Source: Oligoflexia bacterium
Lineage (GTDB): Bacteria; Bdellovibrionota; UBA1018
Length of the DNA stretch: 64,000 nt
Assembly (NCBI GenBank): GCA_031292385.1
Contig: JARLHE010000040.1
Location: 34,471 to 98,470, forward strand
Direction of reading: 5' to 3'
In this document: positions 1-64,000 of the stretch, piece after piece
Layout of the letters: each line of letters opens with the position of its first letter
Numbering within the stretch: the first letter of the stretch is position 1
Position numbers and translations under genes: made by a program
The notes under the pieces: model-generated
Database searches by the model: none
The model's input: the letters and a program-made list of their open reading frames with translations, nothing else
Told to the model about the DNA's origin: nothing

Positions 1-1
1 G

Positions 2-445
2 GAATCCGTTCAGAGCATTCTCGCCGAGCTTCAAGCGAAGAGCATCCCGATCGTCCTTCACGGCGCGGTTTCCTTGACCGGCGCGTGGGATAGGCATCGA
101 ATCGATCAGATCTTGGCCAACCTGATTTCGAATGCGGTCAAGTACGGCGGCGGAAGGCCGATCGATATTCGGATAGACCAGAGTGCTGACGGGAAGAGCG
201 CGATCTTGCGCGTAAAGGATCAGGGAAATGGCTTGCCGAAGGAGCTCCACGAAAAGATTTTCGAGCGTTTCGAGCGAGGGATCGAAGAGCAGAAGATCAA
301 AGGGTTAGGGCTGGGGCTCTATATCGTCAGGCAGGTCGTGAGCGCCCATCACGGCCGAATTTGGGTGGAAAGCGAGCCTGGTCACGGCTCGGAATTCATC
401 GTTGAGTTGCCTCGTAATGTCGAGGCGTTGAAGAAAGCGGCTTAG
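2..445 (+). CDS. sensor histidine kinase, C-terminal HATPase_c domain (5' end outside window)
   Basis: The reading frame is open from the window start. Motifs ILANLISNAVKYGGG, DQGNGLP and GLGLGLYIV are the N, G1 and G2 boxes of the HATPase_c domain. Confidence 0.7.
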   Translation, partial: ESVQSILAELQAKSIPIVLHGAVSLTGAWDRHRIDQILANLISNAVKYGGGRPIDIRIDQSADGKSAILRVKDQGNGLPKELHEKIFERFERGIEEQKIKGLGLGLYIVRQVVSAHHGRIWVESEPGHGSEFIVELPRNVEALKKAA

Positions 446-510
446 GTTAACCGGAAGGGCCGGCACGCTGCGCGGATGCCGCGAGCGCGCCGGTTTTCGC
501 GCCGGGGGCG

Positions 511-1014
511 TTAAGCGGCGCGCCTTTCGGCAACCTTCTCAATAACGAGATTCTTGATGAGACGGCGGGTTCGTTCCGCCAGGGCGAGCTTATCGGCAAG
601 CGCGCTCTCGAGCAGCACTCCGACCCCGTAGTTTCCGGTCATGTCAGCCGCGGCGACGAGCGCCACGTACTCGCCGATCCGAGCGTGAACGAAGTGGCTG
701 ATTTTAGCCAGGATAAAGAGGCGCTTAGCTTCCGGCGATTGAATCTCGGAGAGCTCCCGTCGGAAGTCCTCGATAAAAACATCCTGGATCTTTTCGTTCG
801 GCTTCATGGGCTGAGCGCCGATCAGCTTGAAGCATTCCTTGAGGGTGCCCAACGTTTTGTCGGCGATAAAGGCACGGGCGGTCAGTGCTTCCTTGATATG
901 CGGATCGTCCGCGACCTGGCTGACTTCCTGGTAAAACTTGGCGGATTTTTCCGCGCCTTGCGTGACGTTGCTCAACATCCATACGAATAGTTCCTTACGA
1001 TCTTTGATTGCCAT
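511..1014 (-). CDS. ferritin-like DUF892 (YciE/YciF family) protein
   Basis: Begins MAIKDRKELFVWMLSNV...EKSAKFY, typical of YciF-like ferritin-like proteins. The upstream ORF extension is high-GC with no support. Confidence 0.55.
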   Translation of the reverse strand: MAIKDRKELFVWMLSNVTQGAEKSAKFYQEVSQVADDPHIKEALTARAFIADKTLGTLKECFKLIGAQPMKPNEKIQDVFIEDFRRELSEIQSPEAKRLFILAKISHFVHARIGEYVALVAAADMTGNYGVGVLLESALADKLALAERTRRLIKNLVIEKVAERRAA

Positions 1015-1229
1015 TGTTTTCTCCGTTTCGTTTTTCGCTGATTTAGGCGCCCGCAAAGAGAGGGGGCTCTCTTGCTCGATCGCGCATATCAACGGAGTCA
1101 AGGAGTGCAACTTTCGAACTCGTTGCGGGGCATTGGGCCGAAATGATTGCCACTTTAAAGACGACTAATTCGGTTTTATTCTCAAGCGACCTGCCAATAT
1201 GACGAAAAGAATTGAGGAGCTCATGTCTC

Positions 1230-2885
1230 ATGAGGAGAAGCATTGCGCAAAAGCCCGAAAGGAAAGCGGCGAAGGGCGAATTACCTAGCGTTTATTTAAT
1301 CGCGGGCGGCGGATCGCCGTTCCTCTTTCGGCAGCTCGAGCACTGGTTGCGCTATGAGCGCGCCCATCCTTGTCAATTTTTTAGCTCCGGTATCGAGTTC
1401 ATCAAACGGGTCGAGAACTATCCGAGCGCGGCCCTGGTTATCTTTTATCTCGGCGATAAGTCCGCCTTTTTGGATCTCGATCAGATGGTCAAATTGATGC
1501 AGGCGATGGAGTGGAGCTGGTCAAGCCGGATTATCGTTTTGAACGGATTCGATCACCCGGCGATCAGGAACCATCTAGTCAGTCTGGGATGCTTCGTCTC
1601 GGATTTGGCGAGCTCCGATTTGCGTATGACGAAGCTCAGGATTGAGCGGCATTTGAATGCCCTGGATCAGGGGCTTTCCGATGGAGCCTCGAACTCCGTC
1701 ATCTCCGGAAAAGGGGCGTCGCTTCCGAAATTCAAAGTGCGATGGACGGAGTCCCTCCTGCTGGCGGATGACTGCTGGTTCATCCCGACCGAGCGTTTTA
1801 TCTACAAGACGCAAAAGACGTGGATGGTGTCGCTCGTCGGTTCGCGCTCCTCAGGAAATTGGAAGAAAGTAGGATCTCACCGAAACGGAGTCGACGAGTG
1901 CTGGCATTGGCAAGCGGAAAAGCGCCAGGCGTCTTCCGCGAAGGCGGAGCCGGCGGGCCAGTGGGAGTTCTGGGGGATCAAGCCCGAGTACTACGCGAAT
2001 CGTTGGACCTTCGCGGGAAACCGTCCGCGGCTGCACTTCATTCGCGAAGACGGAAAAACATTCACGCGATTCTACGCGTTGGATGCCCGCACGATCGTGG
2101 TCGCGCCCAATTCCGTTTCGGCGGCCTCTTTGGTGACAATTCGGCGTAAAGAAACGCTCGAGGCCGCTTTGCCGCCGGCCGGTTCGCTTTTCAAGCCGGT
2201 TGCGGACCCGCGGCGAATCGAGGCCTACTTGAAGCGGGCTTGGCATGAGCAAAGAATCGTGAAGCTTTGGCGCGGAAGCTCCAGTCAACCGGTCAGTGGC
2301 CGGATCATCGCCCTCACTGAAGGGGCGAGCCCGGTGCTCAGGCTTCAGGACCGCGAAAGCATGACTGCTTTTATGGATGTTCGGAATTCCGCCGGGAAGA
2401 TCATGGGTAATTTCGGCTATCGCGCCGGCACGCTGTTTTTTTCCGCTCACGTGACGCAGCTCGGAGACGAGGAAAACCTGCTTGGCCTGGCTTTGGAAGG
2501 CGGCCTTTATCGGGTTCAGCGCAGGATCAAACAGCGGTTTTTCATTCAAAACCAAGCTGACATCCGGGCAACGATCGACGGGCACGAGCGACTTCTGATC
2601 GATCTCGGGATGGGCGGTCTTGGTTTTTGTCTGCGTCGGCGCGAGGCGTCTCCTTATGAAGTCGGACAAGTCCTTTCGGTCAAGCTCGGTCTGTTCGCCA
2701 CCAGTTTGGATATCGCCGCGGAAGTTCGCTGGATAAGGGAAGTGGCGCTTCGGGACGGAGTAAAAACGATGGGCGTGGGATTGCGCTTTTTGAAGTTGGA
2801 CACGTTGAGCGCAAGCTATTTGCAGCTCTTACTATTTGATCTCTGTTTCGATCGCAGTACTGGGCAAGAAGCGGACGAGGAGTAG
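1230..2885 (+). CDS. PilZ domain protein with large uncharacterised N-terminal region (possible pseudo-receiver)
   Basis: C-terminal RRIKQRF...DLGMGGLGF is the PilZ RxxxR / DxSxxG motif pair. ATG at 1230 sits 10 nt after a GAGGAG; the track's TTG at 1212 is less likely. Confidence 0.6.
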   Translation: MRRSIAQKPERKAAKGELPSVYLIAGGGSPFLFRQLEHWLRYERAHPCQFFSSGIEFIKRVENYPSAALVIFYLGDKSAFLDLDQMVKLMQAMEWSWSSRIIVLNGFDHPAIRNHLVSLGCFVSDLASSDLRMTKLRIERHLNALDQGLSDGASNSVISGKGASLPKFKVRWTESLLLADDCWFIPTERFIYKTQKTWMVSLVGSRSSGNWKKVGSHRNGVDECWHWQAEKRQASSAKAEPAGQWEFWGIKPEYYANRWTFAGNRPRLHFIREDGKTFTRFYALDARTIVVAPNSVSAASLVTIRRKETLEAALPPAGSLFKPVADPRRIEAYLKRAWHEQRIVKLWRGSSSQPVSGRIIALTEGASPVLRLQDRESMTAFMDVRNSAGKIMGNFGYRAGTLFFSAHVTQLGDEENLLGLALEGGLYRVQRRIKQRFFIQNQADIRATIDGHERLLIDLGMGGLGFCLRRREASPYEVGQVLSVKLGLFATSLDIAAEVRWIREVALRDGVKTMGVGLRFLKLDTLSASYLQLLLFDLCFDRSTGQEADEE

Positions 2886-2896
2886 GATTAAGATCG

Positions 2897-3262
2897 CTAG
2901 CCTTGCTTGATTTGGCGCTCGATGGCTTCCTTGAGAACGACCGCGTTATTGTGATCTTCGTCGCGAGCGGAATAAATCAAAGTCACGGGCGATTTACTGG
3001 CCCGTTTCGCGAGGGTATCAATGGTTTCGCGTGCTGCTTTGGAGCGGAGCTCTAGCCGATATCTGGCGCGGAACTGCTTCCACCGCGACGGGTCGTGCCC
3101 GAAGTCCTTGCGAAGCTCCGGGCTCGGTGCGAGGTCCTTGATCCACTGATCGAGCGCCAGTCTCGATTTTTCGATCCCGCGCGGCCAAAGCCTGTCGATG
3201 AGAACCCGATAACCATCCTTGCGCTCAGGCGGCTCGTACGCTCTTTTCATCTTGATCATCAT
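2897..3262 (-). CDS. DUF488 (YeaO-like) family protein
   Basis: MIKMKRAYEPPERKDGYRVLIDRLWPRG matches the DUF488 N-terminus. Confidence 0.6.
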   Translation of the reverse strand: MMIKMKRAYEPPERKDGYRVLIDRLWPRGIEKSRLALDQWIKDLAPSPELRKDFGHDPSRWKQFRARYRLELRSKAARETIDTLAKRASKSPVTLIYSARDEDHNNAVVLKEAIERQIKQG

Positions 3263-3318
3263 TTCGAGATCATTTCATTTCCCGTACCGGTCATGAGCGC
3301 CTGTCTGGCACGCCCGTT

Positions 3319-3334
3319 TGGCACTCCCTTTGCT
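3319..3334 (+). promoter_or_regulatory. candidate sigma54 (RpoN) -24/-12 promoter TGGCAC-N5-TTGCT
   Basis: Exact match to the consensus TGGCAC N5 TTGCW, 14 nt upstream of the archease ATG. Confidence 0.4.
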
Positions 3335-3347
3335 GCCCTTTGTGCCG

Positions 3348-3803
3348 ATGGGATACCGATATCTCGAGGATCTCGGCTACGCCGACGCCGCCTTCGAGGC
3401 GGAGGGCGTGACCCTGGAAGAGGTGTTCGTATGCGCGGCGGACGCCCTGGCGCATCTGATGGTGGAGGACTTGAATTCAATTCAGCCGAAGACGGTCCGT
3501 CAGATTGAGATCAAGCAGAAAGCCGGAGCACCGAGAGACGATCTGTCGAGATTGCTCCAAGAATTTCTCGAAAAGATCATTTACTGGAAAGATGTCGATC
3601 GGCTTTTGCTTCGCGCCAGCAATGTAGAAGTGAAAATGGCGGCGGCCGACTACGGGAGGGAAGTGATTGGAGAGCTTTGGGGCGAACCGATCGATCCAAG
3701 CCGCCACGCGTTGGGAGCCGACGTGAAGGCGGTTACCTTTCATCAAATGAAGGTCTGGAAAGAAGGGCAGTTGTGGAAAGCGGTCGTGGTCGTTGATATA
3801 TGA
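3348..3803 (+). CDS. archease (RtcB activator)
   Basis: MGYRYLEDLGYADAAFEAEGVTLEEVF aligns with the archease N-terminus (M-Y-Y-..-D-HTAD-...-TLEEAF). The 3' end overlaps the next gene in an ATGA. Confidence 0.75.
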   Translation: MGYRYLEDLGYADAAFEAEGVTLEEVFVCAADALAHLMVEDLNSIQPKTVRQIEIKQKAGAPRDDLSRLLQEFLEKIIYWKDVDRLLLRASNVEVKMAAADYGREVIGELWGEPIDPSRHALGADVKAVTFHQMKVWKEGQLWKAVVVVDI

Positions 3804-4174
3804 ATCGGATCGCCAACATCGTCTTGCTTGCTCATTTTTTGTGGGTTTTAGCGGTACTGCTTCCGGTTTTTCTGATTCCGTTTGGCTTTCGAAGGCGATG
3901 GCGTTGGCCGAGGGACCGTGCGCTTCGCGCCGTCCATCTTGCCATGATCGGAATCGTGATCGTCGAGTCTCTCTTGGGCGTTGTTTGCCCGCTTACTCTT
4001 TGGGAGGATCTGCTTCGAAGACGGGCCGGGAATTCGCCGTACGGGCGCTCCTTTGTCGAGCATTGGGTCGGCCGAGTTCTTTATTACGATTTTCCATCAT
4101 GGGTTTTCGTTGCCGTCTATCTGTTTCTCGGCTTTATCATTCTTATTTTGTATCGGCAGTATCCGCCGGACTGA
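3800..4174 (+). CDS. DUF2784-like small membrane protein
   Basis: Three or four predicted TM helices (LLAHFLWVLAVLLPVFLIPFGF, AVHLAMIGIVIVESLLGVV, VFVAVYLFLGFIILILY). It is translationally coupled to the archease gene. Confidence 0.5.
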   Translation: MNRIANIVLLAHFLWVLAVLLPVFLIPFGFRRRWRWPRDRALRAVHLAMIGIVIVESLLGVVCPLTLWEDLLRRRAGNSPYGRSFVEHWVGRVLYYDFPSWVFVAVYLFLGFIILILYRQYPPD

Positions 4175-4231
4175 TCTGATTCGCGTGCATCTCTTGCAGG
4201 AGCGTCGTTGAAGGAACGGGGACTGTCGCTT

Positions 4232-5734
4232 ATGGCTCAATCAAGTGGCTCGATTGCCGGTCTGCCGACCGAACCGCGGTTCGATATCAGCCGCCTCACT
4301 CCTATCACGGATACTCTGTGGGAGCTGCCGGCTGACGCGGGCCGGGGAATGAGGGTGCCCGCAAGGATCTTCGGTACCCGTCACCTGCTAGAACAAATGG
4401 ATGCCGCGGTCTTCGAGCAAATTACGAACGTGGCGACGCTACCCGGTATCGTTCGATATGCTTGCTGCATGCCCGACGGGCATTCCGGGTATGGTTTTCC
4501 GATCGGAGGAGTCGCGGCATTCGACGCCGCGAACGGGGTGATTTCGCCCGGCGGCATAGGGTTCGACATCAACTGCGGGATGAGGCTCGTTGTGACATCG
4601 CTCACCTTCGATGAGGTGATGCCTCATCTTCATTCGCTCGTGGATCGGCTTTACGACCGGGTTCCGGCCGGAGTGGGTTGCGCGGGTCTACTTCGGCTTT
4701 CAACCGAAGACCTGCTTGAAATCGCGGAGAAGGGCGCGCTTTGGTGCTTGGAAAACGGCTACGCCTGGCCGGAGGACCTGGCGCTCACCGAGGATGGGGG
4801 GCGATCGCTGGGCGCCGATTCGAATCAAATCAGCCCTGAGGCGATCGCCCGAGGGCGCGGGCAAGTGGGGACTCTGGGCTCGGGAAATCATTATCTCGAA
4901 ATCCAGGTCGCTCGACCGGAAAATATTCACGATCCGCAAGTTGCCCGCAACCTCGGCATCGATCTACCGAATCAGGTTGTGATTATGTTTCATTGCGGAA
5001 GCCGGGGCTTCGGTCACCAAGTCGCAAGCGACTACCTGAGGCTCTTCATCGACGTCATGGAAAGAAAGTACGGAATCCGCGTTCCGGATCGGGAGCTGGC
5101 CTGTGCGCCTTTTGATTCGCCCGAAGGTCAGGCCTATTTCTCGGCGATGAAATGCGCGATCAATATGTCGTTCGTGAACCGCCAGGTCATTCTTCACCGG
5201 ATCCGGGAAGTCTTCAGCGACGAGTTTCATAAAGCCCCGGAAGAGCTCGGCTTACGCATGGTCTATGACGTCGCTCACAATACGGCCAAGCTCGAAAATC
5301 ATTGGATCGAGGGCAAGCAGAAAAAGCTCGTCGTTCATCGAAAAGGGGCGACTCGCTCTTTCGGGCCGGAAATGCCGGGTTTGCCCGAAAGATACCGCAA
5401 TTTAGGCCAACCCGTGATTATCGGGGGCAGCATGGAAAGCGGCTCCTATCTGATGCTGGGCCTGTCGAGCGCGGCCCCAGCGTTTTTCAGCAGCGCTCAT
5501 GGCAGCGGCCGAACGATGAGCCGAACTAAAGCCAAGCGTCAGTTCAGGGGGCGACAACTGGCCGACGATATGGCCTCGCGCGGAATTTACGTCAAGAGCG
5601 CATCCTATTCGGGCTTGGCGGAGGAGGCCGGCAAAGCTTACAAGGATATTGACGAGGTCGCTTCGGCGTCGGAGGCGGCGGGATTGAGCAGACGAATCGT
5701 GAAGCTGGTGCCCATTGGAAATATCAAAGGTTAG
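4232..5734 (+). CDS. rtcB: RNA-splicing ligase RtcB (3'-phosphate/5'-hydroxyl RNA ligase)
   Basis: Carries MPDGHSGYGFPIGG, GSGNHY, HNTA and C-terminal SAHGSGR, the RtcB metal- and GTP-binding motifs. The track start at 4208 is TTG; ATG 4232 has GGGGA 10 nt upstream. Confidence 0.85.
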   Translation: MAQSSGSIAGLPTEPRFDISRLTPITDTLWELPADAGRGMRVPARIFGTRHLLEQMDAAVFEQITNVATLPGIVRYACCMPDGHSGYGFPIGGVAAFDAANGVISPGGIGFDINCGMRLVVTSLTFDEVMPHLHSLVDRLYDRVPAGVGCAGLLRLSTEDLLEIAEKGALWCLENGYAWPEDLALTEDGGRSLGADSNQISPEAIARGRGQVGTLGSGNHYLEIQVARPENIHDPQVARNLGIDLPNQVVIMFHCGSRGFGHQVASDYLRLFIDVMERKYGIRVPDRELACAPFDSPEGQAYFSAMKCAINMSFVNRQVILHRIREVFSDEFHKAPEELGLRMVYDVAHNTAKLENHWIEGKQKKLVVHRKGATRSFGPEMPGLPERYRNLGQPVIIGGSMESGSYLMLGLSSAAPAFFSSAHGSGRTMSRTKAKRQFRGRQLADDMASRGIYVKSASYSGLAEEAGKAYKDIDEVASASEAAGLSRRIVKLVPIGNIKG

Positions 5735-5752
5735 AATCATAGGTTAAAAGAG

Positions 5753-6316
5753 ATGGAACGGCTTCGGCTCTTCATTGCCGTCGATGTCGGGGGTGATGTC
5801 CCTCATCGGTATGAAAGCGTCATCGGGAATTTGAAATGGCTCGGCAATTCATCCCGCATCAAGTGGATAGATCCCGGAAATCTCCATCTGACGCTGAAGT
5901 TCCTGGGGAGTACTCCTGTCGAAGCCCTTCCCGTTCTTGAAACGATTCTCAAGGACATCGCGGCGAATCATCGTGCGTTTTTCATCACGCTGGCGGGGCT
6001 TGGGATGTTTTCCACCCGGCAGCGCACGCAAGTGCTTTGGGCCGATGTTCAAGAAGGAAAAACGGAGCTTGAGCGCATCGCCGCGGAGCTGGACCAGTCC
6101 TTGGGGGAATTGGGTATTCCTCGCGAGCCGCGCGCGTTCGCCGCGCATCTCACCTTGGGGCGCGCCAAAGACCGGAGTTTTACGCGGGAGGCGTTAAATA
6201 AGCTCAAAGGCTTTCCATTCGGCACGACGCCGATTTCCGAGCTCGTGCTTTTTGAAAGCCAAACCCTTCCCGCTGGCGCGGTCTATCGCGCGCTTGTCCG
6301 AGCAAGATTGGCTTAG
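5753..6316 (+). CDS. thpR: RNA 2',3'-cyclic phosphodiesterase ThpR/LigT (2H phosphoesterase)
   Basis: Two HxT/S motifs (HLTLKF, HLTLGR) with 2H-family spacing. Lies 18 nt downstream of rtcB. Confidence 0.8.
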   Translation: MERLRLFIAVDVGGDVPHRYESVIGNLKWLGNSSRIKWIDPGNLHLTLKFLGSTPVEALPVLETILKDIAANHRAFFITLAGLGMFSTRQRTQVLWADVQEGKTELERIAAELDQSLGELGIPREPRAFAAHLTLGRAKDRSFTREALNKLKGFPFGTTPISELVLFESQTLPAGAVYRALVRARLA

Positions 6317-6433
6317 CGCGACGGCGCGGTGTCAATAATGCGTATTTATTAACGCGGCTTGTTCGCTCGTTTGTCTTTTCCAACTCATGGAAATTAAGTT
6401 AAATCCATCCATGCGGAGCGGGCGCGGCCAAAA

Positions 6434-6709
6434 ATGGAAAAGACAGGAAATCTTGTCCTTCGGAATTCAATCGTGGCGATCGGTTTCGCTTTGGGCGGGT
6501 GCCAGGCTTCTCCGTCCCAGGATATCCTGGGTTCTTATTTTCCATCTTGGATGTTATGCGCGCTGGTCGGTATTTCTCTCACGATCGGGGCGTATCGGTT
6601 TTTTCTCAAGCAGGGGATCGATGAATTTCTTCCGCTGAAATCCCTGGTGTATCTCGGTTTGACGATCTCCATGACGTTTCTTACCTGGATCTTTTGGTTT
6701 CGGAATTAG
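6434..6709 (+). CDS. YtcA-like (DUF1656) small lipoprotein, efflux-operon leader gene
   Basis: GGCQASPSQDILGSYFPSWMLCAL resembles E. coli YtcA (SGCS..SP..IGAYYPSWFFCA). It precedes the HlyD/FUSC/OMF genes. Confidence 0.65.
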   Translation: MEKTGNLVLRNSIVAIGFALGGCQASPSQDILGSYFPSWMLCALVGISLTIGAYRFFLKQGIDEFLPLKSLVYLGLTISMTFLTWIFWFRN

Positions 6710-6723
6710 ACGAGGAGCGAGCG

Positions 6724-7551
6724 ATGAGTAACAGGCTGATCGGAAGGTCTATCGCACTGGTTGTCCTGGCTGCGTTGGTGGTTTCTTCCGCGCTTGTTAT
6801 TTATTTCATGGATACTCGGCCCCGGACGGATGACGCGTTTCTTTTGGCTTATGTGGCCAATATCGCCCCGGAGGTGTCTGGCCGGATTGTCTCGGTTCAG
6901 GTTCGTGACAATCAAAATGTGCGCGCGGGAGACGTGCTTTTCGTGATCGTGCCCGACCCCTTCCGATTCAAGCTCGAGGCGGCGAAGGCGCAGGCTACGG
7001 TTGCGGCGAGTACTTATGCGCGGATGGAACCCCTTCTGGGCAGGGGTTATGTGACCGCGGACAAGCTCGACCAGGCTCGTGCCGCGAAGGAAAGCTCGCT
7101 CGCTAACGAAGGGCTGGCAGATTACGATTTCCGCCAATCGACGGTAAGGGCACCGTTCGACGGCAAGGTCGTCGGCCTTAATACCGCGAACGGGGAGTAT
7201 GCGAACACCGGGCGCCCTCTTTTCACGATGATCGATACGTCCAGGTGGTATGTGATCGCGAATTTTCGCGAGACCGAAGTCAACGATATGAAGGTGGGGA
7301 CGGATGCGACGGTATATGTGATGGCGGATCGAAGCCGTGCTTTGCGCGGGCACGTCGATAGCGTCGGCTGGGGCGTTACTCCTGAAGAAGGGCAGGTTGT
7401 AAACGGACTTCCGAGGATACCGAAAACGCTGAATTGGGTCAGGCTGGCGCAGCGCTTTCCGGTCAGAATTCTTCTCGATCACCCACCGGACGATTTAATG
7501 CGCATCGGGGCGACCGCCGTGGTCGTGGTACATCATGGTACCCATCGCTGA
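6724..7551 (+). CDS. HlyD-family membrane fusion protein (MdtN/AaeA-like)
   Basis: N-terminal TM helix followed by the biotinyl-lipoyl and beta-barrel pattern of HlyD_D23 proteins. ATG 6724 sits 7 nt after AGGAG. Confidence 0.8.
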   Translation: MSNRLIGRSIALVVLAALVVSSALVIYFMDTRPRTDDAFLLAYVANIAPEVSGRIVSVQVRDNQNVRAGDVLFVIVPDPFRFKLEAAKAQATVAASTYARMEPLLGRGYVTADKLDQARAAKESSLANEGLADYDFRQSTVRAPFDGKVVGLNTANGEYANTGRPLFTMIDTSRWYVIANFRETEVNDMKVGTDATVYVMADRSRALRGHVDSVGWGVTPEEGQVVNGLPRIPKTLNWVRLAQRFPVRILLDHPPDDLMRIGATAVVVVHHGTHR

Positions 7552-9697
7552 AACCTTGGAAGTCAAGTCATCGGGTGGATTTGGTCCGGCGCTGACGAAG
7601 CTACTGCGCTCAGAATTGGGTGCGCGTCCTGGTCGAGTCCAGCATGTCCTTGCCATCAGCGCCTACGCGGTTTTGGCGGTGATTCTATCGGAGACCTTTC
7701 AAATCCCGGAACCGGCCCTGTCCGTTTACTATGTTTTTTTGATCACCAAGGAGGAGACGGCGTCGACGTTTTTGAGCGGAAGCCTGGCGGTTTTGGGCGT
7801 GAGCGCGGCGGTTCTCTCGGCGCTCGCGATTTACATGGTTTCGATCGGCGAGCCTGGCCTGAGGATGCCGCTCATGGCCGTCGTGATCTTCACGATCATG
7901 TTCATCTCGCGCGCATCGCGGCTGGGCGCCGCCAGCACGATGATCGGCCTTTTGGCGATTCAATCGCTCACTTTGCTGGACGTCATTCCGCTCTCCGATC
8001 CGCTTCCTGCCGCGGAATTACTGACGCAGCGGCTGCTTTGGCTTTGGGTGGTTATCCTGATGCCGGTTGGGCTGGTGATCGTGGGTAATATCGTCGCCGG
8101 GCGGGATCCCATTGATCTGTTCACTCACTATCTGGTCGAAGAGTTGGAGCTTGCGGCTCGAGTGCTGGTATCTCATCGCAGGCCCGCCGATCGGGAGCGA
8201 CTTGTCGCTTATGTTCAGGCGGATACGGGCAGGCTTCTGAAGTACCTGAAGATGTCGGGGACGTTCAAGAAGCGAACACTCCAAGAACAGGCGGTCAATC
8301 AGGCGCTGGTCGCTCATATGGGGCGTCTGACGGTGCTGCTTTCGCTATGGACGGAGCTTGACGTCAGTGAATCTCGGCTCGTGGAGGTCGCGGCCGGTTG
8401 CGGAGCCAAGCTTTTGTCGCAGGCGCGATTCATTCGGGAAAAGACGGCGGTTTCCATAAGGGCCTCCACGAAGCCAGAGTCGCCGTCGCTTCATGCCTTT
8501 AGTGAGGGATCGGAGAGCGATTCCGCGACCGAATGCAAGGCCTTCTATCTGCTGCGAAAAATAATTGAGCTGATCGAAACCTTGCCGCAGGCCTTGGTTT
8601 CGCGCGCCTCGTCGGACTCGGTTGAGCTCCAGAGCCGCGAAACCGAAATACCGAATCGGAGATTTCTACGGCCGGATGCGTTTCGCAATCGGGTCTACGT
8701 TCATTTCGCGCTCAAATGCACTCTTTCCGTTTTTACGGCTTATATTACCTACAATTTGTTGGATTGGCGCGGAATTCAGACGTGCATGATTACGACGATG
8801 GTCGTAACTCTCGGCAGCTTCGGAGAAACCGCGCATAAGATGGTCTTGCGCATCATCGGGGCGTTGATTGGCGGCGCCTTGGGGTTCTTGGCCGTCCTCT
8901 TCGTGATTCCTTATATGACGACCATCAGCGAATTGAGCTTGATGGTCGCGGTTGTTGCTTTCTTCTCCGCCTGGGTCATCACCAGCAGCGAACTGCTCTC
9001 CTATGCCGGGTTGCAAATCGCCCTGGCGTTTTTTCTCAGCACTCTCGTCGGATACGAGCCCACGGTGAATCTCGCGATCGGGCGAGATCGAATCATGGGC
9101 GTTTTATTCGGTAATTTGATTGTTTCCATTGTCTTTTCGACGATCTGGCCGGAAAGCGCCGTGGCACAATCAAAAGTGTCCCTCGCGCAGGCGCTTCGGA
9201 AATTGGCGGAATTCTTCGCGCCGGAATCCGAGCATCTGAGCGAGGTGCAGGCCGATTCACTTCTTTTTGAGTTAGGAGCCGCGATCGGGAGCGCGCGGCG
9301 CTTGGCGGTTTTGGACGCCTTTGAGCCCAAGCATATCAAGCAGGGAGCGATCCGGATGGCGGATCCCCGCGAAGTGATCGACGCGGTCCGCGATCTATGT
9401 AGCACTGCGATGGTTTTGCGCGATCCTCTTTTCAGGCATCCCGAACTGCCGTTGCTTACGAAGACCTACGATCAAGCGTTGAGCTTTTGGCTGGCGTTGT
9501 TCGCCAGGGAGGTCGAAGCCGGTATCGATGCCGGCGCTCCACCCGACGCGACTCCGCTGGTCCAAATCCTGCGCTCAGCGGCTCTTTGGTCAACCGAGAA
9601 GGTCGAGCTCCTGGCTTTGGCCGAGTGGTACCGCGCGCTCGATGATCAAGTGCATGGTCTTGAAAGATTGACAAAGCAAAAGGGGGCAACGAAGTGA
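7535..9697 (+). CDS. FUSC-family efflux transporter (MdtO/AaeB-like)
   Basis: 720 aa with two clusters of TM helices separated by a cytoplasmic domain. Overlaps the upstream gene. Confidence 0.8.
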   Translation: MVPIAETLEVKSSGGFGPALTKLLRSELGARPGRVQHVLAISAYAVLAVILSETFQIPEPALSVYYVFLITKEETASTFLSGSLAVLGVSAAVLSALAIYMVSIGEPGLRMPLMAVVIFTIMFISRASRLGAASTMIGLLAIQSLTLLDVIPLSDPLPAAELLTQRLLWLWVVILMPVGLVIVGNIVAGRDPIDLFTHYLVEELELAARVLVSHRRPADRERLVAYVQADTGRLLKYLKMSGTFKKRTLQEQAVNQALVAHMGRLTVLLSLWTELDVSESRLVEVAAGCGAKLLSQARFIREKTAVSIRASTKPESPSLHAFSEGSESDSATECKAFYLLRKIIELIETLPQALVSRASSDSVELQSRETEIPNRRFLRPDAFRNRVYVHFALKCTLSVFTAYITYNLLDWRGIQTCMITTMVVTLGSFGETAHKMVLRIIGALIGGALGFLAVLFVIPYMTTISELSLMVAVVAFFSAWVITSSELLSYAGLQIALAFFLSTLVGYEPTVNLAIGRDRIMGVLFGNLIVSIVFSTIWPESAVAQSKVSLAQALRKLAEFFAPESEHLSEVQADSLLFELGAAIGSARRLAVLDAFEPKHIKQGAIRMADPREVIDAVRDLCSTAMVLRDPLFRHPELPLLTKTYDQALSFWLALFAREVEAGIDAGAPPDATPLVQILRSAALWSTEKVELLALAEWYRALDDQVHGLERLTKQKGATK

Positions 9698-11205
9698 AGC
9701 CCCGTTCGGTTTTGACGAATACGGTAAGTGTCGCGGCCTCTCTGGTTTTGATCGGATGCTCGTCTGTCGCGCACTTGGCGCCGGAATCGCCCAGCCGGCC
9801 CTGGCAGCAAGCCGGAGAATCGCCGCAAAAGCCGATGATCACGCCAAAGTTCGGGGTGCGGCCGGATCCCGAACTTCCCTATAATGAGGAGCGAGTATCA
9901 ATTGCGGCGGATCATGTTTACACGCTCCCCGAGTTGATTGATTTAGCGGAACGCGCGAATCCCGATACGCGCATCGCCTGGGAAGAAGCCCAGCAAGCGG
10001 CTTTTCAGGTTGGGATTGAGCGCGCCAGTTATCTTCCGCAAATCAGCGCGGAAGTGCTTGCCGGCAAGCATTATGAACCGCTGCCGCTGCCGCCGGGAAG
10101 TTATTTCATCGCCAAAGGGGATGATCTTGAGCCTGATTTCATGATCAAATGGCTGCTCTTCGATTTCGGAAAGCGTGAGGCTCAGATTGACGCCGCCAAG
10201 GAGCTCTCCGTCGCTTCGAACATCGCTTTCACGGGTGCGCATCAAAAATTGATCTTCGAGGTGAGTAAGGCTTACTTCTATCTCGACGCGGTACGGGCGC
10301 AGCTTCGCGTTGCCGAGGATGCGCTGAAGAACGCGAATACTTTGCTGGATGCCGCCGGCGCCCGGCGACGGCACGGCTTCGAAACGATCACCGAAGTCAC
10401 GATCGCGCGCCGGGGAACGGCAAAGGCGCAATACGATCTTGAACGAGCCCGCTTGCTTGATAACGACGGCTATCATGCGCTTTTGGAGGCAATGGGTCTT
10501 ACGCCTACTTTGAGGCTGGGAATCGAGTCGAGCTCCGGTCGTCCCTTGCCGAAAGAGCTGACCGAAGAGGTGAGTGCTTACATTGATCGGGCCACCGTTC
10601 AGCGGCCGGATGTGGTCGCGGCCTTGGCTAAGGTTCGGGCGAGCGAATCCGAAATCGCCAAAGCCCAAGCGGAATTTTACCCGACGCTGGAGCTTAAAGG
10701 CCGGGCAGGCAGGAATTTCGCGCCCGTGAGCATCGACTTGGCGTCGGTTTATCAAGCGCCGTCCGGGCCGAGCTATAAGATCGACGATTGGGTCACTTCG
10801 ATTTCTCTCAATCTGAGCTTTTCCATCTATGACGGCGGGATACGCCAGCATAACGTGAGTATCGCCAACTCCAAGAGTGCGGCGGCCAAAGAGGAGCTGA
10901 TCAGAACCCAAGATCAGGCGGTTCGTCAGGTGGCAAGAGCTTACGACACGATGAGGAGCACGCTTGCCGAATACAATGCAGCTTTAGCGCTCGTCGACGC
11001 GGCGAATACGGCTTACGCCTCCGCTCTGGAATCTTATCGCAACGGAGTGGGCACATTCATCGATGCCGTTACAGCCGAAACGGAGAAAGCCCATGCCGAA
11101 TCAGCGCGAGCACAGGCTTATGCCGCGGCCTTGACCGCAGCCGCGACTCTCGCTTTCTCGACCGGCACGCTCACCTCGGTTGAGGCGCTGAATTCATCGC
11201 CTTAA
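9694..11205 (+). CDS. outer membrane efflux lipoprotein, NodT/OprM/MdtP family
   Basis: GTG start overlaps the stop of the FUSC gene. Lipobox LIGC, then the repeated OEP helical pattern of TolC-like proteins. Confidence 0.8.
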   Translation: MKPRSVLTNTVSVAASLVLIGCSSVAHLAPESPSRPWQQAGESPQKPMITPKFGVRPDPELPYNEERVSIAADHVYTLPELIDLAERANPDTRIAWEEAQQAAFQVGIERASYLPQISAEVLAGKHYEPLPLPPGSYFIAKGDDLEPDFMIKWLLFDFGKREAQIDAAKELSVASNIAFTGAHQKLIFEVSKAYFYLDAVRAQLRVAEDALKNANTLLDAAGARRRHGFETITEVTIARRGTAKAQYDLERARLLDNDGYHALLEAMGLTPTLRLGIESSSGRPLPKELTEEVSAYIDRATVQRPDVVAALAKVRASESEIAKAQAEFYPTLELKGRAGRNFAPVSIDLASVYQAPSGPSYKIDDWVTSISLNLSFSIYDGGIRQHNVSIANSKSAAAKEELIRTQDQAVRQVARAYDTMRSTLAEYNAALALVDAANTAYASALESYRNGVGTFIDAVTAETEKAHAESARAQAYAAALTAAATLAFSTGTLTSVEALNSSP

Positions 11206-11214
11206 ACGAAGATT

Positions 11215-11640
11215 TCAAGGCGCCGGAGGGGCTCCTGCCGTAACCGGCGTCCAGGCAATCGGGCAAGACATGGTTTCCGGATAGTAAGTTCCGGTCGCCT
11301 TGCAAAAGTACATGGTAGGAGTAACGGGGGCCGGCGCCGGAGCTACCACCACCGGCGGAGCCGCGGCCGGTGCCTGCTGTATGATGACTTGAGGCGCTGG
11401 CGCAACGGGCTGCGGTTGCACGATGATGGTTGAGGGCTGAGAGACCGGATGCGCGAAATAATACCAAGTGCCGCCGATCACCCACCACCAGCCCAGCTGT
11501 CCGTTGTGGCGATCGTGAATCCAGTGTCCCTCATTCCAATGGGAGCGATGCCATTGCCGATCGCGCTCGCCTGCTTGAACGAAAACCGGTAAGGATAAAA
11601 GCGAAAAAACCACCAAAAATAGCGAAGAGTTTCTTTTCAT
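11215..11640 (-). CDS. secreted His/Trp/Pro-rich hypothetical protein
   Basis: MKRNSSLFLVVFSLLSLPVFVQA is a signal peptide; the mature part contains HRSHWNEGHWIHDRH, WWW, a Pro/Ala/Val-rich linker and C-terminal YFCKATGTYYPETMSCPIAW. ATG at 11640; the upstream ORF extension is unsupported. Confidence 0.45.
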   Translation of the reverse strand: MKRNSSLFLVVFSLLSLPVFVQAGERDRQWHRSHWNEGHWIHDRHNGQLGWWWVIGGTWYYFAHPVSQPSTIIVQPQPVAPAPQVIIQQAPAAAPPVVVAPAPAPVTPTMYFCKATGTYYPETMSCPIAWTPVTAGAPPAP

Positions 11641-11869
11641 CAGGTGCACCTTGTTTTTTTGATTGGATCGAACTCTGAGCGAAGCGTCAAGGAATTCAAA
11701 TCGGCCGGCCTGACTTCTCGAACGGATTTGAGCAAAAAAGGCCCAAGGAGGCGTTTCGCGCGATGGACGCTTTGTGGATAAAGCATGTCCGTCCGGTGAG
11801 TTATCCCCAAGAACGGAGAACTTATCCCCAATGCGTTGCATTATCGTGAAAATGACGGGGTAATTTGTC

Positions 11870-12658
11870 TCATCCTTCGTAAGGAAGGAGCCCTCGAATT
11901 GTTTGCGCGCCATCAATCGGGAAGGTTTGCCCGGTGGTGTAAGACGCCGCATCCGAGCAAAGGTAGAGAACCGCTCCGACCATCTCTTCAGGCTCCGCTC
12001 CTCGGTGCAATGGCGCCGCCGCTTTGATTTTTGCGTTGAATTGCTTGTCCTCATCCCAGGCCTTGGTCATGGGGGTGCGGACCCATCCGGGCGCTAACGC
12101 GTTGACGCGAATTCCATGATTTGCATTTTCGATCGCGGCTGTTTTCGTGAGCCCGATGACTCCGTGTTTCGCGGCCACATAGGCCGCCATCCCGCCTTCC
12201 GGAAGTAGCCCAGCGACCGAGGCCGTATTCACAATCGCCCCTTTTCCTTTTTTGACCATATATTGAAGCTCATACTTCAGGCAGAGGAAGGTTCCCTTTA
12301 GGTCAATATGAAGGACACGATCAAATGCCGCTTCATCGAAGTCGGCAATAGGCTGGGGGGCGTGAAGAATGCCGGCGTTGTTAAATGCGCAATCGAGGCC
12401 TCCATAGACACGAACGGTTTCTTCAATCAAGGCTTTGACAGATTGAGAGTTGCCGACGTCGGTCTTCACAAAGTGCGCCTGGCCGTTCTCTTTTTTGATC
12501 ATTTCGACTGTTTCTTTGGATCCGGCTTCGTTCATATCGCCGATCACGACTTGAGCGCCCTGGCGCGCAAAACCCAGGGATACCGCTCGACCGATTCCAG
12601 AGCTTCCGCCGGTAACCAGAACGGTTTTGTTTGAGAAATCCAATAGATTTTCAGCCAT
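11870..12658 (-). CDS. SDR-family oxidoreductase
   Basis: TGGSSGIGRA cofactor-binding motif, NNAG, and the YxxxK active site (YVAAKHG). Confidence 0.85.
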   Translation of the reverse strand: MAENLLDFSNKTVLVTGGSSGIGRAVSLGFARQGAQVVIGDMNEAGSKETVEMIKKENGQAHFVKTDVGNSQSVKALIEETVRVYGGLDCAFNNAGILHAPQPIADFDEAAFDRVLHIDLKGTFLCLKYELQYMVKKGKGAIVNTASVAGLLPEGGMAAYVAAKHGVIGLTKTAAIENANHGIRVNALAPGWVRTPMTKAWDEDKQFNAKIKAAAPLHRGAEPEEMVGAVLYLCSDAASYTTGQTFPIDGAQTIRGLLPYEG

Positions 12659-12674
12659 GCGATTAATCCTTTAT

Positions 12675-14210
12675 TTAAATGTAAATTCCCGATTTACCGG
12701 GCGCGATAATGCCATTCGGATCCAGGGATCGCTTCAAGCGCTTATTTAAATTCCGTAATTCCTTGCTGTAGGTTTTCGCGGCCAGGTCCATGAACGCGAT
12801 ATTCGTGCGATAGCAGCCGTATCCAAGCTTCGCGTTCGCCTCGAGGGCTTCCTTGAAACAGGCATGAGCTCTTTGGGTCTCTTCAGGATTGGTTCTATCA
12901 AAGAGAAGATCAGCGACTTGCTCCAAGTGTCGCACTCCGAGCAAAAAGCCGATCGGGCAGTTAAAGCCATGCTTATTGAAAATTTCCTTCGTGGCGTTAT
13001 AGCATCGGACGACATCATAGGCCCGGGCGGGAAGGGCCGGCGCAAACCACGCGGAGCCGCCTCCTCCGATGAAGTTGTAGTTTCCAAACTCATGAAGCTC
13101 AGGGCGTCCGGTCATCATCCTTTGCCAGTGGCGCGCATCGGGGCTCGCGTTGAACGCTTCCCCGGTGAAGACGAATCCGCCCGTGGACTCGAAAGCCTCT
13201 CTACAAATTTTCAAATTGACGGCGACCTGTTCCTTGGTTCCATACAAGGTCGAGAAAAGGGCAAACTGCGGTATGCCGTGATCTTTATAATATTTAGCTA
13301 AAACGGCATCGGGAATCGCCCCTGGGCCATCGTAAATATCCGATCGCTTTTTCGTTGAAATAACGCCATAAAGCGCGGAACCAACGACCCCATTTTCCAT
13401 CACGGCGGAGAGTCGCATGCGACTGGCCATCTCAACTCCTTTGGCCATGGACTCGACATCATTCCAGCCCACGCCGAAGGATTCGTAGTGCGGAGGTTTT
13501 TTCATCAGCCAGAGGCCCATCTTCGTCACAACGCCTAAGTTCGACTGACTGAAAAGCCCGTCAACCCAGGGGCCGTAACCCCAACGATAAGATTGCCAGG
13601 TCTCTCCTTTGCCGATGCTTCCCATGCCGGTACGCACGACCTCGCCGTTTGCCAGGACAACTTCCAAGCCGCAGAAGTTAGAGAAATGTTCGCCGGCGCG
13701 ATTGTAGCCCACGCCCCGATCGAGAGTATTTCCCACCGGCCCAGCCAGCCCCCCGGACGAAGGAAAGCTCGCCCAGACATCCAGATTTCTTTCGTTGATA
13801 TAATCAACGAGTTCCTTATAGGTGACGCCGGGCTCCACAAGGGCGGTGCAAAGCACCGGGTCAATCTCAATGATCTTGTTCATGCCTCTCATGTCCAAAA
13901 CCATCTGTCCCGGTGTCGCCGGCGCCGCGGTGCCATATCCAAAATTCCGGCCGGTCGAAATCGGCCAAACGGGAATTCGATACTTGTTACAAATGCCAAG
14001 AACCTCTTGTACGTCCTTAACCGAACGAGCCAGTAAGGCCCCCGACGGCTGATGCTGGGAGTTTTCCGCCGGAATCATGATCTTCGAATACGGAGCGATT
14101 TTCTCCGGAGCCACAAGGACGTTTTCGTTTCCGAGCGCTTCTTTATATTCGCCGATGGCCTTATCAAAAGCTTCTTTGGAAACACCCTTGGGTAAAACGG
14201 AATTGGTCAT
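12675..14210 (-). CDS. FAD-linked oxidase, VAO/PCMH family (p-cresol methylhydroxylase flavoprotein-like)
   Basis: FAD_binding_4 N-terminal domain (PVWPISTGRNFGYG...SGGLAGP); about 510 aa from the MTNSVLPKG start. The upstream ORF extension was rejected. Confidence 0.8.
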   Translation of the reverse strand: MTNSVLPKGVSKEAFDKAIGEYKEALGNENVLVAPEKIAPYSKIMIPAENSQHQPSGALLARSVKDVQEVLGICNKYRIPVWPISTGRNFGYGTAAPATPGQMVLDMRGMNKIIEIDPVLCTALVEPGVTYKELVDYINERNLDVWASFPSSGGLAGPVGNTLDRGVGYNRAGEHFSNFCGLEVVLANGEVVRTGMGSIGKGETWQSYRWGYGPWVDGLFSQSNLGVVTKMGLWLMKKPPHYESFGVGWNDVESMAKGVEMASRMRLSAVMENGVVGSALYGVISTKKRSDIYDGPGAIPDAVLAKYYKDHGIPQFALFSTLYGTKEQVAVNLKICREAFESTGGFVFTGEAFNASPDARHWQRMMTGRPELHEFGNYNFIGGGGSAWFAPALPARAYDVVRCYNATKEIFNKHGFNCPIGFLLGVRHLEQVADLLFDRTNPEETQRAHACFKEALEANAKLGYGCYRTNIAFMDLAAKTYSKELRNLNKRLKRSLDPNGIIAPGKSGIYI

Positions 14211-14221
14211 AAAGTTCTCTC

Positions 14222-14929
14222 TTAAATTCTCGCGACAAACGAGACAAAACTGAAATGAGTTGTCGTCGACGTGGAATGAGCGTCTGGTCCTAGCAATGTG
14301 GAAGTCCTGACGGTACGTGGCCGCCAATTTCCAGAGCCGATCTGGCTCAGTTGATATCCGAGGCCCTGCTCCCATGACGTGAAGGACGGCAAGGCGCGCA
14401 TATTCTCTCCGGAGGTTGGCAAGACTTCATGAAATGAGGATTCACGAATCAAAGAGCTCTCGGCGCGCTGAGAAATCACTTGCGCGAATGCCGATCCAAT
14501 TCCCTGGCTGGCGGCGGTCGATTGAAAATAATGGCGGGTAAAATCCTTTCCACCCACATGTGAGCCCGAACAAAGTAAATCGGCTTTGCGTAAGCGCAGT
14601 CCTTCGTTGAAGTCAGTGAAAGCGCCATCATTCATGATGCCAATAATTACGGAACCCGGATGCTTGCCGACATGTGACTCGAGCTGATCCAGTCTATTGA
14701 ATCTCAATTCTCGTATTTTTGTCGCGGCGCTGGCGGCCAGTCGAATGCCGTTATCAAATTCAGCGTGAGCTTCTCCCAATCGTAAAATTTGTAGCGAAGA
14801 AATTGATCGAGGCAAAAGCATGGCCTCCGCCTGGTTTAAAAGGCCACTCAACGGATTCAGCGCGATGGTTGCGCCGAGCGCTGTGGATCGTGAAAGAAAT
14901 TCCCTGCGGGAAAGATGAAACGAGGTCAT
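14222..14929 (-). CDS. Tat-signal protein, PchX-like accessory subunit of flavocytochrome
   Basis: MTSFHLSRREFLSRSTALGATIA is a twin-arginine signal. It sits between the cytochrome c and flavoprotein genes, and its start overlaps the cytochrome c stop (ATGA). Confidence 0.5.
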   Translation of the reverse strand: MTSFHLSRREFLSRSTALGATIALNPLSGLLNQAEAMLLPRSISSLQILRLGEAHAEFDNGIRLAASAATKIRELRFNRLDQLESHVGKHPGSVIIGIMNDGAFTDFNEGLRLRKADLLCSGSHVGGKDFTRHYFQSTAASQGIGSAFAQVISQRAESSLIRESSFHEVLPTSGENMRALPSFTSWEQGLGYQLSQIGSGNWRPRTVRTSTLLGPDAHSTSTTTHFSFVSFVARI

Positions 14930-15324
14930 CACTTTCCTCCTGGTTGTGCTTTCTCAACCCAATCGGCTAAGCCATCGAGCTCCTGATCGCTGATTTCAGA
15001 AGGAAAAAATGGCGGCATGGTTTGAATGCCTCTGCGAGCAAACGCTTTTAGGGCTGCGGCCGGATAGTGCCTTCCCAGAATCGCGGGCCCCACACTTGGA
15101 TCGCCCGCATTGGGCTCGTGGCACTGGGAGCATAGGACTTGATAGATCTGCGCCGAATTCTTCCATTGACCGGCTCCATAACTTTTCCAATTTACTCTTT
15201 CGGAACCCTTTGTTGCACCGAGCTCCGGAGTAAAAGGAAAAATCGACATCTCGTTCTTGGATGAATCACCGCTGCTCGGTAGTGCGGCTAGAAAAAGTCC
15301 GATCGATAATAAATATATTCTCAC
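14929..15324 (-). CDS. class I c-type cytochrome (PchC-like)
   Basis: One CSQCH heme motif plus a signal peptide. A GTG at 15324 lies 7 nt after GGGAGG and is preferred over the track ATG at 15363. Confidence 0.65.
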   Translation of the reverse strand: MRIYLLSIGLFLAALPSSGDSSKNEMSIFPFTPELGATKGSERVNWKSYGAGQWKNSAQIYQVLCSQCHEPNAGDPSVGPAILGRHYPAAALKAFARRGIQTMPPFFPSEISDQELDGLADWVEKAQPGGK

Positions 15325-15471
15325 AGGTGCCCTCCCTGAAGCCCATTGTGGAGACGCCGTCATAGGTCGGGAAAGCTACTTGGGGCAACGTGATATGCGG
15401 AATATATTTTAGTGCTCATGTTGCTTTGCGTGAAATTGCGCGGGTCTGCTCCTTGCAGTCCGTTCGAGTTT

Positions 15472-16479
15472 ATGAAGGGAATCGTTCTTCGCTTGGCCGG
15501 AGGGGGGCTTGATCAACTAACGCTCGTCGATATGCCAGATCCTGGTACTCCGGCAAGAGGCGAGATTCGGGTGCGTATTCATGCAAGCTCCTTGAACTTT
15601 CATGACTACCTAGTCGTCAACGGTAAGCACACTCGCGAAGGCCACATTCCGATGTCGGATGGCGCGGGCGTTGTGGAAGCGGTCGGGGACGGCGTGACTG
15701 AATTTAAAGCGGGCGATCATGTGGTTTCTTGCTTTTTTCCCGCCTGGGAGGATGGGCCACCAAGAACTGGGGATTTTTCAACGGTTCCAGGTGACGGCGT
15801 TGCCGGCTATGCTCGCGAGGCGGTGGTTCGCCCCGCGAGCTGCTTCACACATGCTCCTCGCGGCTATGGTCATACCGAAGCGGCCACTTTGACCACGGCA
15901 GGTTTGACCGCGTGGCGCGCGCTTGTCGTGGATGGAGGCTTAAAACCCGGTGATGATGTTCTTGTTCTCGGCACGGGCGGCGTTTCCATCTTTGCGCTTC
16001 AAATCGCCAAACGCATGGGTGCCACGGTCATCGCCACGTCATCTTCCGAGAAAAAAATAGATCGTCTCAAAGCCTTGGGTGTGGATCATACTATCAACTA
16101 CCGAAAAGAAGAGAACTGGGGCGCCCGAGTGCGTGAGCTCACCTCGGGGAAGGGCGCGGATCACGTCATTGAAGTCGGCGGCGCGGGCACTCTGGGTCAG
16201 TCTATTTCGGCGGTTCGTGTGGGGGGACATATTGCTCTGATCGGTGTCCTTGCGGGAAATGTTGGTGAGATTCCCACCGGAGCGCTTCTTTCAAAACAAG
16301 CCAATCTAAAAAGCTTGCTTGTCGGCAGTCGTCAGCATCAAAAGGAATTCGTTCGGGCGCTCGAAGTCACCGGACTGCGTCCGGTGATCGACAAGGAATT
16401 CGCGTTGGCTGATATCGCCGACGCATTCAAGTACGAAAAGAGCGGCGCTCATTTCGGCAAGATCTGTCTTAAGTTCTAA
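15472..16479 (+). CDS. Zn-dependent/quinone oxidoreductase, MDR superfamily (NADPH:quinone reductase-like)
   Basis: MKGIVL start, then GDHVV, VLVLGTGGVSIFALQIAKRMG (Rossmann GxGxxG), and a C-terminal -FGKIxL motif. Confidence 0.8.
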   Translation: MKGIVLRLAGGGLDQLTLVDMPDPGTPARGEIRVRIHASSLNFHDYLVVNGKHTREGHIPMSDGAGVVEAVGDGVTEFKAGDHVVSCFFPAWEDGPPRTGDFSTVPGDGVAGYAREAVVRPASCFTHAPRGYGHTEAATLTTAGLTAWRALVVDGGLKPGDDVLVLGTGGVSIFALQIAKRMGATVIATSSSEKKIDRLKALGVDHTINYRKEENWGARVRELTSGKGADHVIEVGGAGTLGQSISAVRVGGHIALIGVLAGNVGEIPTGALLSKQANLKSLLVGSRQHQKEFVRALEVTGLRPVIDKEFALADIADAFKYEKSGAHFGKICLKF

Positions 16480-16942
16480 AGACACCAGCAGGCCGTCTGC
16501 TCGCAAAAAAGGCCCATTGTGCTCATCAGGCCCGTGCTTAGGGCTGGCAGGGTTCGGGGGAAATCGCCTGCCTGAGCGCTGAAGCAAAGAAGAATTCATC
16601 GCATTTTCTTGCGATTCATTACCTTTATACCTGGCACACTCCGTTTGGAACCTTTGGTTACAACAACGCGGCTCTTCGGATTAAACTCAAGAGGGGTGTA
16701 AGGTTCGCCTATCTGCGCGGAGCTATCCGTAACTGTCCGATCAACGTCAAGGATGACGAAAATACAGCTATTTCAACCCGAACGCGGAGCCCTCGGCATC
16801 GGGGCCGTAGGGTGAAAGCATGTACGGGCTTGCCATTACACGGGCCCCGATCCGATTGCTGGGGTTTGTCTGTGTGCCGAGGGGCGCAGTTCAAGCCATT
16901 TGAATACTGAACACAGTCGAGGTTTTGTGATAGAGTTGATCC

Positions 16943-17692
16943 ATGTCTATAGAGTCTGAACAAGATCTGATCGCACTGAAAAGAATCGGCCGCATCGTCG
17001 CGAACTGCCTTCAGACGATGGGTAAAGCTCTTGAGCCGGGTATGACGACTCGAGAGCTCGACGATATCGGTAGAAAATATTTGGAGTTTCACGGAGCAAG
17101 GTCGGCTCCGAAGCTCACTTATAATTTTCCTGGAACGACTTGTATCAGCGTCAACGAGGAGGCTGCCCACGGAATACCAGGTGATAGAGTCCTGGCGGCG
17201 TCCGACCTTGTTAACATCGACGTGTCGGCGGAGCTGGCTGGATACTTCGCTGACACAGGCGGCTCTTTTATCATTCCACCTGAGTCACGTGTTAAGCGGA
17301 ATCTTTGTATCGCAACAAAGCGCGCGCTGGAGCTGGCGATTAACGAGGCCCGAGCGGGTCAGCGGCTCAACGGAATAGGACGAGCGATCGAAACACACGC
17401 TCTTCGAAATCATTTGACCGTGATTGAAAATATTGGCAGCCACGGAGTCGGAAAAGCTCTTCACGAAGAGCCTGGTTTTATTCCAGGATATTATGACCCA
17501 AAAGACAGGCGAGTGCTAAAAGAGAATCAAGTCATCACGATCGAGCCTTTTCTTTCGACCGGTGCACGAGAAGTTTTTGATACGGGCGACGGCTGGACGC
17601 TTGCTACGAACAAGAGATATTTAACGGCCCAGTATGAGCATACGATGGTGATTACAAAAGGCCGACCGATAATAATGACTCTGCCAGCGTAG
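16943..17692 (+). CDS. map: methionine aminopeptidase type I
   Basis: MetAP-I metal ligands (D..D, H, E, E) and the conserved GIPGD, NIDVS, HGVG and ITIEPF blocks. Confidence 0.9.
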   Translation: MSIESEQDLIALKRIGRIVANCLQTMGKALEPGMTTRELDDIGRKYLEFHGARSAPKLTYNFPGTTCISVNEEAAHGIPGDRVLAASDLVNIDVSAELAGYFADTGGSFIIPPESRVKRNLCIATKRALELAINEARAGQRLNGIGRAIETHALRNHLTVIENIGSHGVGKALHEEPGFIPGYYDPKDRRVLKENQVITIEPFLSTGAREVFDTGDGWTLATNKRYLTAQYEHTMVITKGRPIIMTLPA

Positions 17693-17850
17693 AGTTTTGA
17701 GGTCGGCCATCCTTGGTCATTCCGTTTTCGTCCGAAGAGTCCAATACGCAAATTCCGGCGTGTGTAAATGAAATGGGCTAGCAGCTCCTTCGGGAGGTGC
17801 TAGCCCACTAGTCATCATTTTCGAAGCGATTTCACGGATCGCGACGTTGT

Positions 17851-20800
17851 TCAGTGCCGCGCGACCGACGAACACTCCTTTCCTTTGCAATACACGGTTA
17901 AAGTCGCGTCGGCCGGAGCGATATTGTTGCCTAGGTCGGTCTGCAAGGCGCCGACCGGCAACTCGTTGTGGAAGTGGCCCTTGCAATTCCCGATCACGTA
18001 CAACGTCACCGTACAGGAGCCGTTGGCCGGGATCGAGCCACCCTTCAAGGTCACACTTCCCGTTTTGGATATGACCTTTCCTCCGCAAGTGGTTTTGGCG
18101 TAACCGGCGTTTTCCAAGCCGTCAGGCAAATAGTCAGTAAGCGGAGCCGTCAGCTTGGCGATCGTGTTGTTCGGGTTGCTCAGGGTAATGGTCAAGACCG
18201 ATGCCTGTCCCTTTTTGATTTTGTCCGGACAGAACGACTTGCTGAGCGTAGGTGGAATGGTCACGGGAGTCGGAAGAACGGTCAACGTCGCGATGGCCGG
18301 CGCGGCGTTGTTGCCTGCGCTTGTCTGCAAGGCGCCGATGGCCAACGTGTCGATGTAATTGCCTCCGCTGGCAACGGTCACGGGCACCGTTATCGTGCAG
18401 GAGCCGTTGGCCGGGATCGCACCTCCCGTCAATGTCACCGTTGAAGCGCCGGTACTGACCACACCTCCGCAGGTATTGCTGGCGCTGCCGGAAACCACGA
18501 CACCGCTGGGTAACGTGTCCGTAAGCGGCGAGGTCAGGCTCGCAGCCGTTGCGTTGGTGTTGCTGAGGGTGATGGTGAGAGTCGAAGCACCGCCCGAAGG
18601 AATCGTCGCCGGGCTGAAGGCCTTGCCAAGCGTGACGGTAGAGGGAATGGAAACCGTCAACGTCGCGATGGCCGGAGCGGTATTGCTTCCGCTACTGGTC
18701 TGCAATGCACCGACGGCAAGCGAATCGATGTAGTTGCCGCCGTTCGCCGCGGTCACGGGCACCGTCACGGTACAGGATCCGTTAGCCGGGATCGATCCTC
18801 CGGTCAGAGTCACCGTCGACGAGCTTGTGGTGACCGTGCCGCCACAAGTGTTGCTCCCGCTACCTGAGACTACGAGTCCGCTAGGCAACGTATCGGTAAA
18901 CGGCGAGGTTAATGCCGCGGCTGTCGCGTTGGCGTTGCTCAGGGTAACGGTGAGAGTCGATGTACCGCCCGCCGCGATCGTTGCAGGGCTGAAAGCCTTG
19001 CCCAACGAGGGCGCGACCACCGGCGTGATCACCGTCAGGGTAGCGATGGCCGGGGCGGTATTATTGCCGTTGCTCGTCTGCAAGGAGCCAGCGGGCAGGG
19101 TGTCGATGTAGTTGCCGCCGTTCGCCGCGGTCACGGGTACCGTCACCGTGCAGGAGCTGTTAGCCGGGATCGCTCCTCCGGTCAGCGTCACCGTCGAAGA
19201 GCTTGTGGTGACCGTGCCGCCACAAGTGTTGCTCCCGCTACCTGAGACTACGAGTCCGCTAGGCAGCGTATCGGTAAACGGAGCGCTTAAGCTCGCGGCC
19301 GTCGCGTTGGTGTTGCTCAAGGTAATGGTGAGCGTCGAGCTTCCGCCCGCATTGATCGTGGCCGGGCTGAAGGCTTTGCCCAGCGCGGGCGCGACCTCTG
19401 GCGTATTGACGGTCAATGTCGCGATTGCTGGAAACGCATTGATTCCGTTGCTGGTTTGCAGGGAACCGGCGGCGATCGAGTCGATATAGTTGCCCCCATT
19501 AGCGGCAGTCACGGGTACCGTGACCGTGCAGGAGCCGTTGGCCGGGATCGATCCGCCCGTCAGGGTTACCGTAGAAGTCGTTGTAGTGACCGTGCCGCCA
19601 CAAGTGCTGCTCCCGCTGCCAGAGACGGCAACACCACTTGGCAGCGTGTCGGTGAACGGCGAGGTCAGGCTCGCGGCCGCCGAATCAGCGTTGCTCAGGG
19701 TAATGGTGAGGGTCGAGGTACCTCCCGCATCGATAATCGCTGGGCCAAATGCTTTGCCGAGAGTCGGCGCTATCACGGGAGCGACGACCGTTAAGGTCGC
19801 AACCGCTGGAGCGGCATTGGCGCCGTTACTGGTCTGCAATGCGCCGGCAGCCAATGAGTTGATGTAGTTGCCGCCGTTTGGCGCGGTCACAGGTACCGTG
19901 ACCGTGCACGAGCCGTTGGCCGGGATCGCTCCAGCCGATAGGGTCACTGTCGAGGAGGTCGTGGTCACCGTACCGCCGCAGGTGTCGCTGCCGCTGCCGG
20001 AGACGGTAACACCGCTCGGCAATGTGTCGGTGAGCGGCGAGGTGATGCTCGCGGCCGCCGAATCGGCGTTGCTCAGGGTAATGGTGAGGGTCGAGCTACC
20101 GCCCGCATTAATGGTGGCTGGAGCGAAGTCCTTGCCGAGCGTGGGCGCGGTGGGCGGTTGAGGAACGGTCAAGGTCGCAACTGCCGGAGCGGCGTTGCTT
20201 CCATTGCTGGTCTGCAAGGCACCGACGGCGAGCGAGTCGACGTAGCTGCCGCCGTTCGCGGCGGTCACGGGCACGGTGACCGTGCAGGAACCGCCGGCCG
20301 GGATCGAACCTCCCGTCAAAGTAATTGCTGAAGTGCTTGTCGTGATCGTACCGCCGCAGGTGGTGCTACCACTGCCGGAGATCACTACGCCGCTGGGCAA
20401 CGTATCGGTGAATGGGGAGGTTAGGCTCGCGGCCGTGGTGCCGGAGTTGCTCAACGTGATCGTGAGGGTCGATGGGTTCCCCTCGCTGACGGTGGCCGGA
20501 CTGAAGGCCTTGCCAAGAGTGATTTCAGGCAGGGCGCACACGGAGAGCGTGACGACATTGGAATCCATCGTCACCGCGCCGTTCTGAGCCAGAGTTCTGC
20601 CGGATACAGTGGCGTCGGTATTGAGCGTGATGCTCGTAAGCGCGAGAATATTTCCTATGAATGTCGTGCTTGTACCGATCGTCGCGGAGCTGCCGACTTG
20701 CCAAAAGACATTGCATTCTTGAGCACCATTAATGAGCAGCACGGACGAGCCACTCGCCGTCGTGAGTGTGCTCCCTATCTTGAAAATCCAGACCGCATTT

Positions 20801-21270
20801 GGATTGCCTTGGGCATCTAGAGTGACCGCTCCCGTCAGTTGAGCCGAGGACGAAAAGCAATAGACTCCCGGCACGAGTGTGAGTCCGCCGATATCCGTTG
20901 GAACGCCATAGGTGGTATCGCACGCCTGGCCCGCCAAATCGTTATACGCGGTAGTGGTATCGCTCTGAGCCTGAGCCGCTACCGCATCCGCCGCGTGTAT
21001 GGTCCCTCCGACCACGGTTCCCGGCGGAAAGCCCGTGACCGCCGTGCCCGGGCTGACTCCAAGATTTCCGGTCACAATGCTCGGCCCGGTATTGGTTACC
21101 GTCGAGGCTCCGAGTACGGCAAAGCTCTGCGCAGTCCCCAATGAAGGCGCGACCTGTGCCCACGCCGCATGAAATGAGGGGGCAAAAGGAAACGCGGCGA
21201 TCGCGCCGATAAACGCAAACTTCGCAAAAACGCTTTTAAAAATTCTAGTTCGAACGATGGGACTTTTCAT
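17851..21270 (-). CDS. large secreted surface protein: ice-binding-like DUF3494 beta-helix head + ~8 DUF11 repeats
   Basis: Signal peptide MKSPIVRTRIFKSVFAKFAFIGAIAAF. The N-terminal domain (AQSFAVLGASTVTNTGPSIVTGNLGVSPGTAVTGFPPG...AQSDTTTAYNDLA) matches the DUF3494 IBP-like consensus. It is followed by ~125-aa repeats with TDTLPSG..VSGSGS.TCGG...SCTVTVPVTA (DUF11-like). The track's ORF start at 21360 is an unsupported extension. Confidence 0.8.
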   Translation of the reverse strand: MKSPIVRTRIFKSVFAKFAFIGAIAAFPFAPSFHAAWAQVAPSLGTAQSFAVLGASTVTNTGPSIVTGNLGVSPGTAVTGFPPGTVVGGTIHAADAVAAQAQSDTTTAYNDLAGQACDTTYGVPTDIGGLTLVPGVYCFSSSAQLTGAVTLDAQGNPNAVWIFKIGSTLTTASGSSVLLINGAQECNVFWQVGSSATIGTSTTFIGNILALTSITLNTDATVSGRTLAQNGAVTMDSNVVTLSVCALPEITLGKAFSPATVSEGNPSTLTITLSNSGTTAASLTSPFTDTLPSGVVISGSGSTTCGGTITTSTSAITLTGGSIPAGGSCTVTVPVTAANGGSYVDSLAVGALQTSNGSNAAPAVATLTVPQPPTAPTLGKDFAPATINAGGSSTLTITLSNADSAAASITSPLTDTLPSGVTVSGSGSDTCGGTVTTTSSTVTLSAGAIPANGSCTVTVPVTAPNGGNYINSLAAGALQTSNGANAAPAVATLTVVAPVIAPTLGKAFGPAIIDAGGTSTLTITLSNADSAAASLTSPFTDTLPSGVAVSGSGSSTCGGTVTTTTSTVTLTGGSIPANGSCTVTVPVTAANGGNYIDSIAAGSLQTSNGINAFPAIATLTVNTPEVAPALGKAFSPATINAGGSSTLTITLSNTNATAASLSAPFTDTLPSGLVVSGSGSNTCGGTVTTSSSTVTLTGGAIPANSSCTVTVPVTAANGGNYIDTLPAGSLQTSNGNNTAPAIATLTVITPVVAPSLGKAFSPATIAAGGTSTLTVTLSNANATAAALTSPFTDTLPSGLVVSGSGSNTCGGTVTTSSSTVTLTGGSIPANGSCTVTVPVTAANGGNYIDSLAVGALQTSSGSNTAPAIATLTVSIPSTVTLGKAFSPATIPSGGASTLTITLSNTNATAASLTSPLTDTLPSGVVVSGSASNTCGGVVSTGASTVTLTGGAIPANGSCTITVPVTVASGGNYIDTLAIGALQTSAGNNAAPAIATLTVLPTPVTIPPTLSKSFCPDKIKKGQASVLTITLSNPNNTIAKLTAPLTDYLPDGLENAGYAKTTCGGKVISKTGSVTLKGGSIPANGSCTVTLYVIGNCKGHFHNELPVGALQTDLGNNIAPADATLTVYCKGKECSSVARH
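18359..20245. repeat. five near-identical 378-bp tandem repeats inside the surface-protein gene, flanked by more diverged copies out to about 17854 and 20460
   Basis: Antisense ORFs recur at 18359, 18734, 19112, 19490 and 19868 with a 378-nt period and near-identical translations. Confidence 0.7.
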
Positions 21271-21451
21271 ATCAGGCTCCGAATGCTCATTAATAAATGA
21301 AGATGTTTCTTCCGTCAGATCTGCGATGTGACCGCGGGGCCTGTGCAGAATTGGTGCCATCGATGCATCGGGAAAAACGACTGGGCTGGCGCTACATCAC
21401 CGAGTTTCGTGCGTAGCTCGCTTCATGTTGCAATTCACGTTGCAGGAGGCA

Positions 21452-22183
21452 TTAGTTGGGTGAGTAGGATGCCGACCAAATCAAGTCGTTACCGAGTTCG
21501 CATTCGGCGTTCGGCTGGGTCAGCTGAAAGGGGCCCCAGAAAACAGGGCACGAGCATTCCGCATAGCCATTTTCGATTCGGCAGGGTGCCGTCATACATC
21601 CCGCGTAGGGCGCTTTGGGGCACTGGGTAATCCCGGATGCGCCCGAATGCGCAGCCATTGCCTCGCTCTGGGAGGTCCTCACTTGTGGGCTGAAATCGGA
21701 AATGATTTCGGCGCCGGGAATCAGTTTTCCTTGCTGGATGTAGCGGCAAACGGGGGCCTTATCTACCTGCGTTGCGCAACCACTTCCGTCCATTCCACAG
21801 ACGGAGACCGTTTCCAGATATACATCGTAGTTCAAAATGGAGTTGATGGTGACAAACTGAAGTCCCGACTCAATGGTGCACTTGCAGTTTGCAAAGCGGC
21901 CTGTTTTGTCTAGTGTGCATGGCAGAGGCTCGGGCCCTGAGTTGAAGCAAAGCGCGTAGCTGCCAGTACACGGCAAGAAGTTCGATAGCGCTTCATTCGT
22001 ATCCCGATAAGCGGGACCGTAATTCGTGGTCCAGTGCTTTGAGTAGTCCCAGAACTCCTGGGAGTCGGGGACGAAATGGACCGGCTTGCATTGGCCTTGA
22101 GCGAACGCCCCTGTTGCGGCGACGCAAAGCAGGGCGACTAAAAAAGCGAAATTCTGAATCTGTTTCACCGAAATTATCTCCAT
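21452..22183 (-). CDS. secreted cysteine-rich hypothetical protein
   Basis: Signal peptide FAFLVALLCVAATGAFAQGQ, then about 15 Cys in the mature part. Lower GC than its surroundings. Sits 181 nt upstream of the surface-protein gene on the same strand. Confidence 0.5.
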   Translation of the reverse strand: MEIISVKQIQNFAFLVALLCVAATGAFAQGQCKPVHFVPDSQEFWDYSKHWTTNYGPAYRDTNEALSNFLPCTGSYALCFNSGPEPLPCTLDKTGRFANCKCTIESGLQFVTINSILNYDVYLETVSVCGMDGSGCATQVDKAPVCRYIQQGKLIPGAEIISDFSPQVRTSQSEAMAAHSGASGITQCPKAPYAGCMTAPCRIENGYAECSCPVFWGPFQLTQPNAECELGNDLIWSASYSPN

Positions 22184-22337
22184 TTATGCTTGGGCGAGCA
22201 TGTAAACGCCATCTCTGTCGCCTTGCATAGATTCGACATTGCTCCTCATCGCAGGCGGGGTGCAGCCAAGTGCAGATGTTGTGCCACCAAAAATGCGATC
22301 ACATCGCGATCATGACTCGTGATCGGAGGCCTTAAGA

Positions 22338-22512
22338 ATGAAGAATGGCGCCCGCATTCTGTGGCGGCAACCGAAGCTGAGTCTCGCGGAGCTGGCAAAA
22401 CTACGCTGGGAATAAGGTTTAGGAGTCCGAGAAATCGCACGGCAGCTGGGTCTCTCCCATTCGTCCGTCGTTGAGCGGTTAAATCGCTGGAAAGAGCAAA
22501 ATAATGGATAGC
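22338..22512 (+). pseudogene. HTH gene fragment (IS630-type transposase or sigma70-region4-like N-terminus) with in-frame TAA
   Basis: MKNGARILWRQPKLSLAELAKLRWE-TAA-GLGVREIARQLGLSHSSVVERLNRWKEQNNG reads in one frame, interrupted by TAA at 22413 and ending after 58 codons. Confidence 0.4.
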
Positions 22513-22758
22513 GCTATCGACAAGTTCATCACGTTGGCGACGGCGCGGGTGGTTTCGTTGCGCCCCGGGTGCCATTCCTTTTTATCTAATTATATTATAA
22601 TTATACAATGACGTGACGTATCGCGTTAATCTCGCTTGCGTAAAGTCTGAGAATACTATGGCTTCCAGCTCGGTTAATTAGTCCTCGGTAAATCAAGGGG
22701 AGGTATCCTCTCTTACGAAACCCGGGCAGTATCTACGTCCCGACATAGGAGAAAATTT

Positions 22759-23159
22759 ATGAAAAAAGTGGTTTGATTTTTGTTTCAACAGCTCTCACGC
22801 TTTTGAGTTTAAACGCTTTTTCAAAAAGCAACCTCAACGGAGGTACTAGCGCTTCCGATCTCCAACAGCTTCTTTCCGAGTTACAATTGCCTTCAGGCTG
22901 CACACTTGGTTTGACGTCGAATGGCTCAGGCTTTGATGTGACTCTGAGCACGCCAAACGGAACGGGACACGCTACCGTCAGCAACAATGACCAGTTCTCA
23001 AATGCCCGAACGACGACGTACGGTGCCGATGGTATTACTGTTTCGGGTCAAGCCAGCTCAGGTGATAACATAACGTATGTTGAGACCGTCGACGATTCCG
23101 ATAACGACGTCTTCGTGAGCCTTCAAGTGGGTTCCGCAAATTGTGCCGCACAGCCATAA
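22759..23159 (+). pseudogene. small secreted protein gene disrupted (or phase-switched) at an A6 tract
   Basis: AGGAG, then ATG at 22759, then AAAAAA, then a stop after 5 codons. One extra A would give MKKSGLIFVSTALTLLSLNAFS... in frame with the 128-aa ORF at 22773-23159. Confidence 0.45.
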
Positions 23160-23340
23160 CCTCGTTGCTGAATAAAACTCCACTCCAGGTCAGCTAGCGA
23201 AGGCGCCGGGGGCGTGAACGGTTTATCTTACTAGGTCCGTCGCCACTTGTCCTTGTAGCTCGGCGGTGAATTTGTTTTTGGTGGTGGAAGGTTCAATAGA
23301 AATCATTTGGTCGAAGCTAAAAACCAATTTCAGCAAACAA

Positions 23341-23380
23341 AAAGGGCCGAGGGAGAGCATCCCTTGGCCTTTTCTTTTTT
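23341..23380. terminator. bidirectional rho-independent terminator hairpin
   Basis: aaagggccgaggg/cccttggcctttt stem with T-runs on both strands. Confidence 0.45.
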
Positions 23381-23455
23381 CGGGGTTGACCAGTCGTTCC
23401 GCCGCCATTTGGCGGGCTCGGATTTGACGGTCAAAAGTGCGTCTGATTTTAGAAT

Positions 23456-23475
23456 TGGCGCGCCCGGAGAGATTC
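23456..23475. repeat. exact 20-nt direct copy of the tRNA-Arg 3' end (att-like scar)
   Basis: tggcgcgcccggagagattc is identical to 23807-23826. Confidence 0.75.
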
Positions 23476-23582
23476 ACTTTTCGCGTTCGTGCGAAAAGTA
23501 GCTCCTTGATGAGGTCGGCCCATCCTGGGTCTCCTTCTTTTTATTGTTTTGCTTCGCAAAACGGGTCGTCGAACTCCACTCC

Positions 23583-23601
23583 GCGCGTCCGGAGAGATTC
23601 G
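23583..23601. repeat. degenerate direct copy of the tRNA-Arg 3' end (1 mismatch in 19 nt)
   Basis: gcgcgTccggagagattcg versus gcgcgCccggagagattcg. Confidence 0.55.
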
Positions 23602-23760
23602 GCCTTCGCCTCTTCGCTCCTGCTCAGAGGCTCGGCATGGACAATTTGCTAAGTCGCGCTTCCTGCGCGCCTTGCCTCGCCAGACTCTCCGCTGGAGAGT
23701 CCGTCGCGGCCGCAAATTCTCGTTCGAATCTCTTCGGGAACAACAATCTATGAAAATGAA

Positions 23761-23800
23761 AAAGGGCAGGAACGTTCGTTCCCGCCCTTTTTCATTTTGT
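23761..23800. terminator. terminator hairpin immediately 3' of tRNA-Arg (bidirectional)
   Basis: aaagggcaggaacg/cgttcccgcccttt stem followed by tttttcatttt; the reverse strand also ends in a T-run. Confidence 0.55.
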
Positions 23801-23806
23801 AGATTA

Positions 23807-23883
23807 TGGCGCGCCCGGAGAGATTCGAACTCCCGACCAACTGGTTCGAAGCCAGCTACTCTATCCAACTGAGCTACGGGCGC
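23807..23883 (-). tRNA. tRNA-Arg (anticodon TCG)
   Basis: 77-nt cloverleaf on the minus strand, GCGCCCG-TA-GCTC-AGTTGGATAGA-GTAG-CTGG CTTCGAA CCAG...CGGGCGC-G-CCA. The anticodon loop CTTCGAA gives UCG. CCA is encoded. Confidence 0.85.
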
Positions 23884-23930
23884 CCCGGTTTTCTGACAGA
23901 AAGATTACTTAACCTAAGCCCTGGATGCGG

Positions 23931-24896
23931 TCAATGCGCGTGAGCGCAATCATAGCACCGCTCGGAGCTGAAGCGCTCCGGGTGCTCGACCTGGATGGTT
24001 GTATGAATGATTCCGTGATCTTCTTCCAGAAGGTGATTGGCGGCTGAGATCACCTGTTCGGGCTCTTGAGAGGTAATAATGTGGACGCTTAAGGCAAGTC
24101 TGCCGCTGGCCACGGCCCAGATGTGCAGGTCGTGCACTTCGGTCACGCCGGGGAGGGTCGCGAGGTCGTGAAGGACGCGCTCCGGGTCGATGCCTTCGGG
24201 GGTGCGCTCCATGAGCACGTTCACCGCTTCGCGCACGAGGCCCCAGGAACTCCAAAGCATGAGCGCGGCGGCGACCATCGTGATGATCGGATCGACCATG
24301 TGCCAGCCGGTGAACCAGATCACGGCACCGGCGACGACGGCGCTCAAGCTTCCGAGCGCGTCCGAGAGAACGTGAAGGTAGGCGGCTTTCACATTCATAT
24401 TGCCGTGGCTTGAGCCGTGGAGCATTTTCATGCTCAATAAATTCGCCGCAAGACCGATGGTGGCGATGACGAGCAAAATTCCGCCTTGAACCGCTGGAGG
24501 GTTTTGCAGGCGGACGATCGCTTCGTAAACCAGGAGGCCAGAAATCAGCCAGATTCCGAGCCCGCTTGCGAGCGCACCCAGGATTTCGGCGCGGTAATAG
24601 CCAAAGCTCATGCGCGCGGTCTTGGGCCGCTCGGATATCCAGATCGCGAAAAGACTGAAGGCCATCGCCGCGACATCGGCGCCCATGTGCAGGCCATCCG
24701 TCATGAGCGCGAGCGAGTTGGCGATGTAGCCGCCAAAAAGCTCGAGCAGCATGAAGATCGCCGTGACGACGATCGCTTTTCTGAGCGCTCCGGGGGCCGC
24801 GCCCGCGCCATGGGAGTGCGAATGACCGTGCGCGTGCGCATGGGAACGGTCATGAGCATGGGAATGCTCGTGCTGGTGCTCGTGATCCGAACTCAT
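23931..24896 (-). CDS. cation diffusion facilitator (CDF) family metal efflux transporter
   Basis: His-rich N-terminus (HEHQHEHSHAHDRSHAHAHGHSHSHG), six TM helices, and a C-terminal cytoplasmic domain with a His-rich tail. Confidence 0.85.
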   Translation of the reverse strand: MSSDHEHQHEHSHAHDRSHAHAHGHSHSHGAGAAPGALRKAIVVTAIFMLLELFGGYIANSLALMTDGLHMGADVAAMAFSLFAIWISERPKTARMSFGYYRAEILGALASGLGIWLISGLLVYEAIVRLQNPPAVQGGILLVIATIGLAANLLSMKMLHGSSHGNMNVKAAYLHVLSDALGSLSAVVAGAVIWFTGWHMVDPIITMVAAALMLWSSWGLVREAVNVLMERTPEGIDPERVLHDLATLPGVTEVHDLHIWAVASGRLALSVHIITSQEPEQVISAANHLLEEDHGIIHTTIQVEHPERFSSERCYDCAHAH

Positions 24897-25324
24897 GTCA
24901 AAATCCGGTTCAAGACCTTAACCGATTCATAGCAAGCCTGGGCGGCTTCGCGCCCTTTGTTGCCGGCGCCGTTTTTGGCGCGGATTTCGGCCTGCTCGTC
25001 GGTGTAGGTCGTGAGGATGCCGAAGGTGATCGGGGTTTCCGTCGCCAGGCTTGCCTGCATGAGGCCCATCGAGGCACCTAAGCTGATGAATTCAAAATGC
25101 GCGGTATCTCCTTTGATCACGCAGCCCAGGCAGATGACGCCTGCGTATTTTTTCGTGCGCGCGAGCGATTGGGCGATTAGCGGGATTTCGAATGCTCCGG
25201 GAGCATCGAAAATATCGTCCAGGCTTGGTTCCACGCCCTTTTCTTTCAAGTATTCGATTGAGCCCGCGAGCAGGCCATCGGTGATTTCGGTATTGTAACG
25301 GCTAACGACGATCGCGAATTTCAT
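24893..25324 (-). CDS. ribH: 6,7-dimethyl-8-ribityllumazine synthase
   Basis: MKFAIVVSRYNTEITDGLLAGS...GAFEIP...GVICLGCVIKGDTAHFEFI matches lumazine synthase. Confidence 0.9.
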   Translation of the reverse strand: MKFAIVVSRYNTEITDGLLAGSIEYLKEKGVEPSLDDIFDAPGAFEIPLIAQSLARTKKYAGVICLGCVIKGDTAHFEFISLGASMGLMQASLATETPITFGILTTYTDEQAEIRAKNGAGNKGREAAQACYESVKVLNRILT

Positions 25325-26556
25325 TTGTTCTTTTCCAGGCTCTTTTCGAGGGTGAGGGCATGCCCAAGTTTATCGCGCTTGGTGGTGAGGTAAGTCAAAT
25401 TCCAAGGATTGGACGGCGCTTCGATCGGAACGCGCTCAACCACCTCGAGCCCGTAGCCGTCGAGCCCGACGATCTTTTTCGGGTTATTGGTGAGGAGCCG
25501 GATTTTCGTAACGCCCAGATGTTTCAAAATCTGCGCGCCCAGTCCGTAGTGGCGAAGGTCGGCCTGAAAGCCCAGGTGGCGATTGGCTTCCACCGTATCC
25601 ATTCCCTGGTCTTGCAAGGCGTAGGCACGGATCTTATTGCCCAGGCCGATACCGCGCCCTTCGTGTCGGCGCATATAGACCAAAACTCCGTTGCCGCTGG
25701 CCGCGATCTGCGCGAGCGCGCTTTGAAGCTGCGCGCCGCAATCGCATCGGAGCGAGCCTAAGGCATCGCCGGTCAGGCATTCGGAGTGCACGCGCACGAG
25801 CGCCGGATTGGTGAGCGGGCCTTTCACTAACGCGAGGTGCTCCGTGCCGTCGATCTTGCTTCGGAAGGCGTGGAGCTCGAATTCGCCGTTTTCGGAAAAC
25901 GCGGAAGGAAAGCGGGTTTTCGCGAGGTCTTCGATCAAGGATTCGGTTTGCATGCGGGCCGCGATCACATCGCGGATCGAAACGATGGGAAGGCCGTGCT
26001 CGGCGGCGAAGATTTTCAGATCCGGAAGGCGCGCCATCGTGCCGTCGTCTTTCATGATTTCGCAGATCACCGCCGCGGGCTTGAGTCCCCCCATGCGCAT
26101 CAGATCGATCGAGCCTTCGGTGTGCCCGGCGCGCACCAGAACGCCGCCATCGACCGCTTTGAGCGGAAAAATATGCCCTGGGCTGGAGATGTCTTCGGCC
26201 GTCGTCGACGGATCGGCCGCGACTTGAATCGTGCGCGCGCGATCGTGAGCCGAGATGCCGGTCGTGATCCCGGTTTTCGCTTCGATCGAAACGGTGAAGG
26301 CGGTTTGGCGGGGCGAGCCGTTTCGGGCGGCCATTTGCGGCAATTTCAGCGCATCGACGCGAGAGGCTTCAAGTGGCAGGCAGATCAGCCCGCGTCCGAA
26401 GCGGGCCATGAAATTCACGGCTTCGGCGGTCGCGAACTCGGCCGCGAGTACCAGATCGCCTTCATTTTCCCGGTCCTCGTCGTCGACCAGGATGACCATT
26501 TTGCCTTTTTTCAGGGCTTCTAGCGCGACTTTAACTGATTCTGGTAAGGCTGGCAT
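25321..26556 (-). CDS. ribBA: bifunctional 3,4-dihydroxy-2-butanone-4-phosphate synthase / GTP cyclohydrolase II
   Basis: N-terminal DHBP synthase (VDDEDRENEGDLV) and C-terminal GCH-II with a CxxGDxxxSxRCDC-type motif (CLTGDALGSLRCDC). Confidence 0.9.
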   Translation of the reverse strand: MPALPESVKVALEALKKGKMVILVDDEDRENEGDLVLAAEFATAEAVNFMARFGRGLICLPLEASRVDALKLPQMAARNGSPRQTAFTVSIEAKTGITTGISAHDRARTIQVAADPSTTAEDISSPGHIFPLKAVDGGVLVRAGHTEGSIDLMRMGGLKPAAVICEIMKDDGTMARLPDLKIFAAEHGLPIVSIRDVIAARMQTESLIEDLAKTRFPSAFSENGEFELHAFRSKIDGTEHLALVKGPLTNPALVRVHSECLTGDALGSLRCDCGAQLQSALAQIAASGNGVLVYMRRHEGRGIGLGNKIRAYALQDQGMDTVEANRHLGFQADLRHYGLGAQILKHLGVTKIRLLTNNPKKIVGLDGYGLEVVERVPIEAPSNPWNLTYLTTKRDKLGHALTLEKSLEKNK

Positions 26557-27131
26557 AATTTCTCCAAATACTTGGCCATGATGTCGACTTCGATATTGAC
26601 CGGGTCGTTGACCTTGAGGCTTGAAAAGGCCGTGTGGGTCCAGGTGTGCGGGATCAGCATGACGGAGAGGCGATTTGCCTCGATTCGATTGACGGTCAGG
26701 CTCACTCCGTCGATCGCGATGGAACCCTTTTCGACCACGTAGCGCGCGAGATTTTCCGGCAATTCGAAATCAAGCTCGTAACATTCCTCGCGCCGTTCGA
26801 TTCGGATCGCGCGCGCGACGCCATCGACATGGCCTTGCACGATATGGCCGGAGAGGCGCGTGTTCGGCAGAAGCGCGCGCTCCAGGTTGACTTGCGAATT
26901 TTCGTGCAGGGCGCCCAGGCGCGTGCGATCGATCGTTTCCGGAGAGACGTAGAAAACGGTCGCGCCTTTTTTGAGCTCGGCGACGGTGAGGCAAACTCCG
27001 CTGATCGCCACGCTTTCTCCCAGCTCCAGATCGGTGAAGCCGGTTTCGATCTCCATGCTCAATCCTTGATGGGTCGGAGTATGAGCTCTTGCCCTGATTC
27101 GTCCTACGGATTGGATGATGCCGGTGAACAT
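26520..27131 (-). CDS. ribE: riboflavin synthase alpha subunit
   Basis: MFTGIIQSVGRI start and the lumazine-binding repeat pattern. Confidence 0.85.
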   Translation of the reverse strand: MFTGIIQSVGRIRARAHTPTHQGLSMEIETGFTDLELGESVAISGVCLTVAELKKGATVFYVSPETIDRTRLGALHENSQVNLERALLPNTRLSGHIVQGHVDGVARAIRIERREECYELDFELPENLARYVVEKGSIAIDGVSLTVNRIEANRLSVMLIPHTWTHTAFSSLKVNDPVNIEVDIMAKYLEKLCQPYQNQLKSR

Positions 27132-28144
27132 AACTCCCTGAACTTCCTGGTGACCTGATCTTCTTTGCTCTTGGCGGAGCGAACGTCGATCCGAATGTGC
27201 TCATCCCATAGCCCTTGGCTTAAAACAAAGCCTGAAAGGGTGGGACCCGCTTCGACCAAGACTTCTAACACGCCTCGCCTACCCAGTACTTGCAAAAACT
27301 CCGGGAAACTCATTTCTGGAGGACAGGCGAGGATTTCAAAGCCCTGAGCGCTGCGGGCGGCATACCAGTCTGGTGAAACTCGATTGTTTCTATCAAGTAC
27401 CGTGAGGATTCGCTTTTTTTGAGGATTCGGCGGGTGGTCGGCCACATGCCGGACGGTGAACTCGGGGGAATCGGCTAGCACGGTCCCGCTCCCGGTGACG
27501 ATGGCATCGGCCCGTTTTCTCAGCTCATGGGCGAGTTTCAAAGAGGCCGGGCTTGAAAAAGTTTTCCGACCCGCGGGCGGGATCATACTGCCTTCTTCGT
27601 TCCAAACTGTTTTGACGGTCACCCAAGGGATGCCGGTCTTGGAATGCTTAGCGAACGGCCCGATGAGCTCCCGGCAGCCGACTAGAAGGGGATCGTTGGG
27701 AAGAACCCGTTTCTCCAAGGGTTCGATCCAGACTCCCGCGGCCTTCAAGCGAGCGGCGCCTCCGCCTTCGACTTTGGGATTGGGATCCGCCACGCCGTAA
27801 ATTACCTGAACTTTTGGCGAATGTCGGAACACCTTCAAAATCGCCTCCGTGCAAGGGGGCGTGCGGCCATGGTGATTGCAGGGCTCGAGGGTGATGAAAA
27901 GCGTGTGGATGCGCTTCAGGTTTTCTTCCGGAGTCGAGAGTGCCGCGATGACTTTGGCTTCGGCGTGTGGCGTGCCTGCGCGCTCATGCGCGGCAAGCGA
28001 TAGGATTTCGCCGCTCTCATTCAAGGCCACGGCTCCGACTGGCGGGTTCGGCGCGGTGGCGCCCCGGAACCGGTTTGCTTCGGCGAGCGCGGCCTCAAAA
28101 GCTTTTCGTTCAACTATAGGGGCAACTATTGAAATTCCCGTCAC
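27104..28144 (-). CDS. ribD: bifunctional riboflavin biosynthesis deaminase/reductase RibD (GTG start)
   Basis: TAPNPPVGAV and HAE..A deaminase motifs; the C-terminal half is the RibD reductase. Confidence 0.8.
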   Translation of the reverse strand: MTGISIVAPIVERKAFEAALAEANRFRGATAPNPPVGAVALNESGEILSLAAHERAGTPHAEAKVIAALSTPEENLKRIHTLFITLEPCNHHGRTPPCTEAILKVFRHSPKVQVIYGVADPNPKVEGGGAARLKAAGVWIEPLEKRVLPNDPLLVGCRELIGPFAKHSKTGIPWVTVKTVWNEEGSMIPPAGRKTFSSPASLKLAHELRKRADAIVTGSGTVLADSPEFTVRHVADHPPNPQKKRILTVLDRNNRVSPDWYAARSAQGFEILACPPEMSFPEFLQVLGRRGVLEVLVEAGPTLSGFVLSQGLWDEHIRIDVRSAKSKEDQVTRKFRELCSPASSNP

Positions 28145-28219
28145 TGAGCCACTCTATATCCGACCGCGGGCTTGAATTCAAAGTGGACGATCTCTTTGAG
28201 TCGCGTAGAATTGAAAATA

Positions 28220-29158
28220 ATGGCCGGCAAATACGTGACCTGCAACCTGGAAGAAATCGTCGTCGGGGAGCCATTGCCGTGCAATCTGTTTATTTTCATC
28301 AATTTCAGGTTCATTACCTATCTTTTGGCCGGCGACTCGCTCAGTCGTGACGCCTACGATCGCTTTGATTTCAAAAAGGTAAAAACGCTGTTCATCCTGG
28401 CCGCGGACCAAGCTCGATTTGAGGCCTGGAGCGCGAAAGCCAAAGCTCTGGTCAAGGGGGCGACCGGCGGCCCGCCAATGCTTCCGGAAATCGCGAAAGC
28501 CCGAGATGAGGCTCGCCGCAAGGCGATGGATATTTTTCAGTCCGGTCATCCCGATAAGGCGATCGCTCAGACTTTGCAGGTCAGCAAAAACTTGGTCGAC
28601 GAGGTGATGAAGCATCCGTACGCGGTCAAATCGCTTTCGCAGCTTCAAGGGTTTTCCCAGGGCACGGTCGATCACTCAGTGAATGTGAGCGTGCTATCGG
28701 TTTATCTCGCGATGCAAATGGGTTACTCGCACGCGATTATCTTGCAGCAGGTTGGGACCGGTGGATTGCTGCATGACGTCGGCAAAACCCAGGTCAAGAT
28801 CTTGGACGAAGACAGTGTTTCCGTGATCTCCGAAAAAATGAAAGCCCATCCCGAGCTGGGCGTGAAAATGCTCGATGCCCAGCAGAAAGTTCCCAACGAA
28901 GTGAAGTTGATCGTGGGGCAGCACCACGAGCATCATGACGGGACGGGATATCCCAAAAAGCTCAAAGGCGCGCAGATTTACGATCTTGCCAAGATCGTGT
29001 CGATCGCCAATGTTTTCGACGAGCTGGTGACCGCCGCGAGCGGTACGCTCGTCGAGCGACAAAGGCATGCGATCAAGCAGCTGGACGGCCCTGAGGCGCA
29101 TAAGTTCGATCCTCAGAAGCTTGAGAAGTCCCTGAAAATCCTGAAGCTCGGAGTCTAA
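28220..29158 (+). CDS. HD-GYP domain c-di-GMP phosphodiesterase
   Basis: HDVGKTQV, HHEHHDGTGYP (HD...GYP), and upstream helical domain. Confidence 0.75.
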   Translation: MAGKYVTCNLEEIVVGEPLPCNLFIFINFRFITYLLAGDSLSRDAYDRFDFKKVKTLFILAADQARFEAWSAKAKALVKGATGGPPMLPEIAKARDEARRKAMDIFQSGHPDKAIAQTLQVSKNLVDEVMKHPYAVKSLSQLQGFSQGTVDHSVNVSVLSVYLAMQMGYSHAIILQQVGTGGLLHDVGKTQVKILDEDSVSVISEKMKAHPELGVKMLDAQQKVPNEVKLIVGQHHEHHDGTGYPKKLKGAQIYDLAKIVSIANVFDELVTAASGTLVERQRHAIKQLDGPEAHKFDPQKLEKSLKILKLGV

Positions 29159-30303
29159 CGGCGCTTCGCGCTCGCGCGCTTGAGGCGATCTTGGATGGCG
29201 TAGCCGATGCCCCCGGTGCTGACTGCGTCAGACGGGGGTTCGGCCCAGAGATATTCCGCGGACGAGGCATCGAGCGCCCGGAGTTCCGAAAAAAGCGAGC
29301 GAGCGGCATCCATCATCGAGCCGTCGCGCGAGAGAGTGCGAACCACGACCGGGCGTCCGGCAAGGATCGAGAGTCTCTTCGAAATATTCTGCGAATCGCC
29401 CGCAAACGCCAGAAAACCCCAAGGACGGCTGTCGCTCGCCGGCTCGGCGAGCTGAAATTCTTTTTTAAGCTGCTCGTCGGTGAGCGCGGAAAGAGGCGCT
29501 GATAGAAGCCGGAGCGGTTTCGCCGGGGCGTAATGGCTCTCGAGCAGCCCGGGGCTCGCGGCGGGTCCCCCTGCAGGGCCCCCTGCAGGTCCGATGACTG
29601 GCGCGTTCACGGTTTTGAGCCGGACTTTCAAAATCGCTTCGATTTCAGCCGCGCCGAGTCCTCCGGGGCGCAGGAGCGTGAAATCTCCCGATGGGTCATA
29701 ACTGACGACCGTGGATTCGACTCCGATTTCACATGGGCCGCCATCGAGAACCCAGCCGATGCGCTCGCCCAGCTCTTCGACCACATGTCGTGCGCGCGTG
29801 GGAGAGATTCGGCCAAAACGATTCGCGCTTGGGGCGGCGAGCGGTCGCTGGGTCGCGTCGATCAACGCAAGCGCGACCGGATGTCTGGGCATGCGGAGCG
29901 CAACCGATGGCAGGCCCGAGGTGGCGAGATCGGGAACGCTTGCGAGCTTCGGCAAGACCAGTGTCAGCGGGCCGGGCCAGAACGTGTCCATGAGTTTCTC
30001 TATGGCCTGGCGGGCCTCGGAGGGAATCGCGGATGCCTCGACTAAGCCTAAATTTTCCAGGGCCTGGATTTTTTCGTATTTTCCGGCCCGAAGAAGGCCT
30101 GGAGAAACATGCAAGATCAGGGGGTCGAATTTGGGCCGCTCTTTCGCATCGAAAACTCGGGTCAGCGCCAGGGGATTCAGTCCGTCACCGGCAAGGCCGT
30201 AAACCGTTTCGGTCGGCATGCCGCCGATTTCCCCGCGGCGGAGCTCGTCGGCGCAAGCCGCGATGTTTTCAGGAGTGGGGGATAAAATCCGCGCGCGCGT
30301 CAA
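29155..30303 (-). CDS. tsaC: L-threonylcarbamoyladenylate synthase, Sua5/TsaC type (YrdC + Sua5 C-domain)
   Basis: TETVYGLAGD YrdC motif. The long C-terminal extension is typical of Sua5. Confidence 0.8.
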   Translation of the reverse strand: MTRARILSPTPENIAACADELRRGEIGGMPTETVYGLAGDGLNPLALTRVFDAKERPKFDPLILHVSPGLLRAGKYEKIQALENLGLVEASAIPSEARQAIEKLMDTFWPGPLTLVLPKLASVPDLATSGLPSVALRMPRHPVALALIDATQRPLAAPSANRFGRISPTRARHVVEELGERIGWVLDGGPCEIGVESTVVSYDPSGDFTLLRPGGLGAAEIEAILKVRLKTVNAPVIGPAGGPAGGPAASPGLLESHYAPAKPLRLLSAPLSALTDEQLKKEFQLAEPASDSRPWGFLAFAGDSQNISKRLSILAGRPVVVRTLSRDGSMMDAARSLFSELRALDASSAEYLWAEPPSDAVSTGGIGYAIQDRLKRASAKRR

Positions 30304-31721
30304 CGGGACTCGAGCCTCTTCCAGACTTCTTCCATTTTCATTCCGCGCGAGCCCTTGATGAGAACCGTCGCGGGGCCCTTGATCTCGCTCGTCAAGGCGC
30401 CGGCAAGAGCGTCCCGCGATTCGAAATGGCGCAAATCGCCGGCGTAGCCCTTTTGAAGAAGCTCGTTTTGAAGCGCCTTCATGCGCTCACCGAAGAGCAA
30501 AACATGCTCGAGTTTGAGGGCGAGGATTTTCGGGGCGATTTCACGATGGAACCGCAGTTCTTCGGGGCCAAGCTCCAGCATATCGCCGAGACATGCCCAG
30601 CGCTCGCCGCCCGGGGCGAGGCGCGCGGCGAGCTCGCCTAAAAGATCGACGGCCGCGGTTAAGGATTTGGGCTGCGAGTTGTAATAATCGCAGAGCACGT
30701 GCACGCGGTCGCGGAGCTCCCGGACCTGCGAGCGGCCTTCGGCGGCGACGAAGTTTTTCAATCCGGAGAGCATCGCATTCGCGTCGAGGCCCAGAAGGCG
30801 CGCGGTCGCGATCGCGCCGAGCAGATTCATGGCATTGTGTTGCCCGGGAAGCGGAAGTGGGAAGCTCGCGGAAATGCCGGCGCCTTCCACCTGAAGGGAG
30901 GCGCCATCCGAACTCAGCTCGCCATGCAGCAGCTCCTGCGAGGCCGGGAGCTTGAGCGAGTAGGCGAGCCGTCGCTCAGGCGGCGCTTTTTTAAACCATG
31001 GTTCGATAAATGGGTCGTCCATGTTGACGGCGATTTTCCCGCCCTCGCGAATGGCGGTTTCGAAGGCTAGGCCTTCTTCGTGGGCGACCGTGGCGACGTC
31101 GATGAGCTTTTCCAGGTGCTCGGGGCCGATCGAGGTCAAGACGCTCACCACGGGTTTCACGATATTCAGATGCTGGGCCATCGAGCCTGGCTCATCGATG
31201 CCGACTTCGATGACGGCCGCCCGGTGCTCGGCGTTCAAATCCATGAGGGTGATCGGGATTCCCACGAATCCGTTGTTGCTGCCCTGGGTTTTCAGGACTT
31301 TGCCTTCGCCAAAGCTCCCGGAGAGAATGGCCGCGAGCAGCTCTTTGGTCGTGGTTTTTCCGGCGCTTCCGGCAACCATCGCGATGGGGATCTGAAACCG
31401 GGCGCGCCATGCGGCCGAAAGCCGCCGAAACGCGGCGAGACTGTCGGCGGCTTCGAAAATGAAAGCCTGGCTTGACGCGGATGTTTTTACGGCGCCTTGC
31501 CGGCAGAGTACTCCGTGGGCGCCTTGCGCCAAGGATTTGTCGACAAAATCATTCCCATCGAAATGATCGCCCGGAATCGCCACGAACAGGCAGCCGGGCG
31601 TTACCTTGCGGGAATCCGTCGTGACCGAAGTGAACGGAATATCAAGCGTATTGTTTGGCGCTTGCGAAAGCGGGATTTCCAAAATGTCCGAGAGTAGGCG
31701 GGGTGTAAGACCGGAATTCAT
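30300..31721 (-). CDS. murF: UDP-N-acetylmuramoyl-tripeptide--D-alanyl-D-alanine ligase
   Basis: GSAGKTTTKE P-loop and the Mur ligase domain order. A 4-nt overlap couples it to tsaC. Confidence 0.85.
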   Translation of the reverse strand: MNSGLTPRLLSDILEIPLSQAPNNTLDIPFTSVTTDSRKVTPGCLFVAIPGDHFDGNDFVDKSLAQGAHGVLCRQGAVKTSASSQAFIFEAADSLAAFRRLSAAWRARFQIPIAMVAGSAGKTTTKELLAAILSGSFGEGKVLKTQGSNNGFVGIPITLMDLNAEHRAAVIEVGIDEPGSMAQHLNIVKPVVSVLTSIGPEHLEKLIDVATVAHEEGLAFETAIREGGKIAVNMDDPFIEPWFKKAPPERRLAYSLKLPASQELLHGELSSDGASLQVEGAGISASFPLPLPGQHNAMNLLGAIATARLLGLDANAMLSGLKNFVAAEGRSQVRELRDRVHVLCDYYNSQPKSLTAAVDLLGELAARLAPGGERWACLGDMLELGPEELRFHREIAPKILALKLEHVLLFGERMKALQNELLQKGYAGDLRHFESRDALAGALTSEIKGPATVLIKGSRGMKMEEVWKRLESR

Positions 31722-31793
31722 AAGCTGAAACTACCATCTTTATTCCAATTTGTGAGCTTCATTTTATGCTGAGGGCTGCCGATAGGTCTATCG

Positions 31794-33788
31794 ATGAACA
31801 GCGCTTTTAAAAGGCTTTTTTTGATCGCGGTTTCCCTGGGGGTGGTGGGCTCGTGCGCGGCCGCGCTCCATTCCTTAAGCCGGCAGCGCGCCGAGCGCAT
31901 GAATTTCGAGATCTCGGAAATGGCTTCGGTCGTTTCCGTTCAGGTCAGGGGAGAGCTGGAGCATCTGCTTCGTCGCGTGACCGAGCTCGGCGAGAAGCCG
32001 ATCGATGGAGCCAAGCTTTCGGAAGCGGATTACGAGATTGTCAGTCTGTCGGCTTGGGAAAAAGGCGGCGGCGACGGCCAAACTCTGGTCCGTACCGCGA
32101 CGCTCACGCACCCGGAAAATACCGCGGTCGCAGCGACGCCGGTCAATGACGAGGAGTCCGATCGGAAGATCGCGGCCAAGGCATTGAAGGGCCGGCCCGT
32201 ATTGGACTATCAAGGTCTGCAAGGCGCAAAGCTCGGCGTGATCGTGGTTCCGATGGGAACGCTTCCCATCAAGCGGGTGGCGCTTGCCCGGTTTCGCTTG
32301 GATCGTTTTCAAAGCGCTTTTCGGACAAATGATACTTCGATGGAATTGAGCCTGCTCGGCTCGAACGGAATGATTTTCGCGGATAAAAATCCCGATCACA
32401 TCGGTACGGCCAGTCCGGTGGCAGGCCAGGTGTTCGCCTCCCGGGGCGGCATGCGTTCGGGAGAGTTCGATTACAAGGATTCGAGTGGCGTTGAAAAGAG
32501 ATACAGCTATCGGCTCGTTTCGCAAGGTCAGTTCGCGGTTTTAAGCGCGCTTCCGAGCTCGGAAGGAAAGCTTTCGACCCGTGAACTCCTCGTTTTCTTC
32601 GGCTTGATCGCGTTTTTCCTGGTCGGAGTGACGGCGGCCAATCTGCTTGGGCTTTTCAAGGGCAGAAAGAGCGCTCCGACGTCCGAATCGGATCGTTCGA
32701 AGGAGCTCCCAAAAGAGCTTGCGGAGCCCGTCGCGGATTTGCCTCCGCCGTTTGTTCCGGCGGCCGACCGAAAGCTGATTTCGGTGCTTTATGTCAGCAT
32801 GCTTCCTCGCGATCCGGCGCTTGAAAACGCATCGCTCGAGGACATTGTTTCGATCATGAACGAGTTCTTCGAGATCGGATCGACTCAGATCGGCCGCTTT
32901 GAAGGCGTTTTGGAGCGCGGAGCCGGCGCTTCTTTTCTCGGGTCCTGGGATGACCCGGCAAAGGCGATGCGCTGCGCGCTCAACCTGAGGCAGGAGTTTT
33001 TCAATTACACCCAATCGCAAAAGTTGGAAGGCAAGCCCGCTGTGACGGTGATCATGGGAGCCGATTGGGGCATGGGGTTGGTCGCAAACGTCGGGCCGGC
33101 CGGCAACCGCTCGCGTACGACCGTGGGCGATGTTTCGGTCAATGCTCGCGCGCTCGCGCTTTTGAGTCCGAGTGTCGAAACGGATCTTCTCGTTTCTCAG
33201 GCTTTTTGGGAGCAGGTCGCACCAGGCTTTGTGGGTTCCCGCGCTGCGGAAGCGAATTTGACTTCGCTCAGCGGCCTGACCGCTTGCTACCGAATTAAAG
33301 GTTATCACGACGAGGACGGAAAATCGGTTCTGACTCCGATGCCTTCGATTTCTCCCGCGGTCATAGGGTTGGATCCCAAGCTGCAGGAAGTCGTTCCGGA
33401 TTCGGTTCGCTGGCTGGTGAATAACGGTACGCAGATCGTGGGCCCGTTTTCGGCTTCCGAAATCGCATCGCAGCTTTACGCGATGGAGCTCGATTTTGAT
33501 TGCGAATGTTGGCGTGAAGGCGCGGGCGATCGCCGCTCAATCGCCAAGGCCGGGCTTTTCGGGGAGCTCAGCGAGGATACCGCGGCTGAGCTTTGGGTTT
33601 ATGACGGAAAGACGATCCATGGCCCCGTGACCGAGGGCTTTTTAAAGACGGCTTTACAGCATGGCGCCGTTCAGGAAAGTGATTTGGTTTGTCAATCGAG
33701 CACGATCTCCGGCTGGCGAAAGGTTTCGGAAGTTTTGACTCCGAAGACCCCTACTGTGGTCCTACAAGATCCACCGACTGCGGCCTGA
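31794..33788 (+). CDS. membrane sensor protein with degenerate (probably inactive) cyclase-homology domain and two DUF4339/GYF-like C-terminal repeats
   Basis: N-terminal TM, about 250-aa periplasmic region, second TM, then a CHD-like region (ISVLYVSM...GAGASFLGSW...VTVIMGADWGMGLV) in which both metal-binding Asp and the GDA motif are missing. It ends in two W/G-rich ~45-aa repeats (NNGTQIVGPFSASEIASQLYA; VYDGKTIHGPVTEGFLKTALQHGAV). Confidence 0.55.
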   Translation: MNSAFKRLFLIAVSLGVVGSCAAALHSLSRQRAERMNFEISEMASVVSVQVRGELEHLLRRVTELGEKPIDGAKLSEADYEIVSLSAWEKGGGDGQTLVRTATLTHPENTAVAATPVNDEESDRKIAAKALKGRPVLDYQGLQGAKLGVIVVPMGTLPIKRVALARFRLDRFQSAFRTNDTSMELSLLGSNGMIFADKNPDHIGTASPVAGQVFASRGGMRSGEFDYKDSSGVEKRYSYRLVSQGQFAVLSALPSSEGKLSTRELLVFFGLIAFFLVGVTAANLLGLFKGRKSAPTSESDRSKELPKELAEPVADLPPPFVPAADRKLISVLYVSMLPRDPALENASLEDIVSIMNEFFEIGSTQIGRFEGVLERGAGASFLGSWDDPAKAMRCALNLRQEFFNYTQSQKLEGKPAVTVIMGADWGMGLVANVGPAGNRSRTTVGDVSVNARALALLSPSVETDLLVSQAFWEQVAPGFVGSRAAEANLTSLSGLTACYRIKGYHDEDGKSVLTPMPSISPAVIGLDPKLQEVVPDSVRWLVNNGTQIVGPFSASEIASQLYAMELDFDCECWREGAGDRRSIAKAGLFGELSEDTAAELWVYDGKTIHGPVTEGFLKTALQHGAVQESDLVCQSSTISGWRKVSEVLTPKTPTVVLQDPPTAA

Positions 33789-34386
33789 GATTCGATGGCT
33801 CGGCAAGCACGATGAGATCGGGATAAAAGAGCTGATTGAGCAGGATCCGGGGGGCAGCCCGGCCTAAAAACCGTGCTCGCGCGCTGCTCGTTTGCGCCTC
33901 TTCATGGCCGACGATCAAAAGAGTTCCGCTTTTTTCGCCGTTGATTTCGATTTTCCAATCCAGGCTCGAGAAAAGTTTCGCGATCCTTCCCTTGGATTCG
34001 TCCAGGACTTGAAAGGCGATGCTCTTGCTCGGCGTGAACTCGGTGATTCGCGCGTGGATTTCAAATCGTTTGGCGGCCCCCTTATGCGGGTCCATGTGAA
34101 GGGTCACGAGCGCGCCCGCGTGGGCCAGGTCCGACCCGTCGGAAAGCTCGGCCCGCGCCAGGTTGTGAAACCAGGTCGGCCATTCCTTGACGTGTGAAAC
34201 CATGTAAGCGAGCTCCTCGGGGGCTTGCTCGGTCGGAACGGTACGGTCAAAAGTCAGTGTCCAATCGGGGCCCCGCGAAAGCCAGCTCCAGAGCCCGAAG
34301 CCAAGGATTCCAATGGCTCCGGTGACGGCGAGTATGCTCAACCTCCGCATCATGCTGCTCATTGGGGCCGATTTTTTTTGGAACAT
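33751..34386 (-). CDS. hypothetical membrane-anchored protein (SRPBCC-like fold suspected)
   Basis: N-terminal TM helix followed by a ~170-aa soluble domain. Its last 38 nt overlap the convergent upstream gene. Confidence 0.4.
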   Translation of the reverse strand: MFQKKSAPMSSMMRRLSILAVTGAIGILGFGLWSWLSRGPDWTLTFDRTVPTEQAPEELAYMVSHVKEWPTWFHNLARAELSDGSDLAHAGALVTLHMDPHKGAAKRFEIHARITEFTPSKSIAFQVLDESKGRIAKLFSSLDWKIEINGEKSGTLLIVGHEEAQTSSARARFLGRAAPRILLNQLFYPDLIVLAEPSNLRPQSVDLVGPQ

Positions 34387-34447
34387 GAAGGTTTATTATC
34401 GTGAATGAAGGCGACTTGAAAGGCCCGATATGCGACAAGGGAGTGAA

Positions 34448-35089
34448 ATGAGTTTGAGTTCGCCTCGAGTTATCGCGCAATCGGAAAAATGGCTGGTCAT
34501 CGATAAGCCTTCGGGCTGGCTGGTGATTCCGGGCCGTCCGGCTCGTGACGCCATCGAGCAGTCGCGTCCGGTTTTGAAGGAATGGGCCGAAAAGCAGCTG
34601 GGGCAGGCGCTTTTTGTCGTGCACCGGATTGATCTCGAAACCAGCGGAGTCCTGGTTTTCGCTCGAAATGAAGAGGCGCATCGCGAGGCCAATGGCTGGT
34701 TCGCCCGCCACGAAGTCAAAAAATTCTATGATTTGCTCGCTCAAGGAAGAGGTCCGCGTGCTCCGATGGCGCGAATCGCGATTCCCATTGAAGGCGCGCC
34801 CTCGATCACTCAGCTCGAAGTGCGTGAGCGTTTTGGAAAGGGGTTGGCGTTTCTTGGGCGAGCCCGGCCTTTGAGTGGGCGCAGGCATCAGATTCGGATT
34901 CATCTGGCGGAATCGGGTTTTCCGCTTCTGGGCGATTCGCGCTATCATGGTCCCATGCAAATCGGGCCGATCCGGATCCCCAGGGTCGCTCTGCACGCGG
35001 CGAAGCTCGAATTGCCAAGCGGCGAAATTTTTGAATCCCCTTGGCCGGAGGATTTCTCGGCCTGGGTGACGGAGCTTAGAGAATGCTAG
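34448..35089 (+). CDS. RluA-family pseudouridine synthase
   Basis: HRIDLETSGVLVFA catalytic-Asp motif. Confidence 0.8.
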   Translation: MSLSSPRVIAQSEKWLVIDKPSGWLVIPGRPARDAIEQSRPVLKEWAEKQLGQALFVVHRIDLETSGVLVFARNEEAHREANGWFARHEVKKFYDLLAQGRGPRAPMARIAIPIEGAPSITQLEVRERFGKGLAFLGRARPLSGRRHQIRIHLAESGFPLLGDSRYHGPMQIGPIRIPRVALHAAKLELPSGEIFESPWPEDFSAWVTELREC

Positions 35090-36099
35090 AACTGGAAAAG
35101 GCCTGGAGCTGGCGGGAAGAGCGCGGCTTGATCGAGGAGCTCGGCTCGCTTCGCGTTTTTAACGGCAGCGGAGAGGGAGAGGGAGCGGGGGCGTTGTCCC
35201 ATATCGCGATCGACCGTTTTGTCGAGCGAGACTCGTCGAAAGCCCATTTCTGGGTCACGGAGTGGGAAGGCGCGAAGGGTGAAACCCCGAGCGCGCTTGC
35301 CGATTCGATCGCGCGGTTTTTGGCGCAAAAAGGAGCTTCTTCGGTCGTGGCGCTTCTGCGTCCGGGGAAGGGCGTTCCGGCCGAGCCGCGGGTGATTCTG
35401 GGACAGCCGCCGGAGGGAAAATTCATCGCCCGCGAGGGAAAAACCTTTTTTCTGATTCGTCTTCTCGGCGCGAAACATCCGGGGCTTTTCCTGGATCATT
35501 ATCCGCTTCGGGAGTGGCTTCGCGCGCGCGCGCGGGGTCTGACGGTTTTGAATACTTTCAGTTACACGGGTAGTCTTTCGGTCGCGAGCGGACTGGGCGG
35601 CGCCGCGCATGTGACGACGCTTGATCTTTCTTCGCCGACCATCGCGTGGGCGGAGGAGAATTGGAAGGCGCATGGACTGCCTTCAGAAAGCGCGCGCTTT
35701 ATTTCCGGCGATTATTTCGAGTGGCTGCCGAGGCTCCGGCGCGAGGGAAAGAGATTCGATCTCGTTCTTTTGGATCCGCCCTCGTTCTCCCGGGGCAAGG
35801 CTCCGGGCAGCACATTTTCGACTTCAAAGGATTTACGGAAGCTTCATAGCCTGGCTTTCGGGGTACTTAAGCCCGATTCGTTTCTAGTGACCTCGATCAA
35901 TTCGGCGAATGTTTCCTGGGCCGATTACGGAAACGACGTCATGACCGCCGCGCGCGACGCCGGCGTTGAATTGCAGATCCTTTCGCGAATCGATCTTCCT
36001 GATACCTTTCCGACCTCGATGGGCCGTGAAGCCCAGCGCTATTTGAAGGGCTGGATACTTCGCATATCCTCAGGCAGCGGCGCTTCGAATACCAGGTGA
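35083..36099 (+). CDS. class I SAM-dependent RNA methyltransferase (RlmI/RlmK-like)
   Basis: VLNTFSYTGSLSVASG (motif I) and LDPPSF (motif IV, DPP) with an N-terminal PUA/EEHEE-like region. Overlaps the preceding rluA-like gene. Confidence 0.7.
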   Translation: MLELEKAWSWREERGLIEELGSLRVFNGSGEGEGAGALSHIAIDRFVERDSSKAHFWVTEWEGAKGETPSALADSIARFLAQKGASSVVALLRPGKGVPAEPRVILGQPPEGKFIAREGKTFFLIRLLGAKHPGLFLDHYPLREWLRARARGLTVLNTFSYTGSLSVASGLGGAAHVTTLDLSSPTIAWAEENWKAHGLPSESARFISGDYFEWLPRLRREGKRFDLVLLDPPSFSRGKAPGSTFSTSKDLRKLHSLAFGVLKPDSFLVTSINSANVSWADYGNDVMTAARDAGVELQILSRIDLPDTFPTSMGREAQRYLKGWILRISSGSGASNTR

Positions 36100-36749
36100 T
36101 CGCCCGACATAGGGTGGTCAAAGGACAAGCGCAGCGAGTGCAGGGCCGGGCGAGGAAAATTCGCGGCCCGACCGCCGTATTTCGTATCGCCAAGGAGTGG
36201 GAAGCCCTCGGCTGCCGCTTGAGCCCGGATTTGATGCGACCTCCCTGTTTCGAGCGAAAATTCCGCGAGCGTCAGCCGGATGCCGTTGAAGCTTGCATGC
36301 CCTTTGGGCGTTACCCGTAGCGCCGAAAGTTTGGCTACCGGAGTGCGTGCCGCGCGTTCTTTGGAGATCGCTCGGGTCGTGTTGGTGCGTTCGTCTTTGA
36401 GCAGAAAATGCTCCCATCGTTCCGGGGCGTTCAATTTTCCGCTCGGATCAACCAGCCAGGCCAGATAGACGCGGCTCAGGCTTCCCGACTGCAAGGCTTC
36501 GGTCAATCTTTGCGCCGATTTGCTTCGTTTTGCCAAAATCATGATGCCCGAAGTGTTCCGGTCCAGCCGGTGAATCAGGCCAATGTAATTTCGCCCGACA
36601 TGTCCTCTCGCCCAATCGACCAGATTAGGCTCCCCTGTATGCTCCCCCTGGCTTAAAAGGCCCGCTGGCTTGTCGATGACCATCAAATGCGTATCCTCAA
36701 ACAAGATCGTGGGCATCTGGGGAGAGGGTTTGCTAGAATCTGAACTCAT
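36039..36749 (-). CDS. RluA-family pseudouridine synthase (second copy)
   Basis: HRLDRNTSGIMILA catalytic motif. Confidence 0.75.
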   Translation of the reverse strand: MSSDSSKPSPQMPTILFEDTHLMVIDKPAGLLSQGEHTGEPNLVDWARGHVGRNYIGLIHRLDRNTSGIMILAKRSKSAQRLTEALQSGSLSRVYLAWLVDPSGKLNAPERWEHFLLKDERTNTTRAISKERAARTPVAKLSALRVTPKGHASFNGIRLTLAEFSLETGRSHQIRAQAAAEGFPLLGDTKYGGRAANFPRPALHSLRLSFDHPMSGDHLVFEAPLPEDMRSIQPFK

Positions 36750-39204
36750 GCGAAGCCTTTCTGCGATTCTTTGCGTTTTCGTCATTTTGGCTTACGCCAT
36801 CGCTCGCTGGTTTAGCAAGGGGCCGCTCCCCGATCTTTTGCTTCTGGCGGTCGGCTTGCCGTTGATGGTTCTTTTCGCGATCCGTATTGTTTCCCTTCGT
36901 ACCCAGTTTGTCGCCGCGATCATGCTGATCACGACGCTGACCGCGGGCATCATTTTCTGGAGCCTCAGTATTCTGGAAACCCGCGAGCAAGTGGCTCGCA
37001 TCGAGCATCAATCGGTGATTTTCTCCCGGTTCTCAAGCGAGCGTTTGGTCTCGAATTTCGTCAAGAATTTCGAGCATAACTATCTCGACCGGTTTTTGCC
37101 AAGCATCCGGGAGCTGACGGCGACCGATGAGAACCTGGTCTCCGTGCAGATTATCTCGGCCCGCTCCCGTAATGTTCTTTTTGACAGCGAGAAAGCCTTG
37201 GGAGGGAAATCGGCCGCGGTTTCGACTCCCGTGATCGACAAAGCCCATTTCTCCAAAGAGGCGGAAGAGGAGCTCTTGTCCCGCGATCTCGTCAGTCGAA
37301 AGCTGACTCGGGACGGCGAGCCGAGCTTTTCGGTCATCAGCACCTACCGGGCCGAAAACGGCGAAGCGGTTTTCCTGGTGAACTATCTTTTCAGTTACCG
37401 GTCTTTGCAGCGGAGCCTGCGCTTGATTCGCCACCAGATCCTGCTCGACTTGGTGCCGGCCACGATTTTGGGTTTTTTGATCGCCTTGGGTTTCGCCCAG
37501 ATCCTGATCGCGCCGATCCGGGCTCTCATGGCCGCTTTGGGCAAGGTCACCTCGGGCGATTACTCGGCGCAGGTCAGAATCAGGAACCAGGATGAGATCG
37601 GGGAGCTTGCCTCCGCGTTCAATCTCATGACCGAGGAGCTGAGGCGAAAGAAGGAACTGCGTAAATTCCTGTCGAATTCATCCTACCAGCGCATCATACG
37701 GGCGACGGAGCAGGGCGAAGGCCGGATCGGCGGCCGTCGGATGCAGGCCACGATCCTGTTTTCCGATATCCGTAACTTCGTCGCTCACTGCGAAGCGCTC
37801 GATGCCGAAGACGTCACCTCGATGCTCAACGATTATTTCACCGAGATGGTTGAAGTCATTCATCGCAATGGGGGAGAGGTCGATAAGTTCATCGGAGACG
37901 CTATTCTTGCCGTGTTTTACGAAGAAGCCGGAAACGGCGAGTCTTCGCTTCAGGCGATCTATTGCGCGCTCGGCATGAAGGCCCGGCTTTTGGAATTCAA
38001 TGCCCGGCGGGCGTCCCAGGGCAAGCCCACGCTTGAAATCGGAGTCGGCATCAGCCGCGGCGAGATCATCTCGGGCCCGATCGGCTCTGACGATCGGATG
38101 GATTTCACTGTCATCGGCGATGTCGTCAATCTCGCCAATCGCATCGAAAAGCTCTCTAAGCAAGGCAAGCACACCCGCGTTGTTTTTTCGGACGCGGTCG
38201 AGGCGGTCGTGCGCGGCTTGCTCGATTACGAGGAAATCGAAGTGGTCGGGGGGATTCGCGGCAAAAGCGAGGAGGTGCGGGTTTTCGAGCTCGTTCGAAT
38301 CAAGGATATCGATACGCTCAAAGCGCATCTCGAAGCGCCGGCGGATCAGAATCCGGAGCTTCGAGTCAGGAGCGTCGAGCTTTTGGGGCAATCCGGCCAT
38401 CGCGACGCGGTGAAGCTATTGGCGGAGGCTTTGTCCGATAAGAGTGAGGCCGTGCGGATTGCCGCCGCAGGCGCGATCGCCCGCGCTGCTCAGGCCCAAA
38501 GCGGCTCTCAAGAAGGGGACCAAACGGCGGATGCGGTGCGCGCTCTTTTTGCGCGCCTGAGAAACGAGACCGCGCTCAAGCCGATATCGGCTTTGATCAC
38601 CAGCATCGGGAAGCTTTGCCGCACGAACGAGATCCTGGCGCTCGAGCCTTTTTTGAAATTCAAGGACGAGCGTATCGTCGCCAACGCGGTCGAGGCTTTG
38701 GGCTGGTCCAAAGCGCCGCGGGCGGCGGATCTGATTTTGCCGCTGCTTTCGAGCAAGAATAACCGCATCAAGGCGAACGCCGCCATGGCGCTTTTTTCGG
38801 CCGGCCATGTCGAGGTGATCGACGCTTTGAAGCCGATGCTCATGCACTCGGACGCGCCCATGCGCTCGAGCGCCGCCTTCGCCATCGGCGAGCTGACGTT
38901 GATCGCTGATTTGGATTCGGTCGTGAGCGGGCTGAAGGACGACGCGGCCAAGATGCGTTTTTATCTCGCCGAGCTCCAGGACTGCGTGCCCATGCTCGTG
39001 TCGCTGCTGCGCGACCCGGATCCGATCGTTCGCAGGCAATCGGTCATCGCGCTCGGCAAGATCAAGGACAAGGCGGCCGTGTTGCCGATGATCGAGATGC
39101 TGGACGGCGGCTCGAAGGATTCTCTGGCGGTCGATATCCTGAACGCACTCCGCTCAATCGGCTCTCATCGCGTGATTCGCGATACTCTGGCTAGGCTGTC
39201 CTAG
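36748..39204 (+). CDS. membrane adenylate cyclase: TM - HAMP - class III cyclase domain - HEAT (PBS-lyase type) repeats
   Basis: HAMP (IAPIRALMAALGKVTSGDYSAQVRI...ELASAFNLM), an active CHD (ILFSDIRNF, KFIGDAILAVF, VNLANRIEKLSK), and C-terminal repeated AVRxxAAxALG HEAT units. The track start at 36670 overlaps the divergent gene, so MRSLSAILC at 36748 was used. Confidence 0.75.
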   Translation: MRSLSAILCVFVILAYAIARWFSKGPLPDLLLLAVGLPLMVLFAIRIVSLRTQFVAAIMLITTLTAGIIFWSLSILETREQVARIEHQSVIFSRFSSERLVSNFVKNFEHNYLDRFLPSIRELTATDENLVSVQIISARSRNVLFDSEKALGGKSAAVSTPVIDKAHFSKEAEEELLSRDLVSRKLTRDGEPSFSVISTYRAENGEAVFLVNYLFSYRSLQRSLRLIRHQILLDLVPATILGFLIALGFAQILIAPIRALMAALGKVTSGDYSAQVRIRNQDEIGELASAFNLMTEELRRKKELRKFLSNSSYQRIIRATEQGEGRIGGRRMQATILFSDIRNFVAHCEALDAEDVTSMLNDYFTEMVEVIHRNGGEVDKFIGDAILAVFYEEAGNGESSLQAIYCALGMKARLLEFNARRASQGKPTLEIGVGISRGEIISGPIGSDDRMDFTVIGDVVNLANRIEKLSKQGKHTRVVFSDAVEAVVRGLLDYEEIEVVGGIRGKSEEVRVFELVRIKDIDTLKAHLEAPADQNPELRVRSVELLGQSGHRDAVKLLAEALSDKSEAVRIAAAGAIARAAQAQSGSQEGDQTADAVRALFARLRNETALKPISALITSIGKLCRTNEILALEPFLKFKDERIVANAVEALGWSKAPRAADLILPLLSSKNNRIKANAAMALFSAGHVEVIDALKPMLMHSDAPMRSSAAFAIGELTLIADLDSVVSGLKDDAAKMRFYLAELQDCVPMLVSLLRDPDPIVRRQSVIALGKIKDKAAVLPMIEMLDGGSKDSLAVDILNALRSIGSHRVIRDTLARLS

Positions 39205-40088
39205 AGATAGAGACAGTTGGCGCGGCTTTCGTCGTTGTCGTTCAGCGACCGCCGCTGCTCTCCCTGCCCGTTCGAATAAAATCCAAAGACCGGGTACATG
39301 ACGGCCTCTTGATAATCCGAATTCGCGCCCGATCCGGTGCAAGTCGGGAAGCCCGGGGTGGTCGTGTCATTGCAGCTATGGTTCAGGCCCAGAACATGAC
39401 CCAGCTCATGAAGCAGGATGGTTTGCAGATCGGGATCATAGCCCCCGGACGTGAAAAAATACTGATAATTCACTTCGGTGATGGCCAAAGAAAAGGGCCT
39501 GAGCTGGGCTTGGATGGCGGAAGCCGTCGATCCGCTCGTGCTTGCCACCCGGGTCGAGACCGTGGCCGCCACTTGCGCGGACGCCGCGGTGGTTGCGCTC
39601 GCCTTGACCGAGCCCGAGCTTCCCGAGGTCCAGCAGTAGGAGGTGAGGGCGATGGCTTCCTGAGAATAGGCGGCAGGCCAGGTCGTGTCTTTGTAAATCA
39701 CGATGGGCTGCGAGTATTGGGTGCCGCTGATATCCGAGCTCGAGCAGAGAACCGAAGCGTTGGGCAAGCCGGCATTCGAGGTTTGGATCGTGCCGGATCC
39801 GGGATTGAGAATCTGAAGATTGGCTGAGGCTCCGAAGAATTCGTTCCAGGTCGCCACGGCCGCCGCGATCTGCGCGGCTTCCGAGCTCGAAAAATCGCCC
39901 TGATGGAGCGCAATGGGAATCGGGGTGGTTTGCCATCTTCCGCTCAAGGTCCCGGCTTGATCGCTGGGCAAGTCGCAAGTGGTGATGAGCGTGTTGCCGG
40001 TTTTTCCACCGCAACCGGCGCATAGGGATAGGAGAATTCCCAATACGAAGCGGAGTTGCGTGGCAGTGAATCGAGGGCTGTTCATCAT
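39201..40088 (-). CDS. metzincin (matrixin-like) zinc metalloprotease lipoprotein
   Basis: Lipobox LSLCAGCGG, HELGHVLGLNHS zinc site, and the Met-turn AVMYP. Confidence 0.65.
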   Translation of the reverse strand: MMNSPRFTATQLRFVLGILLSLCAGCGGKTGNTLITTCDLPSDQAGTLSGRWQTTPIPIALHQGDFSSSEAAQIAAAVATWNEFFGASANLQILNPGSGTIQTSNAGLPNASVLCSSSDISGTQYSQPIVIYKDTTWPAAYSQEAIALTSYCWTSGSSGSVKASATTAASAQVAATVSTRVASTSGSTASAIQAQLRPFSLAITEVNYQYFFTSGGYDPDLQTILLHELGHVLGLNHSCNDTTTPGFPTCTGSGANSDYQEAVMYPVFGFYSNGQGEQRRSLNDNDESRANCLYL

Positions 40089-40241
40089 CTCGCTCTTTCC
40101 AAATCTCTTTTCGGATAACTTTTCGGAAATATTGAAAAAACTGATGAAATACCTTCCATGGGTCTGCTTTAAATAGTGTACCAAATTGATCGTGAATTTT
40201 GCAACTTTCTGATTTCTGAGGGGTTCTGGTACTCTTGAATC

Positions 40242-41030
40242 ATGACCGGAAAAAACAGAGAGCTAAAGACCGTACTCATTACAGGTGGTGGAAGCGGAAT
40301 CGGTTTCGAGTCCGCGAAGTTGTTGCGCGAAACCGGGCTTTATCGGGTGGTTTTGCTGGGCAAGGAGCGAGGCAAGCTCGAGGAAGCCGCCGAACAGCTG
40401 GGCGGCATCTCGGATGCGGTCGGGTTTTACGTCTGCGACCTTCGGGAGACTTCGCAGATCCGCCCCACGGTCGAAAAAATCGCCGTCAATCATCAGGGGA
40501 TTTACGCATTAGTCAATAATGCCGGTGTATATCCTTTCGGCGGGGTGGCGACCACTACGGAGCAATCCTGGGACGAGACGTTCGCGGTCAATCTGAAGGC
40601 GCCGTTTTTGCTGATTCAAGCCGTCGTTGCGGCGATGAAAAAAGATCCCCGCACCGCCAAGCACGGCGGGCGCATCGTGAACGTGTCTTCCACGGCCGGA
40701 ATCTTGCCCAATCATTTCACGCTCGCCTATTCCGTTTCCAAGGCGGCCTTGAATCACCTGACCCGGACTTTGGCGAAAGAGCTCGGTCCGGACAATATCA
40801 CGGTGAACTGCATCTGCCCGGGGATCGTTCGAACCGGCATGCACGAAGCCCATCATCGCAACACCACTGAGCTCGAGGAATTTTACACCAAGCGCGGCAG
40901 CGCGTTTCCGCTCGGGCGCGTGGGCGAGCCCCGGGATATCGCGGGCGCGATCCGCTTTTTCATCAGTGAAGAGGCATCCTGGGTGACCGGCGACGTTTTC
41001 GTCGCCGATGGCGGCAGGCTTCTGCTTTAA
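40242..41030 (+). CDS. SDR-family oxidoreductase
   Basis: TGGGSGIGFE, NNAG and YSVSKAA (YxxxK). Confidence 0.85.
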   Translation: MTGKNRELKTVLITGGGSGIGFESAKLLRETGLYRVVLLGKERGKLEEAAEQLGGISDAVGFYVCDLRETSQIRPTVEKIAVNHQGIYALVNNAGVYPFGGVATTTEQSWDETFAVNLKAPFLLIQAVVAAMKKDPRTAKHGGRIVNVSSTAGILPNHFTLAYSVSKAALNHLTRTLAKELGPDNITVNCICPGIVRTGMHEAHHRNTTELEEFYTKRGSAFPLGRVGEPRDIAGAIRFFISEEASWVTGDVFVADGGRLLL

Positions 41031-41107
41031 TAGGCAGCTTTTTCTTCGTGTTCGGAATCCGGACTGCTTCGAGCGCCAGAAGCTGCTCGAAGTACTTCTA
41101 TAAAAAA

Positions 41108-41935
41108 ATGACAGATGACGCCCTTCTTGCGCGGACAAAGGATCTGGTTCGTGAAGAAACTCGCGTGACAACTGAAATTCCGCATCATCTTCGGGAAATC
41201 GAGTCGAGAAAGTTGTTTTGTGCGTTGGGCTTCTCATCGCCGTTTGAGTATGCGGTGAAAGAGCTCGGATACAGTGAAAGCGCGGCGCTGCTTCGCATTG
41301 ATTCGATGCGTCTTTTGAAGGAGTTGCCTCATGTGGAAGCTCAGATTCAAAGCTTGGAGGGTAAGTCTTCGCGCGAGTCGGATCGCGCGCTTCTGGCCTT
41401 AAGTCCTGAACCAGAAAAGCATCGGCCCGAGTCCGTGCGGCCAGTGAGCTCCGAGCTTTCGGAAGTTCGTTTCCTCGCGAGCGATGAGCTGTTAAAGGAT
41501 TTGGAGAAATTAAAAGGCCTTCTTGCGCACAAGTATCCTGATATGAACTTTTCCGATTTGATCAGCTATCTTTCTAAAGCCGCGCTGAAAGACCTCGACC
41601 CGGCTCAAAGGCAAGTCCGAGACAAATGTTCACCTATTGCGTCCGAGGTAAAACCAGCTACTCGTCCAGATGGGGTACGCCAGGCGATTCCGGCTGAAGT
41701 TCAACGGCAGGTTTGGCAGCGTGACGGCTCGCGCTGCACGTTTATTCACCCTGAAACGGGACGTCGATGCGAATCGCGTTTCAGGCTCCAGATTGACCAC
41801 ATCATCCCGGTCAAACTCAAAGGCAGTAATGATCTGAGCAATTTGCGAATTCTGTGCAGAGAGCATAACGCCTGGGAGGCGGCACGGGTCTATGGCATTT
41901 CAAAGATTCGGCCATTTTGGGTAAAACGCAGTTAA
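41108..41935 (+). CDS. HNH endonuclease domain protein with uncharacterised N-terminal domain
   Basis: C-terminal C...C...QIDHIIPV...NLRILCREHN is the HNH motif. Confidence 0.6.
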   Translation: MTDDALLARTKDLVREETRVTTEIPHHLREIESRKLFCALGFSSPFEYAVKELGYSESAALLRIDSMRLLKELPHVEAQIQSLEGKSSRESDRALLALSPEPEKHRPESVRPVSSELSEVRFLASDELLKDLEKLKGLLAHKYPDMNFSDLISYLSKAALKDLDPAQRQVRDKCSPIASEVKPATRPDGVRQAIPAEVQRQVWQRDGSRCTFIHPETGRRCESRFRLQIDHIIPVKLKGSNDLSNLRILCREHNAWEAARVYGISKIRPFWVKRS

Positions 41936-43881
41936 TCGAACCGTATGCTTCCCATTTGATCGGTTCGAAAGAGCGGTATCCGGCGGCGCTGAAGGCGCGC
42001 GAGCACTTCCGGGGCGGGATGGCCGAAGGGATTTCCGATTCCGTCGGAGACGACGGCGCGAGCGGGGCGCAATAAATCGAGAACTTCATCCGAGCTCGAA
42101 GTTTTTGAGCCGTGATGACTGAGCTTGAGCGTGAGCGCGGGATGTTCGCCCATTTGCGCGAGCGCCCGGCGGGACAACGCAAGTTCATCTTTTCCTTCCG
42201 CGTCGCCCATCGATAAAAACCAGTGGCCCTTTTCCAGCGGGACCAGAAGGGCTCCCATATGCGCGTTTTTGCCGTTCTGTTCGGCCGGAGGCGCAAGCGT
42301 CAGTACGGGGGCGGGGACGCAGCCGCTGCCCCATGGCGCAAGGGACACGCTTTCGGCGGCGAGGTATTCGCGCAGGCGGATGCCTCGCGGGGAGTCGATT
42401 TCTTCGCGGCTGGTTTCGATGCAGCCGACGGGGAGGGTTTTGACGAGCGTGCGGGCACCGCCCGCGTGGTCCTCATCCAAATGGGTCAGCGCGATCCAAT
42501 CGATGCGGCGTATGCCGCGCTCGGCAAGCAGTGTGACCCAGTCGGCGGCGCGGAGCGACTTCTCCGAGCCGGTGTCGATCAGTCCCGTGCTTGCGCCGGT
42601 TTTGACCAGCGCCGCGTCTCCTTGCCCTACGTCGAGTTGCTCGACCTCGGGCCCGGGCGAATCAGCGGGTCGGGCGGCTCGAGCCATCAAGGCAGCCGAT
42701 GCCAGTATCAGCATCCAGGTCGCTGGCTTGGTTTTCGGATAAATGAAGCGAAGCAGGGCGACGCCCAGGGAAAGCCACGCGCCGATCCAAAATGATTGCC
42801 GGGAAACGACCCAGAGCGCAGGAAGGTTCAGGTTGATGCGCTCGAGGGTAGTTACGAGTAAATCGGCTCCCCGGATCGGGCGGGAGAGGAGGAACAAAAG
42901 CGTTTTAAAAAATGAGATCGGAAGCATCGAGCCCAGAGCGAGAATCGGGTAGAGAATGCCCACGAAAGCGGGCGCGATCAAAAGGCCGAGCAGCGGCGAG
43001 AGCGCCGTGACCAAGCCGAAGCGAAAGCATTGCCAAAGGGCCACGAACGACCAGGCTCCGACCGCTTTCGAAAGCCATCCTTCCTTGATCAGGCGCGCGC
43101 CCGTGATCGCCAACCCAAGGACGATCGTACCTCCTGGCGCGATGTATGCGGCGATCAAAAGGACGATCGAGAGCGGTACCCCGTTTCTCCATTTAAGACC
43201 CTGGGCTTTGGTGAAAAGGCGGCTTGAAAGCAGCAGCAACGGGCCGAATTGAGTGAGCCGCGCCCCGGCCATGAGCCATACCCAGATCCACGCCGCTATT
43301 GAAAGAACGCGCGCAACGAGTATTCCCGATTCGACTCCCGCGACCGGAGCGAGCAAGGCGCGACAGAGCCAGGTAATGGCTCGGGCCAGGAAAAAGAGAT
43401 GGATTCCGCTGATGGATAAAAGATGGAGGAATCCAGCAAGGTGAAGCAGTTGAGGTTCGTTGAGATTGGGCAAGTTCGGTGGGCTTTCCGAAAGAAGAAG
43501 CGTGCGAAGCAGCCCGGTCGGGTCGTGCGGGGCAAGGGCGTGGGAAAGTGAATCCCGCTTTTGCTCGAGCATTCTTATCCATGCCGACGGGGAAGGGAGG
43601 GTGCTCACGCGGAGAACTTCGATAGCGCGCTTCCTTGCGATCGGCTCTCTTTGAGGAAAGTTCTCCAGCGGCGAGAAGGCCTTCCATTGTCCCGACAGGG
43701 CGGTCGTCGACTGGTCCGGGCGTTTCAGCCATTTCTGCCAAACTTCCTCGCTCAAGCAGATCCGCGTGGCGGGGCTCGGAGTATAGGTCGCGCGGCAGAG
43801 ACCGGTGCCAAGATGAGCGAGGCCTCCGAAGAATAAGATGGCTAACCAATTCATCGATTTGAGCGAGCAGGCAGATTTCAT
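41932..43881 (-). CDS. comEC: ComEC/Rec2 DNA internalisation channel with C-terminal metallo-beta-lactamase domain
   Basis: Competence-domain TM core (LHLLSISGIHLFFLA) and MBL motifs (THLDEDHAGG). Its 4-nt end overlaps the HNH gene. Confidence 0.8.
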   Translation of the reverse strand: MKSACSLKSMNWLAILFFGGLAHLGTGLCRATYTPSPATRICLSEEVWQKWLKRPDQSTTALSGQWKAFSPLENFPQREPIARKRAIEVLRVSTLPSPSAWIRMLEQKRDSLSHALAPHDPTGLLRTLLLSESPPNLPNLNEPQLLHLAGFLHLLSISGIHLFFLARAITWLCRALLAPVAGVESGILVARVLSIAAWIWVWLMAGARLTQFGPLLLLSSRLFTKAQGLKWRNGVPLSIVLLIAAYIAPGGTIVLGLAITGARLIKEGWLSKAVGAWSFVALWQCFRFGLVTALSPLLGLLIAPAFVGILYPILALGSMLPISFFKTLLFLLSRPIRGADLLVTTLERINLNLPALWVVSRQSFWIGAWLSLGVALLRFIYPKTKPATWMLILASAALMARAARPADSPGPEVEQLDVGQGDAALVKTGASTGLIDTGSEKSLRAADWVTLLAERGIRRIDWIALTHLDEDHAGGARTLVKTLPVGCIETSREEIDSPRGIRLREYLAAESVSLAPWGSGCVPAPVLTLAPPAEQNGKNAHMGALLVPLEKGHWFLSMGDAEGKDELALSRRALAQMGEHPALTLKLSHHGSKTSSSDEVLDLLRPARAVVSDGIGNPFGHPAPEVLARLQRRRIPLFRTDQMGSIRFD

Positions 43882-43915
43882 GCCGAAAACCTAAAAAATT
43901 TGGCAAAATGAGAGC

Positions 43916-44353
43916 ATGGATGAGAATCGCGGGAACGGCTTTTATCTGGCGCAAATCGCCCTGGGCGCGATTTTTCTTGGGGCGATGCTTTGGTTGCGAA
44001 ACCGCGAAAAGCCGTCTGGATTTCGGACCGAAGAAGGACGCTCTCCTGAGCCTCGGGCGCGACGAGGGGCCCAGGATCCGCTTGCCCAAGCCCGACTCAA
44101 GAAAAAGGAGCCCCTTCTCGCTTTGCCAGGCGTAGTGCTGGAGGGCAAGGCTCATGAGATTCTGGGGATCCGCGAGGACGCGACCGAGCTCGAGATTCGG
44201 CGCGCCTGGAAAGAGCTCATGAAGCGCCATCACCCGGATAAATCGGCAAGCGCCAAGGACCCCTCGGCAACCGAATGGAAAGATGCGCAAAAGATTTCGG
44301 AAGCCTTGAACCGGGCTAAAGACGAAATGCTCGCGCGGCGCAAAGGGCGTTGA
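43916..44353 (+). CDS. small membrane J-domain protein
   Basis: N-terminal TM, then a J domain with HPD (ILGIREDATELEIRRAWKELMKRHHPDK). Confidence 0.6.
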   Translation: MDENRGNGFYLAQIALGAIFLGAMLWLRNREKPSGFRTEEGRSPEPRARRGAQDPLAQARLKKKEPLLALPGVVLEGKAHEILGIREDATELEIRRAWKELMKRHHPDKSASAKDPSATEWKDAQKISEALNRAKDEMLARRKGR

Positions 44354-44417
44354 CGGCGTCATAAATTTAACGCCGAAAAACAACTGAACGAATCCGGTCT
44401 TATGACGATAGGTATTT

Positions 44418-46769
44418 GTGAGAAACCGCCTCTGGCTCTGGCAGCTGCCGATTATCCTGCTTTGCGTTTTTGCGTATGCGGTTTGCGATCTGGGCGTTCG
44501 CGGCAAGCTTGAAAATCGGCTCCTGCGAGAACGCCTATTCCCCGGCTTGAGGTCGGTTTCAACGGTCTTTTCGGACGCGAAATTCCGAATGCGGGGGCCG
44601 GCGCCGATCAAGAATAAGATCGTGATCGTGGATGTCGACGGGGCGTCTTTGGATGCTTTGGGTCGCTGGCCTTGGCATCGCGATGTCGTCGCGGCCGTGA
44701 TCGATACGATTTTTTCGTACGGGGCCAAGGTGGTCGGCCTCGATATGGTGTTTTCGGAGCCGGACCGGCGCATTCCGGAAGAGTTGGCGAACGCGTTGCC
44801 GCCTGAAATGTTTCGAGACTTAAAGCGGAAACTCGAAACCGATTCGAAACTGACCGAAGTCATTCGTAAATACAGCGATCGCCTCGTTCTAGGATGGGCC
44901 AGCGATGGGCATTGCCAGCCTCTTTATCAGGATCCCAAAGATTGCCCGGTGAATGATCCGCAAGTGATCTCGGGCATTCAGCCGGGATTCGAGAAGTTCG
45001 CGGTTTCCCAGCAGGAGCCTCTGACTTTCGATAATCGGAAAACGCCGTTGCTGTCGTTGCTCGCTCTCCTGGCCAATCTTCCCGAGTATAGCGACGCCGC
45101 CCAGCATGCGGGCTCGTTCGATATCGTTCCCGATTCCGACGGTGTGGTGAGGCGGACGAATCTCGTTTTCGCCGCTTCTTCTCAAAGCGGCATGGCGAAA
45201 GCCTATCCGTCGCTCCCCCTGGAAATGGCCAGGGTCGGGCTCGGCGACCGGCTTGATGTTCATTTCGATTCAGGCAACCGCATCGAATCGCTGCGGTTCG
45301 CGAAATCGGGAGAAGCCCTGCCGGTTTCTCCCGTGGGCGCTTTGGAGATCAATTTTCGCGGCCCCGCCCAAAGCTTTCAGTATGTCAGCGTCGCTGAGCT
45401 TCTCGCCGAAGGAGAAAAACTGGAAAAAGACGGAACCCGGCGGCCCGCCGCGGTCTCGAAGGTCGAGTTCTTGCGGAATGCGTATGTTCTCTTCGGGGTG
45501 TCCGCTCTGGGGGTGTACGATATGCGGGCGTTTCCCTTCGATTCGAACGTCCCGGGGGTGGAAGGGCATGCGAATATTTTGGACAATATCCTGGCTCAGG
45601 ATTTCCTCACCAGCGGCAAAGGGCTTTTGAGCTCGGATTTGCTCTATTTGATCATGATTTTAGGCGGCGTCTTGTTCGCGATTTTCGTGCAGCGGTTGGA
45701 CGCGATCCCCGCGCTCGTTTTCACTTTGCTGGTCTTCGGAGGGCTCGGGACGTTCGATACGCAGTTTCTTTTCAGGCGCAATATCGATTGGAACACGAGC
45801 TTCTTTTTTCTCGAGCTCAGCTTCATTTTCATGTCCACGATCGCCGCCAAATACGTCATCGAAGAGCGGAACAAAAGGTTCGTGCGCGGCGCTTTCGCGA
45901 AGTACGTGGCTCCGGCGGTGGTTGATTCGATCCTGAAGGATCCGGCGAAGCTGACCGTGGGCGGCGAAAAGCGCGAGCTGACGATTCTGTTTTCGGACAT
46001 CCGCGGCTTTACCACCTTTTCGGAGCGCCTCGACGCCAGGGCCTTGGCCTCGTTCCTGAATGATTACCTGTCGATTCAAACCAAGATCATCTTCGGTCAC
46101 GAAGGCACGCTCGATAAATACATCGGCGATGCGATCATGGCCTTCTGGGGCGCGCCGCTCGATCAGGCGAAGCAAGCTTCGAATGCGTGCAAAGCGGCGA
46201 TCGCGATGATGCAGGCCCTGGCAGCTAACCGCAAACGATTCAAGGAACAATACGGCGTCGACGTGGATGTCGGGATCGGTCTTAATAGCGGCATGGTGAA
46301 CGTGGGCAACATGGGTTCGAACGAGAACTTTTCGTACACGGTGATCGGTGACCACGTCAATCTCGCATCGAGGCTCGAGGGGCTGACCAAGTATTACGGC
46401 GCCGGGATCGTGACCTCGCGCTTTACGCTCGATATGATCGAGAAGGAGGGCGAGCCGCTTCCTAGGTTTCGCGTGTTGGATTCGGTCAAGGTCAAAGGCC
46501 GGAAAAGCGCGGTGGAGCTGGTGCAGATTCTGGACCGGGATTACCCCGCCGACGGCCTCGCGGCGTTCGAAGAAGCGAGAAAACTCTATTTGTCCCGGGA
46601 CTGGAATGCCGCTGAAGCGGCCTTTAGGAAAGCAAATGAGTTGATTTCTTCGGCGCTCGGACTGGTTGTCGATGGGCCGTCTCAAATGTACATCGACCGA
46701 TTCAGTGAATTGAGGTCGGCGCCTCCTTCGTTCGATTGGGATGGCTCCTGGGAAATGCACAGTAAGTAA
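44418..46769 (+). CDS. CHASE2 sensor - class III adenylate/guanylate cyclase
   Basis: CHASE2 (IVIVDVDGASLDALGRWPWHRD...GLDMVFSEPD), three TM helices, and an active CHD (ILFSDIRGFT, KYIGDAIMAFWGAP, VNLASRLEGLTK). Confidence 0.8.
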   Translation: MRNRLWLWQLPIILLCVFAYAVCDLGVRGKLENRLLRERLFPGLRSVSTVFSDAKFRMRGPAPIKNKIVIVDVDGASLDALGRWPWHRDVVAAVIDTIFSYGAKVVGLDMVFSEPDRRIPEELANALPPEMFRDLKRKLETDSKLTEVIRKYSDRLVLGWASDGHCQPLYQDPKDCPVNDPQVISGIQPGFEKFAVSQQEPLTFDNRKTPLLSLLALLANLPEYSDAAQHAGSFDIVPDSDGVVRRTNLVFAASSQSGMAKAYPSLPLEMARVGLGDRLDVHFDSGNRIESLRFAKSGEALPVSPVGALEINFRGPAQSFQYVSVAELLAEGEKLEKDGTRRPAAVSKVEFLRNAYVLFGVSALGVYDMRAFPFDSNVPGVEGHANILDNILAQDFLTSGKGLLSSDLLYLIMILGGVLFAIFVQRLDAIPALVFTLLVFGGLGTFDTQFLFRRNIDWNTSFFFLELSFIFMSTIAAKYVIEERNKRFVRGAFAKYVAPAVVDSILKDPAKLTVGGEKRELTILFSDIRGFTTFSERLDARALASFLNDYLSIQTKIIFGHEGTLDKYIGDAIMAFWGAPLDQAKQASNACKAAIAMMQALAANRKRFKEQYGVDVDVGIGLNSGMVNVGNMGSNENFSYTVIGDHVNLASRLEGLTKYYGAGIVTSRFTLDMIEKEGEPLPRFRVLDSVKVKGRKSAVELVQILDRDYPADGLAAFEEARKLYLSRDWNAAEAAFRKANELISSALGLVVDGPSQMYIDRFSELRSAPPSFDWDGSWEMHSK

Positions 46770-46844
46770 TAATCAAGAATAGGGATTTGAAGGATTTGCA
46801 ATTATTCGCTGAAAAGGCGATTCTTGAAATTAGGAACCAGAAAA

Positions 46845-47612
46845 ATGCCTTCACCAACGTCTCCAGTTGAAAAGCCAGTCAGGACCGCTCTCGTTGTTGA
46901 AGATGATGCTTCTCTGCGCGAGTTGTTGATTACCATGCTGGAAACCCGCGGTTTTCGCGTCTTGGGCGCGGAGGACGGCGAGGAGGCATTGAAGATTCTC
47001 TCGCGGGATTTCACCGCCGTGAACGTCGTCATCACCGATTTCGTCATGCCCAAGATGTACGGGGACGAGCTTTTGCGGGAGATCAAGCAGCGGGCGCCCG
47101 ATTTTCCGTCTGTTTTGGTGACAGGCGAAGTTCCTGACTCGATCATTTTGGGTCTGCTGGATCAGCGCCGCACGGTGGTTGTAATTAAACCATTTGAGTG
47201 GAAGATCTTACTCGAGGCGATCGAGCGGGTTTTGTCGGACGACGTCATAGCGAGCGTCTCCACCCGCGTCGCCGTTCGACTCCCTTGCCGGATCGACGGG
47301 GGATCGCAGAAGGGCGTGAAGAGCGCGACCATTCGCGACATCTCTTTCACGGGCGCGTTGCTCGGGATCGAGCGCCTGGGTGGGGCCAATCCGGATTTTC
47401 AAGTGTCGAGCGATTTCAAGATGAGGCTTCAGGGATTCGAGAATTTCGCGATTCAAGCCCGGGTGAGGCGGTTGGTGCCCTCGAGTGACGGCGAGAGTAT
47501 CGAGGCGATCGGAGTGAGTTTCGAGCCCGATCGCTCTGATTCCGAGGCGAACCTTTTCCTGAAAAAACTCGTCTTGGGAAAAATGAAAAACATGGGCGTC
47601 GGAATCGCCTAG
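46845..47612 (+). CDS. response regulator: REC + PilZ domain
   Basis: REC (ALVVEDD...VVITDFVMP...K), then a PilZ-like C-terminus (RVAVRLPCRI...DISFTGALL). ATG 46845 sits 8 nt after AGGAA. Confidence 0.7.
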   Translation: MPSPTSPVEKPVRTALVVEDDASLRELLITMLETRGFRVLGAEDGEEALKILSRDFTAVNVVITDFVMPKMYGDELLREIKQRAPDFPSVLVTGEVPDSIILGLLDQRRTVVVIKPFEWKILLEAIERVLSDDVIASVSTRVAVRLPCRIDGGSQKGVKSATIRDISFTGALLGIERLGGANPDFQVSSDFKMRLQGFENFAIQARVRRLVPSSDGESIEAIGVSFEPDRSDSEANLFLKKLVLGKMKNMGVGIA

Positions 47613-47618
47613 TTAAGT

Positions 47619-47918
47619 CTAGCTCTTGGTTTCGGCTTCGGCGCGCCCGAACAGGATCTTACGGCGCTCCCGGATCAAAGTATAAATTCGCTCCAAAGTC
47701 TTATGAAGCTGATCCTGGGGGCCGTCGATCATCTCGATCTGCAGGGCCAGGATTGATAGAGGCGTCGCGAGAGAGTGCAAAAATGCGCGTTCTTCCCCGG
47801 AGAATTTCGCGGCGTACTGGGGGGCGCAGTTCCGCGCACAGACGGATTGCTTGCTTTTTCTGGGCTTTTTGGCGTCCGCGCGGGCCGCTTTTCGAGGAAC
47901 TTTCTTCTTTTTCTGCAT
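47619..47918 (-). CDS. small basic hypothetical protein with H-box-like motif
   Basis: Lys-rich N-terminus, then AFLHSLATPLSILALQIE resembling a HisKA phosphoacceptor helix. Weak support. Confidence 0.3.
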   Translation of the reverse strand: MQKKKKVPRKAARADAKKPRKSKQSVCARNCAPQYAAKFSGEERAFLHSLATPLSILALQIEMIDGPQDQLHKTLERIYTLIRERRKILFGRAEAETKS

Positions 47919-47943
47919 AGGAGCAGGCTAGAGTCTAACACGT

Positions 47944-48519
47944 ATGAGGCCTTTTCGTTCCGAAAATATCAGCAAGCCACGGGGGACTCTGCCTTTCGCT
48001 TATCCCTCGATCGAAGTGCCACTTGATGTCGAAGTCGGGTGCGGCGTCGGATGGCATCCGATCCGTTACGTGCGCGAAAATCCGAAGCGCACCCTGGTCG
48101 CGATCGAGCATACGCGGACCCGTTTTTCCCGTTTCGAGCGACGCATCGCCAGCCATGACCCGCTTCCGAATTTGCATCCGGTCCATGCCGATGCGGTGAA
48201 GTGGATCACTCATTTCTTGAGACCCGCGACGGTTGATCGATATTTTTTCCTCTATCCGAATCCTCGCCCGAAACCTTGGTATTCGATGCCGTTTTTCGCC
48301 CGCGTCGTGGAAACGTTGAAAGTTGGAGGAACGGTGACGCTCGCGACCAACGAGAGTTTTTATTATGTCGCGGCAAAAAATTATTTCACGCGGGTCTGGG
48401 GACTGGAGATAGTCTCGGATCGTTCAATCGCGCCGATTGAGAAGCCGAGAACTCACTTCGAAAAGAAATACTTGAGTCGCGGCGAGTCCTGTTTCGATCT
48501 CGTCGTGCGCAAGAGCTGA
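47944..48519 (+). CDS. trmB: tRNA (guanine46-N7)-methyltransferase
   Basis: EVGCGVGWHP (motif I) and YPNPRPK (the FPDPWPK equivalent). Confidence 0.65.
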   Translation: MRPFRSENISKPRGTLPFAYPSIEVPLDVEVGCGVGWHPIRYVRENPKRTLVAIEHTRTRFSRFERRIASHDPLPNLHPVHADAVKWITHFLRPATVDRYFFLYPNPRPKPWYSMPFFARVVETLKVGGTVTLATNESFYYVAAKNYFTRVWGLEIVSDRSIAPIEKPRTHFEKKYLSRGESCFDLVVRKS

Positions 48520-49418
48520 GTCAGCTCGGAGGCGACCCTGCGCGGTGCTTCGATCTGAGGGGAGTGTCCGGCGCCTTTGATCAATATTCCGTGCGCTTTC
48601 GGCAGTCGCTCAAGCCATGCGTCCATCGTGCGAAGGGGGAGAAGTGCGTCATTTTCTCCCCAAAAAATGTGAACTTCCGAGCGAATCAGGTGAGCTTTGT
48701 CGGTCAACTCATGTTCATCGGTCAGTGACGAAATGAATTGGCTGATATCGTCCTTCGTAAAAAACTCGGAAAGCCGGTTTGCGACCAAACGAAACCAGAA
48801 TGGCTCGGTCGCGAAAAGATGGGGCCTAATGTGTCGAAAACCGTCTTTTTTCTCCGCGAAGGCCTGCTGGTATTTGTCGCGCAGGGTTCTGCGATCCTCG
48901 GCGCACGAAAAAACTCCGGTCGGGGCGACGAGAATGAGCTTGGCGGGGCCCCGCGGCTCCAGCCGATCGGCGATTGAGAGCCCGGAAAAGTGCGGAGCCC
49001 GGGGGCGAACCCCTTGCGCGCATTCGATCGCGTACAGCGCCGAAAGATAGCCCCCAAGGGAGTGTCCCATCAGCGCTTCCGGCTTGAGGGAGTCGAGGGT
49101 GTCGAAGAGGGCGCCTTTCATGAGCTCCAGGGAATGAAACGCTCTTTTTTTCGCTAGAAACCCGCAAAAACCGGGAAAGTCGACCAAAACGAGCTCGTTA
49201 AATTCCTTATGGAGCGTCGGGGCGATGAGGGTGAGGACGGCGAGCCACGAAATCGGGCTGTCGCCCAGTCCCGGAATGAAGACTAGTCTTCGATTGTTGC
49301 CGCCTCGCGCCGCCCATCTCATTCGCCAAAGTCCCAGCTGCAGCTCGCCGGACCTGCGGGGCTCCCACGCGAAACCCGCACGCGCGAAGGGGGAAGGAGG
49401 GCGTATCGAATGTCGCAT
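48453..49418 (-). CDS. alpha/beta-hydrolase fold protein
   Basis: GHSLGG nucleophile elbow and a C-terminal GAGHSPQIE His motif. The track's ORF extension to 49994 overlaps metF and was rejected. Confidence 0.7.
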   Translation of the reverse strand: MRHSIRPPSPFARAGFAWEPRRSGELQLGLWRMRWAARGGNNRRLVFIPGLGDSPISWLAVLTLIAPTLHKEFNELVLVDFPGFCGFLAKKRAFHSLELMKGALFDTLDSLKPEALMGHSLGGYLSALYAIECAQGVRPRAPHFSGLSIADRLEPRGPAKLILVAPTGVFSCAEDRRTLRDKYQQAFAEKKDGFRHIRPHLFATEPFWFRLVANRLSEFFTKDDISQFISSLTDEHELTDKAHLIRSEVHIFWGENDALLPLRTMDAWLERLPKAHGILIKGAGHSPQIEAPRRVASELTQLLRTTRSKQDSPRLKYFFSK

Positions 49419-49460
49419 ATTCTTGATTATACCCGACTTTCTCATTAGACTCCATTCGCG

Positions 49461-50417
49461 ATGCTTCCTTACCGGATTGATCATAAATTGACTGAGGTGC
49501 TGGCCACCCAGTCGGGCTTCACGCTGTCGGCGGAGGTGATTCCCCCTCGTAACGGCTCCGAGCAGCGCATCGTCATGGATCAAATCAAAGGGCTGATTGA
49601 TTCGGGCGCGGCATTCCTGTCCGTGACCAAAGGAGCAGGCGGCTCGCTTCGGGGAGGCAGCCTGCCGATCGCGCAAGCGGTGAAAGAGCGCTTCGGGGTG
49701 CCTTGTATCGCGCATTTCACCTGTCGCGATTTGACGGCCGCTGAAGTTGAGAACTTGCTCATGGATCATCATTATTTCGGGATTCGCAATATCCTGGCTC
49801 TTCGTGGGGACCCTCCCGACGGCCAGCCGAATTGGGAGCCTCGTCCGGGCGGGCATCGCTTTGCCTATGAGCTGATCGCTCAGATCCGGGAACTGAATCA
49901 AGGAAGGTATTTGCAGCGAGCGAACGGGCCGGCGGCCGAAGGCTCGATCGAGCGCACCGATTTCTGTATCGGGGCGGCGGTTTACCCGGAACATCCCAAT
50001 GAAGGGGAGAGGATCGAGTTTTTTAAGCGCAAAGTCGAAGCGGGGGCCGAGTACGGCATTACCGATATGCTCTTCGAACCCGAAAGCTACGCGCGTTTTT
50101 TGGATCTTTGCGGAAAGCAGGGCCTGGCGAAAATTCCGATTTTGCCGGGAACGCGGATCCTGAAGACGCGAGCCCAGGCCGAGCGAATGGCCGCGAAGTT
50201 CCGCGTGAACGTACCGAAAAAGTTGCTGGCGAGCCTTTCCGAAAGGGACGGCCCGGACGCCTTGGAGCGTGGGATCGATCTTTTTATCGGGCTAGTCGAG
50301 AAGCTCCGTTCTTACGGGGCGCCCGGAATCCACCTTTTTGTGATCGTGGACCAGCTTGCAGCCTCCACGGCTCTGGCGCGATTGCGATCAATGGGTTATG
50401 GAAGTAAGCCAGTCTAA
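49461..50417 (+). CDS. metF: 5,10-methylenetetrahydrofolate reductase
   Basis: FSAEVIPPRNG...CIAHFTCRD...ILALRGDPP blocks conserved in MTHFR. Confidence 0.85.
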   Translation: MLPYRIDHKLTEVLATQSGFTLSAEVIPPRNGSEQRIVMDQIKGLIDSGAAFLSVTKGAGGSLRGGSLPIAQAVKERFGVPCIAHFTCRDLTAAEVENLLMDHHYFGIRNILALRGDPPDGQPNWEPRPGGHRFAYELIAQIRELNQGRYLQRANGPAAEGSIERTDFCIGAAVYPEHPNEGERIEFFKRKVEAGAEYGITDMLFEPESYARFLDLCGKQGLAKIPILPGTRILKTRAQAERMAAKFRVNVPKKLLASLSERDGPDALERGIDLFIGLVEKLRSYGAPGIHLFVIVDQLAASTALARLRSMGYGSKPV

Positions 50418-50444
50418 AGTCTTCAAGCTGCTCATAGTATGTGT

Positions 50445-50533
50445 GCCGGGGTGGCGAAATTGGTAGACGCACAGGACTTAAAATCCTGAGTTCCGCAAGG
50501 GGCGTACCGGTTCGATTCCGGTCCTCGGCACCA
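50445..50533 (+). tRNA. tRNA-Leu (anticodon TAA), CCA encoded
   Basis: GCCGGGG-TG-GCGAAATTGGTAGACGC-ACAGGA CTTAAAA TCCTG-long variable arm-T arm-CCTCGGC-A-CCA. Type II tRNA with anticodon UAA. Confidence 0.85.
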
Positions 50534-51018
50534 AATTCAAAGGTAGGCCGTACCTTTTGGTTGAGACCTGCGTCATTCTCCATTCCGCGGGAATCGTCGG
50601 CTCGTCGGATGCGCGCAGGAGCTGGAAAAGGCATACCCCCAATTGGTGCAGATCGGGTCAGACGGGCTGAAGTCGGTGAACTATTTGCATTTGCTGGCGC
50701 CTCTCGTTGGTGAGTTCAATACGGTTGCCGCGAAGATTGCCGCTCTGTCGATGAAATCCGAAGAGTAAGACCGAACGCTGGCAAATCTCTCCCTCGAGAG
50801 CGACAAGAACCGCATTGAGACTCTCGAAAGCAAGATTACGCGAATTCAGAGTTACCTCTGCAACAAAGACGTGAAATCCCAGCTTTGTCAGTGATAGAAA
50901 AAGAAAATTATAAACAATATCGAGTGGTTGTAACGTTTTTAATCAAAAATATGGGTTCGTATTTGGATCAATATATTTCTATTGTCAGACTAAAATAATC
51001 AGGTATCATTAAGTTATT

Positions 51019-51052
51019 GGGGTCGTCATTTCTGTTTAGGGGGCATACGTTT
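51019..51052 (+). promoter_or_regulatory. conserved 5' leader shared by the two paralogous lipoprotein genes (copy 1)
   Basis: gggtcgtcatttctgtttagggggcatacgtttATG versus gggtcgtcatttcttggttttagggggcgtgcgatATG at 52819. Confidence 0.35.
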
Positions 51053-52723
51053 ATGGGGGAATCCATTACTCGCTTTTTCAAGGGCACCGGTCCCATCGCG
51101 GCATTGGCTTTAGTGCTAGCGACGGGGTGTAGCCAGAAATATTCCGTTGCTTTGACGGGTAATCCCAACAATTTGGCCGCAGCCAATGGAGCGAATGGGA
51201 GTGGAAACTCGACCGGCTCGACCGGTGGGACTACGGATCCGCTTCCGTCTTCTTCGCCGGGATCTACCGGCGGTACAGTTGATCCGCTTCCTCCTGCCTC
51301 CCCATCTCCATCCCCGACTCCTTCGCCTTCGCCCACGGCCTCAGCCTCGCCTGCGCCAGGAGGAACCTCGGTTACGATTCAGCGTCTGGAGCCGGCTCTT
51401 GCTGTTCGTGGCCCCGGATGCGTGGCTTGTCACGCGAACGTGCAAGCGGGCGTAGTTACCGATTTCGGTTACGGGAATTCCTGGTTCGTCGAAAAGGAAA
51501 CCACGAACTACACGTACACCTCGGCCAACAGTCTCTTCACGAGCTCTTATTACACTCCTTATACGTTGCAAACTCTTCAGAGCGTCACCGGGCAGTTCAT
51601 GGTTCCGGCGGGAAATATTCCTGCGGCGCTTTCGACCGCGATGGACAGCTCTGCGGCTTCGCCGATGACAATTGCCAATATGATGCAAGATACTAATGTC
51701 GTTGTGAGCTCGACCCCGTTGTCCTGGATGCAGTATCTCGGCATTACATCCTCATCTCCGGCACACTACGCCCTTGATACCAATGTCAAACCGACTCCGG
51801 TCAATAGTGTGACTCCTCCTCCGGTGTCGGAAGAGCAGACCATCTATATCGGGGCTCCGAGTTCGAGTTATATCTTGAATCTCGCTCAAAACCCTGGAGC
51901 TGCGGCTCCCTTTGTTCAACAGGCCAGAGGGACGACTGGGGCGGTCAGTGGGCTTGGGGTCGTGCATGGCGCGGGGGGCAGTCAGTTCGTGATGAATACG
52001 GGCACCGTTCAGTGTTCGGGCCTCGATGTCGTCATCAACGGCACGCTGCTCTTGAATAATCTCAATATCCTGGCCGAGAAGGGCGGTTGCCGTCTCTATG
52101 TGACGGGCTCGGTCTTCATCGAGGGGCCGATTAATTATCTGAACTCAGGGTCGAGTGTCGATCCGACGGATAATCTCCAGATCACGAGCGCGACCTCGAT
52201 CATCATGGGGGTTGGCTTGAGCGGTAATTCCTATCTGTCGAACGGGGTGCTCGACGGCCCCACCACGGGTTCTTACGTGAATAATCCGTTGCATCTTCGA
52301 CTCCTCGACGATGCCCGCTACCCGCTCTTCCGTATCGCTCCGACGAATGCTGCCTATTACACGTGGGCAAGCGGAGTCTATAACGAAGGGGCGAATATCG
52401 GCGCGTCTTACCTTGTCGATGCCTCGGTTACCTCGGGAGCGGCTTCGGTCAGTACGTCGGGACAGTCCCGGACGTCGATCAGCTACCAGCATCTGCTTTT
52501 GAATGCGCCAGCCGTGCATAGCCGCTACCTCGGCTCTTTCACGGGGGTGATCATTTCGGAAGTCGCGCTGATGTCGCTGGGTCAGTTCAACTTCAACTAC
52601 GACATGGTGTTCAGCAACCTCAGCGTGCCGATTTTGCCTTCGCTCAACGCGGACGTTCTCTGCGTGACGAGCCTGAGTTTGACCGGCGGTTGCAATCCGG
52701 TGATGGCGCCTACGTCGAACTAG
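51053..52723 (+). CDS. large secreted lipoprotein, paralog A, single CxxCH motif
   Basis: Lipobox LATGC, a G/S/T/P-rich linker with TGGTxDPLP repeats, RGPGCVACHANVQ, and conserved Cys throughout. About 65-70% identical to the next gene. Confidence 0.55.
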   Translation: MGESITRFFKGTGPIAALALVLATGCSQKYSVALTGNPNNLAAANGANGSGNSTGSTGGTTDPLPSSSPGSTGGTVDPLPPASPSPSPTPSPSPTASASPAPGGTSVTIQRLEPALAVRGPGCVACHANVQAGVVTDFGYGNSWFVEKETTNYTYTSANSLFTSSYYTPYTLQTLQSVTGQFMVPAGNIPAALSTAMDSSAASPMTIANMMQDTNVVVSSTPLSWMQYLGITSSSPAHYALDTNVKPTPVNSVTPPPVSEEQTIYIGAPSSSYILNLAQNPGAAAPFVQQARGTTGAVSGLGVVHGAGGSQFVMNTGTVQCSGLDVVINGTLLLNNLNILAEKGGCRLYVTGSVFIEGPINYLNSGSSVDPTDNLQITSATSIIMGVGLSGNSYLSNGVLDGPTTGSYVNNPLHLRLLDDARYPLFRIAPTNAAYYTWASGVYNEGANIGASYLVDASVTSGAASVSTSGQSRTSISYQHLLLNAPAVHSRYLGSFTGVIISEVALMSLGQFNFNYDMVFSNLSVPILPSLNADVLCVTSLSLTGGCNPVMAPTSN

Positions 52724-52818
52724 GAGTTCGGGTTGGCGGTGTTTGAATGACGGCTTTCGCATGAAGGTCGTGCTGGCCCCACCGGATCAAAACGGTGGGG
52801 CCAGCCTCTCGATAGAGC

Positions 52819-52854
52819 AGGGTCGTCATTTCTTGGTTTTAGGGGGCGTGCGAT
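52819..52854 (+). promoter_or_regulatory. conserved 5' leader (copy 2)
   Basis: See the feature at 51019. Confidence 0.35.
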
Positions 52855-54504
52855 ATGGGAAAATCCATTTCTCGGGCATTTAAGGGGGCGGGTCCCATCG
52901 CGGCTTTGGCTTTTTTCGTGGCTGCCGGATGCAGCAGTCAGAAATACGGCGTCTCCGTGACGGGCCCGAACGATTTGGCTTCCGCCAACGGCGCTAACGG
53001 TTCCGGATCGAACGCGAATGGCAGTAATCCGACGGGATCCACCGGGGGGGGCTCCGACCCTCTTCCGTCATCGGGATCAGCCGGCGGAACCACCGATCCT
53101 CTTCCTTCCGGCGGATCGACGGGGGGAACCTCGGATCCGATCCCCTCGGGGGCCTCCGGAGGGAGCACCGATCCGATCGGCGGCGGCACGACGATCAGCG
53201 TTCAGCATATTCAGCCCGCGATCGCGGTTCGCGGCATGGGCTGCCTCAACTGCCATGCGGATGTGCAAGCCAATATCGTGACCGATTTCGGCTATGGAAA
53301 TCCTTGGTATTTGGAGCAGGAAAATTCGGGCTACACGTCGGGCACGAATATGTTCACTATGGCCTACTATACGCCGTTCAGCTGGCAATCGACGCAGCAG
53401 GTATTGGGGCAAGTCATGGTTCCGGCCGAGAACATTCCCTCGGCGCTTTCGACTGCTTTGGGCTCGTCCTCGACTTTGTCTCTTGGCGGCATGATGACGT
53501 CCGCTAAGACTCCGGACTTCGCGTCGGTATGGTTCTCGTATTTTAACTTGGGCGCGGCTCCGACCTATCTTCCTTTTGATACTTACGTCACTCCGCAAGC
53601 CGTGAGCAGCGGGACGCCTCTTTCTCCCGTGGTCACCGAGCAGACCGTGTACATCGGGGCGCCGAGCTCGAGTCAGGTTCTTGCCATCGCGCCGAACTCC
53701 GGCCTTACGGGTCCGTGGGTTCAAGTAGCCAAGGGAGAAACCGGTGCCGGAAGCGGTATTTCCGGGCTCGCGATCACCAGCGGCGCGGGCTCCGGGTTCG
53801 TGACGAATTCGGGGCCGATTCACTGCTCCGGATTGGACGTGGTGATCAATGGCACGCTGCTTTTGAACAGCGCGCACGTTTACGCGGAGAAGGGCGGCTG
53901 CCGTCTTTATGTGACCGGCTCGGTTTTCATCGAAGGGCCAATCACGTATCTGAACTCGGGATCGACCGCCGATCCGACGGATAATCTGCAGATCACGAGC
54001 GCGACCTCGGTCATCATGGGCGTGGGCTTGACCGGCGCTTCATATGTTCCTAGCGGATTGGAGCCGGGAAACAACCCGCTGCATACCCGGCTGATCGATG
54101 ATGCGCGTAGCCCTTATTTCCGTATCGCCACAACTCCGGCTGCCTATACAACCTGGGCAAACGGGGTTCTTGCCGAAGCGAACAATATTGGCCCGACGCT
54201 TCTCGTGGATGCCTCCAATACGTCGGGCGCGTCCTCCACGGCGTACTCGTCGACCGGCCAGAGCCGCGCGTCGATCAACTATCAGCACCTGCTTCTGAAC
54301 GCTCCGGTCGTGCACAGTCGTTATTTGGGGTCTTTCTCGGGCGTGATTGTTTCCGAAATCGCGCTGATGTCGCTGGGACAATTCAATTTCCACTACGACA
54401 GCGTATTCAGTAATGCCTCGGTCTCGGTCCTGCCGGCGTTGACGGGGGATGTGCTCTGCGTGATCTCGAGCTCGAGCGCATCGACCTGTAATCCGGTGAT
54501 GTAA
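52855..54504 (+). CDS. large secreted lipoprotein, paralog B, single CxxCH motif
   Basis: Lipobox VAAGC, a G/S-rich linker, RGMGCLNCHADVQ, and the same conserved blocks (CSGLDVVINGTLLLN, GGCRLYVTGSVFIEGPI, CNPVM at the C-terminus). Confidence 0.55.
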   Translation: MGKSISRAFKGAGPIAALAFFVAAGCSSQKYGVSVTGPNDLASANGANGSGSNANGSNPTGSTGGGSDPLPSSGSAGGTTDPLPSGGSTGGTSDPIPSGASGGSTDPIGGGTTISVQHIQPAIAVRGMGCLNCHADVQANIVTDFGYGNPWYLEQENSGYTSGTNMFTMAYYTPFSWQSTQQVLGQVMVPAENIPSALSTALGSSSTLSLGGMMTSAKTPDFASVWFSYFNLGAAPTYLPFDTYVTPQAVSSGTPLSPVVTEQTVYIGAPSSSQVLAIAPNSGLTGPWVQVAKGETGAGSGISGLAITSGAGSGFVTNSGPIHCSGLDVVINGTLLLNSAHVYAEKGGCRLYVTGSVFIEGPITYLNSGSTADPTDNLQITSATSVIMGVGLTGASYVPSGLEPGNNPLHTRLIDDARSPYFRIATTPAAYTTWANGVLAEANNIGPTLLVDASNTSGASSTAYSSTGQSRASINYQHLLLNAPVVHSRYLGSFSGVIVSEIALMSLGQFNFHYDSVFSNASVSVLPALTGDVLCVISSSSASTCNPVM

Positions 54505-54576
54505 GCTCAGGCTCCGCTCCCTTTGACGCTCCGTGGGTTGCGAACGCGAGGTTTCAAAGCTTAGTGAGAGGGGCCT

Positions 54577-55518
54577 ATGGTGCCTTCTCTTCGCTTCCAT
54601 TTCGCGTTTCTTTCGATCGCGTTCTTGCTGTCGAGCCCCGGTTTAGCTTCTTCCCCGAAACGATTGCTCATGGGAGTGATCGGCGATTCCGTTTCGGCCG
54701 CGAGCCTTGCCGATGTGCCGATCCCGAATGCCGCGAGTTCAGAGGAGCGGGTTCGTCAGTGGGCAAAGAATGGGTTGAGCCCGGATTTCATTTTCGAGAA
54801 CAAACAGTTTTCATGGGCGTCGGGCACGATGATCGAGTCCCATTATGAGAAGCTCCGTCGATGGCTAAATGACTCCGGCGAGAAACGGCCATTAGACGTT
54901 TACAATGCCGCGTTTCCCGGCAATACGACCAAGGCTCTGGCTAATCAGGCCAATCAAGTCGTCCAGATGATGGAATTGGGTGACTACGCGGCCTTGAAGT
55001 ATGTGACCGTTCTGATCGGATCGAACGATGTTTGCGATAACGGACCGGTCGTGGGGAGGGAAGGGCAGCTGCTCGCGAATCTGTTGCAGATGTTCCAACA
55101 ACTCGCCAGCATCAAGCAAAGCGAGCCCATACGGATCCTGCTCGTGGGGATTCCGAGAATCCCCGATTTGGGCGCACCCCAGTTTCGGCAGGCGAGCACG
55201 CTGTTCGGCTTGTCGTGCGAATTCGTTCGAAACGAGATCCTGGGCTTCTGCAATTCACTTCTGAGCTGGAGCACGCCGATTGAATATGAGGCCGACATGC
55301 AAATCGTCGATGATATGAACAGCATCCTCAAGGAAAGCGTTGAGGTCGCGAATCGGGAGTTTCCCAATCTGAACGTGGTTTATACGGATCGCTTGTATAA
55401 TACGGAGATTCCGCTTGGCGATCTGGCTGCCGATTGCTTCCATCCCAATAAGGTCGGCCAGGCGGGGATCGCTGATGAGCTCTGGAGTCAGCAGCCTTGG
55501 TTCGGGCCGAGTCCGTGA
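54577..55518 (+). CDS. secreted SGNH/GDSL-family hydrolase
   Basis: Signal peptide, GDSVS (block I), GSND (block III) and DCFHPN (block V, DxxH). Confidence 0.7.
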   Translation: MVPSLRFHFAFLSIAFLLSSPGLASSPKRLLMGVIGDSVSAASLADVPIPNAASSEERVRQWAKNGLSPDFIFENKQFSWASGTMIESHYEKLRRWLNDSGEKRPLDVYNAAFPGNTTKALANQANQVVQMMELGDYAALKYVTVLIGSNDVCDNGPVVGREGQLLANLLQMFQQLASIKQSEPIRILLVGIPRIPDLGAPQFRQASTLFGLSCEFVRNEILGFCNSLLSWSTPIEYEADMQIVDDMNSILKESVEVANREFPNLNVVYTDRLYNTEIPLGDLAADCFHPNKVGQAGIADELWSQQPWFGPSP

Positions 55519-55598
55519 AGACACATCTGGCGGCCAGCTGAAGTCCGGCATATCATCTGAGTTAAGGTGACATCTTTCTCGTCATCTTTGCGGAACGT

Positions 55599-56141
55599 AT
55601 GCTGGACAAGATTAAAAAATATTCAGATCGATGGGCAGTCGTGTTTCTTGTGTTCGGATGTGTGGCTTGCGGAGGCGCGCAAGGCCAATCCCAGAGCTTG
55701 GGCGCGTTCGGAACCCAGGTGAATCAGTTCGTCGCGGACGCCTCCTCGCATGGCGTGAGCGTCGATACCTCGAACCTTGTGGTTCAGGTGGGGGATCTGA
55801 GCAGCGCCTCGACGACTACGGTGGTGAACGGCGTCACCGAAACCACGACCAACGTGGATGTCGGGCAATGCGACTTCACGGAGGCCGGGCCGACCGTGAC
55901 CATTTCGGCGACGGCGATCCAAAGTTTCGGCCCGGAATCCCTTGAAGCGCTGGTTTATCATGAGCTGGGTCATTGTCTCTTGAAGCTTGAGCATAATTCG
56001 AACCTGAGTGCGGACGGGACGCCGGCAAGCCTTATGTATCCGACCGGCGTCGACGGCCAGACTTACCTGAAGAACCGTGCCGCGTATCTTGACGAGCTTT
56101 TCTCGCAGCCTCAAAATACGGCTTTCGTTGGCGGAGGGTAG
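55599..56141 (+). CDS. small metzincin-like zinc metalloprotease lipoprotein
   Basis: Lipobox FGCVACGG, HELGHCLLKLEHN, and the Met-turn LMYP. Paralogous in architecture to 39201-40088. Confidence 0.55.
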   Translation: MLDKIKKYSDRWAVVFLVFGCVACGGAQGQSQSLGAFGTQVNQFVADASSHGVSVDTSNLVVQVGDLSSASTTTVVNGVTETTTNVDVGQCDFTEAGPTVTISATAIQSFGPESLEALVYHELGHCLLKLEHNSNLSADGTPASLMYPTGVDGQTYLKNRAAYLDELFSQPQNTAFVGGG

Positions 56142-56166
56142 GAGCCCGTGACATTGTGTCCCTCCG

Positions 56167-56625
56167 GTGCTAAAAGCCCAGGCCATGCTGTGGATGGCGC
56201 CCGCTCAAACTGTTTATGCTGATTTTGTGAATCGCTTCGAGGCCGCGAAGCAGGCGGCTGACTGGAGCGACTTGAAAACGGCAAGTCATCCGGGAGACGC
56301 GAGCTCTTGCAAGGGGGCGCTTTCCGATTCACCGGCCTCGTTCACGATTTATTTCACCCGGTACGAGCAATGCCTGGTCTGGCTTCCCGATCCGGCGGGG
56401 ATTCATCCGCCCGAGCCCGGCCCAGGCGTTTGTCAGTATGAGAAAATCGACGCGGATACTTCCGTGACCGAGCTAACGATTCGTTTTCAGGGCGACTCGA
56501 ACGGCGTTTGGGATTCCGCGTTCCGGAAGGATTTTGACCGGAGGGTTTTGTTCCGCCTTCCGTATCAGGTCAACGGCGTGATGGAAGTCATTTACGGCGC
56601 CTGTCAGTCGGTCGGGATCGAATAA
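56167..56625 (+). CDS. hypothetical protein
   Basis: ORF only (GTG at 56167 or ATG at 56185). No recognisable motif. Confidence 0.3.
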   Translation: MLKAQAMLWMAPAQTVYADFVNRFEAAKQAADWSDLKTASHPGDASSCKGALSDSPASFTIYFTRYEQCLVWLPDPAGIHPPEPGPGVCQYEKIDADTSVTELTIRFQGDSNGVWDSAFRKDFDRRVLFRLPYQVNGVMEVIYGACQSVGIE

Positions 56626-57383
56626 GTCAGCTTGCCGTTTTTAAATGCCGCCAGCTCCCCGTGTTTCAGTACATTCCAGTTCTCGTTCGAGGTCAGGGGG
56701 CGCGTGGCGACGATGCTGACGACGTCCCTGGGTTCGGTCTCTTTCGAGAAATCGACGGTCACGTCCTCGTCGATCAAGGTGGCGGAGCCGAAGGGGGCTT
56801 TGCGGGTAATCCAGGCAAGGTCCGTGCTGCAAAAGCAATAAAGGCAGCGCCCGTCACTCATCAGAAGGTTGAAAATCCCCAGCTTGCGTAATCGCGCCGA
56901 GAGCTTCGCGATGACTCGCGCCAGTTGAAGAGGGGGCGGCGTGTCCTTCCATTTGCTTCGAATCTGATCGAGCATCCAGCAAAAGGCCCATTCGCTATCG
57001 GTGGTGCCGATGGGTTGATAGAATTTGAGCGGGAATTTCTTGATCCCTCTAAGAAGGCCATTGTGCGCGAAAGTCCATTGCCGTCCCCAGAGCTCGCGGC
57101 TGAAGGGATGGGTGTTTTCGAGCGCGACCCGGCCGCGATTGGCACGCCGGATGTGCGATACGACCATGCGGCTTTTGATGGAGTGATCCTGAAGAAAAAG
57201 CGCGATCTCCGAATGCGCGCTTGGCTTAGGGTCATGGAAGGTGCGGCATCCTTTTTCGTCGTAAAAGGCGATGCCCCAGCCATCGGCATGAGGTCCGGTT
57301 TTTCCGCCTCGGCACACTAATCCTTTGAAGCTGAAGCGGATGTCAGTAGGGACGTTGGCGTTCATGCCGAGAAGTTCGCACAT
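56604..57383 (-). CDS. class II glutamine amidotransferase (YafJ-like)
   Basis: MCELLGM N-terminal nucleophile Cys2, followed by GWGIAFY. Confidence 0.7.
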   Translation of the reverse strand: MCELLGMNANVPTDIRFSFKGLVCRGGKTGPHADGWGIAFYDEKGCRTFHDPKPSAHSEIALFLQDHSIKSRMVVSHIRRANRGRVALENTHPFSRELWGRQWTFAHNGLLRGIKKFPLKFYQPIGTTDSEWAFCWMLDQIRSKWKDTPPPLQLARVIAKLSARLRKLGIFNLLMSDGRCLYCFCSTDLAWITRKAPFGSATLIDEDVTVDFSKETEPRDVVSIVATRPLTSNENWNVLKHGELAAFKNGKLTYSIPTD

Positions 57384-57387
57384 AACT

Positions 57388-58143
57388 CTAAAAGAACAGC
57401 TTGGTTCCGACCAGCGCTCCGCTGCCGGATGCCGGGGTTTGTACATTCAGGCTGGTGTCGGTTTCGGATTCGTAGAAATATTTCCCGAACACGCGCAGAA
57501 ACCCGAAGTCGATGAAAGGACCGACTTCCCAGCGGTAACCTTCCGATGAAGTTCCGCTGGAGTTTCCGGCGGAGGGAAAGTAGTGGCGGTACATTCCGTC
57601 GATCCCGAGAAAAGGGCGCACGAGGAGCATGGTGCCCGATACGCCCAGCACGCCGTTGCGGCCGTTCACGGGATCTCCTTCCGATCGCACGCCGGCTTGA
57701 AGGGTGAGGTTGGTGCTTTGAGCGGTATAGCCGAAGATGCGAAGCAGAAAGAGCGCGGTCCACTCCGACTGGGGATTGAACCTCTTTTCAAGGCCCAGGC
57801 CGAAGATCGAAGCGTAAGCCGCCGCGGAGAATTTCCAGACGTTGCTTGAAAATTTGCCGGGAGTGCTCGAGTTGTTGGCGATCTGGTATTCCGGGCCGAC
57901 GTAAAATTCGTAGGGGCTCGGGCTGTGAAGAGCGAGCCACATGTCCATGACGCGCATTTTTTCTTTCGTCTCGAACCAATCCGTCAGGTACCAGTTGGTT
58001 TTTTTCTTCTCTTCCTGCTTCTTGACGATGAAAGTGTAAACCTCATCCGCGCGCGCCGCTCGAGGGATCGTGATCGCCGCGGAAAGGCTCATGAAATAAA
58101 GGCCGGTTAAGACGAGGAATATCGTGTTTCGGATCATTCCCAT
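57388..58143 (-). CDS. putative outer-membrane beta-barrel protein
   Basis: Signal peptide, alternating amphipathic strands, and C-terminal aromatic -LFF. Confidence 0.45.
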   Translation of the reverse strand: MGMIRNTIFLVLTGLYFMSLSAAITIPRAARADEVYTFIVKKQEEKKKTNWYLTDWFETKEKMRVMDMWLALHSPSPYEFYVGPEYQIANNSSTPGKFSSNVWKFSAAAYASIFGLGLEKRFNPQSEWTALFLLRIFGYTAQSTNLTLQAGVRSEGDPVNGRNGVLGVSGTMLLVRPFLGIDGMYRHYFPSAGNSSGTSSEGYRWEVGPFIDFGFLRVFGKYFYESETDTSLNVQTPASGSGALVGTKLFF

Positions 58144-58245
58144 GATTATACCAGCTTTTGTCGGGATGAAGAGATGTCATGGTTTTGACTGCTGATTCGA
58201 TTTTCCTCATTATCGGTCGGAAATTCTCCGATACTTTTCATAAGT

Positions 58246-59385
58246 ATGGCGCCCTCTCGATTTGTCATCCATTGTTTGGCTGGGCTTGTTGCCTTGTTTT
58301 CATGCGAATGCCGCGCGGAAGTCCGGCCGGCGGGTGATTCGAGCCTGGAAGCCAAGTTGTCGAAGATCGAAAGCCTTTTAGGCACGAACCAACGGCATGC
58401 GCCCTCGCTTCTTCGGATGAAAGCGGAATGGACGGAACTGAGCTCGTTTCACGAGGAGCTATGGCGGGCGATGGCGCTCGATCCCGGAGTTGTCCCGGTC
58501 CAAGAGGTTCCCGAGGCCTTGCAATCCAAGGCTTTAAGCGAAAAACTTGAGAAGAAGTTCGAAGATCTGTCGAACTCCGTGCTGATCCAAAAGTACGGGC
58601 TTGAAAAGCCTTTCGCCGATTATGTTGATGTCGTTTCTCAGATTCTCGCGCTTCGGCGCGAGCAGAAATTCATTCCGGCGCGCGGAATCGCCAAGCGTGG
58701 GCTTTTGGACGACGCCTATCGGCATTTGATCGGAGCCTTGAACGACGCTCAGCAATTGGATGAAGGGTTGGTTTTGCCGCTCATGTCCGCCCAAGCGGAA
58801 AACGAGCTTCGGGAGACGCTGGCATCCGTCCGCGGCGCGATTCAGTCCTCCTCGAAAGCCCCTGCGTTGCCGGCGCCTGTTGCCACCGTGAGCCAGTCTG
58901 TGCCGGTTGCTATCAAGGCTGCGCACAGTCCGCTCTCGGAGCCCCTTTGGGCCCTGATCGGCTTCTTGGTCGCATTGCCGTTCGGGGCGTTGATTTACCG
59001 TGCGGTTGCCGCTCCGGCGCCTGCCCCGGCAGCCCCGGGTCTAGATGTTCCTCGGGTCAAGGATTTCGATTTTTCGCTCTGGCTGCGGAATTTTCGTTCG
59101 CTGGTCGCCGATTATCGGCGGGCGCATCCTGAAAACGAGAACGTCGTGAAGCAAGTTCAGCCCTTTTTGAGCGATACCGCGGGATTCTTCAGAAAATACT
59201 ATCAGGAGACGCGCGAAACCCACTATCGCGGGCTTTTTACCGATCATGAGCTCGCGTTGCAGGACCTGGTAACGACTCTTTCCGACTCTCTCCACCATTC
59301 GGATGAGCAATGCCGGGCGCTGATCCTGCATCTGTCGGTTCTTGCCGATGCGATCCAGAGCAAAGAGCGCGAAAAGGCCGCCTGA
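58246..59385 (+). CDS. hypothetical bitopic membrane protein
   Basis: Signal peptide, a helical periplasmic region, a central TM helix (LWALIGFLVALPFGALIY), and a cytoplasmic tail. Confidence 0.4.
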   Translation: MAPSRFVIHCLAGLVALFSCECRAEVRPAGDSSLEAKLSKIESLLGTNQRHAPSLLRMKAEWTELSSFHEELWRAMALDPGVVPVQEVPEALQSKALSEKLEKKFEDLSNSVLIQKYGLEKPFADYVDVVSQILALRREQKFIPARGIAKRGLLDDAYRHLIGALNDAQQLDEGLVLPLMSAQAENELRETLASVRGAIQSSSKAPALPAPVATVSQSVPVAIKAAHSPLSEPLWALIGFLVALPFGALIYRAVAAPAPAPAAPGLDVPRVKDFDFSLWLRNFRSLVADYRRAHPENENVVKQVQPFLSDTAGFFRKYYQETRETHYRGLFTDHELALQDLVTTLSDSLHHSDEQCRALILHLSVLADAIQSKEREKAA

Positions 59386-59392
59386 AATCTGC

Positions 59393-60700
59393 CTAGCAAA
59401 AAGCAACCAGGTGGTAATTCTTTTTACCTTTGCGTAGCACGACGTGCGCGCCGGCCAGAAAGTGCTGCGGACCGATGAGTGCCGCGGGATCGTTCGTCCG
59501 CTCGTTATTCACGTAGATACCGCCGGAGGTGATGTCCTTCCGGGCCGCTCCCTTGGACGAGCAAAGTCCGGTCTCGACCAAAAGATCGACCAAGGCGATC
59601 CCATTGCCGATCGCCGCCTTTTCCTTGGTCGTGGCCGGAGCACCCTTCATAACGCTGAGAAGCGTCTTTTCGTCGAGATCTTTGATGCCCGCGCCAAAAA
59701 GCGCCTGAGTGGCGCCTTCGGCGCGCGCGAGCTCGGCGTCCCCGTGAATCAGGCGCGTCATCTCGCGCGCGAGCGCGGTTTGGGCTTCGCGCTTTTCGGG
59801 CGCGCTTTGAATGGTTTGCTCAAGCCGGCCCAGTTCTTCATGCGAAAGAAACGTGAAAAAACGCAGATAGGTCATCACGTCCGAATCGGCGGTCTGGATG
59901 AAAAACTGGTAGAGCTCGTAAGGAGAGGTCTTGACGGCGTCAAGCCATACGGCGCCGCCTTCCGTTTTTCCGAATTTGGTTCCATCCGATTTGGTCACCA
60001 GCGGCTGAGTCAGTCCGTAACACTCCCTTACGGAGTCCCCGCGCGCGGCACGCATGCGGCGGATCAATTCGATGCCGGCCGTGATATTGCCCCACTGATC
60101 GGAGCCTCCGATCTGCAGGTCGCAGTTCTCCTTCTCGTTCAAGACGTAAAAATCGTAGGCCTGAAGCAGCATGTACGAGAACTCGGTGTAGGAGATCCCA
60201 TGCTCGCGGTCCTCCAAGCGGGCACGTACGGATTCTTTGGCGACCATGTGGTTGACCGTGAAGTGCTTGCCGACGTCGCGCAGAAATTCGATGAACGAAA
60301 GGCCTTTGAACCAGTCGCCGTTGCTGACCAAGAGCGCCGGATTCGCGCCCTTGAAATCCAGGAAACGAGAGATGACTTTTCGAATGCCCTCGACGTTATG
60401 GGCGATTTGCTCATCACTGAGGAGCGAACGTTCCTGGCTTTTTCCTGAAGGGTCCCCGATCATGCCGGTCGCGCCACCCACGACCGCGATCACGCGATGG
60501 CCGGCGAGCTGAAAGCGGCGCAACGTCAGAAGGGGCAGCATATGGCCGACGTGGAGGCTGTCGGCGGTCGGATCAAAGCCGCAGTAGACGGTGAGTTTAC
60601 GGTCTTTCATGGTGGCGGTTATCGCCGTATCGGTGACTTGTTTGATCAGTCCGCGGGCCTGAAGGTCGTCATATAAGGTTATGGGTGCGTGGTTTTGCAT
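59393..60700 (-). CDS. tyrS: tyrosine--tRNA ligase
   Basis: HVGH (HIGH) and KFGKT (KMSKS) motifs, with a C-terminal S4 domain. Confidence 0.9.
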   Translation of the reverse strand: MQNHAPITLYDDLQARGLIKQVTDTAITATMKDRKLTVYCGFDPTADSLHVGHMLPLLTLRRFQLAGHRVIAVVGGATGMIGDPSGKSQERSLLSDEQIAHNVEGIRKVISRFLDFKGANPALLVSNGDWFKGLSFIEFLRDVGKHFTVNHMVAKESVRARLEDREHGISYTEFSYMLLQAYDFYVLNEKENCDLQIGGSDQWGNITAGIELIRRMRAARGDSVRECYGLTQPLVTKSDGTKFGKTEGGAVWLDAVKTSPYELYQFFIQTADSDVMTYLRFFTFLSHEELGRLEQTIQSAPEKREAQTALAREMTRLIHGDAELARAEGATQALFGAGIKDLDEKTLLSVMKGAPATTKEKAAIGNGIALVDLLVETGLCSSKGAARKDITSGGIYVNNERTNDPAALIGPQHFLAGAHVVLRKGKKNYHLVAFC

Positions 60701-60723
60701 AATTTGATCTTTCTGAGTTCATC

Positions 60724-62070
60724 TCAGTGATTTGGGCTCAGCAATTTGAGATCCGGCCAGCTTTCGCCGAAATCGTGCAAGTGCCGCTTCTGTTGAACGC
60801 GGTAGCTCTCGCCGAAATCGCCTTCGGTTGATCCTTCATGGGCATGAATATAGCCCACGAAACTTGCCGAGATGACGAGCTGAGCAAACCAAAGCGCGAG
60901 CAAAAGCGTACGCCCTTGCTTTCGAGAATAGCCTCCCAGTGAAAGGCGGGCAAGCCAGAGTGCTTCGAAAGGGAATGCGGCTGCAAGATAGTAGCGGCGA
61001 ATATTGACCATGGTGAAGGTGAGAAGCGCGCCAAAGCCCCAAAACGTCGACTTCTCGGCGAGATCCGCCTGAAGGCCCGTGTGGCTTTTTTTAAGTGCAA
61101 GGATCCCTGCTCGGCCTAAAATAGCGAGACCCGAAACAAGGGCGATCAGATGCGCGATACCGCAAATCCACGTCGCGTATCCTCCGATGATCGGGTAGCG
61201 GGCAAAATGAGAGATCTGGGTGTAGATCGAGCCACCGAGTAGTAAACCCAGCGGGTTGCCGAGGTGAAGTCCCAGGGCGTCGGTGACCCAGAAAACCCAG
61301 AATTTAAACTGGTAAAGCTCCGAATAGCCCGCCGAGAGCGGCTGTCCGGTGGGATGAGCGATCAGATAAGAGAGCCAAGGCAAAAGAGGCAACGCCCCGA
61401 GGCAGGAGCCTAAGAACCAGAAACGCCAGCGGGTCTTTCGCCGTTCGAAAGCGAGCGCGCCCAGCACCAACGCCGCGGCCGAGAAAAAGCCCGCCATATG
61501 CACTTGCCCGATCAAGGCGCCGATAAGGCCCCAGAAAAACGCACCAGCCTTTCGCTCGCGCCGGTACCAGCCCAGTAATGTGAGGCAGCAAAATAGCGGA
61601 AGAAACGTCTGCGGCCAGAGCTTGCGGTGGTAGTAAATCAAAAACGGATTCACCATCGAAAACGCGAAGGCCCAAAGCCAGGGTTCGCGTGCGCCACTTT
61701 GCCGGTTCGATGCCCGGCCCGATGCCCGGCCCGATGCGATGAGCGATAGCGGAAGTACGAGCGCGCATCCCAAGAGCGCGATTAAGCGCACGACGAGCGT
61801 GAGGCCGATCGGGCCAGTCGCGCCGAAAAACTGGGCGATTTTCGCGGCGACCGTGAAAGTCCAAATACTCATGCCCGGGTTGGCGATGTAGACGCCCGAG
61901 TTCATTCCTGTCCACGGCCAGCTTCGTGCGCCCGTCGCGATCAGGTGTGGGACGATGTAATTGTAGTATTCGTCCTCTTTCCATTCCATGTCGGCGGGCC
62001 AAAGGAGCCGGAGCAAAAGGCCGCAGACGAAAGCCGCGATCAAGAAAAGGCGCCAACGTTTGCTCAGCAT
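60724..62070 (-). CDS. GT39/GT83-like (ArnT/PMT-type) membrane glycosyltransferase
   Basis: About 11 TM helices with a DE-containing first periplasmic loop (DMEWKEDEYYNY). Confidence 0.65.
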   Translation of the reverse strand: MLSKRWRLFLIAAFVCGLLLRLLWPADMEWKEDEYYNYIVPHLIATGARSWPWTGMNSGVYIANPGMSIWTFTVAAKIAQFFGATGPIGLTLVVRLIALLGCALVLPLSLIASGRASGRASNRQSGAREPWLWAFAFSMVNPFLIYYHRKLWPQTFLPLFCCLTLLGWYRRERKAGAFFWGLIGALIGQVHMAGFFSAAALVLGALAFERRKTRWRFWFLGSCLGALPLLPWLSYLIAHPTGQPLSAGYSELYQFKFWVFWVTDALGLHLGNPLGLLLGGSIYTQISHFARYPIIGGYATWICGIAHLIALVSGLAILGRAGILALKKSHTGLQADLAEKSTFWGFGALLTFTMVNIRRYYLAAAFPFEALWLARLSLGGYSRKQGRTLLLALWFAQLVISASFVGYIHAHEGSTEGDFGESYRVQQKRHLHDFGESWPDLKLLSPNH

Positions 62071-63983
62071 GGCGAAAGCCCTTGGGTGCCCTGAGCCTGA
62101 GATTGAGCTTGAGAGGTCGGGCTTCGCAGCATCAGCAATGCGCGGTACTCTCGCACGCGTTCGTTTCGGTAGTCATCCGGTATACCGAGTGCGAGAAAAT
62201 CGTCCCTTCGCGCCGGATGAACGATGATTTCGGCTTCCGGATGCAGCGCGAGGCTGGCCCTGAACTTACCGAGATCCCTGAAGTGAGCGGGTCTTGGATA
62301 AAAACACGGAAAGGATTCGAACCCGTTTCTCTTCAATCGCGAGCGGGCGATCAGCGAGAGAATATTGAGCGGAAAAAGGCCGCTCAGCCAGAGCGCGGGA
62401 TCGTAGGGGAGGCGCACGCGCCGGATGCCCGCGGACTTGAGCTCCGATGCGACAGCGTCCATGATGCCGGGGACGAGGTGGATGTGGTGATGGCCGTCCA
62501 GATAGACCGGTTGAACTCCCGCTTCGCGCAGGATGTCGATCTGTCGGCGAAGTTCTTGGGCGGTGGCCTGTTTCATTCGGTCATCGCGCTTCGGTCCGCA
62601 CCAGGCAAAAAAGACTTCCCGCGGGCGCGCCTTGCCGAAGGTCAAATCAAAATGAAGCCCGAGCTCGAGTCCGGGAATTTCCTGGAGCTCTTTGAGCTGA
62701 TGGGAAAGGTAGCGGGCTCGCGCCATCATCGAAACCCGATGAATGATCCCGGCGCGCGCGAGGTCCAGAATACCTTGGTTGACCTCGGGGGACATTCCCC
62801 AGTCGTCCGCCGTGAAGCGGCGAGAGATGATGCGGGTCGGATCGTAAAACCCCCGACGGTAGCGCCAGGCAAGCACCGGAAGGCCCAGAAGGATGCTGAG
62901 GGTTTCCCAAAGCATCAATGAAGGCGTCTTTTCAGTCGCCAGATAAAGGGCTACCGGTAAATCGATCTCGCGCTGGTGATGGGTTTTGGCGACGATGGAG
63001 ATCTCAAGGTCGAATAGGAAATCCTTCGAGCTTTGTAATATAAAAGCTTCTTCCGCCAAATTCCGATCCAAGACCAGCATGCCCGAATGGGTGTCGGTCG
63101 TGGCGACTGGCAGGAAGGTCCTGACGATTCGATTGAAGATCAGGCCCAGTCGATGGCGGCGATAGACGAGCCGGAGCAGCCGAACCGGGATCCGAAACCG
63201 GCTCTCCGCATGACGTCGGTTGCCGCGAACCAGGTAAATCGGGTCCGGAGCGGAGCGAGATTGCTCCATCGCTCGCAGCGCCGCGATGAAAAAAGCCGGA
63301 TCGCAGGGTTGGTGCGCGGGTAAAATCAAAATCCTCTCGCCGCGGGAGCGCAAAAAGGCCTGCCGCAGGGTCAATGAATGATTGAGCTGTGTTGGGCCGC
63401 ATTCAGCGAATTTCCAGCTGTTTTTCTTCGCGGCCGCCGCTAGTTCGATGCAAGCCGGATGGGCGGTGCTTACGCGATCGCCGTAGGGCTCGAGAAAGAT
63501 CTCCACTGCGCTATCGGATTGAAAATGCGTTTTCAGCAGGCGATGCGCCTCTTCCACGACCTGTGCGACCAGTCGCGAGTCGAGTTCGCGGCCCGCGAAA
63601 ACAGGAACGGGCACGATCAGACTGACCGCGCAGCGTTTGAAGGAGGAGTGGGACGCCTGTTCCGGCGCCCAGGGCTCCGGTCGCTGATCGCCGAGTAAAA
63701 GCGGCAAAAGCTTGGCAAAGCGCGATGGGCGGGAGTGATGAAACGCGTTTCTGAAGACCGCGGCACCCAGGATCAAAGTCGCGAGAAGCGGAATGGAGGC
63801 CTTTTGTGAGCCAAAAAACAGTGTGTCGCCTACTAGATCCTTGCCCGCGAGAGACAGGGTGGCGACGCCAAAGACCAGCGCGAACGTGGTCAGGCGCGTG
63901 TTTCTTCTGGCATTGACGTCCGCGAGCAGAAGCGCCACCGGAAGCGCGAGCAAAGTGAGCGTGTATTTAAAGGTTTCGGGCAT
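62064..63983 (-). CDS. fusion protein: N-terminal TM + GT2-like glycosyltransferase + C-terminal YdjC-like carbohydrate deacetylase
   Basis: SLIVPV...D..L GT-A start; the C-terminal FTADDWGMSPEVNQGI...GLHFDLT resembles the YdjC/ChbG family. Confidence 0.6.
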   Translation of the reverse strand: MPETFKYTLTLLALPVALLLADVNARRNTRLTTFALVFGVATLSLAGKDLVGDTLFFGSQKASIPLLATLILGAAVFRNAFHHSRPSRFAKLLPLLLGDQRPEPWAPEQASHSSFKRCAVSLIVPVPVFAGRELDSRLVAQVVEEAHRLLKTHFQSDSAVEIFLEPYGDRVSTAHPACIELAAAAKKNSWKFAECGPTQLNHSLTLRQAFLRSRGERILILPAHQPCDPAFFIAALRAMEQSRSAPDPIYLVRGNRRHAESRFRIPVRLLRLVYRRHRLGLIFNRIVRTFLPVATTDTHSGMLVLDRNLAEEAFILQSSKDFLFDLEISIVAKTHHQREIDLPVALYLATEKTPSLMLWETLSILLGLPVLAWRYRRGFYDPTRIISRRFTADDWGMSPEVNQGILDLARAGIIHRVSMMARARYLSHQLKELQEIPGLELGLHFDLTFGKARPREVFFAWCGPKRDDRMKQATAQELRRQIDILREAGVQPVYLDGHHHIHLVPGIMDAVASELKSAGIRRVRLPYDPALWLSGLFPLNILSLIARSRLKRNGFESFPCFYPRPAHFRDLGKFRASLALHPEAEIIVHPARRDDFLALGIPDDYRNERVREYRALLMLRSPTSQAQSQAQGTQGLSPC

Positions 63984-64000
63984 GACCCAAAGATAGGGAA

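Follow-up and report, generated by a model that had tools for sequence, protein, structure and literature searches.

The stretch at positions 17851 to 21270 of the window (the whole 64,000 nucleotides of DNA that were analyzed, from a metagenome-assembled genome [MAG] of an Oligoflexia bacterium) raises the question of whether it holds a genuine gene for a long, repetitive surface protein and, if so, what its product might bind and whether its repeats are still multiplying.

Integrity of the gene and its antisense shadow

We found one uninterrupted reading frame over 17851-21270 that encodes 1,139 aa and ends in a TGA stop. The initial annotation had given this length and position; what it lacked was the orientation, which is that of the minus strand. 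The complete coding sequence yields a mature protein of ~105 kDa (pI 4.5, 22 Cys, 5.2% charged residues). A Shine-Dalgarno sequence, GGAG (21277-21280, minus strand), lies 6 nt 5' of the ATG at 21270 and favors this start over an upstream ATG at 21360. The longer product of 1,169 aa was rejected, since the upstream ATG has no ribosome-binding site, the extension shows no signal-peptide features, and the N termini of homologs begin with MKS..VR.R. Residues 1 to 38 (21157-21270, minus strand) form a predicted type I Sec signal peptide with cleavage between AWA and QVAPSLG, and most homologs share this junction (A-x-A followed by Q-x-AP-x-LGTA). There is no lipobox Cys in the signal peptide. The 22 Cys occupy conserved positions, which may be counted in favor of export. 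A foreign origin, considered on grounds of composition, was discarded: GC3 is normal, and the G+C excess sits at codon position 2, where it stems from amino acid composition. A promoter and terminator scan was uninformative, with 1 promoter-like site, located within the coding sequence, against 1.6 expected.

The opposite strand is occupied by phased reading frames (18359-20587, plus strand), namely, 18359-18733, 18734-19111, 19112-19489, 19490-19867, 19868-20161, and 20276-20587, each bounded by a TAG or TAA opposite the codon of the conserved Tyr92. Five in-phase antisense frames of 125 aa had been reported here as a trap for gene callers. The phasing and the trap are real, but the count is not: four frames of 124 to 125 aa are accompanied by others of 97 and 103 aa. 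None of the plus-strand frames had a family match, and the same phenomenon was observed in at least 38 of 77 related loci, so that these are shadow frames and not genes. No protein on record matched the product exactly, whichever of the two candidate starts was used. The flanking proteins, MDR3607889 and MDR3607890, have consecutive accessions, and the deposited annotation thus appears to give the gene no protein. Together with the long antisense frames in homologs, the missing record is a useful caution for annotation.

This apparent absence could also mean that the array arose in assembly, that the gene is a pseudogene, or that the plus-strand frames are the real genes, and the short-read contigs indeed end inside the repeat array. 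We consider such an explanation very improbable. The frame is intact and has a ribosome-binding site and a signal peptide, every repeat unit carries the residues that are invariant in the family, the sense frame evolves at a dN/dS of 0.12 to 0.26, and the plus-strand stops are a by-product of the sense Tyr92. Moreover, two independent short-read assemblies are 100% identical to the gene over 17851-18754 and 19236-21270 (86% of its length), that is, up to the junction of the fourth and fifth units on either side. The stretch between them (18755-19235) lies outside both independent contigs and comes solely from the MAG assembly. Repeated 31-mers of the gene are confined to 18725-19235, which makes the uncovered stretch the sole place where the unit number could be misassembled. 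An assembly artefact, named beforehand as a possible refutation, is therefore largely excluded, and the integrity of the gene is established.

An ice-binding-type head

Directly behind the signal peptide lies a head of the DUF3494/Ice_binding type (20518-21156, minus strand), a β-solenoid with one long α-helix that belongs to the cap-less subgroup of EfcIBP and AnpIBP. Pfam model PF11999 matched aa 52 to 241 over its entire length (positions 1-208/208; 236.9 bits against a cutoff of 28.7; E=2.4e-70), which establishes the domain proposed in the initial annotation; the motifs quoted there were located at aa 50, 68, and 79. The AlphaFold2 (AF2) model of the head (pLDDT 93.8) shows a helix at model residues 58 to 75 and thereafter short repeating strands. 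When this model was compared with the PDB by Foldseek, the top 31 matches were all DUF3494 ice-binding proteins (IBPs), with best rmsd values of 0.9 to 1.3 Å, among them EfcIBP 6EIO (E=1.6e-19, rmsd 1.3 Å, 52% identity) and AnpIBP 7BWY (TM 0.97). The head thus modeled as the β-helix on which its assignment had been made to depend. By sequence, 25 ice-binding proteins were matched in the PDB, with EfcIBP 6EIO the best at 9e-57. The head also contains four conserved Cys, at aa 117, 138, 186, and 245.

The putative B-face of the solenoid is built of the rows TAVT, STVTNT, SSAQLT, STLTTA, SSATIG, TSITLN, and GAVTMD, which appear near-identical to those of EfcIBP. In an alignment to the ice-binding rows of AnpIBP, the rows found here are as rich in Thr and Ser or richer: Thr or Ser fills 19 of the 27 outward positions, compared to 11/27 in AnpIBP itself. 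Also retained are the counterparts of S153 and T156 of AnpIBP, mutation of which abolishes 83% of its activity (PMC7277481), and the B-face positions are invariant or almost so across 45 homologs. Ice-structuring activity has been measured for Nostoc nIBP, which belongs to the cap-less subgroup as well (PMC7783341). From these alignments we infer that the head binds ice.

Alternatively, the protein might act more generally as a fibrillar adhesin or a component of the matrix, its head attaching to some periodic surface other than ice (for example, a mineral, a polysaccharide, or the envelope of another cell), with "ice-binding" no more than the name of its family. DUF3494 proteins are found in tropical and hot-spring organisms too, so that ice is not necessarily the ligand, and they have been suggested to bind various repeating substrates (PMC7783341). 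The present family extends over many bacterial phyla, with members from soil, peat, freshwater, and lichen-associated bacteria, and includes one archaeon, and proteins with isopeptide-domain repeats are typically fibrillar-adhesin stalks (PMC12617251). In addition, the NCBIfam equivalog IBP_CFB scored 107.1 bits, below its cutoff of 400, although this model describes a different, CFB-group subfamily. Against this, ice is bound by all of the closest solved and characterized relatives (EfcIBP, AnpIBP, and nIBP), the residues of the ice face are retained, including the two proven by mutagenesis (PMC7277481, PMC7783341), and seasonal freezing is plausible for many of the places from which the homologs come, judging from the isolate and sample names in record titles (e.g., SPRUCE). 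A ligand other than ice is possible but, in our judgment, doubtful, and ice binding is the reading that we carry forward.

Stalk units and the age of the array

The remainder of the protein consists of seven units, and not of the "about eight" counted previously. R1 to R6 measure 125 to 128 aa each, and R7 measures 131 aa including the C-terminal tail. All are encoded on the minus strand, at 20140-20517 (R1), 19762-20139 (R2), 19384-19761 (R3), 19006-19383 (R4), 18631-19005 (R5), 18247-18630 (R6), and 17854-18246 (R7). The label DUF11 under which they had been described has to be replaced by its sister family DUF7933: PF25564 matched with E=2.3e-179 (586.7 bits against a cutoff of 26.5) in 7 stretches, the best of which spans model positions 1-123/123, whereas the DUF11 model PF01345 also matched the units but far more weakly (119.9 bits, E=9e-35). 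The isopeptide-domain model TIGR04226 scored 74.9 bits against a cutoff of 30. The AF2 model of R6-R7 (pLDDT 95.5) is all-β. Outside the IBPs, the best fold match of R1 was the crystal structure of CLIPPER/DUF11 (9IFR), and further matches of the units to CNA, BcpA, and the C-domains of SspB, SpaP, and BspA point to a CnaA-like topology. A search of the PDB with one unit by sequence returned chance-level matches only (E > 0.03).

In its published definition, DUF7933 is a CnaA-like domain with a predicted isopeptide bond, a Lys/Asp/Asn triad at K, K+35, and K+95, and, in many cases, disulfides (PMC12617251). All seven units have K3 and D38, at the published K to K+35 spacing. Residue 94 is Asn only in R2, which thus has the canonical triad K3/D38/N94, and in R7; it is Asp in R1, R3, R4, R5, and R6 (K3/D38/D94). 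Among 633 units of 121 proteins, we found K3 conserved in 98.3%, D38 in 99.7%, N94 in 97.2%, C54 in 99.1%, and C78 in 96.4%. Asp at position 94 accounts for 2.5% of these units family-wide, and five Asp94 units out of seven, the one feature that sets this protein apart, is the highest number seen. Isopeptide bonds and disulfides (C54/C78, as in R1) are predicted for the stalk units from these residues, and we infer that they form. R1 to R6 are extremely poor in charge (3.2%), with a surface uniformly of Thr, Ser, Ala, and Gly, and R4 to R6 have no charged residues other than those of the triad.

CnaA-like folds typically carry Lys-Asn bonds, and a survey from 2025 places Lys-Asp cross-links in the CnaB-like class with a Glu catalyst (PMC12617251). 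The five Asp94 units may therefore lack a cross-link. Only tentatively do we propose that they either form Lys-Asp bonds via Asp38 within a CnaA-like fold or have lost the cross-link in an Oligoflexia-centered clade. If it was lost in most units, the stalk would mix locked and extensible domains. Under either reading, if true, a widespread soil and freshwater family would combine a probably functional ice-binding head with a covalently reinforced stalk. The Asn-to-Asp change in 5/7 units offers a natural side-by-side comparison of Lys-Asn and Lys-Asp chemistry in a CnaA-like fold, which could interest the engineering of SpyTag-type protein ligation.

The array had been described as expanding, with five near-identical central copies and likely slippage-driven variation in copy number. 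Its 378-bp periodicity is beyond doubt (TRF: period 378, 5.9 copies, score 2037, 77% matches). The remainder of that description did not hold. Pairwise nucleotide identity is 71 to 83% among R1 to R6 and ~60% to R7, and the longest exact match between units is 67 nt (19199-19265 in R4, identical to 18821-18887 in R5), all others being at most 30 nt. R4 and R5 are the closest pair (83% nucleotide identity, dS 0.47). The dS between units is otherwise 0.8 to 1.2, i.e., about 1 and near saturation, at the low dN/dS given above, and no homogenization within the genome was detected beyond R4/R5. Nor was positional orthology found between the units and those of the closest homologs. R7, with a pI of 8.9, 16% charged residues, and 6 Cys, is nearer to the end units of foreign proteins than to its own neighbors and, to judge from these comparisons, is an old, distinct type of end unit. 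The array is thus old and under purifying selection and is not a recently expanding repeat. The main value of the analysis lies in this correction of the record: the repeats are old and stable and form no copy-number hot spot.

Architecture, family, and known systems

The architecture of PF11999 followed by several PF25564 units was found in at least 2,368 proteins from many phyla, that is, in thousands of environmental bacteria, which makes the gene an ordinary one. Its family is large and already covered by Pfam models and NCBI names, and the gene is a normal member of it. Family members have 2 to 11 units (mode, 5), compared to 7 here. Of the features of a fibrillar adhesin, a signal peptide, a terminal domain of binding type, and tandem stalk repeats are present. 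Beyond the Sec signal peptide, no anchor or sorting signal was recognized (LPXTG, lipobox, PEP/IPTL-CTERM, T1SS/T5SS/T9SS); Pfam and NCBIfam searches of the 1,139 aa yielded no sorting domain, and a C-terminal transmembrane segment is also absent. The protein ends 13 aa beyond R7, in the tail YCKGKECSSVARH, which has low pLDDT and no known sorting signal. The host, an Oligoflexia MAG, is presumably diderm, and the lack of an anchor in a protein that would have to cross the outer membrane or stay attached to it counts against the explanation proposed below. Most family members have no anchor either. An N-terminal lipobox, which would place the head next to the membrane, occurs in ~7/120 homologs, and a C-terminal IPTL-type tail, which would place it at the tip, occurs in ~8/120, so the family has no single head-on-a-stalk geometry.

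The 77 related loci contain no homolog of any of the 9 flanking proteins in the window, and all-against-all clustering of flanking reading frames returned only shadow frames, generic signaling proteins, and Nostoc-specific synteny. The search thus yields no operon partner, and the Cys-rich reading frame upstream does not accompany the gene in other loci. Neither the head nor the units have a paralog elsewhere in the window.

These data also bear on the idea of an envelope, S-layer, or sheath component, in which units of the DUF11 type would cover the surface like tiles, as in archaeal S-layer proteins that contain DUF11, and the head would take part in assembly and not in the binding of a ligand. 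The nearly uncharged, uniform surface of R1 to R6 and the lack of an anchor in most family members would suit it. We nevertheless regard it as improbable, given that a range of 2 to 11 units suits a spacer more than a lattice, that no conserved partner or assembly gene lies nearby, that the gene is single copy in the window, and that the B-face is the most conserved surface of the head, which suits ligand binding.

With moderate confidence, we prefer a Sec-exported fibrillar protein with an ice-type DUF3494 head on a covalently reinforced DUF7933 stalk, ice being the likeliest target. The product would be disulfide-rich, nearly uncharged, and ~105 kDa in size and may reside at the cell surface. 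Cleavage of the signal peptide would leave the β-solenoid N-terminal, its flat B-face bearing the ordered Thr/Ser rows of proven ice binders, followed by seven CnaA-like Ig domains arranged as a rod, the last being the distinct basic end unit. Each unit would be locked by a C54-C78 disulfide and by a self-catalyzed isopeptide bond between Lys3 in the first strand and residue 94 in the penultimate strand, with Asp38 as the catalyst. The solenoid face may bind a regularly spaced, ice-like surface, most likely ice in soil or water that freezes and thaws, and the reinforced stalk would space or tether it while withstanding proteases and force. The family abounds in bacteria of non-polar soil, peat, and fresh water, and the head appears to retain the face of proven ice binders; the activity of one recombinant head would bear on the "ice-binding" label of thousands of annotations.

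The closest counterparts are homologs from Corallococcus carmarthensis, Crenothrix sp., and the Oligoflexia MAG CAVWVI01, named "Ice-binding family protein" or "DUF7933 domain-containing protein." They show the same order of signal peptide, one DUF3494 head, tandem DUF7933 units, and a divergent basic end unit, at 55 to 74% identity overall (77% over the head and R1 for the Oligoflexia MAG, whose protein also shares the C-terminal CKG.EC tail and Asp94 units). A lipobox or an IPTL-CTERM tail, present in about 12% of homologs, is absent from this protein. EfcIBP (6EIO), AnpIBP (7BWX/7BWY), and Nostoc nIBP are cap-less DUF3494 proteins of the same fold (rmsd 0.9 to 1.3 Å, 40 to 52% identity; PMC7277481, PMC7783341). 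They are single-domain secreted proteins of polar organisms with measured activity, nIBP having in addition a PEP-CTERM anchor, whereas the present protein, encoded in a MAG, has four extra conserved Cys in the head and a C-terminal stalk of 900 aa.

SfIBP_1 of Shewanella frigidimarina and MpIBP of Marinomonas primoryensis, described as "ice adhesins," follow a similar concept, with an ice-binding domain tethered to the cell by tandem Ig-like repeats (PMC9957290, citing Vance 2018 and Guo 2017). The head resembles the DUF3494 domain of SfIBP_1 (6BG8) both by sequence (E=7.9e-31) and by fold (Foldseek E=2.2e-14). The stalk repeats of both adhesins are of BIg type, in contrast to the DUF7933 isopeptide-type domains found here, and no anchor was identified in the present protein. 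The ice-binding domain of MpIBP is not known to be of the DUF3494 type. The CLIPPER domain (DUF11, PF01345; 9IFR) of a Gram-negative fibrillar adhesin matches R1 with E=4e-4, a TM of 0.58, and 22% identity. Both have CnaA-like Ig folds of the same clan, with a Lys/catalytic Asp/Asn triad and often a disulfide, and occur in stalks of long secreted proteins (PMC12617251). The units described here differ in belonging to DUF7933, in having the C54-C78 disulfide in place of a CTTC motif, and in carrying Asp for the bond-forming Asn in five of them. The initially suggested fibrillar-adhesin-like architecture is plausible and finds precedent in the literature (PMC12617251, PMC9957290).

The DUF3494 head and the start of the gene

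The gene is a single unbroken ORF of 1139 aa with a TGA stop on the minus strand (17851-21270), and its product carries an N-terminal head followed by seven stalk units, numbered R1 to R7 from the N terminus. The initial annotation had the coordinates and length right and omitted the strand; the motifs that it quoted were found at aa 50, 68 and 79. GGAG precedes the ATG at 21270 with a spacer of 6 nt, and homolog N termini start at the same MKS..VR.R position. An upstream ATG at 21360 was thus ruled out as the start. As read from the sequence, a signal peptide of the Sec type I class spans aa 1-38; it ends in AWA and is followed by QVAPSLG. The G+C excess of the gene is located at codon position 2 and thus reflects composition; recent import of the gene was rejected on this basis.

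The proposed ice-binding-type head was borne out. Pfam PF11999 (Ice_binding/DUF3494) covers aa 52-241 over the entire model (E=2.4e-70), while the NCBIfam ice-binding equivalog IBP_CFB gave only 107 bits against a cutoff of 400. The head sequence matched 25 solved ice-binding proteins, led by EfcIBP 6EIO (9e-57), IBPv 5UYT and AnpIBP 7BWX. An AF2 model of aa 39-377 reached a pLDDT of 93.8, and in a Foldseek search with it the first 31 ranks were all DUF3494 structures, including 6EIO (rmsd 1.3 A, 52% identity) and 7BWY (TM 0.97, rmsd 0.9 A), both of which belong to the DUF3494 subgroup without a capping region (PMC7783341).

The B-face rows of the head were derived by alignment from the published AnpIBP rows (PMC7277481) and read TAVT / STVTNT / SSAQLT / STLTTA / SSATIG / TSITLN / GAVTMD. 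In this alignment Thr or Ser occupies 19 of the 27 outward B-face positions, compared to 11 of 27 in AnpIBP, and the equivalents of AnpIBP S153 and T156 are kept; replacement of either residue by Tyr leaves AnpIBP with 17% of its activity (PMC7277481). The rows of EfcIBP are nearly identical to those of the head, and the B-face positions are invariant or almost so among 45 homologs. Taken together, the sequence and fold matches, the mapped rows and this conservation show that the head truly has the DUF3494 fold and keeps its candidate ice-binding face intact. Four head cysteines (117, 138, 186 and 245 in precursor numbering; 20518-21156, minus strand), conserved in at least 90% of the 45 homologs, have no counterpart in EfcIBP and AnpIBP, the relatives with solved structures, which suggests two additional disulfides particular to this subfamily.

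Stalk units and their predicted cross-links

When the protein was divided at the L-G-K-x-F-x-P motif, seven units resulted, where about eight had been proposed: R1-R6 of 125-128 aa and R7 of 131 aa, its 13-aa tail included. They had been labeled DUF11, but the seven stretches match DUF7933 (PF25564) in Pfam with E=2.3e-179 and DUF11 (PF01345) much more weakly (E=9e-35). The TIGR04226 isopeptide-forming fimbrial domain model (NCBIfam) scored 74.9 bits against a cutoff of 30. The DUF7933 family dates from a 2025 survey of intramolecular isopeptide bonds, which describes it as an E-set domain of CnaA-like type in which disulfides are frequent and a Lys/Asp/Asn triad is predicted (Lys973, Asp1008 and Asn1068 in the reference protein; PMC12617251). 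For the units studied here, the spacing from K3 to D38 equals the published +35, and residue 94, which lies on the penultimate strand, is the third of the triad. Over 633 units from 121 proteins, conservation was 98.3% for K3, 99.7% for D38, 97.2% for N94, 99.1% for C54 and 96.4% for C78. R6-R7 were modeled by AF2 with a pLDDT of 95.5. The best non-IBP fold match of R1 was the CLIPPER/DUF11 crystal structure 9IFR, and CNA, BcpA and SspB/SpaP domains were further matches to the stalk unit. Charged residues make up just 3.2% of R1-R6, and in R4-R6 those of the triad are the only ones; R7 is basic (pI 8.9, 16% charged residues). In six homologs (P0001, P0010, P0015, P0016, P0026 and P0031), the last 2-4 units have Arg for C78 (motif NGSRT.TV), so that C54 lacks a partner or the unit has no disulfide.

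The one unusual feature of the protein is an Asp (GAC/GAT) at position 94 in R1, R3, R4, R5 and R6, the canonical Asn being present in R2 and R7 only. Asp94 was found in 16 of the 633 units overall, the remaining eleven belonging to P0012 (a homolog from another Oligoflexia MAG, CAVWVI01), P0029, P0042, P0116 and P0118. The survey assigns Asp-catalyzed Lys-Asn bonds typically to CnaA-like folds and places Glu-catalyzed Lys-Asp cross-links in CnaB-like folds (PMC12617251). Given this assignment, the cross-link in the five Asp94 units would be an atypical Lys-Asp bond or would be missing.

Age, assembly and antisense reading of the repeat array

The central copies had been described as near-identical, recently expanded and likely to vary by slippage. 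None of this was supported by the identity, dS, exact-match and orthology data, and the repeats are old. TRF reported a period of 378 with 5.9 copies and just 77% matches. In register, nucleotide identity was 71-83% within R1-R6 and about 60% against R7; protein identity was 72-83% and about 50%, respectively. By the Nei-Gojobori method, dS was 0.8-1.2 for almost every unit pair and dN/dS was 0.12-0.26 within R1-R6. R4/R5 stand apart (83% nucleotide identity, dS 0.47): they share one identical 67-nt tract (19199-19265 = 18821-18887), the mark of either a more recent duplication or a patch of gene conversion; exact matches between other units are all 30 nt or shorter. No positional orthology was found between the units and those of the closest homologs. 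Middle units are 81-87% identical to one another and 78-84% identical to foreign units, and R7 resembles terminal or penultimate units of other proteins (64-66%) more closely than it does its neighbors in the array (57%).

The array could also have been an assembly artifact. As an independent check, we used two Logan short-read contigs (runs SRR23300978 and SRR23300977), which are 100% identical to 19236-23834 and 10943-18754. Thus, independent contigs confirm 86% of the gene, and only the R4/R5 junction (18755-19235) rests on the MAG assembly alone. The 31-mers repeated within the gene are confined to 18725-19235, exactly where the contigs end.

Five in-phase opposite-strand ORFs of 125 aa had been noted. 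Phased ORFs do exist on the plus strand, four of them of 124-125 aa (18359-18733, 18734-19111, 19112-19489 and 19490-19867), along with one of 97 aa (19868-20161) and one of 103 aa (20276-20587). The antisense frame of R1-R6 has one stop per unit, always TAG/TAA facing the conserved Tyr92 codon, plus an additional stop opposite codon 120 in R1; in R2-R6, TTG follows the stop immediately. The plus-strand ORFs are shadows of a gene rich in G+C and in Thr/Ala/Ser/Gly. In at least 38 of 77 related loci, the homologous IBP genes are likewise overlapped by Arg-rich antisense shadow ORFs, 90-420 aa in length (L002-L062, minus strand), so the suspected gene-caller trap is real and is a property of the whole family. 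A lookup of the exact product, in both start versions, returned no protein record. The flanking proteins MDR3607889.1 (MetAP; 16943-17692) and MDR3607890.1 (P4M08_10990; 21452-22183) are numbered consecutively. The NCBI annotation of the source, an Oligoflexia MAG with locus tags P4M08_, appears to include no protein for this 3.4-kb gene, and the locus was probably flagged as a pseudogene or missed.

A widespread architecture

The protein belongs to an already known, widespread architecture, with at least 2,368 head-plus-units matches at E<1e-10. Family proteins have one head and 2-11 units (mode 5) and are recorded as "ice-binding family protein", "DUF3494 domain-containing" or "DUF7933 domain-containing". 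A lipobox occurs in about 7 and an IPTL-type C-terminal tail in about 8 of 120 homologs; the others, including the protein studied here, have a signal peptide only. Four homologs of 1437-1681 aa (P0017, P0021, P0038 and P0039) carry 7-8 tandem Ice_binding domains without DUF7933 units and share a conserved C-terminal motif (...L.CVPS.KT.P); in these the same head is multiplied in quite another manner.

Relatives at 64-77% identity come from Oligoflexia, Acidobacteriaceae, Nitrospirota, Terriglobia and Crenothrix, and one at 55% comes from Candidatus Methanoperedens; this taxonomic scatter points to horizontal spread, already documented for DUF3494 genes (PMC7783341). The archaeal match (L010, 8001-9044; MAG contig JAUSDC010000020.1) encodes a head and a first unit and suggests cross-domain transfer of the architecture.

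No conserved neighboring gene was found among the related loci. The gene is directly preceded, at a distance of 181 nt and on its own strand, by a 243-aa ORF (21452-22183, minus strand) that is cysteine-rich, has a signal-peptide-like N terminus and is hypothetical at NCBI; it had no Pfam match, and across 77 loci no homolog of it stood beside the related genes. Ordinary housekeeping context is seen at about 23931-27556 (minus strand), where a cluster for riboflavin biosynthesis (RibD C-terminal domain, lumazine-binding/riboflavin synthase, RibBA and DMRL synthase) precedes a cation-diffusion-facilitator transporter of like orientation.

The best-supported reading is of a secreted, covalently reinforced fibrillar protein with a putative ice-binding-type face that is probably functional. 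What is said of its structure is secure; that the ligand is ice, that the protein sits at the surface and that the bonds form is what we infer. Although its stalk domain is another one and no anchor was identified in it, the protein is analogous in concept to SfIBP_1 and MpIBP, which are Ig-repeat ice adhesins (PMC9957290).

Follow-up and report, generated by a model that had tools for sequence, protein, structure and literature searches.

Displaced 3' fragments of tRNA-Arg(TCG), probable scars of site-specific integration, in an uncultured Oligoflexia lineage

tRNA-Arg(TCG) and the partial copies downstream of it

We examined the DNA around a tRNA-Arg(TCG) gene of an Oligoflexia bacterium within a stretch of 64,000 nucleotides (64 kb; hereafter, the window). 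The gene lies beside a rib operon and a gene for a CDF transporter. On its other side are short partial copies of the tRNA itself, followed by low-GC DNA with an interrupted HTH frame and a frameshifted ORFan. The preliminary description of this DNA had proposed that the copies mark a degraded integration hotspot. The features of the region are as follows.

22338-22511, plus strand: interrupted HTH frame of 57 codons (ATG at 22338, in-frame TAA at 22413-22415, TAG at 22509-22511)
22759-23159, plus strand: ORFan with a frameshift, whose N-terminus resembles a signal peptide (ATG at 22759 with an SD; A6 run)
23341-23373, stronger on the plus strand: terminator-like hairpin (fold of 23330-23392, -26.1 kcal/mol on the plus strand vs -18.2 kcal/mol on the minus strand)
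23456-23475, minus strand: copy A, the outermost displaced 3' fragment, TGGCGCGCCCGGAGAGATTC exactly (20/20 including CCA; tRNA nt 58-77)
23476-23499: perfect 9-bp hairpin abutting copy A, within spacer 2
23476-23582, no strand assigned: spacer 2, 107 bp, from copy B to copy A
23583-23601, minus strand: copy B, displaced 3' fragment CGAATCTCTCCGGACGCGC (18/19, one mismatch, without CCA; tRNA nt 57-75)
23602-23806, no strand assigned: spacer 1, 205 bp, from tRNA-Arg to copy B; no notable ORF and no homologue; the terminator and the inverted fragment lie inside
23722-23738, plus strand: inverted tRNA fragment GTTCGAATCTCTTCGGG (16/17; tRNA nt 54-70)
23753-23798, both strands: strong bidirectional terminator hairpin (22-nt arms, 95% complementary)
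23807-23883, minus strand: intact tRNA-Arg(TCG), 77 nt with encoded CCA (ARAGORN; Rfam tRNA, 67.8 bits)

The boundaries of the fragments on tRNA-Arg were taken from BLAST of the tRNA against its own downstream DNA. The repeated core is the 3'-terminal 20 nt of the tRNA (23807-23826), which reads TGGCGCGCCCGGAGAGATTC on the plus strand. In the direction of the tRNA strand, tRNA-Arg is succeeded by 9 nt, the terminator hairpin, the inverted fragment, copy B, the 107-bp spacer, and, last, copy A. The terminator hairpin thus begins 9 nt past the tRNA 3' end, and the 62-nt trailer that contains it (23745-23806) folds with -36 kcal/mol (z = -11.8).

Three direct copies of the tRNA 3' end, namely the end itself, an exact repeat at 23456-23475 and a repeat with one mismatch at 23583-23601, had been reported before our analysis, whereas the inverted fragment had not; the two repeats and the inverted fragment exceed the expectation from shuffled sequence. 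For the 20-mer core at up to three mismatches, 0.04 matches were expected; for the 19-mer of copy B at up to one mismatch, the expectation was 0.00, and it was likewise 0.00 for the inverted fragment. These controls exclude a chance origin of the copies of the tRNA end. Copies A and B both lie 3' of tRNA-Arg, on the tRNA strand and in the same orientation, and both start within the T-loop (G/CGAATC...) and extend to the discriminator or to CCA. Neither the similarity comparison nor Rfam detected any resemblance to a tRNA upstream of the two copies. The copies and the inverted piece, which are 17-20 nt long, gave no tRNA call by ARAGORN or Rfam. The idea that copies A and B are decayed whole tRNAs was rejected, as no tRNA model matches them and the similarity does not extend upstream of the core. 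A candidate for a further direct copy, at 22558-22577, was also discarded, as its 14/20 identity is at the background level, with 11 equally good matches in the window. A 9-nt sequence, GGAGTTCGA, follows copy B. The other tRNA of the window, tRNA-Leu at 50445, served as a control and had no comparable 3' fragments.

Two independent short-read assemblies match the window with 100% identity, one over 19236-23834 and the other over 21025-23834; thus, neither the repeats nor the frameshift of the ORFan can be put down to an error in one assembly.

The segment bounded by the repeats is only 331 bp long (23476-23806); we found no credible gene in it and, between the copies, no mobile-element gene. 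Spacers 1 and 2 are unlike each other, and both are unlike the tRNA trailer. This suggests that the copies came with different DNAs and did not arise by the duplication of one unit. Apart from the cores and the hairpins, the spacers contain no arm-type repeats of 9 nt or more. The units between the copies are flanked by core copies, and no parent element of them was found in IMG/VR or in the phage and plasmid collections: blastn of 22184-23806 against the phage and plasmid collections gave no match, and scans of IMG/VR with junction patterns had zero matches.

The earlier statement that no integrase survives is borne out for the entire window, in which none was detected. A tblastn search of the 64 kb for an integrase relic, with the intact integrase of a relative (L218, see below) as the query, gave a best E value of 0.87, and none of 786 ORFs from the 45 viral loci that share the core (see below) had a tblastn match in the window. 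No prophage remnant was recognised either: the ORFan and a neighbouring Cys-rich protein have no PHROG match, and there was no match to a viral-locus ORF or to the phage collection.

Low-GC DNA and genes beyond the outermost copy

The region from 22001 to 23500 has a GC content of 50.2%, compared with 56.8% in the window, and is the minimum of the window (z = -2.6). At 22-23.5 kb, which holds the GC minimum, the tetranucleotide deviation is only modest (z about 1.4), and composition was rejected as a proof of an island.

The HTH frame is indeed cut by a TAA at 22413, as had been noticed from the letters. It matches Pfam HTH_23 at 26 bits. As to its type, the preliminary description had named an IS630 transposase or sigma region 4. 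The N-terminal HTHs of several transposase families (PHROG 2422, IS66 TnpA, and IS21) and sigma-70 region 4 matched only weakly, below threshold, which leaves no basis for an assignment to IS630. A word-index search of 5.8 billion proteins gave no homologue. The six-frame translation contains only the 57-codon frame, with matches to generic HTH families alone in Pfam, and no DDE transposase domain follows the HTH. Among the 25 longest inverted repeats listed, none flanks 22190-22600. The frame is probably a pseudogene or what is left of the N-terminal part of a protein that binds DNA or resembles a transposase.

The small ORF that had been described as broken at a homopolymer is so broken: its ATG at 22759 precedes an A6 run and is out of frame with the body of the ORFan, a 128-codon ORF at 22773-23159. 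No homologue was found among 1.84 billion representatives, and Pfam likewise gave no match. The hairpin at 23341-23373 probably ends the transcript of the ORFan. We also considered it as the original tRNA terminator, left past copy A; this was rejected, because its fold is more stable on the plus strand, which also carries the T-run.

The HTH frame and the ORFan sit outside the repeat-bounded segment, past copy A. The preliminary description had taken the low-GC DNA at 22190-23455 as the remnant of an island. Its low GC and its pseudogenes stand, but the DNA extends beyond the outermost copy, and the repeats do not delimit it. Because it lies outside the outermost tRNA copy, its island status is unproven. 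The indications of a foreign origin, likewise unproven, would be the low GC, the pseudogenes and the missing homologues. Probably, this stretch is decaying accessory DNA of the same hotspot, not delimited by repeats.

Nothing ties the Cys-rich gene or the adhesin gene to an integrative element, and the suggestion that they are cargo of an island is not upheld. For the Cys-rich protein (243 aa), more than 500 homologues with identities of 55-74% were found across several phyla. One match, at 100% identity, is to a protein from an NCBI Oligoflexia MAG, which identifies the lineage of the source. The three genomic contexts of homologues that we inspected are unrelated to the window and contain neither a tRNA nor an adhesin gene, and we dismissed the gene as island cargo on the basis of these unrelated contexts. 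The adhesin gene is an outlier in composition, which probably reflects its internal repeats.

The same tRNA in proviruses and in relatives

The exact 20-mer core was present in 45 stretches of IMG/VR, and in most of them it is part of a longer block of identity, which begins at the anticodon loop. In one provirus of 46.9 kb, a tRNA-Arg followed by a 329-aa ORF lies at one end, and the opposite end carries a 22-nt 3' fragment. The ORF has the box II motifs of tyrosine recombinases, as read by eye, and the 22-nt fragment is of the T-loop type, as in the window. The 20-mer serves as an att core in IMG/VR, at the bounds of proviruses with a predicted integrase.

Relatives were located by means of the adjacent CDF transporter gene, and the neighbourhood of rib operon, CDF gene and tRNA-Arg(TCG) was found in six (L074, L005, L130, L215, L217, and L218; CDF identity, 57-82%). 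The right-hand genes murC, sua5, HD, ribD, ribE, ribBA, ribH and CDF are syntenic with the window in L074, L215 and L218. The synteny with the window stops at the tRNA in all five relatives tested (L074, L005, L215, L217, and L218); for L130, the contig covers about 530 bp past the tRNA. The preliminary description had named, as the pattern that would speak against the hotspot, a triple repeat shared with relatives that lack an island. Such a pattern was not seen: at the DNA level, the window and the relatives share only the tRNA. Among these relatives, the closest of which have CDF identities of about 80%, no empty or occupied allele of the exact site of the window was seen.

What lies next to the tRNA differs among the relatives. 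L218 (CDF 80% identical) has an intact tyrosine integrase 148 nt past the tRNA (PF00589, E = 2.5e-24) and, upstream of the tRNA, a degraded 3' piece of a tRNA together with trailer (local alignment score of 22 vs 9 +/- 1.6 in shuffles). L130 (60%) has AT-rich DNA past the tRNA, with a decayed integrase C-terminus that was called from a weak Pfam match and from tblastn matches to integrases beside the same att in viral loci. A HigB/HigA module lies between 12-nt repeats of the tRNA end in L074 (62%), in which a 49-nt duplicate of higA comes before a third tRNA-end copy, of 10 nt. In L217 (81%), the tRNA and an internal tRNA fragment of 39 nt enclose toxin-antitoxin modules, and L005 (57%) has an IS200-like gene past the tRNA. 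In L215 (82%) and L217, the tRNA has the opposite orientation with respect to the CDF gene and is 2.7 and 5.2 kb, respectively, away from it.

Contig breaks within the tRNA in five Logan samples were considered as a sign of strain polymorphism and set aside, since a tRNA common to the members of the community explains them equally well.

Origin of the displaced fragments

Islands and prophages integrated in tDNA reportedly leave a displaced 3' fragment of the tDNA, as Reiter in 1989 and Williams in 2002 are said to have described. Short copies of this type are what we see at the tRNA-Arg locus, and we consider it likely that they are attachment-site scars, that is, 3' fragments of tRNA-Arg displaced by site-specific integration. 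The reading as a degraded hotspot holds because the fragments run from the T-loop to the 3' end, because the same core appears as an att core in IMG/VR, and because the site is found in varied states in relatives. The claim of repeated site-specific integration at the tRNA 3' end is in accordance with this geometry, which is a textbook sign of insertion into a tRNA gene, with the IMG/VR core, and with the integrases and toxin-antitoxin modules of the relatives. As there is no mobile-element gene between the copies, no integrase relic in the window and no match to the spacers in the IMG/VR junction searches or the phage and plasmid collections, we infer the role of an integrase from the geometry and from other genomes.

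The steps may have been as follows. Elements with a tyrosine integrase would carry an attP in which the terminal ~20 nt of tRNA-Arg, T-loop through CCA, are repeated. A crossover within this identity block would place the element immediately 3' of the T-loop; the copy brought by the element would restore the tRNA, and the former 3' end would come to lie at the element's distal end. A row of three att-type cores suggests successive integrations into the regenerated target, and at least two insertions would have placed copies B and A in tandem downstream, in the orientation of the tRNA. If the insertions were serial, each into the regenerated tRNA, copy A would be the original end and copy B would have been supplied by the first element. 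Later deletions would have taken nearly all the DNA of the elements, including integrase and excisionase, and would have left the 205- and 107-bp spacers. The inverted 17-nt piece would call for an additional rearrangement; simple serial integration does not account for it, nor for the 9-nt sequence after copy B. In its present state, the locus is inert: the tRNA works and is closed by a strong terminator of its own, and the 331 bp past the tRNA are scar DNA.

The CIMEs of Streptococcus are integrase-less, att-flanked remnants. It seems unlikely that the 205- and 107-bp units are miniature elements of a CIME-like kind, without an integrase of their own, which the integrase of a related element, acting in trans, could still excise, re-integrate or accrete. 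Such elements would agree with the direct core copies that flank each spacer, with the integrase-less toxin-antitoxin unit of L074 between its tRNA-end repeats and the remnant of a second, tandem copy there, which show that units lacking an integrase persist or multiply at this site, and with the active-looking integrase at the same tRNA in a related lineage. However, copy B is mismatched and lacks CCA, arm-type repeats are absent and there is no integrase in 64 kb, while the arrangement is identical in two samples and its junctions do not occur in IMG/VR. The units also differ from described CIMEs in that they are far smaller, have no cargo, and have no identified parent element. We see only a slim chance that the tRNA 3' end was duplicated locally and independently of an integrase, through slippage, illegitimate recombination or patchy gene conversion. 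The very short distances and the lack of a mobile-element gene between the copies would fit this origin, and the inverted piece and the internal tRNA fragment of L217 are non-canonical rearrangements at the same locus; against this, the spacers resemble neither each other nor the trailer, both fragments share the start in the T-loop and reach the 3' end in the manner of integrase crossover sites, and relatives carry integrases at this tRNA.

The region also contains several stable hairpins, one of them abutting copy A, so that the tRNA-end motifs and the hairpins might together form a functional cis-element or a small RNA for processing, termination or regulation. This is very improbable: the tRNA alone reaches the Rfam gathering score, a very strong terminator separates the copies from the tRNA, and the relatives show no conservation of the region. 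Finally, there is the doubtful prospect that the copies are a working array of recombination sites, in which the integrase of a transient element shuffles, deletes, accretes and inverts tiny non-autonomous units. If true, it would explain the inverted fragment, the flipped tRNA in L215 and L217 as compared with L218 and the window, and the tandem toxin-antitoxin unit of L074.

As attachment-site scars, the copies can be compared with known systems. Crossover sites of integrases are located in the anticodon loop, in the T-loop or at the junction of T and acceptor stems (Islander, PMC4383910). Like the islands integrated in tDNA (PMC4383910), the locus has a full tRNA with cognate 3' fragments downstream in the same orientation, and an identity block from the T-loop to the 3' end. 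When the Islander filters (PMC4383910) were applied, copies A and B passed those for fragment, end, configuration and orientation, and the inverted piece at 23722-23738 failed. Unlike Islander islands (PMC4383910), the locus has no integrase, and its intervals are 205, 107 and 331 bp, compared with the 2-200 kb required. Since it fails the integrase and length filters, the locus represents scars and not a callable island. It is a further case of a well-known kind of genomic scar, here from uncultured Oligoflexia; beyond annotation its value is small, and it raises no new mechanistic question. The tRNA-Arg(TCG) beside the rib operon and CDF gene is a recurrent integration hotspot and a synteny breakpoint in the poorly sampled Oligoflexia/Bdellovibrionota lineage, with the DNA left of tRNA-Arg as flexible genome, and the 20-bp att core could aid in finding integrative elements in these bacteria.

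Tandem phage-ICE arrays have been described (PMC13651849), and the locus resembles tandem or accreted elements in its successive att-type cores and in the units between them, which have no recombination genes. Fragments of tRNA that result from the integration of elements are pervasive in prokaryotes (PMC9897764). The pieces studied here are like the non-canonical tRNA fragments of that work in being partial copies of a tRNA left by the integration of mobile elements, and unlike them in that, at 17-20 nt, they are too short to be miscalled as tRNA genes.

An inverted fragment and contig ends at the tRNA gene

The preliminary description took two downstream copies of the 3' end of tRNA-Arg(TCG) in the window, here called copies A and B, as the mark of repeated site-specific integration and excision at this gene. 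An inverted fragment of the same tRNA, which lies 69-85 nt downstream of it, is unaccounted for by simple serial integration.

Features in the window:
23722-23738, + strand, 17-nt piece of the tRNA's T-arm and acceptor region in inverted orientation (16/17 match)
23834-23850, Logan contig ends inside tRNA-Arg(TCG) (23850 from the right, 23834 from the left)
23449-23523, - strand, 24-codon ORF (MGRPHQGATFRTNAKSESLRARQF) overlapping copy A

The Logan contigs from five samples (SRR23300977, SRR23300978, SRR23300979, SRR23300985) all terminate inside the tRNA, which is a branching node in the assembly graphs of these samples. These breaks could result from strain variants or from a tRNA sequence common to community members. 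The 24-codon ORF is preceded, 7 nt upstream, by a strong Shine-Dalgarno sequence (AAGGAG), and is probably fortuitous.

Orientation and fragments of the tRNA in relatives

We compared the window with three contigs of relatives, L215, L217, and L218, in which CDF is about 80% identical to that of the window.

Features in the relatives:
L215 13648-13724, tRNA-Arg(TCG)
L217 8018-8094, tRNA-Arg(TCG)
L218 11022-11098, tRNA-Arg(TCG)
L218 10911-10952, decayed tRNA 3' fragment and trailer (AATCCTGCCGGGCGCCTCCAC|CTATCAAACGGGTTCGGTCT), upstream of the tRNA
L217 5220-5258, fragment from the interior of tRNA-Arg, without either end (nt 12-50, 39/39 identical)

In L218, as in the window, the tRNA is close to the CDF gene and co-directional with it. 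In L215 and L217 the tRNA is inverted and its 3' end points towards the CDF gene, which is 2.7 kb and 5.2 kb away, respectively. The tRNAs of L215 and L218 are 100% identical, and the decayed fragment in L218 is homologous to the tRNA end and trailer of L215 (score 22 vs 9 +/- 1.6 in shuffles). A decayed 3' fragment upstream of the tRNA is an unusual configuration. In L217, DUF4160/BrnA and Fic modules occupy a segment bounded by the internal fragment, which is located 2.8 kb downstream from the tRNA.

A HigB/HigA unit between tRNA-end copies

Another relative's contig, L074, contains an integrase-less unit:
L074 8587-9679, HigB(Gp49)/HigA module with CCGGGTGCGCCA on both flanks

A third tRNA-end copy (GGGTGCGCCA) follows the module, preceded by a 49-nt duplicate of the higA 3' end (98% identical). 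The unit seems to have once been present in tandem.

Genes for a surface protein and a secreted protein

17851-21360, - strand, surface protein of 1169 aa (ice-binding-like domain, 7 DUF7933 repeats, and DUF11)
21452-22183, - strand, secreted Cys-rich protein of 243 aa

The surface-protein gene is the strongest compositional outlier in the window (GC up to 65%), and at its 20.0-20.5 kb end it contains DNA repeats that start 378 nt apart. The Cys-rich protein matched no family in Pfam, PHROG, or NCBIfam; over 500 homologues from distant phyla share 55-74% identity with it, a conservation far above that of the adjoining housekeeping genes compared between relatives. In one genome, its gene is located within the mur/fts (dcw) cluster.

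What the first reader, a model, noticed from the sequence alone, without database searches (positions are those of the whole stretch)
51019..54504. Tandem paralogous ~550-aa lipoproteins with a single strictly conserved CxxCH and duplicated 5' leaders: candidate novel secreted heme protein family
The two adjacent genes are about 65-70% identical and were duplicated together with ~35 nt of upstream leader, including the SD-like AGGGGGC. Each has a lipobox, a low-complexity G/S/T/P linker, and then a globular region. In that region the only heme-type motif (RGPGCVACHANVQ / RGMGCLNCHADVQ) is conserved despite divergence elsewhere, as are five other Cys. Downstream blocks (CSGLDVVINGTLLLN, GGCRLYVTGSVFIEGPI) suggest a beta-rich or beta-helical body. 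I cannot match the family. The genes are co-located with an SGNH hydrolase and a mini-metzincin, so this may be a secreted redox and hydrolytic toolkit.
Basis: partly seen in the sequence, partly recalled or inferred. Interest (0 to 1): 0.6.

Follow-up and report, generated by a model that had tools for sequence, protein, structure and literature searches.

The report
Lipid-anchored CxxCH beta-solenoid protein family
Two neighbouring genes of a predatory-bacteria relative (Oligoflexia) encode membrane-anchored proteins of a large, unnamed family whose head combines a new-looking domain carrying an always-conserved haem-attachment motif with a ComZ/ice-binding-protein-like beta-solenoid; they are probably a new kind of single-haem surface cytochrome, but haem binding has not been tested.

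The parts
50982..51009 (+). sigma-70-like promoter match (TTGTCA-16-TATCAT) ending about 10 nt before the conserved leader of gene A
   Evidence: 10 of 12 matches; a consensus match only
51020..51049 (+). conserved 5' leader of gene A, including the SD-like AGGGGG
51053..52723 (+). gene A, a 556-aa lipoprotein paralog
51053..51130 (+). gene A signal peptide and lipobox (LATGC; Cys26 at 51128-51130)
   Evidence: pattern as in PROSITE PS51257 (my knowledge)
51131..51370 (+). gene A low-complexity S/P/G/T tether (80 aa)
51371..51934 (+). gene A N-terminal CxxCH domain (approximate limits, by alignment to gene B)
51419..51433 (+). gene A CVACH motif (residues 123-127)
51935..52720 (+). gene A beta-solenoid domain (approximate limits)
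52775..52802 (+). perfect 10-bp inverted repeat (GGCCCCACCG-N8-CGGTGGGGCC) between the genes, with no T-tract after it
   Evidence: read; not flagged by the terminator scan
52820..52852 (+). conserved 5' leader of gene B
52855..54504 (+). gene B, a 549-aa lipoprotein paralog (identical to NCBI MAG Oligoflexia P4M08_11140)
52855..52932 (+). gene B signal peptide and lipobox (VAAGC; Cys26 at 52930-52932)
52933..53193 (+). gene B low-complexity G/S/T/P tether (87 aa)
53194..53739 (+). gene B N-terminal CxxCH domain. It folds on its own (pLDDT 90, pTM 0.84) and has no PDB structural neighbour.
53242..53256 (+). gene B CLNCH motif (residues 130-134)
53740..54501 (+). gene B triangular beta-solenoid with a flanking helix, ComZ- and IBP-like. 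It holds the invariant C324 and C349 and the conserved polar residues.

Best explanation
Each gene encodes a Sec-exported, lipid-anchored protein. After signal-peptidase II cleavage it is acylated at Cys26. An 80-87 aa flexible G/S/T/P tether holds a two-domain head away from the membrane. The head consists of (i) a ~165-residue domain of previously unseen fold carrying the family's single invariant CxxCH and (ii) a triangular beta-solenoid like those of ComZ and ice-binding proteins. I infer that the cytochrome-c maturation system attaches one haem covalently to Cys130 and Cys133 (gene B numbering), with His134 as proximal ligand. The product would then be a tethered mono-haem c-type protein, probably on the outer membrane or cell surface. 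The conserved polar residues of the solenoid would form a ligand-binding or haem-facing site; these are D328, R350, Y352, N377, Q379, R412, R418, D452, R489, Y490, E501 and D515. The tandem pair is an old duplication, and both copies are kept by purifying selection. What is shown: the anatomy, the fold, motif invariance, family size and distribution, and the lack of conserved gene partners. What is inferred: haem attachment, surface location and any redox or catalytic role.
Confidence: 0.55

Rival explanations
1. This is a non-haem protein. The CxxC is a structural or redox-active disulfide, or together with His134 and the invariant Asp144 it forms a metal site that stabilises the cap of a beta-solenoid adhesin or binding protein.
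For: The N-terminal domain resembles no cytochrome and no Pfam cytochrome model hits it. There is no invariant sixth ligand. C, C, H and D are all invariant within 15 residues. The other Cys behave as disulfide pairs. Ig-like stalks and several paralogs per genome are typical of adhesins. Beta-solenoids of the ComZ and TpsA types are binding modules (PMC6561018).
Against: An invariant His directly after CxxC in 293 of 293 sequences is not needed for a disulfide. Adjacent Cys-His rarely chelate one metal ion, and Cys-ligated metal sites are unusual in Sec-exported, disulfide-rich proteins (my knowledge). The xx residues are not of the oxidoreductase type. The fold is not thioredoxin-like. A Sec-exported CxxCH in an organism that makes cytochromes c is a potential substrate of the maturation system (my knowledge).
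Confidence: 0.27
2. This is an ice-binding or antifreeze protein of the DUF3494 type, or a general surface adhesin using that fold. Under this reading the CxxCH is incidental to function.
Against: No sequence match to PF11999 was found for any of 77 members. The family also occurs in cultured Bdellovibrio isolates and in other MAGs. The conserved residues are charged or polar (D, R, Y, Q, N, E) rather than a flat Thr/Ser/Ala ice face. ComZ shares the fold but binds DNA (PMC6561018). CxxCH invariance argues that the motif is central.
Confidence: 0.05
3. One reading: the two proteins act with the downstream SGNH hydrolase and small HExxH protein as one secreted redox and hydrolytic toolkit.
For: The genes share a strand and have short gaps (72 nt from gene B to the SGNH gene), with no terminator-like site called between them. 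All four have export signals. One related locus (L069) has an HExxH homolog about 1.3 kb downstream.
Against: The SGNH gene is in 0 of 73 related loci and the HExxH gene in 1 of 73. No neighbour cluster is shared beyond close strains. The closest orthologs sit in unrelated contexts.
Confidence: 0.05
4. This is a ComZ-like pilus-tip DNA receptor.
Against: There is no pilin-like N-terminal domain or prepilin signal; the protein has a lipobox instead. No pilin genes lie nearby. The similarity is limited to the solenoid, at 13% identity.
Confidence: 0.02

Closest known systems
ComZ beta-solenoid domain, Thermus thermophilus (PDB 6QVI; PMC6561018)
   Different: ComZ inserts the solenoid into a pilin fold, sits at a pilus tip and binds DNA. 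It has no CxxCH domain and no lipid anchor. Identity is 13% and there is no detectable sequence relationship.
DUF3494 / IBP-1 ice-binding proteins (e.g. 3WP9, 6BG8, 7BWX, 5UYT)
   Different: There is no PF11999 match. This family is about twice the size and has an added N-terminal CxxCH domain and a conserved charged patch instead of an ice-binding face.
PgcA-type 'haem-tethered redox strings' of Geobacter (PMC10570954)
   Same: A lipoprotein signal, low-complexity Pro/Thr-type tethers, mono-haem CxxCH units and variable axial ligation.
   Different: PgcA has three small helical cytochrome domains and no solenoid. There is no sequence or fold similarity, and haem is demonstrated for PgcA but not here.
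Outer-surface lipoprotein cytochromes (MtrC/OmcA class; my knowledge)
   Same: Lipid-anchored c-type haem proteins displayed outside the cytoplasmic membrane.
   Different: Those are decahaem electron conduits encoded in porin-cytochrome operons. This family has a single motif, a different fold and no conserved partners.
Pfam PF23981 (DUF7305)
   Same: Sub-threshold partial matches in 8 of 77 members (best E 5.6e-4; the two inspected scored about 16 bits against a 27-bit cut-off). The two matches I inspected (P0033, P0043) lie on the GCRLYVTGSVFI solenoid coils.
   Different: The matches are below the curated threshold and cover only about 55 residues. The window proteins do not hit it at all, and DUF7305 is itself uncharacterised (no papers found).

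Membership tests
c-type cytochrome | CxxCH haem-attachment motif | tested here: met
   One motif per protein. It is invariant in 216 of 216 aligned sequences and present in all 293 sequences that reach the site.
c-type cytochrome | Export as an unfolded chain (Sec signal) to the compartment where haem is attached | tested here: met
   Lipobox signal peptides in genes A and B. Lipobox variants or plain signal peptides occur across the family, and there is no twin-arginine motif.
c-type cytochrome | Host possesses a cytochrome-c maturation system | tested here: inconclusive
   No ccm or ccs gene lies in the 64-kb window. A canonical class I cytochrome c gene does (14929-15363, PF13442, E 8e-15), which implies such a system.
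c-type cytochrome | Covalently bound haem demonstrated | not testable with these tools
   This needs haem staining, a pyridine haemochrome or mass spectrometry.
c-type cytochrome | Match to a known cytochrome-c sequence family or fold | tested here: not met
c-type cytochrome | Conserved distal axial ligand (His or Met) | tested here: not met
   No invariant second His or Met. Y248 (Y 196, H 18, M 1) is the only ligand-like column. Penta-coordinate or Tyr-ligated c-haems exist (my knowledge), so this does not exclude haem.
Bacterial lipoprotein | Signal peptide ending in a lipobox with invariant Cys | tested here: met
   LATG-C and VAAG-C at residue 26 fit the PS51257 pattern. In the family, 65 are canonical, 114 have 'QNC' and most of the rest have variants. 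No dedicated predictor was run.
DUF3494 / IBP-1 ice-binding family (PF11999) | Sequence match to the family model | tested here: not met
   No hit at E<=1 for the window proteins or any of 77 members.
DUF3494 / IBP-1 ice-binding family (PF11999) | Triangular beta-solenoid with an accompanying helix | tested here: met
DUF3494 / IBP-1 ice-binding family (PF11999) | Ice-binding activity | not testable with these tools
   Requires an assay.
ComZ-like competence pilin | Pilin-like N-terminal domain and prepilin-type signal | tested here: not met
PgcA-like haem-tethered redox strings | Several cytochrome domains joined by low-complexity tethers | tested here: not met
   There is only one CxxCH unit per protein. 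The tether links anchor to head, not haem domain to haem domain.

The most novel reading that the evidence does not exclude
The family is a new structural class of haem-c protein: a surface-tethered, catalytic or ligand-binding mono-haem enzyme. The haem would lie between a novel N-terminal domain and a ComZ/IBP-like solenoid. It would have a His134-Asp144 proximal pair and no fixed His or Met distal ligand (open, or Tyr/His at core position 248). Conserved Arg, Asp, Gln and Glu residues would line a substrate site. Bdellovibrionota would use it for extracellular oxidative chemistry, for example during prey attack or oxidant handling.
Probability: 0.15. Interest if true: 0.75.

Novelty: new variant of a known kind. 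Interest (0 to 1): 0.52.

Why it matters
If haem is attached, this is a large and completely unannotated family of extracytoplasmic cytochromes: 428 clusters at 50% identity, often with several loci per MAG. Its fold is new, and it is concentrated in predatory Bdellovibrionota, whose surface biology is poorly understood. It would add a haem-c scaffold, a CxxCH cap on a beta-solenoid, to the known repertoire. Motif-plus-annotation screens may miss it, because such proteins are named 'hypothetical'. Cultured carriers exist (B. bacteriovorus WP_374029207.1; Bdellovibrio spp. 22V, HCB288 and GT3), so the question is directly testable. If haem is not attached, the family is still a conserved surface-protein family with an unusual invariant Cys-x-x-Cys-His...Asp site of unknown role.

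Tried and rejected
- **Sequence searches:** Pfam, NCBIfam and PDB searches with single sequences and with a 77-sequence profile gave nothing significant. Foldseek against the PDB gave only weak hits (E 0.07). The afdb50 library was not available.
- **Conserved neighbourhood:** tblastn of 12 window neighbours against 73 loci, plus all-against-all clustering of 964 ORFs, found no conserved partner. The contigs of the three closest orthologs were unrelated in context.
- **Tandem duplication elsewhere:** none of the 73 loci shows a second copy.
- **RNA structure in the shared leader:** not better than shuffles (z 0.45 and 0.11).
- **tRNA-Leu-linked island:** no att-like direct repeat was found.
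- **Solenoid-only profile search for relatives lacking the CxxCH domain:** among the 120 hits listed, it returned only family members.
- **DUF7305:** sub-threshold, partial and uncharacterised.
- **Literature:** searches for a described Bdellovibrio CxxCH or solenoid cytochrome found nothing relevant.
- **Coevolution:** the analysis confirmed solenoid stacking. It gave only weak hints that the CxxCH segment (core 19-34) contacts coils 376-409, too weak to place a ligand.
- **dN/dS on the CxxCH region:** uninformative, because synonymous sites are saturated.

Full report
**Observation.** The window holds two adjacent + strand genes. Gene A is 51053-52723 (556 aa from the ATG; the ORF opens at a TTG at 51017) and gene B is 52855-54504 (549 aa).

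- The two proteins are 60% identical over 567 aligned columns and 62% identical in the 445-aa core.
- DNA-level repeats confirm a tandem duplication.
- The leader is shared. GGGTCGTCATTTCT is 14/14 identical at 51020 and 52820, and TTTAGGGGGCRTRCG is 13/15 identical. The 14-mer occurs nowhere else in the window even with two mismatches.
- Each protein has a signal peptide ending in a lipobox (LATG-C, VAAG-C; Cys26), an 80-87 aa S/P/G/T-rich linker, one CxxCH (A 51419-51433, B 53242-53256) and seven Cys at aligned positions.

**Age and selection.** Nei-Gojobori dN/dS is 0.20 with synonymous sites saturated (pS 0.64, dS about 1.5). Gene B is as close to a protein from another metagenome (P0002, 62%) as it is to gene A. 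The duplication is therefore old, and both copies are under purifying selection.

The roughly 30-nt leader is much better conserved than synonymous sites. It shows no significant RNA fold, and it is absent upstream of the closest orthologs. A sigma-70-like promoter match ends about 10 nt before it in gene A, so it is probably a constrained 5' UTR. Its role is unexplained.

**Family.** Pfam, NCBIfam and PDB sequence searches find nothing.

- Gene B is identical to a hypothetical protein of an Oligoflexia MAG.
- A profile search of 1.84 billion representatives finds 428 clusters with E<=1e-3 and 308 with E<=1e-30.
- A scan of species-representative genomes returns 73 loci. Almost all are Bdellovibrionota (Bdellovibrio, Pseudobdellovibrionaceae, Bacteriovoracia, Oligoflexia). 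Five loci are from Acidobacteriota MAGs and one is from a Thermodesulfobacteriota SAG. Several MAGs carry two or three loci.
- Sources name the proteins 'hypothetical' or 'Ig-like domain-containing'. Cultured carriers include B. bacteriovorus and Bdellovibrio spp. 22V, HCB288 and GT3.

**The motif.** Of the 229 proteins from the full-length searches, 215 have CxxCH. The 14 without it begin at or after the motif; several start 'MCHA...'.

A search with a solenoid-only profile is unbiased with respect to the N-terminal domain. It added 86 proteins, of which 78 have the motif. The other eight are N-terminally short. Two of these (P0241, P0262) could not be resolved because their DNA is not retrievable.

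In a 216-sequence alignment, C26, C29, H30, D40, I163, C220, C245 and G285 are 100% invariant (core numbering; add 104 for gene B). Homologs from the Acidobacteriota and Thermodesulfobacteriota loci keep 'PALAVR..C..CHA....TDFGYG'.

**Structure.** AlphaFold2 on a 77-sequence alignment gives pLDDT 94.5 and pTM 0.94.

**Architecture and location.** About 85% of full-length members have a canonical lipobox (65) or the lineage-typical 'QNC' variant (114). Most of the rest have close variants. A roughly 430-aa branch, of the type seen in the Acidobacteriota loci, has plain signal peptides instead.

The spacer between the lipid-anchor Cys and CxxCH ranges from 29 to 695 aa. In long members it consists of He_PIG, Big_9, cadherin-like, fn3 or PKD modules. 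This is the layout of a head displayed on a stalk.

Core Cys counts are even (4, 6 or 8) and extra Cys arise as co-occurring pairs, as in disulfide-bonded extracytoplasmic proteins. Ser at +2 after the lipid-anchor Cys would favour outer-membrane sorting by the E. coli rule. That is an inference from my knowledge and was not tested.

**Context.** None of the window's neighbours accompanies the family elsewhere. This covers MTHFR, a TrmB-like methyltransferase, an alpha/beta hydrolase, the SGNH hydrolase, the small HExxH protein, a GATase and TyrRS. The SGNH gene is in 0 of 73 loci and the HExxH gene in 1 of 73 (L069). No gene cluster recurs beyond closely related strains, and the three closest orthologs sit in unrelated contexts. 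The toolkit or operon idea is not supported, and no redox partner is indicated.

**Interpretation.** The most economical explanation for an invariant CxxCH in Sec-exported, disulfide-rich proteins is covalent haem attachment. The same window encodes a canonical cytochrome c (14929-15363, PF13442, E 8e-15), so the organism matures c-type cytochromes.

The xx residues (aliphatic, then variable) fit haem-c sites better than oxidoreductase CxxC motifs. PgcA is a precedent for lipoprotein mono-haem units on low-complexity tethers with variable axial ligation.

Three points count against this reading. No cytochrome fold or family matches. No His or Met is invariant as a sixth ligand; H383 is 59% and M284 is 60%, and only Y248 (Y 196, H 18, M 1) has a ligand-like pattern. 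Nothing has been tested biochemically. I put haem-c attachment at about 0.55 and a non-haem disulfide or metal cap at about 0.27. The ice-binding, toolkit and pilus-receptor readings are minor.

The invariant Asp ten residues after the His, together with the many near-invariant Arg, Asp, Tyr, Gln and Glu residues on successive solenoid coils, would be compatible with a penta-coordinate catalytic haem and a substrate site. That is speculation (about 0.15).

**Novelty and verdict.** This is an unnamed but large family. It combines a known kind of fold (a ComZ/IBP-like solenoid) and a known kind of motif (CxxCH in a lipoprotein) in a combination not described before, with an N-terminal domain that has no solved relative. 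I rate it a new variant of a known kind, of moderate interest. A simple haem stain in available isolates would test it directly.

Noticed in passing
window 14929-15363 (-): A 144-aa exported protein with CSQCH matches Cytochrome_CBB3 (PF13442, E 8e-15). It is a canonical class I cytochrome c, showing that the organism matures c-type cytochromes.
   Followed up: partly
window 51020-51049 and 52820-52852: The 5' leader of the two paralogs is nearly identical (14/14 and 13/15 nt) although synonymous sites are saturated. It is absent upstream of the closest orthologs and has no significant RNA fold. It may be a regulator or sRNA site, or the result of short-tract gene conversion.
   Followed up: partly
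homologs P0008-P0229 (N-termini): 114 of 211 full-length family members have '[F/L]QNC', with Asn at -1, where a lipobox is expected. This looks like a lineage-typical variant in Bdellovibrionota.
   Followed up: no
window 50445-50533, then 50534-51019: tRNA-Leu(TAA) is followed by about 500 nt without a convincing gene, ending in an AT-rich stretch just before gene A. No tRNA-derived direct repeat that would indicate an integrated island was found downstream.
   Followed up: partly
window 52775-52802: A perfect 10-bp GC-rich inverted repeat with an 8-nt loop lies between genes A and B. No T-tract follows it, so the terminator scan did not call it.
   Followed up: no
window 44418-46769 and 46824-47612: A CHASE2-adenylate/guanylate cyclase gene is followed by a response-regulator-PilZ gene. 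This looks like a nucleotide second-messenger signalling pair.
   Followed up: no
window 55599-56141; L069 10622-10888: A small lipoprotein-like HExxH protein (HELGHCLLKLEH; PF18894, sub-threshold E 0.002) has a 37%-identical homolog about 1.3 kb downstream of the family member in one other locus only.
   Followed up: partly
loci L022, L026, L032, L036, L046; proteins P0234-P0319: A roughly 430-aa branch has a plain signal peptide instead of a lipobox and almost no spacer before the CxxCH domain. It is the type found in the Acidobacteriota and Thermodesulfobacteriota loci.
   Followed up: partly
P0096 residues 156 and 408: One family member carries a second CxxCH (CIDCH) inside the solenoid region. 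One further member among the 86 later sequences also has two motifs.
   Followed up: no
P0241 and P0262 (JGI sample 3300075153): Two family proteins match only from the VYIGAP block onward and lack the CxxCH part. In P0241 the upstream gene abuts the start. The DNA could not be fetched, so truncation and a genuine variant cannot be told apart.
   Followed up: partly
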